Notes under the pieces: model-generated
What the model was told of the DNA's origin: nothing
The model's input: the letters and a program-made list of their open reading frames with translations, nothing else
Databases searched by the model: none
Shown here: one piece after another, positions 1-53,905 of the stretch
Layout: each line of letters opens with the position of its first letter
How positions within the stretch are numbered: position 1 is the stretch's first letter
Assembly (NCBI GenBank): GCA_032718475.1
Contig: JAUCBJ010000598.1
Coordinates: 1-53,905, forward strand
DNA: 53,905 nt
Source: Nemertoderma westbladi
Lineage: Eukaryota > Animalia > Xenacoelomorpha
Direction: 5' to 3'
Position numbers and translations under genes: made by a program

Positions 1-2600
1 TGGACTGCTGGACTCTTCTGCGCCCCCCTGCGACATGTCTGCTTATACCAGAAAGCGGCTATTTCAGGTGTCTTCCCGGTGCGCGCAGCCCACTTTTTTA
101 CAGTGCGGTGGACCCTTTCAACTAGATTGCCAGTTGGGCGGTAAGCGCAAACTGGAATGTGGTCAATCTCCCATAAGTTGAGTAAATCTTTAAACGTCTC
201 GCTTCTAAAAGCTGGACCTTGATCCGATAATACTTCATCCGGTGGACCAAATTCAGTGAATACTTGTTGCATTTCTCTAACCACTGAGTAGGCTTGCATG
301 TTCGGAACTCTTCGGAACATTGTATAATTAGTTGCGCAGTCTATTATACTTAGATAATGACAGTTTCCATATTCAGTGAAGTCCGTTGAAATTCTACGCC
401 ATGCCTCAGTTACTTTTGTCGTCCCAGGTTTCCATTGTATTGGGTTCGGATCTATGCTGTTGCATAGTGTGCATTCAATGCACACCTCACGGATAATATG
501 CCTGGGCACAGGTTCTTTTATAATTCGATCATTTTTGCACAACTCCATTGTCCTCTCGACTCCTTGATGTGCGATTGAATGTAGTTTCTTCACTCTACTC
601 CGCAGAAGTTCTTCTTCCATCCCCACGGCCGCAACGGGTTTCTCTGCATCTTCATGGATACCATCCTTCTGTATTAACTTCAACCAAGGCTTCGGTATCC
701 GGGTCAGTGGGTCAGCGATGTTCTTTTCTGTGGCAACTAACCGCGGAGTTACTTTTAGGTTGTATTGTTCTATGGTATTGGCCAATATATCGAGTCTCCT
801 GGCTATCAGTTTTCGAGACTGGCCCTTTGTTTTAACCCGATGGGAGTCGTTGATTACAGCATGGATCCAACTAAATGCAGTCGCCGAGTCTACGACCAAA
901 TCGAACTCTTTCAACCCCCAGTCAATTGCGAGGTTCACTCCTTCCACTGCGGCATCCAATTCCGCCACGTTGATATGGCTTGTATCTTTTAGTTTGCGGA
1001 GACACGCCATATCTTCTGCTATAACACCGCCCACTTTCAGAACGACTCCTTTAGCGATCGAACTTGAATCTGTCCACACTTCACCCTTGTCGGTTTTAGG
1101 AACCAGCCACTCCCCTGCCGCTGGGTCGTCCGTTTGGATTCGTGTTAAAGTCTCTTGCAGGCGCGCTTTCACTCCATCGCTCACTGGAATGTCCCACCCT
1201 ATTCCAGAGCTGCATCGCTGCAGCCAGGCGCACGCGGGACGCAACCAACCGGCGACCGGGTAGTGCCCCCTGAGTTTTCCACAAATCGCGTGTAGCTGTC
1301 GTCGCGTTAACACATTTGGTATATCGTCTGTGATTGGAGTGTCTCTGGTCCAGTGCAACTTGTTCCAATCCCCTTTATCCATCCGAATACCCAGAACACG
1401 GCTGCCAGCCACGACTGGTTCTGCATCCTTCGTCAGTAAACCATATTTTAGCATGTGTTCCCGGACTGATTCCGTCGTCACGTTGTCAGTATCAACATAA
1501 ATATCGTCTCTGAAATTATCACATGAATCCTTTATCCTATCATCTTGGGCCAGAGAGTGCTCTACAATCTTATCCATAATCTTTGGCGCGACTCCCAACC
1601 CAAAGCCCATTTTCGTTACTACATATCTAATCCCTTTATAGATGACTGTTTGATATGACTGGAGTGATTCTACAATCCCAACCTGCATGTAGGCCCATTT
1701 CAAGTCGATAACCGCGGTGTTATGACCCATTCGCCTCCATTTACGAAGTTTATCGCCACAGACTGCGGCTTCCAGCCCAGGGGAGTTTTCAATATGCGTG
1801 TTGAGTTCTCTATAGTCTAATATCGGCCTCACTCTATTCTTTTTGGGTTCAAACTTTCCCATTAATGGAATAGTTCCCTGTACTTTACCGTGAACTCTTA
1901 CATCGTAAGGTACAATCCATCTCTTCTTTTTCCAATCTTCCATTGCTGTGTCGAACATTTCCTGATGTTCCTCCTTAATTTTATACTGGGAAACATTGTT
2001 ATTAAGTTTGGGGCTTTGCCCGTTCTTCCATTTCCAATTCGCGACCCAGTGATCACCATCATATTCTGCTCGGAAGTGTGATTCTTCTATGACTATTTTT
2101 CCACTGCATGGCTTCGCTCCCGTGACTCGTACCCGAGCGCTGAACTCCTCAGAAGTCGGTGTGTTTATTTTCTCTGCTCTACCCCCAGCGCCAAATACCG
2201 CCTGGGCTAATGTTGGAGCCCCAACTCGTTTTATCAAGTCATGGCCCATAATCAAGCTTCCAGATTCCCCTAGAAGATTTTCGACGACTAAGAACGACCA
2301 CTCAATATCGTGTTTCCTCCCGGCAATCTCGATCAGTGCTAAATGCACCGTCCCCGCAACCCGGCTTTGCGTTTTTCCATCCAACATAGTAATCATAGTT
2401 TGCTGTCCACTCCGGTTTACGCAAATTTTGTTCCTTACGCACCAATCGATTGCCACTAAGCTTCGACTACATCCTGTGTCCACTATAATCTCGGCACCGA
2501 TACTTCCCTGTTTGCCCTTAACGTATATACTAACACTAGGTATTAATTTCGTGGGGAGACGCCCGTGGGCTGCGACAACGTCTCCCCCTGGTAGTTTTCC
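1..2600 (-). CDS. pol: Retrotransposon Pol (protease, RT, RNase H, integrase), -1 frame relative to gag, truncated by the window edge
   Basis: Hand translation gives IIVDTGCSRSLV (protease), RPILDYRELN, IDLKWAYMQ, MGFGLGVAP and NFRDDIY (RT), VWTDSS and HINVAELDAA (RNase H), and PDEVLSDQGPAF (integrase). The PR, RT and IN motifs checked are all in the same frame. Absent from the ORF track, presumably because no stop lies inside the window. Confidence 0.88.
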
Positions 2601-3406
2601 GACTGGTCAGAAAACCCCACAGCTCCGCCTTCTATTCTTCCACCTCTGCAACCTCGAGCAATATGGCCAATCTGGCCGCACTTGTAACACGTCATACTGC
2701 TACCTTCCGACCCGGTTCTCGATCCTCCTTCCGACCCGGTTCTCGATCCTCCTCCGCCCCTTGAACTCTGACTCATACAGTCCCGTGCGAAGTGCCCCGT
2801 CTTCCTGCACCGGTAGCACTCGACCAATTGTTGTCCCGCCCTTCCTCCAGATTCGCGTCGGCTGGGCACCCCGGCTGCTCCGTACCGTTTCTCACCTGAA
2901 CTTCTTTCAACCAGCATTCTTCGCGCCTGTTCCAGTAACTCCTCTACTCTAACCTTACCCGCCATGGCCTTCACTTCCATTCGTATGCAATCCGGCAATC
3001 CGTTTGCGAACTGCACTGCCAGCAAATCCCTCGCACACTGACTTCCGGAATCTATAGTTACTAGCGACAGCAATCGGCGCAGATCTGCCAGGAAGGAATC
3101 GGCGGGTTCATCGCCCAAAATTCTTGATTTGAACTTATCGAAAGCCGCATATGGGGTATCAGCAAATGCAGCGATAAGTTTGCTTTTTATCGCCTCGTAA
3201 TCTCCTTTCTCCGCGTCCGATAACTGCGCAACAACGTCCTGAGCGGCCCCCTTCAACGACAGTCGAAGGTACGTTGCTCGGCTTCCTTCATTGAGTTTCG
3301 CCTCTACCTTAAGGATGTCAAATGTATCTTCAAATGTTGTGAGCCAAGCGCAGGGGTCCCCCGTCCCGTCATAGTTTCGCACATAGTCCGATAATTTCGG
3401 AGCCAT
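2543..3406 (-). CDS. gag: Retrotransposon Gag
   Basis: 287-aa ORF with zinc knuckles CYRCRKTGHFARDC and CYKCGQIGHIARGC, and a gypsy-type capsid N-terminus (YDGTGDPCAWL). Confidence 0.92.
   Translation of the reverse strand: MAPKLSDYVRNYDGTGDPCAWLTTFEDTFDILKVEAKLNEGSRATYLRLSLKGAAQDVVAQLSDAEKGDYEAIKSKLIAAFADTPYAAFDKFKSRILGDEPADSFLADLRRLLSLVTIDSGSQCARDLLAVQFANGLPDCIRMEVKAMAGKVRVEELLEQARRMLVERSSGEKRYGAAGVPSRRESGGRAGQQLVECYRCRKTGHFARDCMSQSSRGGGGSRTGSEGGSRTGSEGSSMTCYKCGQIGHIARGCRGGRIEGGAVGFSDQSENYQGETLSQPTGVSPRN
2553..2600 (-). promoter_or_regulatory. Programmed -1 ribosomal frameshift signal (slippery site plus hairpin)
   Basis: G GAA AAC at 2600-2594, a 6-nt spacer, then the 9-bp stem GGGGAGACG/CGTCTCCCC, located in the gag/pol overlap. 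Confidence 0.75.
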
Positions 3407-5914
3407 GGTAGTATACTATTATCAAATGTCAAATATCAAACAGATACGCCCGGTTAGCTTTCGGCGATAATATAACGGTAAAAACCAAGTGCAAAATATA
3501 TATCTGTCTGTATGTATATTCATAGGCCAGTACCGGTACTTCGTTCGGTCTGCCTAACTGTCTGCACCAGGTAAAAACAACCACCAACTCACAACCGACT
3601 AACAGACTCTCTCATTCCGGTAGGTCCCCCTGATCCCCCTGTAATAGGCCCTACTATCCGCCATTACGCCATACAACAGTCTGACAGATCATTATCCTCT
3701 AGGATCAAAGGGGATCTACAAAAAATATCGAACCAAGTAGATCCAACTGATGGTTCCCCATCACTCATAGAAGTTGTCATGGAATTAAAAAGAAAATTCC
3801 GACCTAAAATCGCAGCTGCATGAATGATGCCTCTTTGAAAGCATAACTTTCAAATGATTCTCTGAGACATGACACAACAATATCTTGTTTCACGGGAATA
3901 ACAGTTTGTAATCAGAAATATTTCAGCATAAAATTCATCATCATTTATTGTTAAATAAATTTTGGAATTAATACAGCAGACGCCATCTATCCATATATTA
4001 GGGCATTAAATATTTGTTGAAACATTCCTGTGAGTATCAATGTCTATTTATACACCTGATGATGGCCCTAGAGGCAGAAATATATTAGATATTATATTAA
4101 TGAGATGGTGTTTTAGAAACGAGGGTAGACCCAAACTCAGACCCATTTGTAATATTTATACATCGCTGAGACTAGAAAACCTCCAAAGGTACATGTCAAC
4201 TACAAAATGTAGTCCTGAGTTCTCCATATAATCCCATATTATATCCAATATTATCCAATTAAATTAAATGACAATTTCGTAGTATAACAGGAGCAGCTGG
4301 TATACTGACCTGCCAAACCATCGCCAAACCATCGCTTAGTTCCTTTGCAGGAACTAAGCATGGTAATCTAAAAATTAAATTATTATCATTAAAACCCAAA
4401 TTAGATAAAGAGTTTGTTTTGTTTTGTAAAACCCAAATTGAAAAAATTGTTTATAAAACATAATAATGCTGCATTGCGTCCCATAGTGAGAAACTTATGC
4501 AATGTTTTCATTTATCTTTCAAATAAATATATTAATATTATTTACTTATGATTAATATACATATACATTTGAAGATACATATGCCTTCGTTAAATAAACC
4601 AAATGTTGTAGCACATTAAGTTCAGCAATAATTTATGAGTTGCTTTTTACAAAATAAAAAAAAAATAAAAATTTAATGTTTTAAGGGGGGTGGGGGGGGG
4701 GGGGTTATTTTGGTATTTGGGTATTTTGGTAATTAAATGTCCAAATCTGAAAACCGCTATTTAATACCTGTTTTACTTTTCATTTTACTTTTCATTGCCT
4801 GTTTTACTTTTTCAAGGATTTCATTTAGAAAGATCTATTGAAATTACTATTACTATAGATATTTGTTGATATTTAATGATATTGTTTTTTGAATTATCAC
4901 ACTGTGCTGCTCGAAAAAGAAGACTGATTGTGCAATATTTTGTTTTGCTATTTTACTAAGTTTAAAATTAAACATTGATTAAGCATAATCTTTTTTAGTG
5001 CATCTGGAGTAGAATTTAATGGTGTTTTCAAATCTGAAAACCGCATAGGGAGATCTATTTTAGTTCCCAAGTTATTGTAGAATATCTGTCTGCCAATCTG
5101 CCTGTCAAAATCTAAGACAGACAGAAAACCGACCGACAGACAGACTAGATCCCAGCAAATATTGAAACTGACATTGGAAATGGAATCAGCGACCCCGAAA
5201 GCCCCATAAATATAATTTTAGCGTGGTGGTGTGCTTCCTTCCTGTCAGACACTATTAACCAAGTAGACCCCATTCAGGTAATTTTGCACAGGAAGGTTTG
5301 AACTTTGAAGACGATTATCTCAGAATGACATTTTTCACACGAAAAAGGGCTATTTCTTTACCGTTTTTTTTTTGGCAATTTTTGCTTTATATATGAAAGG
5401 TAATTTTCTAAGCTTCTATAAATTTCGGACAGTTTTCTTTGATTTCATAATATTTCCCCATTTCATCAACGAATTTTTCTTACAAAATTTTCAATTATCA
5501 GAAATAGAAAATGAAAATACAAAAAGTTACCGAAAAATATGATCAAAAAGAACATGATGGTACCAAAAAATGTGGTATCACGTAATGTTTTTTAGTGAAA
5601 TTTTTAAAATCTCACACAGGCTGCTATGGGGCGCAGGAATATATTTTAATTTTTCTTTACTTATGATGATTCCCGTTTCTATGCTATATAAAACCTAGTT
5701 TTCGATTAATTTTTCAAGCTCATTTGAGATAGGGGACCTAATTAAAAAATAAATAAAATGTGTCACCCCCCCCCCCCCCCCCCCCCCCCTTCAAAATACT
5801 TTACAAAATCAAAATTATTTTTATGTATTATTAACTCATTATTAGTTGAAACGGCTACAGATACATCCACTCCAAACACCATAACAATAACAATAATTTA
5901 TTGATATTATTGAA

Positions 5915-6345
5915 TCAGTTTTTTTTCTTTTGGTTTTATTTGGACCTCCCTTCTGCTCAGCTGTGCTTAATCTCTCCATGGCCATTTTTGCGTCATTTAT
6001 AGATCACTTTCCCTCCTTCCTGGCATGGGTTAGGCACTTCCAGTTGAGCTCCTTTGCTAATGATTCCTTCAAACCAACAGCAGAAACATTTAGGGAGTTG
6101 GCAATTTTTAGGGTCGACATAATCTAATCAGGACCATCTCTTAACAGGGCATCGCCTAACTGGCAAAGTAGCTTGTTTTGATTACTACTCTGGATTAGCC
6201 TAGTTGCTTTTGGGTTTAACTCTTCTGCAAAGATGACCATGACATCTACCCCAGTAGCTATCTTGAATTGTTTTACCTTTCTTTCTATGGCGGATGAATT
6301 TTTATATGAATAGTCAGACAATTTTTTGGTCCTGGTCCTTGGAGA
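5915..6345 (-). pseudogene. Decayed ORF remnant of unknown family
   Basis: Protein-like reading continues in one frame across two in-frame stops (…LLRDGPD*IMSTLK…EGK*SINDAKMAMERL…) within AT-rich flanks. Confidence 0.35.
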
Positions 6346-6736
6346 AATATATTTTATATTAACCCTTTAAATAATTATGCCCCTTTTTTATTATTGATTG
6401 TTTATTATAACAATAATAAGATGTTAGAAATAATTACTACAATGCACCCAATAAATAGCACAGAATTAAATTAAATTAATTCAGTCCACAATTTAGTTAC
6501 CGGTAAACAATGAGTATACAGCCGGTAATTTATTTGTTAGAATATTCCGTGATAAATATTCAAATTCACCACTTGGGTGATACTATTCTGTTCTAATCAC
6601 TACAAGCAATACTACCTACCAATAGAGTAATGATTTACCTCCAATTGGGTTCTGTGTAAGACAGCCCAACTACAGAATAAGGTGATATCTGCAGGGCAGC
6701 TAACTAAGGCTGTAGAATCTATGCAGTAAGCAACCG

Positions 6737-6990
6737 CTTTGCAGGACATTGCTTTCGCCGTGAGCACCAGCCAGTGCATATGGCAGCCTCCTGGAGTGAA
6801 TAAGCATGGTGGACAGCCCATGACTTTCTTGAGACGCATCTTAAAGGACACTGGCCTTGAAGATGTGGATGATCTAGCAAATGTCATGGGTGATACGGAG
6901 TTGTGGCGGTGCAATTTTGTCGATAAGCCGGCACAGCATTCTTAAAAATGCAGCTGCAATGCAGCATGCCGATCCTAGTAGTAGTAGTAC
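6737..6990 (+). mobile_element. 5'-truncated 3' fragment of an RTE-like LINE with a (TAG)n tail
   Basis: Near-identical inverted copy of 7519-7770 (FAGHCFRRE…WQPxGVNKHGGQ), ending CCTAGTAGTAGTAG. Confidence 0.8.
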
Positions 6991-7518
6991 TAGTAAGCAA
7001 CCTTCCTATGTAAGGCGCCCAATCAATAGGATGGGTGGAGGGTATGTAAGCTGTACAATGTTTTCCTATGGAGTATTACAGCCTACTGACTGAGTCGAGG
7101 GAATAAGCCTAAGTTGTCGTCAATGGTTACACAGAGGTAGGACGAGTCATGTGACACAATGTTGCTTGCAGAGACGACAAATAATTCCTCCCAAAATATA
7201 TATTAATTATAATTATAATAATACAGTATATTGGTTTTTGGAATATTACGCTGTCAGAGGTCCAAGTTGTAAATATTGGATCTGAGGGTGAATATGTGAG
7301 CTTAAATATTAATTAACTCAATGATATGTATGTATATCAGTTAAAGGTTCATTGATATTTATTATGAAATAATAATCTTGGAATTAAAACAAATTACAAA
7401 AATTAAATACAAAGCGTTACTTATACCTATAAATAAATAAGCAGTAGTCAAACATAACTCCATGCATGAGTGGCTAAACCTTCTAGCCTTCCCTTTTAGC
7501 CTGAGGATTCCCCCCCAC

Positions 7519-8765
7519 TACTAGGATCGGCATGCTGCATTGCAGCTGGATTTTTAAGAATGCTGTGCCGGCTTATCGACAAAATTGCACCGCCACAACT
7601 CCCTATCACCCATGACATTTGCTAGATAATCCGCATCTTCAAGGCCAGTGTCCTTTAAATGCGTCTCAAGAAAGTCATGAGCTGTCCACCATGCTTATTC
7701 ACTCCATGAGGCTGCCAAAGTACAAGATTTTGCACTGGCTGGTCCTCACGGCGAAAGCAATGTCCTGCAAAGTGGAGGCGATTTTGTTCTAGTGTCAAGC
7801 TTGGGGGAACCAATGAGACACCTCCAATGTTATATAGTGTCTGGTTGAAGATGTGCACATTGTACTTGACACAATGAACCCGGTGTAGCATTCTTGTGAA
7901 TGTGCCATCCAGAGATTTGGTGTCCTCAGCAGTTAGAGCCCAGCATGGACTCCCATAGAGGAGTACTGGAACTACTGCTGCTCTAAATAATCGGACCTTA
8001 AGTGTCCGATTAATTCTTGGTGACTTCCAAATCCTGGAAAGCCTATTCAAGGCTGCCCATGCCTTTCCCTTACGTATTCGAAGGTCCTCACCTGACTTCC
8101 GGATCCATGATCCCAGGTAACAGAAGTCATCCACATGCTCAAGCATACCATCTTTTGAGCTTATGCTCATCTGATCAGAGACTTGCTGAGGACTTTCAAA
8201 GTTAACTGTCAAGATTTTGGTCTTTCTGGAGTTAATATAAAGACCAACACTAGAAGCAGCATGTTCTAATGAGCTGAGGAGCCGTTGGACTCCCTCTAGT
8301 GATTCTGAGAGTACTCCTAAGTCATCAGCAAAATCTAGATCAGTTAGGTACTTGGCAGGATTTCCTCGACTTCTGGAGCCAGTAGGTGGAGTTATCATCA
8401 CCCCATCATCATTATGATGATCTAAGTACATGCATAGAACATAGTCAACAACAATTATGAACAAGAATGGTGCAAGTGTGTCTCCTTGGAGGATGCCCCA
8501 TAAACTTGAAATGGTTCTGTGTCACCGTCAACAGTAGACACAAATGTTGTCGAACCATCGTATACTGATCTGATTGCTGAAAGAATTTCATCAGGAATCC
8601 CATATAATGAAAGTATGCTGAACATACTTAAGCGAGAGACTGAATCAAATGCCTTGAAGAAGTCAACAAAGATAACAGCCAGATGCCTGTCTTTCTTTTT
8701 TGATAACTCTTCAATTATCCTTCTAAGTGCCAAAATGGGCTCCATGGTCCCACGACCTTTATGGA
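7519..8765 (-). mobile_element. RTE-like non-LTR retrotransposon RT fragment, frameshifted and 5'-truncated
   Basis: Motifs FVDFFKAFDSV, LDFADDL, FCYLGS and VPVLLYGS, split over ORFs 8455-8829 and 7655-8464. No endonuclease domain seen. Confidence 0.9.
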
Positions 8766-8910
8766 ATTTATTATATATATAGATTGCCAAACTTTCCAAT
8801 GCAACTTCCACTTTAGTCAGAGCGGGCAATGCTCGACTCCGGCTAGAGCAGTAATATATTTTGAAAATATTTGTAAGATACTTAAAAAATAAATTATGTT
8901 TTCTAAATTT

Positions 8911-9278
8911 TTACTTTCTTATTAAAAGACTATTTGCCTGTTTAAGGGCAAGATGAAACTTCACTTGAAATTTATCACTCAGGTGAATGCCGACCTTGTG
9001 CAGCACTCTACCTTCCAGTTCGGGGTTGGCCAAACCTCTTACACAGAGGCTTGAACCAAAAGAGGTATCACCCAACCATGACATCATCCTACTGTCCTTT
9101 CGGTCTGCACTGAAAGAAGTAGTGCATCTGTTTACACATGGAAATAGCTCCACCCACACAACTTTAGCCCCAGTGGCTTCATGCAGGTCAGATAAACATT
9201 GTCGTAACCTGCTCTCTGTCTCAGAGACAGTGCCACCACCAGAGAGATTATTCCCTCCTAGAGCAGTCCCCATGACTC
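8911..9278 (-). pseudogene. SGNH/GDSL esterase-like domain fragment (probably TE-associated)
   Basis: LGGNNL resembles block III (GxND) and KVGIHL is a degenerate block V (DGxH); KVVWVELFP lies between them at typical spacing. Confidence 0.5.
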
Positions 9279-9844
9279 TTAAAATAAAATAAAAATAATA
9301 TAAGAAGGAAAAGAGAAATAGGCATAGAGTCATGGTTCCTGTTTCTAGTCAAAGCATGTAATGCTCAACTCAAAACTAGAGCAGTCTCCATGCCATGATT
9401 CATAAAATAAAATAAAAATTCATTGTAAGTAGACTAGATGGTTAAAGCTTATCTGCATGAATTTACAGCGTAATCAGTACAAGGTCACAATATATGAAAT
9501 TGAGATTGAAAGAACATATTTTATCAAATGCGCTAACAAACATCATATAGGGAAGATTCTTGAAATCCTCCCAAAATGGTACCTTTCTGGCGTTGCACCT
9601 GGAAGGCAATCTTTGAAATGGTTGATACCTGGCTAATCATGTAACCCTGGCGGTAGTTACGTTCCAGCTGCATGGCATGGATCCCAACCAGTGATCCAAA
9701 ATAGGAACTTCCTCAGTTGGGAACCTAAGGGTCAAACTCAAATGATCTGAGCTTGCCTTTGCAGCTGGTATCACTCCATTTATAAGATGGATCAACACCA
9801 ATATCAGTGATACATGTATTAGCTTCTGGTGAAGCCAGTCACCC

Positions 9845-11348
9845 TTGCCAATTTTGTCAGTGACTGATCTTCATCACTGCTTGAGTCGAATAAACGTTTC
9901 AAGCAAGAAGCAGCTGATGAGAGTATCAACCCTGATGAGATCTACCCTGCAGGGTGAAACAATAGCAGATCTTGATGGTGTTCTTGAGTTACTCTGAGAA
10001 CTGCCAAGGAAATGAGTTATGAATGGCACAGTTAATAGGTTATTCTCACTAACATCTTGAGTGGTCTCAATGTCTACTTCGTCACAATCACTTAGATTTG
10101 GTAATGTGACGTCTCCAGACCTCTCCATGGTGGCAGGGATGTCTATTACCCTTGGAATAGGTGTCGGTACTGTGGATCTGACATTATTGAAGTTTAGGTT
10201 AACTTGAACTAAAGCATTACGAGTTTTAGATATATTATCCTCAGTGGGAATTTTCTGGGATTATCCTGTTTGGGGGCCTCCAAAACCAGGCAGGTTAGTA
10301 AAGGAGCAGGTTACAGAGGCGAGTTGAAAGAAACCAAAACAATAAACGTGAGTGAGGAATGTTGTAGAATAGAAAACCAAATTTAATTGAGAATCAACAG
10401 TCAGATGTATAGACCTACCGGAACTCTGAATAGACTGGAGGCCCCCAAACAGGATAGAGCTGGAATTTTAGTGCGATCTACACATATACCTAGGTTTCGT
10501 AGAAAGTCTGTTGTCAGATCCACAGTACTTTTTAGGGACTTTGAATCAAAAATAGTTTGTGAAAACGATAGAACTTTCTGTTTCATGGATGATGGTTCTA
10601 TAGGCCTAACTATTTCCGCATTTTTGATATGATCTTTGCATTCTGAAAGAGGTATTTCTTTATGTTTGTTGTTGAAGTGCCGCACAGTCAGGTAATGAGT
10701 TTCAACCTTGCATATTGGGCACTTCTTGATTGTTCGGTTTAAAGTATTTCATTTTCGTTTTAGTTTAAGTTTCAATGATTGCGAATTAAGGCGACGGGCT
10801 CGTTTGTTGGATGATGATTCACTATCATCAGAATCCGATGATGATAAATCCATTAGGGAAGATGAGAGAAAACACCATGAGAAGCGGGAGAAATCCGTAA
10901 GGATAAAGAAACTAGGGGAGAGAGGATCGTCACATCGGATGAAGCGATCGGCATCAGGAAGAGATAGCAATTTCAGTGAGAGCAGCAGTGGGACTGATGA
11001 AGAGGAGGATACGATACCCCTGTTGGAAGACAAGAATCCTTGGCAGACCTGCCTTCTGAGTACTGGCAGATATAGAAACTGATTATATATCTTAAGGGTG
11101 GCAAACATACAGTCACATTATCACAGCGCTGTGCACTTTGCTTAACTTCAACCTCGGTGGGTAGGAGACATATCAGTTTGCTATACGAGAGGTTGGAGGT
11201 GCTTCTTATTCTCCTGGAGACTAAGATATTTGATGTCAAATTATTGGTGCATTAATGATTCTCAAAGAGATCTCATGAAATGTTCAGATTCGCAAAGAAA
11301 TTACTGATCTAGGTGGTCTACAGTCTATATCAGATGGTATCATCAGTT
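9845..11348. repeat. Local segmental duplication, copy A (together with 8770-8838)
   Basis: Near-identical to 11726-13240; the paired ORFs in the track (9874/11643, 10387/12267, 10708/12689) are almost the same. Confidence 0.92.
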
Positions 11349-11654
11349 CCAATAACAAAGAGTTGAAGTGCCTTGCTCAGAAACCATAACGAATATAGCA
11401 AGGTTTAAATCAGGATCTGTAAATCAGTGCGAACCTATGGTGGTATTGCAAGTTTAGTGAAGTTAATGGACATCCCTTGATTACCCTGGTGACAGACCAG
11501 GTTGGAGAGGCGATTCAAGTGACAGACCAGGTGGGAGTGACAGTTTAAGTGACTAACCAGTTGTACTGGTACACTAACCTATGTATTTTTTTTGGTTTTT
11601 ATTTTTTTTTAGTAAATAGGCCTACAATGTACCACTACTTACTTAAATAACTAT

Positions 11655-13240
11655 TATATATATAGATTGCCAAACTTTCCAATGCCACTTCCACTTTAGT
11701 CGGAGCGGGCAATGCTCGACTCGACTTGCCAATTTTGTCAGTGACTGATCTTCATCACTGCTTGAGTCGAATAAACGTTTCAAGCAAGAAGCAGCTGATG
11801 GAGTATCAACCCTGATGAGATCTACCCTGCAGGGTGAAACAATAGCAGATCTTGATGGTGTTCTTGAGTTACTCTGAGAACTGCCAGGGAAATGAGTTAT
11901 GAATGGCACAGTTAATAGGTTATTCTCACTAACATCTTGAGTGTTCTCAATGTCTACTTCGTCACAATCACTTAGATTTGGTAATGTGACGTCTCCAGAC
12001 CTATCCATGGTGGCAGGGATGTCTATTATCCTTGGAAGAGGTGCCGGTACTGTGAATCTGACATTATTGAAGTTAAGGTTAACTTGAACTAAAGCATTAC
12101 GAGTTTTAGATATATTATCCTCAGTGGGAATTTTCTGGGATTATCCTGTTTGGGGGCCTCCAAAACCAGGCAGGTTAGTAAAGGAGCAGGTTACAGAGGC
12201 GAGTTGAAAAGAACCAAAACAATAAATGTGAGTGAGGAATGTTGTAGAATCGAAAACCAAATTTAATTGGGAATCAACAGTCAGATGTATAGACCTACTG
12301 GAACTCTGAATAGACTGGAGGCCCACAAACAGGATAGAGCTGGAATTTTAGTGCGATCTACGCATATACCTAGGTTTCGTAGAAAGTCTGTTGTCAGATC
12401 CATAGTACTTTTTAGGGACTTTGAATCAAAAATAGTTTGTGAAAACGATGGAACTTTCTGTTTCATGGATGATGGTTATGTAGGCCTAACTATTTCCGCA
12501 TTTTTTATATGATCTTTGCATTCTGAAAGAGGTATTTCTTTATGTTTGTTGTTGAAGTGCCGCACAGTCAGGTAATGAGTTTCAACCTTGCATATTGGGC
12601 ACTTCCTGATTGTTCGGTTTAAAGTATTTCATTTTCGTTTTAGTTTAAGTTTCAACGCGATGGCGAATTAAGGCGATGGGCTCGTTGGTTGGATGGTGAT
12701 TCACTATCATCAGAATCCGATGATGATAAATCCATCAGGGAAGATGAGAGAAAACACCATGAGAAGCGGGAGAAATCCGTAAGGATAAAGAAACTAGGGG
12801 AGAGAGGATCGTCACATCGGATGAAGCGATCGGCATCAGGAAGAGATAGCGATTACAGTGGGAGCAGCAGTGGGACTGATGAAGACGAGGATACGATACC
12901 CCTGTTGGAGGACAAGAATCCTTGGCAGGCCTGCCTTCTGAGTACTGGCAGATATAGAAACTGATTATATATATATCTTAACGGTGGCAAACATACAGTC
13001 ACATTATCACAGCGCTGTGCACTTTGCTTAACTTCAACCTTGGTGGGTAGGAGACATATCAGTTTGCTATACAAGAGGTTGGATGGTTGGAGGTGCTTAT
13101 TATTCTCCTGGTGACTAAAGATATTTGATGTCAAATTATTGGTACATTAATTATTCTCACATAAATCTCATGAAATGTTCAGATTCGCAAAGAAATTACT
13201 GATCTAGGTGGTCTACAGTCTATATCAGATGGTGTCATCA
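11655..13240. repeat. Local segmental duplication, copy B (lacks ~1 kb present in copy A)
   Basis: 11655-11722 matches 8770-8838 and is joined directly to sequence matching 9845 onward. Confidence 0.9.
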
Positions 13241-13397
13241 GATGGAAAGTGAAGATCTTACAGGTGGGTGGAACGGACGGGTGTTACAAGTGTGTACAAC
13301 GGCAGGGAGTTAAAGGTATGTGGAATGGGAGGGGATTTCATGTGTGTGGAACAGGAGTGAGATAAAGGTGTGTGGAACGGAAGGGAGTTACAAGTGT

Positions 13398-14295
13398 AGT
13401 TAGGGAGCACTAGGGGGAAGTAAACAAACTATTAGTTAGGGAGCACTACGGGGAAGTAAACAAAATATTAGTTAGGGAGCACTACGGGGAAGTAAACAAA
13501 CTATTAGTTAGGGAGCACTAGGGGGAAGTAAACAAACTATTAGTTAGGGAGCACTAGGGGGAAGTACACAAACTATTAGTTAGGGAGCACTACGGGGAAG
13601 TAAACAAACTATTAGTTAGGGAGCACTAGGGGGAAGTAAACAAACTATTAGTTAGGGAGCACTAGGGGGAAGTAAACAAAATATTAGTTAGGGAGCACTA
13701 GGGGGAAGTAAACAAACTATTAGTTAGGGAGCACTAGGGGGAAGTAAACAAACTATTAGTTAGGGAGCACTACGGGGAAGTAAACAAACTATTAGTTAGG
13801 GAGCACTACGGGGAAGTAAACAACTATTAGTTAGGGAGCACTACGGGGAAGTAAACAAACTATTAGTTAGGGAGCACTACGGGGAAGTAAACAAACTATT
13901 AGTTAGGGAGCACTAGGGGGAAGTAAACAAACTATTAGTTAGGGAGCACTAGGGGGAAGTAAACAAACTATTAGTTAGGGAGCACTAGGGGGAAGTAAAC
14001 AAACTATTAGTTAGGGAGCACTAGGGGGAAGTAAACAAACTATTAGTTAGGGAGCACTAGGGGGAAGTAAACAAACTATTAGTTAGGGAGCACTAGGGGG
14101 AAGTAAACAAAATATTAGTTAGGGAGCACTAGGGGGAAGTAAACAAACTATTAGTTAGGGAGCACTAGGGGGAAGTAAACAAACTATTAGTTAGGGAGCA
14201 CTACGGGGAAAGTAAACAAACTATTAGTTAGGGAGCACTACGGGGAAGTAAACAAAATATTAGTTAGGGAGCACTACGGGGAAGTAAACAAACTA
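13398..14295. repeat. 36-bp minisatellite, ~25 copies
   Basis: Unit GTTAGGGAGCACTA(G/C)GGGGAAGTAAACAAACTATTA. Confidence 0.97.
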
Positions 14296-14350
14296 TATCG
14301 GTAATCTTCGATTTATATGTAACTTTACCACATGTAACCTTAGCTGTAAC

Positions 14351-15653
14351 GGGAGTATACGTTGAGCATACACCAGGAGCATACACCAGGGGCATACACC
14401 AGGGGCATACACCAGGTGCATACACCAGGAGCATACACCAGGAGCATACACCAGGGGCATACACCAGGGGCATACACCAGGAGCATACACCAGGAGCATA
14501 CACCAGGAGCATACACCAGGAGCATACACCAGGGGCATACACCAGGAGCATACACCAGGAGCATACACCAGGGGCATACACCAGGAGCATACACCAGGAG
14601 CATACACCAGGAGCATACACCAGGGGCATACACCAGGAGCATACACCAGGAGCATACACCAGGAGCATACACCAGGAGCATACACCAGGAGCATACACCA
14701 GGAGCATACACAGTGATATTAATATTAAAAATTATTATAGTGGAAATTATAATACTGGGAATTAGATCAACAAATCAATTTATTTGTTAAGTATAAGACG
14801 GTCGACCGACGCAGAAATAAAAAATGTAATTATTACGTGCTTATAAGCGAGGGGCCCAATAGGCCCCTTCTTCAGGTAATTTAATTACACAGTAGGTTAT
14901 ATCCGTCTTATCATCAACATCAATATTTCGTATACTAAACAGTCAATCCAACTAAATACCTAATATATTAAATAACAAACATGTTATTCAAATAACCATT
15001 TTCAAACTTTAAAAGTGAGACATTAAAAACTGAAAATTTTAAATACAATAATATTCAACAAATTATTGCTATAGTAGGCATATTTATTATATTAAAATAG
15101 ACCTTGTCAGACAACGAACGAGGTAGTTCAGTTTGAACCAATCTGAAAACCAAACCAACCAAACTGGTGTATGCTCTTGGTGTATGCTCCTGGTGTATGC
15201 TCCTGGTGTATGCTCCTGGTGTATGCTCCTGGTGTATGCTCCTGGTGTATGCTCCTGGTGTATGCTCCTGGTGTATGCCCCTGGTGTATGCTCCTGGTGT
15301 ACCTGGTGTAAGCTCCTGGTGTATGCACCTGGTGTATGCCCATGGTGTATGCTCCTGGTGTATGCTCCTGGTGTATGCTCCTGGTGTATGCTCCTGGTGT
15401 ATGCACCTGGTGTATGCCCCTGGTGTATGCCCCTGGTGTATGCACCTGGTGTATGCCCCTGGTGTATGCTCCTGGTGTATGCCCCTGGTGTATGCTCCTG
15501 GTGTATGCACCTGGTGTATGCCCCTGGTGTATGCCCCTGGTGTATGCCCCTGGTGTATGCCCCTGGTGTATGCCCCTGGTGTATGCCCCTGGTGTATCCT
15601 CCTGGTGTATGCCCCTGGTGTATGCCCCTGGTGTATGCTCAACGTATACTCCC
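14351..15653. mobile_element. Foldback/MULE-like non-autonomous element with arms made of 13-bp tandem repeats
   Basis: TIR GGGAGTATACGTTGAGCATACA…TGTATGCTCAACGTATACTCCC. Arms of GCATACACCAGG(A/G/T) repeats at 14365-14710 and, inverted, 15165-15640. 9-bp TSD AGCTGTAAC at 14342-14350 and 15654-15662. Confidence 0.9.
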
Positions 15654-17712
15654 AGCTGTAACTATACCATCGGTAATCTTCGATTTATCTGTAACTGTGC
15701 CATCGGTAACCTTAGCTGTAACTCTACCATCAGTAACATTAATTGTATCTATACCAACGGGAAGCGAGTCTACGATGTTTAAGTGTTTCTCTTTCAGCGA
15801 TAACCCTAATTTTTATCTAATTAATACAATTCAATTCAACTTACTGTATTGTTGGGTGGGCAGTCGATACCCTTGTTGGCGGAGCAGTTCATTTCGATAT
15901 TGTTGTAGATAGTTTAATCCCGGTAACTGAAAATAGAAAATGTTAATGAAAACCATAACAACAATTCCAAATTAATAAACAAAAACTGAAACAATTTGTA
16001 ACTTGACTACTTCAACTATAACTTTTAGATTTTGGACCTTAACATAACCGCGTAACATTATTACAAATTTATCGGTTAAACGAAACAAACTTATTATACC
16101 TGCAAATGATTGACCAATGAAATTGCACATATGTAATGATTTTGAGATGAAATCTTAGTATTTCAGCCAATCAAGCGAACTACGGGCGGTTCCTATCTAA
16201 CAAAGCTTTGTTTTACAGCAAATGGAAGATTTATAATAAATAGTTTGTAGATCTTAGATATTGGTTTACATTTGCTTTGCTTCATGGGTAAAATCGATAA
16301 CATTAAAGGCCACATTATACCATTATGGTCTATTTACGATGTAGACAACGAAGATTTATTAATAAACTAAATAAAATCAAAACGTAAACAGAGAGAAACA
16401 AAGATTAGGACAAATTAATACTATAAAGTTCAATAAATTCCAATCACCTAAAATCGATGAAATAGAAACAATGTAAATTCAATCAAAAATGTATTATTAA
16501 TCGATTAAGAAATATGTTTAATAATTAATAATCTGATATTTCCATTTTCAAGCTAATGTGGCCATCACCAAATTTTTAGTTTTATTAATAAAACTGAAAT
16601 ATATCAACAATTAAAAATAAGAACAAATAACAAACGGTAATTTTCTAACAGAACTACTGAATGCTTGCAGGCCTGTGGGCATTTTTCATTTTATTTAAGG
16701 TACATTCCAAACTGTAAAGTTTTTTCTATTCTTACAGCTCGGCAATTCAAACTAGAAGTTTTTTTGTAAACAAGATACATCTGATACATCCCAAACCGGG
16801 GTAAAGGGATATTTTGTATGAAATATAAATAGCCTTAGCGATTAATAATAACAAAAATAATTTTTTATAATTCTATAAAATTATCAAAGACACAAATCGA
16901 ATGTGAAATCAATTTGATCAATCCTAATAAACAAGCATGCATAGCAGTGATATACCCAATTCACTCGAATAAATTCACTGGCTTATGAGTTTGTAAGTGG
17001 CAAATTATGGATAGAGACAATAAGGTATTTTTACTTTAAGGGGGGGGGGGGGGGGGGGGGGGTGGTGAGTTTAATTAATTAATTTTTTTATTATTAACAA
17101 TTAGCGGTTTAATCGTTAACATAGAGCTTTTAATTAATAAAGATTCGTAAAATTGAAAGTCTGGTTGCCTTGAAGAAATAAAACACAGACAGGGTCTAAC
17201 TTAAAGTAATAAACACCAGGGCGTTTACACAAATATGGCGTTTACGATATTAAATTGATTCGATTGGGTGTTTATTCGAGTAAAAGTGGTAGTCAATAAG
17301 TATATAAACTACTTATTGTCATACAATAAGTAAACAACAAATAATAAACAACAAATAAGTCTGACCAGATTTAATATAAGGTACACTCTGTTACATTTAA
17401 ACAGGTAGAAAAATTAAATTAATAATTAAAAACAAAACAGTCTGGTTATAATATTTCTTGCACTGTACACGATGGTTAAAGTCCAAGTATAATTAATTTA
17501 ATAGTTTGATTAAATTATACACTTACAATTCTGCATAATTATATTAAACTGATGGGTGGTAAATAAAGATAATAATGTAACACTAAATAACAATAATTTG
17601 CGTGCATAAATAAATCACTTTGATTAACTGTCACTTGCCCAACGAGTCAGTTACCCAATAAAATCAGACAAGTCCAATAAATTACTTGCCCACTATACCA
17701 TTTCACATTTAA

Positions 17713-18299
17713 GGTGTACGGACAATTGCGACCCGGACAATTCCGACCCAGTCACAGATCGAATGACATTTTCATGGGTCGGAATTGTCCGGAACGGAAT
17801 TGTCCGAACCCAGAATAGGACAATTCCGACCAATATAATTCAAAATAATAATAATAATAAATAATAATTTTATTTAACATTACATTGTTTTATTATTCAA
17901 CATAACATTGCTGTATCCATGGATATTCTTCGTTCTAGACACGTTTACTATGTAATTTTATCGTTGAATAGTATAGTTTACAAATTGAATATATTCGGTA
18001 CTAGTGAGTTTTTGGCACACCCCCACCGAATTGTTAATACTAGTCTTTGCTACTTTTTATGAAAATGTTCTAAAACATATAGCTATCAATTAAGAAAAAA
18101 TATTAGTGTTCTGGAACACAGATTTTTGTTATTGATTTCAGGTAATTCCTAATAATAATTATAATTTATCTGGATCTGGACAATTCCGATCCGGACAATT
18201 CCGACCCCCAACAATTTCATTCGATCTTTGAATGGGACGGAATTGTCCGGGACGGAATTGTCCGGGTCGGAATTGTCCGGGACGGAATTGTCCTAGCCC
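17713..18299. mobile_element. MULE-like MITE with CGGACAATTCCGACC subterminal motifs
   Basis: Motifs occur in both orientations at both ends; flanked by the direct repeat TCACATTTAA (17703-17712 and 18300-18309). Confidence 0.8.
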
Positions 18300-19057
18300 T
18301 CACATTTAAATGCGTTTTAAATAATTATCTTGCTTATTAACTGTGAACAGAGATAAAGACGACAAGTTACCGCAATGGTACAGTTGAGTGTGAACGGGCT
18401 CCGGGTAGTGTACCGCTGGCTTACCGCAAGACCAACCATTGGGTATAAACTATACCAGATACCTATCAACGGGTAGTTTACCATGTACCCCACTTTTTCG
18501 GCGACTAAAATGTCATATTTTCTTATAGAATATAGGCGCTTAGTTTTAGTGCAGTATACTACCGGTAACATTTCGTTTTGGGGTTGAGGTTTGGGTTTGT
18601 GATACACACCCTGTGTGTGTTGAGCATGTAAATAAAAATGTGTTGTGTAACAATGTGTAAAATAAAAACAATGTGTTTGTTTTTGTTTATGTTATGGATA
18701 TGGTTTTGTTTTTGTTTTGAAGGCCCTAATGTTTGTTCTGTTGTGAAGGCCCTATAGTGGCCAAGTACTACTTTTTGGGGTTAATGTCCTGAAAATCATA
18801 CTTCGATTCTTAATAAAACATGACCCCCCCCCCCCCCCCCACTCCCCTCCCGATATTAATTCCTTTCATTCTCAGGATATTTTTGTAGAATGTATTGTTT
18901 GTTCAAAATTCTAAACAAAATAATTTGGAGTGAATACAATTCCCAGAACATAATAATTATCAATATGTGACATGTAACGACTAAATGTTAAGAGGCCCTC
19001 AAGGCCCTCACAGCCGTCACACTGTGCACCGGCTACCTGGACAGAAGGGGCCGCGAG

Positions 19058-19537
19058 GTGGGGGGGGGGGGGGGGGGGGGGGGAGTTAGGGATGATCTCC
19101 TGGCGAGGGGAGTCTGGACTGAGCAGAGGGTGGCGTCGTTCGATATAGCGATTATAAACGCTGACGCCCCATCATATGCTCACCGGTCCTTAGACTCTGT
19201 CCTCGAGCAGAGAGTCCAAGCCAAGAAGGTGCACTACAGCGCGGTGTGCGAGGATAGAAGGTGCTCCTTCACTCCCCTTGTCGGAACCACCGATGGGGTG
19301 TGGTGCAAGGAGACTGATATCTTCATCAGCCACCTCGCTGAGACCCTTGTGGCTCGGCGGCAGGGGATGCGGGAACGTGGCCTAGCCTGCGTTCTCGGGG
19401 GAGTTCGGAGGCGGCTTCAGTTCGCGCTCCTCCGCTCCAACTCCCTCTGTTTGCGTGGTGGCCGGCGTCCCTGGAGGGCGCTGGGCTTTGGAGATGGTGC
19501 GGGTCTGCGGGGGAATGACCTCGCAGACCGGTATTAA
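19058..19537 (+). mobile_element. C-terminal restriction-like endonuclease fragment of an early-branching non-LTR retrotransposon (HERO/CRE-like)
   Basis: RDDLLARGVW…FDIAIINADAPSY…KKVHY…FTPLVGTTDG…KE pattern, typical of RLE domains; GC-rich island. Confidence 0.75.
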
Positions 19538-22500
19538 TCCACGGTGCACCATTTTTAACTGTATGTTTAATTGGTTTGTCTTAATTGTATTGTTCTGATT
19601 GGTGGTGGGATGTTGGGTTGGTGCAGCTATATATTTAATTGTATATACAATTATTCCATTGCCGCGATTAGTTAGCATATTGATGTAAATATAAGCTACT
19701 TGTAATTTTGGTGCTCTTTTAGTGTCTATTATAAAATTAAAACGAAACTAAATGTTAAGAGAAATAATTAATTTTGTGGAATTATGCGATTTTTTTTAAA
19801 CTTATTGGGCAAGTAACTATTGGGAAAGTGATTCTCATTTTTCGTTGATTTTTTATTGGACAGTGACTCGTCTGATTTTTATTGGGCAAATGGCATATTT
19901 GGCAAGGGACTGCACCCCATAATTTTTTATGAATGTCTAGACAATACGTAGAAAAAACTCAATTAATGGTGAGTTAGTTATTCATGCAAAATAGTCATAG
20001 ATTTCTAAGATTTGCTAATGGATAAAAAAAGCAACAAATTTATATAAAAACTTCATTCAATGAACAAAATTAATTTCATTATAAGAAAATGTTGAACCTT
20101 CGAAACCCGGAGTATTAATTAATATCCACTATTTAAACACAACTGAAAACAATATAAATGCATTTATATATGTATGATACCGCAGAAATACGAAATACAG
20201 GAACGTGGAAATAGGCAAATGCTTACATGCTCAATCGCAATAACCACATACGGCACTAGATGGCGCAAAGCAAAACGTATTACCCGTGACAACCAACAGC
20301 AAAACGATAAGTGGTTTGGTTACAATATGGAAAGTGTCAGACATTCCAGAATTAGTTATTTTAAGAAACTATGTAATTTATATTAATATGTATTGCAATA
20401 ACTTCCAACTAAAACTAAAGCCAACGTTGAGAAAACGGGCAGAAAACTGAGTAAAAAGTAAAAAATAAAGCATAAATGGGAAAACAGTTTGTAAGATAAT
20501 AAATAAACAATATAATCACTATATAGGGTCAGTTATACAATTCTATTATTAAAGAAGATGAAGTCTCTCTGCAGCAGTAGTGTGGTTGAAAGGCATTCAT
20601 TCATTAATTGTAGAGCTGCACAATATACATGCTACCAATTACACTGGACATTTAAATTAACTCGAGTTTAAACTATAAAAGGATGAGTTTATTGCATTGG
20701 TAAACCCCCTGGCAACAATTTCCCTTATTTATTTTGTTTGCAAAGTTTTTCAATTTTCTCTTTATAAATAAATACATTATAGATCTAACAGGGACTTTGC
20801 CAAGGGGTTTAACAGACAAATGTTTTTCACCCAGGTGTAGATGACAGTGTTGGGTTGTGAGAACAGAGTCATTAAAGGGAGATCCACTCCAACAATGATG
20901 GAACGTGCGCGTTAGTTACCATGGCAACAGCGATGTTATAATGGAGGTTGTAGGCAAATAGAAACATCCGAATGTGACCACCAAACATTGATAAACAAGA
21001 AAATTACTGGAATTCTAACATACAAGCTGTAACACCACTGTACACTGCTGCTCACTATACAGTGATTAATGCAAAGGAAAGTATGCAGTGCATAGTACGT
21101 ACTAACTACCATTTCCAATAACTGCACACTGTTCCTTTACCACACACAATATTGATATAGTTGGTCAATAAATATGATTAAAGTACAGATTCACTTAGAT
21201 TCGCATTAAAACACGACGCCATGGACAGTGGTGGTTTCGCCTGCAATCCCAACACCAGCAACTGAGAGAGATCCAGAGAGAAAGAGTGATGACACATTTA
21301 TAGGGGCATAAAAAGCTGATCATTAATGGTCAAACATTATTGTCATGCCAACGTAAGCGGTGGTCATGGAGATAGAGGTCTATCATAAGTATAGCAACAT
21401 ATGATAATGTGAAAGAAAACAATTAAAAAAAAAGGAGAAAAAAGTGGAAATGTTACATGATTAGTATCAGACGGACTCTGATATCTGTGGGTTAGTATAG
21501 GTAAAACAGATGTGCAAGATGTCAATCTGATCCGACAGAATCCATAAAACACTTTAATTCTAGAAGTGATTCAATGAAACGGATGAGGATAGGTTCTTGC
21601 GCCAGTCGTCGGTGAAACTATAGATTTACTCCATAAAAACGGCAGCAGCCAATGGCAGGTGGGTGAAGATTACTTATATTTTAATGGGAAACGTTATTTT
21701 ACAAATAGCAGTGTTGCGTCATTCAGAGAAATACAATCGGCGTTAGATTGCTTCGACTCTAGAACACCCAGGCAACAGGTATAAACTATATTTAACGGAA
21801 TATCTAACTCATGGGGGGGTCTATGATTCTGGCGCGGTATCAAGGCAGATTAAGCCAACGCTATATCTGGTGGTCCACCAACTATTTTGCTAGCAAACCC
21901 GTTAAAAACCACTATTAGTGGTTAGAACAAGATTTTTCAACTTATTATTTTGAATTATTATTATTTTGGCGCAAATGGTCGCAAATACTCTGGGTGTTTA
22001 GTGTACTTTAAAAGGATACAGTGGGTCTAACCAAAAGCGCTTTTTCTTCATTTGCGAGCAACTTGCGCCATTATCTGATTACTTTATTGAGATGTTTAAG
22101 TGAGAGCTGCACTTCAAACGAATTAATCAAAGACGCTCTTAAAGTAAACACAGTCAGTAAAAATAGAGATCGCCGACTGATCAAATAGAAAACAGACATA
22201 CGATTACAATGGCTCATCGGTACTAAGTTAGCTATAAAATCAAACATCATGCAACCGAAAAAGTTCAGAAAAACACAGAATACATGCAATGTTATACTAC
22301 AGCAGTTAGGAGTTCGGTTAATATATTAGTTGTGACTTGAGATAAGACAAAAACGTAATTAATTTTAATTACAATTAGTGACATACAGTATAACACATTA
22401 TTGGAACTATGGCCTCACCATTTGTTCTTTTTTCAGCTTTTTTTTATCTCTTCTTTGTTTTATCACACAAGAACATGACCTCATAATTAGAGGACATTAC

Positions 22501-24290
22501 GTAGCTACCTTAACTAACTCACACTCACATCGTACAACTTTAGGCTATTCGTGGTTACCTAGAGGTTTACAGTGAGACAGTGCACGCGATGTTTGTGGGG
22601 CGAGCCACAAAGTTGGCGGAGCCTTAGCGAACTGACACTGTTAGGTGGTGTTTCAATAATGGCTAATAGTTGTCGTCGTCGTCTCGTTACGATTTAAACA
22701 TGCTAATAACTTAGTCGGATTTAAAGCTGTCGGGTTGAAAATTTCTAGGAATTAATAAGACCACAAGTTGAGAGTTTTGAGAAACTTCCAGACACAATCA
22801 GTTCAATAGTCTATCGCTAGAGGGCTACATGTAGAAAAAATAAATGTCCTCACATTTCTTTGTTTCTAATCCTGCTGAAACATGGCAGTTTTATACTAGA
22901 CCATTTGTTGTGTCTTTCAAAGGAGGTTAATCCCTCAGCAGTTCTTCAATTTATTTGTTATCCGTTGAAGCTGAAACTAGGCAGTGATATACGCGCTAGA
23001 CCATCCATAGGCTGTGTCTTTGTGCTAGACCTGGCAGGCTGCATCAGAGGCCTAGTTTATTTTATTTTATAAACGACTGTATAAACTCAATATAATGTAA
23101 CTTAACTGTTAATATTTTTTTGTTGCTGAAAATATATTATATATATACCAATGATGACATCTGGGAAGGATAAAATGGTATTTTTGTAAAGAAATACACA
23201 AATTTTGCATCAGACCGATTTTCAACCACCCTGAGTTTTTGAGAAGTCTTAAACAGGTTGCAGTTACCCAGTCTGCTGCCTCTATGGTAAACTGATCAGG
23301 GGACATCTGCGTAAATTTTGCTTATAATCATTTTGACTTGGCACTTCACATAAGACATATCACGTGCTGCGTGAAGGCCCCACTTCGAGTCTGATAGGTT
23401 TATTATCGGTTTGAATGTTCATTTTATTAATTCAAACTTATTCTATACATCTTAAATAAGGAGCACTGGGGTGGAAGTCAACATTTTTTTTAAATGCATA
23501 CTGCTCCATAAATAAGTGAGTAGAAATAAAGTGTAAGATCGATTTTGGGTGCACTATATTAGAATGAATTTATATATTTGACTTAAAATTATTACTTTAT
23601 TTATCTCAATTAAATACATTGTGCCAATTTGTTTGGAATGATCTAAATTTAATAATTAAAATTTTCTAAATTTAAATTCGATTAAACAAAAACAATATTG
23701 TTGACAGCCTACAGGTTTGCTAGCAAAATTTGCGTTGAAGAACACCAAGACGACAATCTAGAGTGAGAATGAAACAGGAATATAAACTGTAAACTCGCAA
23801 CCAGGTCTATCAATCGTAAATACAGGTAACGAACAAGCTGGGTTACAAATACAAAAGAGGCTGATTGATTGACAGACCGGCGAGCCAATACAAACATGAC
23901 CCGCCACATACCATAGTGGTCACCTTGACGACGGGTTAGTGGTACAGGCCATCGCGGCCCAGCTCAGAAACACGGCTACAAAGGGGAGGAAAATATATAG
24001 TTACAGTTCCGACATTCTCTTACTCACCACCCCAGCCAGACAGATTAATAAACTCCATGGTTTACTCGCTCATACTTACCACGCCAAATCAGTCTGAACT
24101 CTGAATGCCCTTAATTATACGTAAAAATGTAAACAAATTATTAAATTATTATAAGAAGACAGTATAAGTATAAAAATACCTAAGTCGCATATAAACATAA
24201 TTGAAATTTTAATTAGTTACCAAATTTCAATGTCTAATTACTAACCCACGTAAAATTTAAATTAGTAACCTAATTATAATATCAAATAAT

Positions 24291-24810
24291 TACATAACCT
24301 AATTAGAATATAAAATTTGTAACCAAATTACAATTTAATTGACATAATTACCCTAATTACAATGTAAAAATAGAAACCTAATGGAATTTAGAAACTTAAT
24401 AATAAAGTAATACAAAATTATAATATATAAAGTGAATTGGTAACCTAATTATAATAATATAAAATAATTACATAACCTAATTAGAATATAAAATTTGTAA
24501 CCAAATTACAATTTATTAACATAATTACCCTAATTACAATGTAAAAATAGAAACCTAATGGGATTTAGAAAATTAATAATAAAGTAATACAAAATTATAA
24601 TATATAAAGTGAATTGGTAACCTAATTATAATAATATAAAATAATTACATAACCTAATTAGAATATAAAATTTGTAACCAAATTACAATTTATTAACATA
24701 ATTACCCTAATTACAATGTAAAAATAGAAACCTAATGGGATTTAGAAAATTAATAATAAAGTAATACAAAATTATAATATATAAAGTGAATTGGTAACCT
24801 AATTGTAATA
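24291..24810. repeat. AT-rich ~177-bp tandem repeat, ~3 copies
   Basis: TACATAACCTAATTAGAATATAAAATTTG recurs at ~24291, 24469 and 24646. Confidence 0.9.
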
Positions 24811-25093
24811 ATTATAAGTAATTTTGATAACTGATTCTCATACCATTTCTGGTCACACCGGTTAGTTTGTTTTGTACCTTATCTCCAAGCCCTTTCCTAT
24901 GATTTCCACCAATAATGCGATAAACCTACTGCGCTGTGACTATTAATTAGGTTATGCCGTTTCTCTCTATCCACAACCGACGGTATAATATTCGTCGGTT
25001 TTAACTCTACTGATAACCTCATCGATTCATTATTTTGGATTCATAACTAACGTTTTGTTGAAACATCCATAAACTGGTCAATGCAATCCTTAC

Positions 25094-25236
25094 CTGGCCC
25101 TGGGCCTGTTGCAGTAAGGCCATTAAATGTGGCTGCTGTGGTACCACAGGTGATTGCTGCATTAGTTGCTGTCGTTGCTGGGCAGCAGCCAATAGCGCGA
25201 GTTGGCCCTGGAGGCTGACAGAACCAGGTCCGAAAA
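25094..25236 (-). CDS. RAVER-like exon (Gln-rich)
   Basis: VFGPGSVSLQGQLALLAAAQQRQQ…QAQGQ; CAG acceptor and GTAAGG donor, phase 1 to 0. Confidence 0.75.
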
Positions 25237-25333
25237 CTGCAATAAGTAAACAAATCAACGTAACTAGTAAACAAATCAACGTAACTAATAAACAAACAAT
25301 AACCCGACAGACGGAATTCAATGCATTTCTTAC

Positions 25334-25411
25334 CTGAACCCGATGGCCTTATGAGTCCGTTGACGGGGTTGATGCCAGGGATTAATCCCTGAATTCCAGC
25401 ACCGGGAATAC
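25334..25411 (-). CDS. RAVER-like exon (Gly/Pro-rich)
   Basis: GIPGAGIQGLIPGINPVNGLIRPSGS; CAG acceptor and GTAAGA donor, phase 1 to 1. Confidence 0.75.
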
Positions 25412-25782
25412 CTGCGGATAATAAACGACATACGCTGCTAGGCATAGCTCGGTTTATTTTATTACCATTCCCACCACCAGATTAATTAAAGTATAAAGTG
25501 CCGTCCATCTCTGATACCCGATTAACACAATGAGGTTGAGCTTTCAATTATAAACTTTAAATAATTAAAAAATATAACACGCAGATCGTAGCCTATAGAT
25601 AACTTAAAGTTTACGTTTTTATTATAAATAAAACAAATTATACAGCAGTTAAAATAACCTACGTCGCCGAAAGTGAGCTATAAGTCACGCCCTAACTGAA
25701 CTTTAAATATTATTTCAATCGAGTACAAAAATGTAGATTTCCCGACGACAGTCCTCCCCACTAAGTGGCTAGCCCCACATCG

Positions 25783-27172
25783 TTGATTTTGAACCATTCA
25801 TCTCTCGTTCTAACAAACACTATGTTCGATTTTGAACCATTCAACTCACGTTCTAACAAACACTATGTTCGATTTTTAACCATTCAACTCACGTTCTAAC
25901 AAACACTATGTTCGATTTTTAACCATTCAACTCACGTTCTAAGAAACACTACGTTCGATTTTGAACCATTCATATCACGTTCTAACAAACACTATGTTCG
26001 ATTTTGAACCATTCATATCACGTTCTAACAAACACTATGTTCGATTTTGAACCATTCAACTCACGTTCTAAGAAACACTACGTTCGATTTTGAACCATTC
26101 ATATCACGTTCTAACAAACACTATGTTCGATTTTGAACCATTCATATCACGTTCTAACAAACACTATGTTAGATTTTGAACCATTCAACTAACGTTCTAA
26201 GAAACACTACGTTCGATTGTGAACCATTCATCTCACGTTCTAAGAAACACTACGTTCGATTTTGAACCATTCAACTCACATTCTAACAAACACTATGTTC
26301 GATTTTGAACCATTCATCTCTCGTTCTAACAAACACTATGTTCGATTTTGAACCATTCATATCACGTTCTAACAAACACTATGTTCGATTTTGAACCATT
26401 CATATCACGTTCTAACAAACACTATGTTCGATTTTGAACCATTCAACTCACGTTCTAAGAAACACTACGTTCGATTTTGAACCATTCATATCACGTTCTA
26501 ACAAACACTATGTTCGATTTTGAACCATTCATATCACGTTCTAACAAACACTATGTTAGATTTTGAACCATTCAACTAACGTTCTAAGAAACACTATGTT
26601 AGATTTTGAACCATTCAACTCACGTTCTAACAAACACTATGTTCGATTTTTAACCATTCAACTCACGTTCTAACAAACACTACGTTCGATTGTGAACCAT
26701 TCATCTCACGTTCTAACAAACACTACGTTCGATTTTGAACCATTCATATCACGTTCTAACAAACACTATGTTCGATTTTGAACCATTCATATCACGTTCT
26801 AACAAACACTATGTTCGATTTTGAACCATTCAACTCACGTTCTAAGAAACACTATGTTCGATTTTGAACCATTCAACTCACGTTTTAAGAAACACTACGT
26901 TCGATTTTGAACCATTAATCTCACGTTCTAACAAACACCATGTTCGATTGTGAACCATTCATCTCACGTTCTAACAAACAATATGTTCGATTTTAACCAT
27001 TCATCTCACGTTCTAACAAACACTGCGTTCGATTTTGAACCATTAATCTCACGTTCTAACAAACAATATGTTTGATTTTGAACCATTAATCTCACGTACT
27101 AACAAACACTACGTTCGATTTTGAACCATTCACCTAACGTTCTAACAAACACTACGTTCGATTTTGAACCAT
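25783..27172. repeat. 43-bp intronic minisatellite, ~32 copies
   Basis: Unit GTTCGATTTTGAACCATTCA(A/T)(C/A)TCACGTTCTAACAAACACTA(T/C). Confidence 0.96.
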
Positions 27173-27210
27173 TTAACCCCGCCAATGCGTATAAGCACAG
27201 TGGAACCCAC

Positions 27211-27322
27211 CTGGTATACGTTGGTTGCCAAGCAGCCCCGGAACTAAATTACCCAGATATGAACCAGCACCACCAGTAAACGGGTTTGCAGGTTTAATAC
27301 CTGGAGACGCTACCAGTCCAGC
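27211..27322 (-). CDS. RAVER-like exon (Gly/Pro-rich)
   Basis: AGLVASPGIKPANPF…PGLLGNQRIP; CATAG acceptor and CAG|GTGGGT donor, phase 0 to 1. Confidence 0.72.
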
Positions 27323-27419
27323 CTATGGAACAACATATGGAGGTGATAACAGACAATGGAATCTAATAACTACTCTATACAGTCAATGATGGCAGATAAT
27401 ATTATCAAAATATAAATAT

Positions 27420-27552
27420 ACAGATGAAAGCTCGGGTTGGGCTGGGCTGCAGCATTTAGAACACTGTGCCGAAACAGTGCTGCCCCATCTAGGGATCGAA
27501 CCAGGGCCTCCTAATTGGAAACCAAGGAATGTCACCACTAGACCAAGCTGGA
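27420..27552 (-). mobile_element. tRNA-derived SINE or tRNA pseudogene
   Basis: Head at 27552-27481 with A box TGGTCTAGTGG and B box GGTTCGATCC at tRNA-like spacing; acceptor and anticodon stems are poor. Confidence 0.65.
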
Positions 27553-28118
27553 ATACTTTGGTAATACCAGTAATTTAAACAGAATCTTGGATGACCAAAT
27601 CTATAAGCGACTGAAGCGAAAAAATTTAATCGCCACCAAGAGGGATTCGAAGCGGCGACGTCTGCCAATAAACTTACTTCCTTTCACTACATATACGGTC
27701 GATAGGGGGAACTTTCGACGCATTCTACACCCCCCAGGGGAAAAACGACGCAATAAAACAGCTGATATCTCCCATGTACTGTAACCTGTTCTGTTAACTT
27801 TAGTTTATTGTTTTGGTTAGAATAACGTGTCACTGTAACCAGCTCCTTAGTTGCAAACTATTCAACATATCCAGCCATCAGTATAGTTTTTAGCAACATA
27901 TAGTTATTTTTCGCTTCAATTGAGACTATAGTATTTGTCAACCAGTAATTAAAACAAAAGGTAATTAATTGGCAGTAACAATTTGCATTAATATTAATTG
28001 AATCAGTAATCAGTAGATCAAATCGAACCAATAAATGACTAAATGAATCAGTTTTTAACAATATCAAATTGGGCCAGAATATCTATAACTGAACCAGTAC
28101 AATGATGATCCCACTCAC

Positions 28119-28262
28119 ACCACCGGTACAAAATAAACAAAAACTCATATTGGAAACAACGGAAAACTCCTTACTATCAGCTGTCTGACCCAAACCATCC
28201 TGGTACGTAGAAGCGGTTAACTGATTCATTAACAAATTCGGAGGAAGAAAACCTTGAAGAAA
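28119..28262 (-). CDS. Putative RAVER-like exon 6 (donor uncertain)
   Basis: TTTTTAG acceptor; FLQGFLPPNLLMNQLTAS…; phase-0 donor GTGAGT at 28118. Confidence 0.45.
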
Positions 28263-28516
28263 CTAAAAACACGAGAAACGCAGTTAAACAAATTATAAAT
28301 GTTATAAAGGGAGGAGGCGTATATTTAATTAAATGTATAATAAATTAATTACACAATTAAAGGATGTAAGATAGCTGATGTATTAATGACAACATCATGC
28401 CAACCCTAAAGCACGGCAGGTTTTTATTGAAATTTACAAATTTGACAGAATATTCCCCCCCCCCCCCCCCATCACAATTTTTTCTACCTTTCTTTTTACC
28501 AAATGTCAATTATTTT

Positions 28517-30836
28517 GGGTCAGAGTAAAACGCGGATCCGGATTCTATCATTTAACATTGTCCCTATGGAAGTCGACTGAATTTACATTTTTAGGGTGTA
28601 ATCTGCGGATCCGTGCACTGCTAAATTTACCGAATCCGTAACCGAGTGTAAAATGCGGATTGGCCTTTTTTTCAGATCCGGAACGGAGTGTAAAGCGCGG
28701 ATTCATGTTTTAGGCTAAATCCTGAACGGAGTGTAAAACGCGGATTCATTTTTCTACTGAATCCGGGATTGGGTGTAAAATACGGATTCAGGTTTATTAC
28801 AAAGTTTTATTAAATCCGGGAAGGGGTGTAAAATGCGGATTCAAGTTAATTACCATGTTTTATTGGATCCGGAATGGAGTGTAAAACGCGGATTCTAGTT
28901 AATTACCAAGTTTTGTTGGATCCGGAATGGAGTGTAAAACACGGATTTTCGTTAATTACCAAGTCTTATTGGATCCGGAATGGAGTGTAAAACACGGATT
29001 TTCGTTAATTACCAAGTCTTATTGGATCCGGAATGGAGTGTAAAACACGGATTTAAGTTAATTATAAGTTTTATTGGATCCGGAATGGAGTGTAAAACAC
29101 GGATTTACGTTAATTATCAAGTTTTGTTGGATCCGGAATGGAGTGTAAAACACGGATTTACGTTAATTACCAAGTTTTATTGGATCCGGAATGGAGTGTA
29201 AAACACGGATTTACGTTAATTACTAAGTTTTATTGGATCCGGAATGGAGTGTAAAACACGGATTTACGTTAATTACCAAGTTTTATTGGATCCGGAACGG
29301 AGTGTAAAACACGGATTTATGTTAAATACCAAGTTTTATTGGATCCGGGAAGGGGTGTAAAACGCAGATTCAAGTTAATTAGTAAGTTTTAATGAACAAT
29401 TTGTAAAACGCATATGCAATAAAGACCCAGACCCTCATCTAGTTACAATTATTAATTAGTGCAATGTTTATTGTTCTTTAGTAACTTTTCTTGGCTTGCT
29501 GACTTTCCTGGTTTTTTTTCTTCTCCGGACTCGGGGTGCACGATGTTTGCGTAGTAAGTTCAAGCGGCTCAACAATGGCTGTATCATTGGTTGGACTCGG
29601 AATAACGAATCCTGTAAATGGAACCTTTACAAAGTCATCACTGTCATCCATGTTTAATAAGAAATTATACTTAACAGTTCAGCCTCCATAAATTAGGAAG
29701 GCAGCACGCTTGCAAGGCCTTAAATAGAGTACGCTATGATGCAGTACAAACTACCGCCAGCTAGGCAGAACAGTGATTCTTGTTTGTAATGGAGGTTGGG
29801 ATGGATAAGCCAATCAGGGAACAGGACAGTAATCCTACCATACAATTGTCTACAGAGCCGCTCTACCAGAGAGGTCACGTTCCCACGGTAGTAGTTTTTC
29901 AGCTAATCAATATCTAATAATGTCTGACGGCCAAACATCACCATCGCCCTTATTAATAATTCATTGGGAAGCATTGACCCCTATTAAGGTGTCCCCCAGA
30001 GCCGGATTAAGCTTATGTGTGGCCCCTAGACATAGACAAATTATTAAGGTGTCTATTAACTATTAAGGTGTCCCCCATTAATGTTTGTGTCCCTCATTAA
30101 TGTGTGTCCCTCATTAATAGTTGTGTCCCTTATTAACAAACTCAGTAATTAACGTAAATCCGCATTTTACACCCCTTCCCGGATCCAGTAACACTTTGTA
30201 ATTAACCTGAATCAATCCGCGTTTTACACCCCTTCCCGGATCTAGTAACACTTGGTAAATAAATTGAATCCGCGTTTTACACCCCTTCCCGGATCCATTA
30301 AAACTTGGTAATTAACGAAAATCCGTGTTTTACACTCCATTCCGGATCCAACAAAACTTGGTAATTAACGAAAATCCGCGTTTTACACTCCATTCCGGAT
30401 CCAACAAAACTTGGTAATTAACGAAAATCCGTGTTTTACACTCCATTCCGGATCCAATAAAACTTGGTAATTAACGTAAATCCGTGTTTTACACTCCATT
30501 CCGGATCCAACAAAACTTGGTAATTAACGAAAATCCGTGTTTTACACTCCATTCCGGATCCAACAAAACTTGGTAATTAACTTGAAATCCGTGTTTTACA
30601 CTCCATTCCGGATCCAATAAAACTTAGTAATTAACGTAAATCCGTGTTTTACACTCCATTCCGGATTCACAAAATATATGAATCCGCGTTTTACACTGCA
30701 ATACGGATTGCGTATTTCAGAATCCGCATATTACACTCAGTTACGGATTGTATGTAAATCCGGATCCGCCTTTTACACTCGCAAATCCGGGTCCTGATCC
30801 GGATCCTGAATCCGGATCCGCGTTTTACACCTGCCC
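28517..30836. mobile_element. Foldback/MULE-like element with arms made of 53-bp tandem repeats
   Basis: Termini GGG…GTAAAACGCGGATCCGGATTC in inverted orientation. 53-bp units at ~28810-29390 and, inverted, ~30145-30665. 9-bp TSD AATTATTTT at 28508-28516 and 30837-30845. Confidence 0.9.
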
Positions 30837-30857
30837 AATTATTTTCTCATTATTATA

Positions 30858-31444
30858 CACCATGTCCTGGAATATAGGTGTCGTTATTCTGGTACCTGCC
30901 CCCCCCCCCCCCCACCCCCCAATTTTTTCTACAAATTTTAATAAGATCGCATGAAATTTGAAACATATAGTTTTACCTCACTCCCCCTTGCTGGGTGAGC
31001 CAGACGTTTTATTTTTGCTTTCACCCTGTTCAACCTTACAATCTTTCAATCTTTAAAGCTAAAAGGCGCGTCTAAAAAGGGTTTCTACGTCGATATTGCA
31101 ATAGTTCAACGTTATAGTGATTCGTTGTAAAATAGCCGAGATATTGGCATCCGTAAGTTGCATGTATTTGCTTCCTATGCAGGCCATTTATTCTATATAA
31201 CAAATACGGTACTTAAATATTCTGAAACTTTTTGCCTATCTATTACGCAGCTGGGCAACACAATAGCTAAAGATTGAAAGCGAAAATAACAATTGAGGCT
31301 CACGCACTACGGACGAGGTAGGGAAAACTATCTCTGTTTCAAATTACATGAAATCTCATTAAATTTGTAGAAAAATTAGGGGAGGGGGGTGGGGGCTGGT
31401 ATCTGAATAACGACAGTAACGACACTATATTCCAGGACATGATG
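30858..31444. mobile_element. TA-flanked MITE (Tc1/mariner-like ends); a third, solo arm ends at 32071
   Basis: CACCATGTCCTGGAATATAG…poly-C…TTTTCTACAAATTT with an inverted copy ending CTATATTCCAGGACATGATG; TA on both sides. Confidence 0.7.
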
Positions 31445-31524
31445 TACGTACGTACACGTGTAAGCATCAGAACACAACATAACGTACCGGTACACAAAAG
31501 TAGTAAGTTAATTGGAATACATAC

Positions 31525-31740
31525 CGGTATCCCCTGTGGGGCTCCAGACTGGGCGACTTTCTGCATCATCCGACTGTAGGTGTTCCGTCCGCTGTGACCC
31601 GGAGTTATAAAGCTCACTTTGATTGGTCGCCCACCCAACACGCACCCGTTCAACTTCAACCACGTCAATTCGCACTTCTCTGGTGTCTCATAGGCAACTA
31701 TAGCGAAACCTTTGGGACGTCCGTCTTGTCCAATGGCGAG
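31525..31740 (-). CDS. RAVER1: RAVER-like coding exon 5 (RRM3)
   Basis: LAIGQDGRPKGFAIVAYETPE…SGAPQGIP; CAG acceptor and GTATGT donor, phase 0 to 0. Confidence 0.88.
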
Positions 31741-32115
31741 CTGGCGAATAAATGGGTATATTGTTCTAATGCACAATTTGGAATCCTTGCAATGCAAGCT
31801 TTTTAATGGTATGTAAAAGTTACGACAAATGCGAGGAATGGCCACGATACTGAGGGTGCGATTTCGCAAAAGACGCTTTTTTAAAACGCTTATAAATAAA
31901 ATTGAAAGGCAAAATCGAAAAATCCGGCTTCATGGTAACAACCACGGTGAGTTTGTCTAGTTGTGTTTCAAATTTCAAGCAATATGATAAAGATTTGTAG
32001 AAAAATCTGGGGGGGGGGGGGGGGGGGGGTCCGTGTCATCAGAAAATGACACTATATTACGGGACATGGTGTATATTCATTATGGCATATCACATCAATG
32101 CGACATGGCATGTCG

Positions 32116-33984
32116 CAAGATTATAGTAAACGTACATTAAACGTACAAGATTACAGTAAACGTACAGTAAACGTACAAGATTACAGTAAACGTACAGTAA
32201 ACGTACAAGATTACAGTAAACGTACAAGATTACAGTAAACGTACAATAAACGTACAAGATTACGGTAAACGTACAATAAACGTACAAGATTACAGTAAAC
32301 GTACATTAAACGTACAATATTACAGTAAACGTACAATAAACGTACAAGATTACAGTAAACGTACAAGATTATAGTAAACGTACAATAAACGTACAAGATT
32401 ACAGTAAACGTACAAGATTACAGTAAACGTACAAGATTATAGTAAACGTACAATAAACGTACAAGATTACAGTAAACGTACATTAAACGTACAAGATTAT
32501 AGTAAACGTACAGTAAACGTACAATAAACGTACAAGATTACAGTAAACGTACAAGATTATAGTAAACGTACAATAAACGTACAAGATTACAGTAAACGTA
32601 CATTAAACGTACAAGATTACAGTAAACGTACAATAAACGTACAAGATTACAGTAAACGTACAAGATTACAGTAAACGTACATTAAACGTACAAGATTATA
32701 GTAAACGTACAGTAAACGTACAAGATTACAGTAAACGTACAAGATTACAGTAAACGTACAAGATTATAGTAAACGTACAATAAACGTACAAGATTACAGT
32801 AAACGTACATTAAACGTACAAGATTACAGTAAACGTACATTAAACGTACAAGATTACAGTAAACGTACAATAAACGTACAAGATTACAGTAAACGTACAA
32901 GATTACAGTAAACGTACATTAAACGTACAAGATTACAGTAAACGTACATTAAACGTACAAGATTATAGTAAACGTACATTAAACGTACAAGATTATAGTA
33001 AACGTACAATAAACGTACAAGATTACAGTAAACGTACAAGATTACAGTAAACGTACATTAAACGTACAAGATTATAGTAAACGTACAGTAAACGTACAAT
33101 AAACGTACAAGATTACAGTAAACGTACAAGATTACAGTAAACGTACATTAAACGTACAAGATTATAGTAAACGTACAGTAAACGTACAATAAACGTACAA
33201 GATTACAGTAAACGTACAAGATTATAGTAAACGTACAATAAACGTACAAGATTACAGTAAACGTACATTAAACGTACAAGATTACAGTAAACGTACAATA
33301 AACGTACAGTAAACGTACAATAAACGTACAAGATTACAGTAAACGTACAAGATTACAGTAAACGTACATTAAACGTACAAGATTATAGTAAACGTACATT
33401 AAACGTACAAGATTATAGTAAACGTACAATAAACGTACAAGATTACAGTAAACGTACAAGATTACAGTAAACGTACAGTAAACGTACAAGATTACAGTAA
33501 ACGTACAGTAAACGTACAAGATTACAGTAAACGTACAAGATTACAGTAAACGTACAAGATTACAGTAAACGTACAGTAAACGTACAAGATTACAGTAAAC
33601 GTACAGTAAACGTACAAGATTACAGTAAACGTACAATAAACGTACAAGATTACAGTAAACGTACAATAAACGTACAAGATTACAGTAAACGTACAATAAA
33701 CGTACAAGATTACAGTAAACGTACAATAAACGTACAAGATTATAGTAAACGTACAATAAACGTACAAGATTACAGTAAACGTACAAGATTACAGTAAACG
33801 TACAATAAACGTACAAGATTACAGTAAACGTACAAGATTACAGTAAACGTACAGTAAACGTACAAGATTACAGTAAACGTACAATAAACGTACAAGATTA
33901 CAGTAAACGTACAATAAACGTACAAGATTACAGTAAACGTACAATAAACGTACAAGATTACAGTAAACGTACAATAAACGTACA
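32116..33984. repeat. Compound intronic minisatellite of 11-bp and 19-bp modules
   Basis: ACA(G/A/T)TAAACGT and ACAAGATT+ACAGTAAACGT in mixed order, often as a 30-bp pair. Confidence 0.96.
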
Positions 33985-34017
33985 TTCAGCAGCACCGAGG
34001 TTCCGATATATCCCTAC

Positions 34018-34250
34018 CTGGCAGTATCGAGGTTCCGCTACTTTACTGAACACCTGGCGGAACCTCTGGGAATCCCGGAAGTCGTCCGGTAGGTCGACAT
34101 GCAGACAGGTGGAACCCAGCTTCTCCCAGCGGGCGTGGTTATCGTCGGCCCAATCACAACGCAGTGTGTGCGACGCCACCTTGTGGTTGTTAAGGTTAGG
34201 TTTCGCTTTGCGAGCCTGATCTTTAGTGGCGTATTCAACGAAACCGTAGC
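34018..34250 (-). CDS. RAVER1: RAVER-like coding exon 4 (RRM2 RNP1 through RRM3)
   Basis: CATAG acceptor completes KG-YGFVEY; ends …AEPRYCQ with donor CAG|GTAGGG, phase 1 to 0. Confidence 0.9.
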
Positions 34251-34417
34251 CTATGGGAATATTAGTAAATAAACAACCAGACTAGAAAGATACATCAGAA
34301 TTAATGAATGTGGTTGGTAATGTTATGAAGTCACTGTCACTTTAAACCGACAAAAGTGTAGCAAAAACTTTAAATGTTCATATCGTTTGATTGCGTGTAC
34401 GAAATTCTACAATTTTG

Positions 34418-37400
34418 CTCACTAACCTTTACCGTGGCCCATAGCCTCACTAACATTTACCGTGGCCCGTAGCCTCACTAACCTTTACCGTGGCCCGTAG
34501 CCTCACTAACATTTACCGTGGCCCGTAGCCTCACTAACCTTTACCGTGGCCCGTAGCCTCACTAACCTTTACCGTGGCCCGTAGCCTCACTAACCTTTAC
34601 CGTGGCCCGTAGCCTCACTAACCTTTACCGTGGCCCGTAGCCTCACTAACCTTTACCGTGGCCAGTAGCCTCACTAACCTTTACCGTGGCCCGTAGCCTC
34701 ACTAACCTTTACCGTGGCTCGTAGCCTCACTAACCTTTACCGTGGCCCGTAGCCTCACTAACCTTTACCGTGGCCCGTAGCCTCACTAACCTTTACCGTG
34801 GCCCGTAGCCTCACTAACCTTTACCGTGGCCCGTAGCCTCACTAACCTTTACCGTGGCCCGTAGCCTCACTAACCTTTACCGTGGCCCGTAGCCTCACTA
34901 ACCTTTACCGTGGCCCGTAGCCTCACTAACCTTTACCGTGGCCCGTAGCCTCACTAACCTTTACCGTGGCCCGTAGCCTCACTAACCTTTACCGTGGCCC
35001 GTAGCCTCACTAACCTTTACCGTGGCCCGTAGCCTCACTAACCTTTACCGTGGCCCGTAGCCTCACTAACCTTTACCGTGGCCCGTAGCCTCACTAACCT
35101 TTACCGTGGCCCGTAGCCTCACTAACCTTTACCGTGGCCCGTAGCCTCACTAACCTTTACCGTGGCCCGTAGCCTCACTAACATTTACCGTGGCCCGTAG
35201 CCTCACTAACCTTTACCGTGGCCCGTAGCCTCACTAACCTTTACCGTGGCCCGTAGCCTCACTAACCTTTACCGTGGCCCGTAGCCTCACTAACCTTTAC
35301 CGTGGCCCGTAGCCTCACTAACCTTTACCGTGGCCCGTAGCCTCACTAACCTTTACCGTGGCCCGTAGCCTCACTAACCTTTACCGTGGCCCGTAGCCTC
35401 ACTAACCTTTACCGTGGCCCGTAGCCTCACTAACCTTTACCGTGGCCCGTAGCCTCACTAACCTTTACCGTGGCCCGTAGCCTCACTAACCTTTACCGTG
35501 GCCCGTAGCCTCACTAACCTTTACCGTGGCCCGTAGCCTCACTAACCTTTACCGTGGCCCGTAGCCTCACTAACCTTTACCGTGGCCCGTAGCCTCACTA
35601 ACCTTTACCGTGGCCCGTAGCCTCACTAACCTTTACCGTGGCCCGTAGCCTCACTAACCTTTACCGTGGCCCGTAGCCTCACTAACCTTTACCGTGGCCC
35701 GTAGCCTCACTAACCTTTACCGTGGCCCGTAGCCTCACTAACCTTTACCGTGGCCCGTAGCCTCACTAACCTTTACCGTGGCCCGTAGCCTCACTAACCT
35801 TTACCGTGGCCCGTAGCCTCACTAACCTTTACCGTGGCCCGTAGCCTCACTAACCTTTACCGTGGCCCGTAGCCTCACTAACCTTTACCGTGGCCCGTAG
35901 CCTCACTAACCTTTACCGTGGCCCGTAGCCTCACTAACCTTTACCGTGGCCCGTAGCCTCACTAACCTTTACCGTGGCCCGTAGCCTCACTAACCTTTAC
36001 CGTGGCCCGTAGCCTCACTAACCTTTACCGTGGCCCGTAGCCTCACTAACCTTTACCGTGGCCCGTAGCCTCACTAACCTTTACCGTGGCCCGTAGCCTC
36101 ACTAACCTTTACCGTGGCCCGTAGCCTCACTAACCTTTACCGTGGCCCGTAGCCTCACTAACCTTTACCGTGGCCCGTAGCCTCACTAACCTTTACCGTG
36201 GCCCGTAGCCTCACTAACCTTTACCGTGGCCCGTAGCCTCACTAACCTTTACCGTGGCCCGTAGCCTCACTAACCTTTACCGTGGCCCGTAGCCTCACTA
36301 ACCTTTACCGTGGCCCGTAGCCTCACTAACCTTTACCGTGGCCCGTAGCCTCACTAACCTTTACCGTGGCCCGTAGCCTCACTAACCTTTACCGTGGCCC
36401 GTAGCCTCACTAACCTTTACCATGGCCGTAGCCTCACTAACCTTTACCGTGGCCCGTAGCCTCACTAACCTTTACCGTGGCCCGTAGCCTCACTAACCTT
36501 TACCGTGGCCCGTAGCCTCACTAACCTTTACCGTGGCCGTAGCCTCACTAACCTTTACCGTGGCCCGTAGCCTCACTAACCTTTACCGTGGCCCGTAGCC
36601 TCACTAACATTTACCGTGGCCCGTAGCCTCACTAACCTTTACCGTGGCCCGTAGCCTCACTAACCTTTACCGTGGCCCGTAGCCTCACTAACCTTTACCG
36701 TGGCCCGTAGCCTCACTAACCTTTACCGTGGCCCGTAGCCTCACTAACCTTTACCGTGGCCCGTAGCCTCACTAACCTTTACCGTGGCCCGTAGCCTCAC
36801 TAACCTTTACCGTGGCCCGTAGCCTCACTAACCTTTACCGTGGCCCGTAGCCTCACTAACCTTTACCGTGGCCCGTAGCCTCACTAACCTTTACCGTGGC
36901 CCGTAGCCTCACTAACCTTTACCGTGGCCCGTAGCCTCACTAACCTTTACCGTGGCCCGTAGCCTCACTAACCTTTACCGTGGCCCGTAGCCTCACTAAC
37001 CTTTACCGTGGCCCGTAGCCTCACTAACCTTTACCGTGGCCCGTAGCCTCACTAACCTTTTCCGTGGCCCGTAGCCTCACTCATCTTTACCGTGGCCCGT
37101 AGCCTCACTAACCTTTACCGTGGCCCGTAGCCTCACTAACCTTTACCGTGGCCCGTAGCCTCACTAACCTTTACCGTGGCCCGTAGCCTCACTAACCTTT
37201 ACCGTGGCCGTAGCCTCACTAACCTTTACCGTGGCCCGTAGCCTCACTAACCTTTACCGTGGCCCGTAGCCTCACTATCCATTACCGTGGCCCGTAGCCT
37301 CACTAACCTTTACCGTGGCCCGTAGCCTCACTAACCTTTACCGTGGCCCGTAGCCTCACTAACCTTTACCGTGGCCCGTAGCCTCACTAACCTTTACCGT

Positions 37401-40400
37401 GGCCCGTAGCCTCACTAACCTTTACCGTGGCCCGTAGCCTCACTAACCTTTACCGTGGCCCGTAGCCTCACTAACCTTTACCGTGGCCCGTGGCCTCACT
37501 AACCTTTACCGTGGCCCGTATCCTCACTAACCTTTACCGTGGCCCGTAGCCTCACTATCCATTACCGTGGCCAGTAGCCTCACTAACATTTACCGTGGCC
37601 CGTAGCCTCACTAACCTTTACCGTGGCCCGTAGCCTCACTAACCTTTACCGTGGCCCGTAGCCTCACTAACCTTTACCGTGGCCCGTAGCCTCACTAACC
37701 TTTACCGTGGCCCGTAGCCTCACTAACCTTTACCGTGGCCCGTAGCCTCACTAACCTTTACCGTGGCCCGTAGCCTCACTAACCTTTACCGTGGCCCGTA
37801 GCCTCACTAACCTTTACCGTGGCCCGTAGCCTCACTAACCTTTACCGTGGCCCGTATCCTCACTAACCTTTACCGTGGCCCGTAGCCTCACTAACCTTTA
37901 CCGTGGCCCGTAGCCTCACTAACCTTTACCGTGGCCCGTAGCCTCACTAACCTTTACCGTGGCCCGTAGCCTCACTAACCTTTACCGTGGCCCGTAGCCT
38001 CACTAACCTTTACCGTGGCCCGTAGCCTCACTAACCATTTACCGTGGCCCGTAGCCTCACTAACCTTTACCGTGGCCCGTAGCCTCACTAACCTTTACCG
38101 TGGCCCGTAGCCTCACTAACCTTTACCGTGGCCCGTAGCCTCACTAACCTTTACCGTGGCCCGTAGCCTCACTAACCTTTACCGTGGCCCGTAGCCTCAC
38201 TAACCTTTACCGTGGCCCGTAGCCTCACTAACCTTTACCGTGGCCCGTAGCCTCACTAACCTTTACCGTGGCCCGTAGCCTCACTAACCTTTACCGTGGC
38301 CCGTAGCCTCACTAACCTTTACCGTGGCCCGTAGCCTCACTAACCTTTACCGTGGCCCGTGGCCTCACTAACCTTTACCGTGGCCCGTATCCTCACTAAC
38401 CTTTACCGTGGCCCGTAGCCTCACTATCCATTACCGTGGCCAGTAGCCTCACTAACATTTACCGTGGCCCGTAGCCTCACTAACATTTACCGTGGCCCGT
38501 AGCCTCACTAACCTTTACCGTGGCCCGTAGCCTCACTAACATTTACCGTGGCCCGTAGCCTCACTAACCTTTACCGTGGCCCGTAGCCTCACTAACCTTT
38601 ACCGTGGCCCGTAGCCGCACTAACCTTTTCCGTGGCCCGTAGTCTCACTCATCTTTACCGTGGCCCGTAACCTCACTAACCTTTACCGTGGCCCGTAGCC
38701 TCACTAACCTTTTCCGTGGCCCGTAGTCTCACTCATCTTTACCGTGGCCCGTAACCTCACTAACCTTTACCGTGGCCCGTAGCCTCACTAACCTTTACCG
38801 TGGCCCGTAGCCTCACTAACATTTACCGTGGCCCGTAGCCTCACTAACATTTACCGTGGCCCGTAGCCTCACTAACCTTTACCGTGGCCCGTAGCCTCAC
38901 TAACCTTTACCGTGGCCCGTAGCCTCACTAACCTTTACCGTGGCCCGTAGCCGCACTAACCTTTTCCGTGGCCCGTAGTCTCACTCATCTTTACCGTGGC
39001 CCGTAGCCTCACTAACATTTACCGTGGCCCGTAGCCTCACTAACATTTACCGTGGCCCGTAGCCTCACTAACATTTACCGTGGCCCGTAGCCTCACTAAC
39101 CTTTACCGTGGCCCGTAGCCTCACTAACATTTACCGTGGCCCGTAGCCTCACTAACCTTTACCGTGGCCCGTAGCCTCACTAACCTTTACCATGGCCCGT
39201 AGCCTCACTAACCTTTACCGTGGCCCGTAGCCTCACTAACCTTTACCGTGGCCCGTAGCCTCACTAACATTTACCGTGGCCCGTAGCCTCACTAACCTTT
39301 ACCGTGGCCCGTAGCCTCACTAACCTTTACCGTGGCCCGTAGCCGCACTAACCTTTTCCGTGGCCCGTAGTCTCACTCATCTTTACCGTGGCCCGTAACC
39401 TCACTAACCTTTACCGTGGCCCGTAGCCTCACTAACCTTTTCCGTGGCCCGTAGTCTCACTCATCTTTACCGTGGCCCGTAACCTCACTAACCTTTACCG
39501 TGGCCCGTAGCCTCACTAACCTTTACCGTGGCCCGTAGCCTCACTAACCTTTACCGTGGCCGTAGCCTCACTAACCTTTACCGTGGCCAGTATCCTCACT
39601 AACCTTTACCGTGGCCCGTAGCCTCACTAACCTTTACCGTGGCCCGTAGCCTCACTAACCTTTACCGTGGCCCGTAGCCTCACTAACCTTTACCGTGGCC
39701 CGTAGCCTCACTAACCTTTACCGTGGCCCGTAGCCTCACTAACCTTTACCGTGGCCCGTAGCCTCACTAACCTTTACCGTGGCCCGTAGCCTCACTAACA
39801 TTTACCGTGGCCCGTAGCCTCACTAACCTTTACCGTGGCCCGTAGCCTCACTAACATTTACCGTGGCCCGTAGCCTCACTAACATTTACCGTGGCCCGTA
39901 GCCTCACTAACCTTTACCGTGGCCCGTATCCTCACTAACCTTTACCGTAGCCCGTAGCCTCACTAACCTTTACCGTGGCCCGTAGCCTCACTAACCTTTA
40001 CCGTGGCCCGTAGCCTCACTAACCTTTACCGTGGCCCGTAGCCTCACTAACCTTTACCGTGGCCCGTAGCCTCACTAACATTTACCGTGGCCCGTAGCCT
40101 CACTAACCTTTACCGTGGCCCGTAGCCTCACTAACATTTACCGTGGCCCGTAGCCTCACTAACATTTACCGTGGCCCGTAGCCTCACTAACCTTTACCGT
40201 GGCCCGTAGCCTCACTAACCTTTACCGTGGCCCGTAACCTCACTAACCTTTACCGTGGCCCGTAGCCTCACTAACCTTTACCGTGGCCCGTAGCCTCACT
40301 AACCTTTACCGTGGCCCGTAGCCTCACTAACCTTTACCGTGGCCCGTAGCCTCACTAACCTTTACCGTGGCCCGTAGCCTCACTAACCTTTACCGTGGCC

Positions 40401-43400
40401 AGTAGCCTCACTAACCTTTACCGTGGCCCGTAGCCTCACTAACCTTTACCGTGGCCCGTAGCCTCACTAACCTTTACCGTAGCCCGTAGCCTCACTAACC
40501 TTTACCGTGGCCCGTATCCTCACTAACATTTACCGTGGCCCGTAGCCTCACTAACCTTTACCGTGGCCCGTAGCCTCACTAACATTTACAGTGACCCGTA
40601 CCGTAGCCTCACTATCCATTACCGTGGCCCGTAGCCTCACTAACCTTTACCGTGGCCAGTAGCCTCACTAACATTTACCGTGGCCCGTAGCCTCACTAAC
40701 CTTTACCGTGGCCCGTAGCCTCACTAACCTTTACCGTGGCCCGTAGCCTCACTAACCTTTACCGTGGCCCGTAGCCTCACTAACCTTTACCGTGGCCGTA
40801 GCCTCACTAACCTTTACCGTGGCCAGTAGCCTCACTAACCTTTACCGTGGCCCGTAGCCTCACTAACCTTTACCGTGGCCGTAGCCTCACTAACCTTTAC
40901 CGTGGCCAGTAGCCTCACTAACATTTACCGTGGCCCGTAGCCTCACTAACCTTTACCGTGGCCCGTAGCCTCACTAACCTTTACCGTGGCCCGTAGCCTC
41001 ACTAACATTTACCGTGGCCCGTAGTCTCACTAACCTTTACCGTGGCCCGTAGCCTCACTAACCTTTACCGTGGCCCGTAGCCGCACTAACCTTTACCGTG
41101 GCCCGTAGTCTCACTAACCTTTACCGTGGCCCGTAGTCTCACTAACCTTTACCGTGGCCCGTAGCCTCACTAACCTTTACCGTGGCCCGTAGCCTCACTA
41201 ACCTTTACCGTGGCCCGTAGCCTCACTAACATTTACCGTGGCCCGTAGCCTCACTAACCTTTACCGTGGCCCGTAGCCTCACTAACATTTACCGTGGCCC
41301 GTAGCCTCACTAATATTTACCGTGGCCGTAGCCTCACTAACCTTTACCGTGGCCAGTAGCCTCACTAACCTTTACCGTGGCCAGTAGCCTCACTAACCTT
41401 TACCGTGGCCCGTAGCCTCACTAACCTTTACCGTGGCCCGTAGCCTCACTAACCTTTACCGTGGCCCGTAGCCTCACTAACCTTTACCGTGGCCCATAGC
41501 CTCACTAACCTTTACCGTGGCCCGTAGCCTCACTAACCTTTACCGTGGCCAGTAGCCTCACTAACCTTTACCGTGGCCAGTAGCCTCACTAACCTTTACC
41601 GTGGCCCGTAGCCTCACTAACCTTTACCGTGGCCGTAGCCTCACTAACCTTTACCGAGGCCAGTAGCCTCACTAACCTTTACCGTGGCCCGTAGCCTCAC
41701 TAACCTTTACCGTGGCCCGTAGCCTCACTAACCTTTACCGTGGCCCGTAGCCTCACTAACCTTTACCGTGGCCCGTAGCCTCACTAACCTTTACCGTGGC
41801 CCGTAGCCTTACTAACCTTTACCGTAGCCTGTACCATAGCCTCACTAACCTTTACAGTGGCCCGTAGCCTCACTAACCTTTACCGTGGCCCCTAGCCTCA
41901 CTAACCTTTACCGTGGCCGTAGCCTCACTAACCTTTACCGTGGCCCGTAGCCTCACTAACCTTTACCGTGGCCTGTACCATAGCCTCACTAACCTTTACC
42001 GTGGCCTGTACCATAGCCTCACTAACCTTTACCGTGGCCCGTAGCCTCACTAACCTTTACCGTGTCCTGTACCATAGCCTCACTAACCTTTACCGTGGCC
42101 CGTAGCCTCACTAACCTTTACCGTGGCCCGTAGCCTCACTAACCTTTACCGTGGCTCGTAGCCTCACTCATCTTTACCGTGGCTCGTAGCCTCACTAACC
42201 TTTTCCGTGGCCCGTAGCCTCACTAACCTTTACCGTGGCCCGTAGCCTCACTAACCTCTACCGTGGCCGTAGCCTCACTAACCTTTACCATGGCCGTAGC
42301 CTCACTAACCTTTTCCGTGGCCCGTAGCCTCACCAACATTTACCGTGGCCCGTAGCCTCACTAACCTTTACCGTGGCCCGTAGCCTCACTAACCTTTACC
42401 GTGGCCCGTAGCCTCACTAACCTTTACCGTGGCCCGTAGCCTCACTAACCTTTACCGTGGCCGTAGCCTCACTAACCTTTACCATGGCCGTAGCCTCACT
42501 AACCTTTTCCGTGGCCCGTAGCCTCACTAACCTTTACCGTGGCCCGTAGCCTCACTAACCTCTACCGTGGCCGTAGCCTCACTAACCTTTACCATGGCCG
42601 TAGCCTCACTAACCTTTTCCGTGGCCCGTAGCCTCACCAACATTTACCGTGGCCCGTAGCCTCACTAACCTTTACCGTGGCCCGTAGCCTCACTAACCTT
42701 TACCGTGGCCCGTAGCCTCACTAAACTTTACCGTGGCCCGTAGCCTCACTAACCTTTACCGTGGCCGTAGCCTCACTAACCTTTACCGTGGCCCGTAGCC
42801 TCACTAACCTTTACCGTGGCCTGTACCATAGCCTCACTAACCTTTACCGTGGCCTGTACCATAGCCTCACTAACCTTTACCGTGGCCCGTAGCCTCACTA
42901 ACCTTTACCGTGGCCTGTACCATAGCCTCACTAACCTTTACCGTGGCCCGTAGCCTCACTAACCTTTACCGTGGCCCGTAGCCTCACTAACCTTTTCCGT
43001 GGCCCGTAGCCTCACTAACCTTTACCGTGGCCCGTAGCCTCACTAACCTCTACCGTGGCCGTAGCCTCACTAACCTTTACCATGGCCGTAGCCTCACTAA
43101 CCTTTACCGTGGCCCGTAGCCTCACTAACCTTTAACATGGCCCGTAGCCTCACTAACCTTTACCGTGGCTCGTAGCCTCACTAACCTTTTCCGTGGCCCG
43201 TAGCCTCACCAACATTTACCGTGGCCCGTAGCCTCACTAACCTTTACCGTGGCCCGTAGCCTCACTAACCTTTACCGTGGCCCGTAGCCTCACTAACCTT
43301 TACCGTGGCCCGTAGCCTCACTAACCTTTACCGTGGCCGTAGCCTCACTAACCTTTACCGTGGCCCGTAGCCTCACTAACCTTTACCGTGGCCTGTACCA

Positions 43401-46030
43401 TAGCCTCACTAACCTTTACCGTGGCCTGTACCATAGCCTCACTAACCTTTACCGTGGCCCGTAGCCTCACTAACCTTTACCGTGGCCTGTACCATAGCCT
43501 CACTAACCTTTACCGTGGCCCGTAGCCTCACTAACCTTTACCGTGGCCCGTAGCCTCACTAACCTTTTCCGTGGCCCGTAGCCTCACTAACCTTTACCGT
43601 GGCCCGTAGCCTCACTAACCTCTACCGTGGCCGTAGCCTCACTAACCTTTACCATGGCCGTAGCCTCACTAACCTTTACCGTGGCCCGTAGCCTCACTAA
43701 CCTTTAACATGGCCCGTAGCCTCACTAACCTTTACCGTGGCTCGTAGCCTCACTAACCTTTACCGTGGCCCGTAGCCTCACTGGCTCGTAGCCTCACTAA
43801 CATTTACAGTGACCCGTACCGTAGCCTCACTAACCTTTACCGTGGCCCGTAGCCTCACTAACCTTTACCGTGGCCCGTAGCCTCACTAACCTTTACCGTG
43901 GCCCGTAGCCTCACTAACCTTTACCGTGGCCCGTAGCTTCACTAACCTTTACCGTGGCTCGTAGCCTCACTAACCTTTACCGTGGCTCGTAGCCTCACTA
44001 ACCTTTTCCGTGGCCCGTAGCCTCACTAACCTTTACCGTGGCCCGTAGCCTCACTAACCTTTACCATGGCCGTAGCCTCACTAACCTTTACCGTGGCCCG
44101 TAGCCTCACTAACCTTTTCCGTGGCCCGTAGCCTCACTAACCTTTACCGTGGCCCGTAGCCTCACTAACCTTTACCATGGCCGTAGCCTCACTAACCTTT
44201 ACCGTGGCCCGTAGCCTCACTAACCTTTACCGTGGCCCGTAGCCTCACTATCCATTACCGTGGCCCGTAGCCTCACTAACCTTTACAGTGGCCGTAGCCT
44301 CACTAACCTTTACCGTGGCCCGTGGCCTCACTAACCTTTACCGTGGCCCGTAGCCTCACTAACCTTTACCGTGGCCCGTAGCTTCACTAACCTTTACCGT
44401 GGCTCGTAGCCTCACTAACCTTTACCGTGGCCCGTAGCCTCACTAACCATTACCGTGGCCTGTAGCCTCACTAACCTTTACCGTGGCCCGTAGCCTCACT
44501 AACCTTTACCGTGGCCCGTAGCCTCACTAACCTTTACCGTGGCCCGTAGCCTTAATAACCTTTACCATGGCCCGTAGCCTCACTAACCTTTACCGTGGCC
44601 CGTAGCCTCACTAACCTTTACCGTGGCCCGTAGCCTCACTAACCTTTACCGTGGCCCGTAGCCTCACTAACCTTTACCGTGGCCCGTAGCCTCACTAACC
44701 TTTACCGTGGCCCGTAGCCTCACTAACATTTACCGTGGCCCGTAGCCTCACTAACCTTTACCGTGGCCCGTAGCCTCACTAACCTTTACCGTGGCCCGTA
44801 GCCTCACTAACCTTTACCGTGGCCCGTAGCTTCACTAACCTTTACCGTGGCCCGTAGCCTCATTAACCTTTACCGTGGCCCGTAGTCTCACTAACCTTTA
44901 CCGTGGCCCGTAGCCTCACTAACCTTTACCGTGGCCCGTAGCCTCACTAACCTTTACCGTGGCCCGTAGCTTCACTAACCTTTACCGTGGCCCGTAGCCT
45001 CACTAACCTTTACCGTGGCCCGTAGCCTCACTAACATTTACCGTGGCCCGTAGCCTCACTAACCTTTTCCGTGGCCCGTAGCCTCACTAACCTTTACCGT
45101 GGCCCGTAGCCTCACTAACCTTTACCGTGGCCCGTAGCCTCACTAACCTTTACCGTGGCCCGTAGCCTCACTAACCTTTACCGTGGCCTCACTAACCTTT
45201 ACCGTGGCCCGTAGCCTCACTAACCTTTACCGTGGCCGTAGCCTCACTCATCTTTACCGTGGCCCGTAGCCTCACTAACCATTACCGTGGCCCGTAGCCT
45301 CACTGGGTCGTAGCCTCACTAACCTTTACCGTGGCCCGTAGCCTCACTAACCTTTACAGTGGCCGTAGCCTCACTAACCTTTACAGTGGCCGTAGCCTCA
45401 CTAACCTTTACCGTGGCCCGTAGCTTCACTAACCTTTACCGTGGCCCGTAGCCTCACTAACCTTTACCGTGGCCCGTAGCCTCACTAACATTTACCGTGG
45501 CCCGTAGCCTCACTAACCTTTACCGTGGCCCGTAGCCTCACTAACCTTTACCGTGGCCCGTAGCCTCACTAACCTTTACCGTGGCCTGTACCATAGCCTC
45601 ACTAACCTTTACCGTGGCCCGTAGTCTCACTAACCTTTACCGTGGCCCGTAGCCTCACTAACCTTTACCGTGGCCCGTAGCCTCACTAACCTTTACCGTG
45701 GCCCGTAGCCTCACTAACCTTTACCGTGGCCCGTAGCCTCACTAACCTTTACCGTGGCCCGTAGCCTCACTAACCTTTACCGTGGCCCGTAGCCTCACTA
45801 ACCTTTACCGGGGCCTGTAGCCTCACTAACCTTTACCGTGGCCGTAGCCTCACTAACCTTTACCGTGGCCCGTAGCCTCACTAACCTTTACCGTGGCCCG
45901 TGGCCCGTAGCCTCACTAACCTTTACCGTGGCCCGTAGCCTCACTAACCTTTACCGTGGCCGTAGCCTCACTAACCTTTACCGTGGCCGTAGCCTCACTA
46001 ACCTTTACCGTGGCCTGTAGCCTCACTAAC
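34418..46030. repeat. 28-bp satellite, roughly 410 copies, derived from the end of coding exon 3
   Basis: Plus-strand unit CTTTACCGTGGCCCGTAGCCTCACTAAC (period confirmed: 420 bp = 15 units). The terminal copy at 46003-46030 is coding sequence. Confidence 0.98.
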
Positions 46031-46236
46031 AACCAAGAAACATCGCTCTACCGTCCCGTTTGGATTTACCAAACGAAAGAAATCCTCTTTGGTCCACGTC
46101 AATGGCATGTTGGTTACGCACAACATCGCTTCTATTGGCGGCAAGGCTACATCGAGGGTCCGACCCTTGTAATACATACTCTGGAACTTTTCGATAGCCC
46201 CTCTCGCCATTTCCCCACTCGCTAAGGTCACAGTTG
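46003..46236 (-). CDS. RAVER1: RAVER-like coding exon 3 (end of RRM1, start of RRM2)
   Basis: TTTTCAG acceptor; …TVTLASGEMARGAI…[15 protein letters not shown]; donor AAG|GTTAGT, phase 1 to 1. Confidence 0.9.
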
Positions 46237-46520
46237 CTGAAAATAAACACGATTGTGAGAACTATAATATAAATAATCGGATTATCTACAACCTTCCGGC
46301 TAATTTTCAATGAGAGTAACAGTAAAAAATTAACATTAATTTATTGTTATATTTCCCCATAAAATATACAAAATTCTTTAAATTTCCAACCAGAATTTTG
46401 AGAACCTGAACAAAATATTGTTCTGTACTATTTAAACTAAATATTACAGGTCACTGAAAAAAGATACTAAATTTCAGGAACATGACATTCCGGTATGTAA
46501 ACAGTACACAATACACTTAC

Positions 46521-46593
46521 CCGCCGCCATCTCCCCAGTCCGTTCTACATGAGTCGAAATAACTTGATATCCAGAAAATAGAGCATTAATCTC
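46521..46593 (-). CDS. RAVER1: RAVER-like coding exon 2 (RRM1)
   Basis: TAG|GAG acceptor; EINALFSGYQVISTHVERTGEMAA; donor G|GTAAGT, phase 0 to 1. Confidence 0.82.
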
Positions 46594-47125
46594 CTAGATG
46601 GAAATAATACGACATTAAGTATATAACAACAACCAACAAACACAACAACAAATTATAGTAAGCAACAACATTAATTACCATACACAATATATAATAGAGA
46701 CAAAATAAAGATCTAGCTGTCTAGCAGGTTGTTCAGTGCCCATGCCCTAAAGCGATAAGCTCTATTTCATTGTCTTGTCTTGCCTGTCACCGGTACCGCA
46801 TACTTTAACCTTGTATCATTGGCTGGTATATTTTTTCATTAGCCAAACCAAGCAAGGACCGGCATTTATGGACCAACTATTAGGGTATTATTTGGGCGAT
46901 TTTTTCCCAGTCCAATTATTCTCGTTAGACTAGCATTAGGGAGGCAGAGACTCCCTTTCACATTCCAATGTCGGCTATATCTTCCTCTTCATTTGCGGTC
47001 ACTCCTGCTCTGGGAGATCTTCTCAGCTTCTCTCTGTCACTGCTTCTATCTTCTAAAGCTACCAACTATGCTACCGGTACTGTGAGGACTGGGATACAGG
47101 ACTACGCTACAACTCTACTACTAAC

Positions 47126-47296
47126 CTGGGCAGTTGCATCGTTAGGAAAGTTCCTCACCAACACTTTCCTACGGTTCGCAAATTCATTTTTTGCCTTCAT
47201 TATCGCATCCTCTTTAGATTTCTCTGGAAGCGGAACTAGAATATCTTCCGGGGGAAGTTGTTTCGGCAAATCTTCGTCCGTTTCCGGCTTTGACAT
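47126..47296 (-). CDS. RAVER1: RAVER-like coding exon 1
   Basis: MSKPET…NEFANRRKVLVRNFPNDATAQ; donor CAG|GTTAGT, phase 0. Confidence 0.85.
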
Positions 47297-47464
47297 CTTT
47301 ATGTCTTTGGTCAGTTGTAATTTATATATACCGGTATATAACTTTAAAATATAGCCTAATAACCAGTAATAACAGGATCATATCATATATATAGCCTAAT
47401 ATATAATCTGATAACAGGAAATAATAATAGCCGGTAAATAAAATATAGGCCCTAGGCCTACAGG

Positions 47465-48381
47465 TAGTGCAGCGCACTGAAATTGAACTGGAACCGAAAT
47501 CGAACTGAAATTGTTTTTGGAAATTTTTGTGAACTAAACTGAAACTAGAACTGAAACTGGAATACTGGAACTGGTACCGGTACTAGAACTGAATTGCCCA
47601 AGAGTTAAAACTGAAAGTATAATCTATAAATTGGGAATAAGTATACAATTGAAATGGTACAATTCGCGTTTTTAGTATTCCACCTATTCATAAATAATGT
47701 TTCGTTTCTTTAATAAATAAATGTAATTTGCTTTATTGTGTTGAAAGGCAAGACCTAATATAGATACGAACAGCCAAATCGCTGCAAAGTTCATTAATTT
47801 AGTGGGGCAGTTAACAGTTAAATAGGCTTATCTTAGTTAGAATCTCTAAAACAATATAGGTCTAGCACGTCGAAAGTACTTGGCCCTAACTAAATTAGGT
47901 CCTCTTTCAGATAATGAGACAAAAATTGTAATAGCTCGCTCTAGTAGTTTTCGAGATGGGGAGTTCCTGGCACCCATTTTAGCACTTTCGGAATTTAATT
48001 ACTCAAATATATATTTTATTTTCAAGTAATACGTACAGATGTAATTGTAAACCTAACAATTAGGCCTACCGGTACCTTTTTGCAGCTAAAAATATTATAC
48101 CGGTTATTTTCATTAAAAATTTAATAAATGGCAGTCGGATCCATCAAACGATTGGCCACGCCAGCTTTTTATGTATGTTAACAAGACACTTGCAAAACTT
48201 TCTAAATCTGTAACTGAAACTACTTCTTTTTGGAAACTGGAACTGAAATAAATAGGTTTATTAGAACTGAAACTAGAACTAAAATTATTCTTTTTTGGGA
48301 ACTGGAACTTTAACTGAAATGAATGTGTTTATTAGAACTGAAACCGAAACAAGTCAAATTTTCATTCAGTTCGCATCACTA
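47465..48381. mobile_element. hAT-like MITE with AACTGAAA subterminal motifs
   Basis: Ends TAGTGCAGCGCACTGAA / TTCAGTTCGCATCACTA; flanks CCTACAGG and CCTACAGA (7 of 8 match). Confidence 0.65.
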
Positions 48382-48534
48382 CCTACAGACCTACAGGTAG
48401 CCTACTGGCAGACTGGTATCTGGCTGTCTGGATATAGTAGGGCCTACTACTACTTACTACTATCGACATGATGCATTCTGCCATTCTGGCATTAGAGCTG
48501 CATTATTACCGGTATATACTGCAGTACTGATATA

Positions 48535-49381
48535 TAGGGCTCGATCGGAGTTTTTATTTTGCCGGAGCCGGAGCTGGAGTGGAAAAAAAATTGCCGGAGT
48601 TTGACCGGAGCCGGAGTTTCTTTCCCTATGTGTATTTTCCCTATATCCGGACCGGGTCGCCGTCGTTAGTACTCATATCCGGGTCGCCGTCGTCGGTACT
48701 CATATCCGGGCACCGGGTCGCCGTCGTTGGTACTTATATCTTGGTCGCGGACAGAACTCCTTGCATCATTCTCAGTCCATTCCCCTTCCAGAATTATAGT
48801 ACATATAGCTGTATAGTAGTACAGTTAGCTTGAGGTGCGGGATTGTCAGACTGTGTATTCAAGCTGTCAGGTAGGCCTACCGCTACCAGTACAGCAGTTC
48901 CGGAATTAGATTAAGTCAGTGAGTACAGAACACAGAAGTCAGGAAGTAGTACCGGTACTACTGTCTGACTGTACTGCTGTAGTACTACCAGTCAGCCAGT
49001 ACCAGCCTGCCAGTAAATCTAAGTTATTTAGTAGGCCTATTACAGTATTACACTGCTTTACCAGTTTACTGCAGTACTGTAGTATAGTAATACTGTAATA
49101 ATAGTAGTATCAAAGTAGTACAGTCAGACAATCAGACAGTACTGCAGTACTACCGGTACTGGACAGCTGGAGTAGGCTATTGGAGTACCGTCTGACCGTA
49201 CACTGGAATATACTGCTGCCATATGCCTATCTGCCTATCTATACTAGCCTATATATTATGTACATTAATATAAAACATACATTATTAAAAAACTCCGGCT
49301 CCGGTGATTTTTCTAACTCGCTCCGGTTCGGAGCCGGATGTAAGAAACTCCGGCCGGAGCCGGAACTCCGATCGAACCCTA
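48535..49381. mobile_element. hAT-like MITE with CCGGAG subterminal motifs
   Basis: TIR TAGGGCTCGATCGGAGTT / AACTCCGATCGAACCCTA; exact 8-bp TSD CTGATATA. Confidence 0.85.
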
Positions 49382-49588
49382 CTGATATATATATATATAA
49401 GCAAGGCCTACATATATCAGCTCAGCATATGGCATACATTTGGTTTAAAAACCCCGCTACATTAAATCACCCTAACTGCTTAATCATCCCCTATTTTCTG
49501 ATTTTAGGGGATGGCATAAAAAGACACATTCATGTAATTTTCACAAAACAATAAACGACCACTTTACTAATTGAGGAAAACCATATGG

Positions 49589-50919
49589 CAGTCGGGGAGA
49601 AGTTCTATTTTCGGGTCCTACTAAATACTACAAAAAGCACAAAACAAGCACAAAAAAAGTCAAGAAAAGCACAAAAAAAGTATAAAAAAAGCACAAAAAG
49701 TAAAAAAAAAACATAATAATACACATAGGCCTACAGTATAGATTAATAGCTTGATTAATCGTCGTGGGAAAGAACACCCAGGATCTAAGGCACTCATGGG
49801 GGTCGTTAATTAAGGTAAAATAAAATAGAATATTGACATATAAGATAAGTACACATGAACTATGCTGTGTCGCTACATCTCCCACATCGCTACATCGTTA
49901 CAAGTAATTAACCAGAACGCTGATAAGTTGACATAATGTGACAATAACAAAGTCTATTATAGTATTATAAGTTCTATCCTGATATTTGAATTGAACCATC
50001 TTTACATTCTGACATTAGCCTGATATTGCACTAGGGTGCTCGTGGTAGGGCTGTACCTGTAAGTGCTCGTGCTGGTACTCACTCACTGCAGTCAGGCAGT
50101 GGCAGTTATATGACATGAAAGCATAACTGGACATGTGATTATCCTTCCGGTAGCCTAGACACTACCAGACTACTGCACTATATGATATTGCTTCATCATA
50201 CAGTCATATCTGTTCTATTACAAGCTCAATAAACAGCTATCAGTTTGCTTTTGTGTGCTTTTTTTTTACTTTTTTGTACATTTTTTTACATTTTTTGTGC
50301 TTTTTTTGTGCCTTTTTGTGCTTTTCTTGACTTTTTTGTGCTTTTTTGTGCTTGTTTTGTGCTTTTTGTAGTATTTAGTAGGACCCCTATTTTCAACTGA
50401 GTTGAACTTTCAACTTTATTTTTTAAAATTCAACTTTTTATTAAAATTCAACTTTTGGAATAGGCCTAGAGTTGAAAATTCAACTTTTGGAGTAGCTTTG
50501 GAAATAGGGCCTACTGAAATATGGAATTGGAATCCATTACTGCAGTACTGGTATTCCATTGTATAATAATTATGACATTCAGCGGTAATTAAATAGGCCT
50601 ACATCTAATAAATTCCCGTAGTATTTCAGCTAATTTGCAAATGTAATCACTTGAAATGTTTAAAAAAAAGTGTTCCCGACGGTGAAAGTTTTTATTCCAT
50701 CGGTAATGATGGTTAATTTTTCGAGTTACTTACATCCATAAACAGATAAAAACAATGAAAACACCCCTTCTGTCACGTCTTGGGGGCCTTCTGTCTGTCT
50801 GTGCCTCCTGCCATTTTAAAGTTGAATTTACAACTTAAAAGTTGAATTTAAAAAAAAAGTTTTAAATTTCAACTCAGTCAGTCAGTCTGTCAGTTGAAAT
50901 TTGAACTTCTCCCCGACTG
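49589..50919. mobile_element. Non-autonomous TIR element with a 5-bp TSD, hosting a nested MITE
   Basis: TIR CAGTCGGGGAGAAGTTC / GAACTTCTCCCCGACTG; TSD TATGG; TTCAACT motifs inside. Confidence 0.82.
49613..50386. mobile_element. Nested MITE with long TIRs and an 8-bp TSD
   Basis: GGGTCCTACTAAATACTACAAAAAGCACAAAACAAGCAC with a perfect inverted copy; TSD CTATTTTC. Confidence 0.88.
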
Positions 50920-51836
50920 TATGGTCAGATGGTCGGTCATACAGCTGTACAGTCGGTAGAAAAAATGTTACTGGTAATGAATTAAAATTGTAAATAGCGT
51001 TTCATAAAATAAATATATAGGCCTATAGGCCTAATAAAATATAAAAATATATACCGGTACGGTACTGATATATACACATATACCGGTAAGTCTCAAAGTC
51101 TGTAAGTGTTTTATTTTAATTAAGGGGCGGTCGGACATTCAGACGGTCTGACGGTACGGTCGACGGTCCCCAAACAGCCAAACCAGCAAACTGCTGAACT
51201 GCCAAAGAAACAATACCGGTACCGTACTTAGGCACAACTTTAGCCCATGGGTACAACATTGACCCAACTAGAAAAAAATATCATATATTGCTATAAATCT
51301 GTTGGATTTTATTTGCAAACCGTAGGAACACATCAGGTTGATGGTTTAATGTGTCCTTTAACTTTTTCTTATAATTTACATAGGTTACAAATAGTTTTTG
51401 TTTACAGACTAGATCATTAAAATATGTTACTAAATTTAGTTATAAAATTACACTTTGGAGCTTGTGCTGTAGTGTGGCAAAGGTAATTAATACAATCCCG
51501 GTTGTTACTAAATCTACAAATATGATAAATTTGAAAATGTTTGACACCATTATTTTGCATCTGTCATTATATATAACATCTTGTCATAGGGTGGGCAATG
51601 TTGGAACCTAAATATTTTCGTAAATGGGACAACTTTGGCCCAATCATTTGGTATTTTACATCCAATAGTTAGTTAGAGTACTTCAAGTATTGAAGCTGTA
51701 AATCAGTCTACACTGCCATAACTTTCTAATGTAGGCCTATGCCTATTGTCTACAGTCTAACATCAAACTGCATTTCTTTCTTAGTGTATTTGTTATTATT
51801 GTGTATATATGGTATTACAGCAGTACAGTATTGCAA

Positions 51837-53560
51837 TGGCCCCGAAAAAAAGATGGCGATCGAACAAAAGATCGAGGCCAGGATCAAGACGCAAATTAGG
51901 AGCAAGATCCTATAAGCAATATTCCGAGGATAAGTTAAACCAAGCTATCAATCTAATTAAAACTAAACAATTAACGCAACGGAAAGCTGCTAAAGAATTT
52001 AACATACCAAGGTCGACCTTAAAGAACAAACTTTCACAGAAACATTCTGGTCCCGTCGGTCAGTCGGTCACCCTAGCGCTCTAGGAATGGAGGAAGAAAA
52101 AATCATAGCCGAACGGTTTCGAATTATATCAGATTATGGGTTTCCTTTGACTTTCTTTGATTCACAAATGCTTATACATGAATACCTTCAGCGGCTAGGT
52201 AAACATGTAGCACAATTTAAAAATAACATCCCTGGGTACGAATATATTAAATCATTCATCAAACGAAATGGGCTCTCCTATCGACTTACTCAGAACATAA
52301 AAAAGAAAAGAGCTGAAGTTACCAAGGACATCATAAATGATTACTTTGATAATTTAGAAAAGGAATTGTCTGGTATACCAAATACAAATATCGTAAACTA
52401 CGATGAGACAAATCTGACTGACGATCCTGGTAGGAAGAGGTGTATTGTTCGACGAGGGTGCAAGTACCCAGAGAGGATAAAGAATTCTTCAAAAGCATCT
52501 ACCTCCATAATGGTTTTCTGGTGCTGCTGATGGGACCATGCTACCTATCCATGTAGTATATAATGCTGTTCATTTATATGATACCTGGACTCATGGTGGG
52601 CCCCTTGGGACAAGATTCGGTAGGACAAAGAGTGGGTGGTATGATACAATATATTTTACTGACTGGTTCATTAAGGTGGCACTACCGTATCTCAAGAAAC
52701 TGAAAGGTTCCAAGGTTGTCATAGGCGACAATCTTTCATCACACTTCAGTGGTGAAGTCCTCAAACTGTGTGATCGCAACGACATAAAGTTCATATGTTT
52801 ACCAGCGAACTCGACACATTTGACCCAGCCCCTTGACCGTGCATTTTTCGGCCCAATGAAACGTATTTGGCGGAAACAACTTGACCTTTGGAAATCTTCA
52901 AATCCTCGAAGTAATGTCACAGTACCAAAAGAAAAATTCCCAACCTTGCTTAAGAATCTCTTTGATGCCTTAGAAACAAAGAGCGATAACATCCGTAGTG
53001 GGTTCCGGGCATGTGGAATATATCCTTTAGATCGTCACGCTGTTCTTAAGAACTTACCATCTGCTCCACTAGCACCTGCTGATGTAGGAGCTGCTATAGA
53101 TAGTTCTGTCATTGATCACCTGGAGCAACTCCGCGGTCCACAAGGTCTTAATAAACGCAAGAAAAAATCTCGTCTAGAAGTACAACCTGGCAAGAGTGTG
53201 AGATCCCAAGATGAATCATTTAGTGAAAGTGATGTGAGCAATGTTGGCAACAGCAATACTGATGAAGCTGTTGGTGTTAATAGTGATGGTGATACCGATT
53301 ATGAGGGGGACACTGATGAGTATTTTGATAATGAAGAGGATACTGATTATAATGCGGATACAAGTTATGAGGATGAAGACAATGCAGATTATGATGAGAG
53401 AGACAATTCTGATGTGGATATCAATCCAGGGGTTACTGATTATGGTTATGGTGAGCATCTTGGAAGTGATGAGATAGAAGGTATAGCTGATTATGATCGG
53501 GATATTGATTACATGCCAGTAATGGCTGACCTCGACGATCTCGAGAATATGAACAATTGA
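51837..53560 (+). pseudogene. pogo/Tigger-like (CENP-B/DDE_1) transposase with two frameshifts
   Basis: psq-type HTH (YSEDKLNQAI…AAKEFNIPRSTL), a CENP-B-type HTH and catalytic motifs NYDETN, GDNLSSH and QPLD, split over three ORFs in different frames; acidic tail. Probable left end TA|CCGTA at ~51222. Confidence 0.9.
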
Positions 53561-53815
53561 ATTATTTTGGCAATTTTAAACTATCTATGTGCAATACTAC
53601 TTACTATATATGCAATTAATGTGATAGATAAGAACTATGTTTGTTCTTTTAGATACTTTGTATCTTTGTCTTCTAAATTCTGTTTTGCTTTGTCTTGGCT
53701 TATTAACTATTGACTTAAGCAATACGGCAACTATGCAATCACTATGCAGCTATGGTGTTGATAGATTACCTCTTTGTTTTGCTTTTTTTCCAATTCAGTT
53801 TATATTTGTTTTGTT

Positions 53816-53846
<31 letters not shown>

Positions 53847-53905
53847 AGGGAACACATGCCCAAACAGGCAGTGCAGACTTTGCAAAATGCACTGCCATAT
53901 TAGGC

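Follow-up and report, generated by a model that had tools for sequence, protein, structure and literature searches.

A minisatellite matching the end of exon 3 reiterates the 5' splice site within intron 3 of a Nemertoderma westbladi RAVER gene

Tandem repeats in which the first unit spans an exon-intron boundary, and the donor is repeated into the intron, have a name and precedents, namely the 'mirage' repeats of lancelet and the exon-intron-boundary minisatellites of human F7, CBS, 6-16 (IFI6), LMNB2 and PDGF, together with ABCA7. According to the available portions of these reports, either the first donor only is used (F7, LMNB2, PDGF and the lancelet mirages) or one or two proximal copies are used as well (CBS, 6-16 and ABCA7). 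The available text of PMC1557585 describes F7 as the subject, in 2006, of just such a test of first-donor selection, and that of De Roeck 2018 (PMC5954066) reports that longer alleles of the ABCA7 intron 18 VNTR reduce expression and cause the following exon to be skipped more often. A literature search worded for duplicated donors found nothing, and the accessible part of PMC10078293 is silent on reiterated donors. A first-pass annotation of the locus described here had been aware of no named class for the arrangement; the mirages and the human minisatellites provide one. It had also seen in the locus a possible natural test of how the first donor is selected, and that view is shared here.

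The window, meaning the whole stretch of DNA analysed (53,905 bp), has an N count of 0. Of six sequencing runs, four (X1-X4) had their contigs compared with the array flanks and about three units at each side; X5 and X6, with a share of 0.00, were left out. X1 is the run flagged as a possible origin of the DNA. X1 and X3 represent one sample (S1) from one study, X2 is sample S2 from an independent study, and X4 is individual S3, which differs from that of the window and in which contig gaps prove nothing. None of the runs listed is annotated as RNA, and X4 was recognised by its spliced contig. The features identified are as follows.

47126..47296, minus strand: coding portion of RAVER exon 1, starting at the ATG (translation; an X4 contig spans 47125-47355 and is joined to exon 2)
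46521..46593, minus strand: RAVER exon 2 (X4 joints with GT..AG ends; translation)
46003..46236, minus strand: RAVER exon 3, end of RRM1 and first half of RRM2, the final 28 nt being array unit 1 (X4 contig)
45997..46005, minus strand: working 5' splice site AAG/GTTAGT, intron 3 beginning at 46002 (at 46002 the X4 contig switches from the reference to the sequence of exon 4)
34418..46030, minus strand: 28-bp minisatellite with a G-rich sense strand, 414 units (TRF; k-mer depth in X2)
34329..34417, no strand assigned: 89-bp remnant of a multi-copy dispersed element, cut short at the array boundary (many X1-X4 contigs match with loose ends)
34251..34328, minus strand: unique stretch closing intron 3 at its 3' end, including the acceptor AG and a branch-point-like CTAAT (sequence; single-copy depth)
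34018..34250, minus strand: RAVER exon 4, with RNP1 (GYGFVEY) of RRM2 and the start of RRM3 (X4 contig)
31531..31740, minus strand: RAVER exon 5 region, remainder of RRM3, with a candidate 3' end (Raver-1 residues 215-273, E 1.4e-10)

The RAVER-like nature of the host gene, proposed earlier, was borne out by the best PDB hits, in which exons 3, 4 and 5 are colinear with Raver-1 residues 60-135 (3h2u_B, E 2.6e-16), 137-214 (E 1.4e-7) and 215-273, and the three N-terminal RRMs are colinear with those of Raver1. Exons 3 and 4 cover RRM_1 positions 1-37 and 41-70, respectively. Exon 1 had no Pfam hits, and a search for exon 3 homologues (E up to 1e-8) scored 0 of 61 candidates, which is weak evidence. 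Members of the RAVER family carry C-terminal peptide motifs that bind PTB. On the exon 1 side the transcript extends to at least 47355, and, in line with the earlier gene model, the four joined exons can be read without a stop, giving ...VVSEATGHGK-G-YGFVEY...

The 11.6-kb satellite is real. TRF placed a minisatellite at 34418-46030 with a period of 28, 414.3 copies, 94% matches and a score of 19923. Unit 1 (46030-46003), which lies within the spliced X4 contig, corresponds to the final 28 nt of exon 3; the unit is exon sequence throughout, and its consensus differs from the window exon at 46016 only (ACA in the exon, ACG in the consensus). While the match of unit to exon end stands as first annotated, a fixed difference between exon and array does not, as exon 3 of X4 appears to carry ACG (0 mismatches to the consensus unit, 1 to exon 3 of the window). 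ACA/ACG was for this reason rejected as a marker of first-donor use. The donor is reiterated downstream in intron 3, with 353 exact copies of AAG/GTTAGT by motif count, the real donor included, rather than the ~410 first estimated; it is intact at 352 of the 413 unit junctions and not, as had been supposed, at every one. Each unit also holds a second, weaker donor-like site, ACG/GTAAAG (330 copies; U1 duplex -5.5 vs -7.5 kcal/mol for AAG/GTTAGT). Units of a length other than 28 nt number 49 of 414 and include units 2 and 3, which are 27-nt variants; the distal end at 34418 is a 9-nt partial unit. Units are older and mixed close to exon 3 and almost uniform distally: divergence is 0.046 over the first tenth of the array and drops to 0.003-0.004 over the final two tenths. 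Substitution types numbered 12 on the 9 donor positions and 19 on the 19 others (P=0.44), so within the array the donor positions change just as the remainder of the unit does, being neither protected nor preferentially lost. No pyrimidine run in the array exceeds 4 nt; the array therefore offers no acceptor, and recursive splicing was set aside on that ground.

Beyond the array, the unique part of intron 3 is confined to 34328-34251. Other copies of the 89-bp element have flanks that diverge at 34329/34330, and several continue past 34417 with shared letters that are missing here; no second copy was found within the window. As the distal end of the array abuts this truncated dispersed repeat, the original intron start may be lost. 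Large arrays are common in the surroundings: ten of them occupy 18,745 of the 53,905 bp, the neighbouring introns of the RAVER gene also hold large arrays that are not donor-derived, and two arrays besides the one described start within ~35 bp of a real or candidate donor without copying it.

An X4 contig (784 nt, depth 238.6) joins RAVER exons 1, 2, 3 and 4 and includes one unit only, confirming the predicted junction from 46003 to 34250, i.e. from the first donor to exon 4. The most upstream donor is the only form in the RNA contigs, which represent one run from one individual (S3). X4 has one record in total on 45947-47400, with no array contig there, and has zero array k-mers, though common ones occur ~240 times each in the window. 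The S3 allele may be short or array-free; X4 also has no cover over introns 1 and 2, and the gap over the array was accordingly not counted as absence. Contigs lose rare variants, and NMD would clear pseudo-donor products, so that minor isoforms would be hidden.

The four-exon frame stays open from just three GT positions of the array (46026, 46008 and 46002). Donors past the first add GGT TAG, and translation from each downstream site shown ended at codon 161, in agreement with the earlier claim that any later donor brings an in-frame stop. A transcript lacking exon 4 (233 nt) through skipping would be out of frame. The U1 duplex energy is the same for donors 1 and 2 (-7.5), and their accessibilities are 0.009 and 0.007 (0.007-0.074 over the first 20 sites). 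RNA structure was therefore rejected as the cause of first-donor choice, donor 1 being no more open than its copies.

The array is most probably a 'mirage'-type exon-intron-boundary minisatellite in which the first donor is spliced and the ~350 copies are near-silent, neutral passengers, and it is likely to be a mostly harmless repeat of a type found before in genes of lancelet and human. The end of exon 3 may have been duplicated when the GT of the donor slipped against, or exchanged unequally with, a GT(TAGT...) that lies at the Val-Ser codons, 28 nt into the exon; this would account for the precise agreement in phase between the left edge of the repeat and intron position +1. The sequence preceding unit 1 does not match the end of a unit. 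The array would then have grown by further rounds of unequal exchange, the latest of them far from the exon, among the nearly identical units there, and a deletion or rearrangement could have left that end against the truncated dispersed repeat. As the first donor is neither stronger nor more open than its copies, position probably decides, either by exon definition across the 234-nt exon or by 5'-to-3' choice of the first site as for F7. Leakage to donor 2 or 3 would bring in GGT TAG and the stop at codon 161, giving a predicted NMD substrate, and the expected cost is thus a slight loss of mRNA with the protein unaltered.

A 9-bp seed repeat, suggested by the partial last unit and consistent with models in the available part of PMC3389668, was also considered for the origin of the array. 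It is weakened by the position of that array end against the truncated dispersed repeat, and the seed was perhaps only 2-6 nt. A 9-bp seed would predict an array-free intron starting GTTAGTGAG.

In X2, the depth of array k-mers was 0.71-1.02 of window counts for three unit classes, corresponding to ~300-420 units. In S1 (X1 and X3), depth relative to the unique flank corresponded to ~30-70 units, roughly tenfold below S2, and the dispersed repeat beside the array had no such gap; contig depth is not a copy number, and the low value may reflect shorter alleles or library bias. Shorter alleles would suit a length-dependent attenuator as at ABCA7, in which long VNTR alleles cut RAVER output via exon 4 skipping, pseudo-donors, intron retention or chromatin, as a side effect visible to selection rather than a built device. 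At ABCA7, the available text relates alleles of 298-10,678 bp to lower expression and more exon 19 skipping, and here all later donors as well as exon 4 skipping break the frame. However, the three variant classes fall together in S1 (0.07-0.17 of window counts), as bias against a GC-rich array would have it, and second-donor use at ABCA7 is described as constant across lengths. A length effect on RAVER expression is possible, but as the main account of the locus the attenuator is unlikely. Somewhat less likely again is a bolder combination, in which the working donor was copied from codons of its own exon, the ancestral intron start was lost, the array segregates at ~30 to ~400 units, and length sets the dose of the cofactor via NMD leak. 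If true, wild animals would be carrying out a natural titration in which the number of identical 5' splice sites varies tenfold within the population.

Inflation of a short duplication by the assembler would fit an array depth in X1 of just 0.07-0.14 of that expected, and no listed contig crosses the array: contigs reach 13 letters past the donor and 23 into the distal end, against a bridging bar of 31. The depth in X2 makes such an artefact very improbable, as do the 1,603 distinct 31-mers with a higher-order variant pattern, the divergence gradient, and the presence of both array junction sequences in X1 and X2.

Slightly less credible still is a selected regulatory element, in which the ladder of donors would act as a decoy or U1 sink tuned by RAVER/PTB-type factors and RAVER would set its own level via unproductive splicing. 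The host is a PTB cofactor, PTBP1 is described as autoregulating through NMD, and decoy exons with multiple splice sites are reported to promote intron retention in SF3B1, ARGLU1, OGT and DDX39B (available text of PMC6097662). The intact junctions could be read in the same way, but they are expected of a young homogenised array, and the U1 snRNP sink offered in the first-pass annotation gains no support from donor positions that are unprotected. Its suggestion of RAVER autoregulation fares no better, as neighbouring introns hold non-donor arrays and a search of the literature, as far as available, found no autoregulation of RAVER itself. Decoys are moreover described as binding U2AF at a 3' splice site in the intron, for which, using pyrimidine runs as a sequence proxy, the array has no tract, and X4 contigs include no alternative product. 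The least probable reading is that tandem duplication created intron 3 itself, for although the unit holds AG/GT and this AG/GT duplication route is proposed for lancelet mirages in the available text, the acceptor lies 167 nt beyond the array in unique AT-rich sequence that is not a unit copy, and exon 4 starts GCTAC, not GTTAG.

Taken as a boundary minisatellite with one working donor, the locus suggests that the first donor can still be chosen when identical sites outnumber it by a factor of hundreds, or at least a hundredfold. It would be a ready test bed if alleles truly differ tenfold in length, and would be of greater import if length altered RAVER dose, since a splicing cofactor affects many transcripts.

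The following comparisons rest on the available parts of the sources. Decoy exons (Parra 2018, PMC6097662) likewise place several splice-site-like motifs in an intron of an RNA-processing gene, but act at 3' sites and promote retention, of which the contigs here gave no sign. The lancelet mirages (Adh3, globins, TnC and PGBD5; PMC3087553, PMC3902484) are tandem exon-intron-boundary duplications, unstable in length, that leave splicing undisturbed; their units are 10-160 bp, with 3-6 copies in the globin case, and the RAVER array is far longer and more homogeneous. In the F7 IVS7 37-bp VNTR, CBS IVS13, 6-16 intron 2, LMNB2 and PDGF (Borensztajn 2006, PMC1557585), unit 1 also spans the boundary and the pseudo-donors are identical, and there the most upstream is chosen, but there are 5-25 copies rather than ~350, and the F7 unit comprises 4 exon and 33 intron nt rather than 28 exonic nt. 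The ABCA7 array likewise starts at the donor GT, has a 25-bp unit and alleles to 10,678 bp (~427 units), and its cryptic donor one unit downstream yields an out-of-frame NMD target; it differs in that the published description has it begin with the GT and does not present it as an exon-end copy, and in having a length effect shown. The large size, the wholly exonic unit and the distal end against a truncated dispersed repeat are the special features of the RAVER locus, which stands with ABCA7 at the top of the size range in the reports cited here and extends the known architecture to ~350 exact donors with full exon context.

The 28-bp minisatellite was recovered by TRF as a single array at 34418–46030 (period 28, 414.3 copies, 94% matches) with the sense (minus) strand consensus GTTAGTGAGGCTACGGGCCACGGTAAAG, and it lies in intron 3 of a RAVER gene with the following exons.

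Exons of the RAVER gene, the four together giving a translation without a stop
47296–47126, minus strand, exon 1
46593–46521, minus strand, exon 2
46236–46003, minus strand, exon 3 (Raver-1 residues 60–135)
34250–34018, minus strand, exon 4 (Raver-1 residues 137–214)

The exon 1/exon 2 junction is placed one base differently in the translation, and the joined sequence is identical. The best PDB matches for exons 3, 4 and 5 were human Raver-1 residues 60–135, 137–214 and 215–273, and one RRM_1 domain is split in two halves across exons 3 and 4. Only 167 of the 11752 nt of intron 3 lie outside the array. Most of the 414 units (365) are exactly 28 nt long; a length of 27 nt is seen in 30 units and one of 33 nt in 13, the remaining 6 being of some other length. 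The first-pass description of this array is borne out except for the number of exact donors (AAG/GTTAGT), which is about 350 and not ~410 (353 by motif count; 352 of 413 by unit junctions). A weaker donor-like sequence, ACG/GTAAAG, is present in 330 copies. G is enriched on the sense strand (skew 0.37), where 358 two-tier G4-like motifs were counted, and our guess is that these could contribute to array instability.

Three GT sites of the array, and no others, keep the frame open: two within exon 3, and donor 1, which is the real one, at 46002. Every downstream GT site listed leads to a stop at codon 161. The assembled contigs of four of six listed sequencing runs (X1–X4) were aligned to the window, and X4, provisionally classed as DNA, was found to include a 784-nt contig (depth 238.6) lacking introns 1 and 2, both with GT..AG ends. 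As this contig departs from the reference at 46002 and continues into exon 4, with one unit only, donor 1 is used in the X4 sample. It was the only X4 record over 45947–47400, though assembled contigs lose rare forms and NMD would eliminate products of the later copies. No array contig was found in X4, despite ~240 occurrences of each common 31-mer in the window; such a gap proves nothing, and the individual may have had a short array or none. Since U1 pairing and predicted openness do not set donor 1 apart from the copies, position would have to decide the choice. In the F7 minisatellite, identical downstream donors are functional, yet the most upstream wins (PMC1557585).

The X4 contig has no mismatch to the consensus unit and one to exon 3 of the window, which differ from each other only at 46016, suggesting that X4 exon 3 reads ACG like the array consensus; position 46016 is absent from the differences reported between this contig and the window. 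The consensus may preserve what the exon once read, or the array may have converted the exon. The exon variants of the X4 transcript are at 46016 and 34129, the former (ACG against ACA) being of the CpG type.

The left edge of the array is exactly in phase with intron position +1, and the sequence just before unit 1 does not match a unit end, indicating that a short match between an exonic GTTAGT and the donor may have been the seed. The slippage and direct-repeat models outlined in PMC3389668 agree with such a seed. Intron 1 also starts with GTTAGT, hence this donor is not unusual for the gene. At the right end, a 9-nt partial unit is followed directly by an 89-bp piece of a dispersed element, and as other copies of this element extend beyond the array boundary, this end was probably shaped by a deletion or rearrangement. 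The original start of the intron may thus have been lost, and with it any trace of the seed length, and the donor in use today may itself stem from exon sequence. Divergence from the consensus drops from 0.046 near the exon to 0.003–0.004 distally, suggesting that the far end has grown or been homogenised recently.

Array size was checked on three unit classes, the contig depth of each being set against its count in the window, using contig sequences modelled from reported coordinates. Depth in X2, from a separate study, was 0.71, 1.02 and 0.86 of that expected (~296–424 units, contig depth not being equal to copy number), and it is therefore likely that an array of hundreds of units is present in at least one other sample. 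X1 and X3, which are one sample and a possible source of the window DNA, gave 0.07–0.17 of expected depth (~29–72 units). Either shorter alleles or a library under-sampling the GC-rich array could account for this; library bias is favoured because depth falls evenly over all unit classes. The dispersed repeat adjoining the array showed no comparable depth gap between samples. No array-spanning contig was found among those listed for X1–X4, the end contigs extending 13 and 23 letters inward against a bridging threshold of 31.

The locus is repeat-prone in general, and ten large arrays fill 18745 of the 53905 bp. Kilobase minisatellites at 32116–33984 and 25785–27173 start ~35 bp past a donor, that of exon 4 in the first case and a candidate one further downstream in the RAVER gene in the second; neither donor is copied, and in neither array are the units exon copies. 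Two 53-bp arrays (28633–29391 and 30138–30780) lie in opposite orientation on either side of a central segment and resemble tandem-repeat arms of foldback/MITE-type elements, and two 13-bp arrays (14364–14711 and 15164–15640), also oppositely oriented, flank an AT-rich core as a second inverted-arm element. By eye, the minus strand of ~1–3400 holds a gag/pol-like sequence that seems to be open over much of its length; it has zinc-knuckle, reverse transcriptase and integrase-like stretches and is probably an LTR retrotransposon. A decayed LINE-like reverse transcriptase fragment (~7500–8800), a short piece that repeats its 3' part in inverted orientation (6750–6970) and, upstream of the RAVER gene, a plus-strand transposase-like coding remnant (~52300–53500) were likewise seen by eye, and a ~1.9-kb block is present in about two tandem copies at ~9850–13250.

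We take the array to be a real, very large member of a known repeat class, and most likely a neutral one. Substitution types over the 365 units of 28 nt gave no sign of donor positions being either retained or purged, though the test is weak (12 of 31 types on the donor, which is 9 of 28 positions; P=0.44). A side effect of array length on RAVER dose is possible, though of low probability; in ABCA7, expression and exon 19 skipping vary by array length (PMC5954066). Selection of the copies as decoys, or the autoregulation raised in the first-pass annotation, is highly improbable.

Boundary minisatellites with repeated donors are a class already in print. Those of F7, CBS, 6-16, LMNB2 and PDGF are given 5–25 copies in PMC1557585, and in the lancelet 'mirages' splicing is reportedly undisturbed (PMC3087553 and PMC3902484). 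In a targeted literature search, no published example exceeded the RAVER array in its number of exon-context donor copies. The ABCA7 array, as described in PMC5954066, equals it in scale (25-bp unit, alleles to 10678 bp), and use of its second donor, one unit in, produces an NMD target independent of length.
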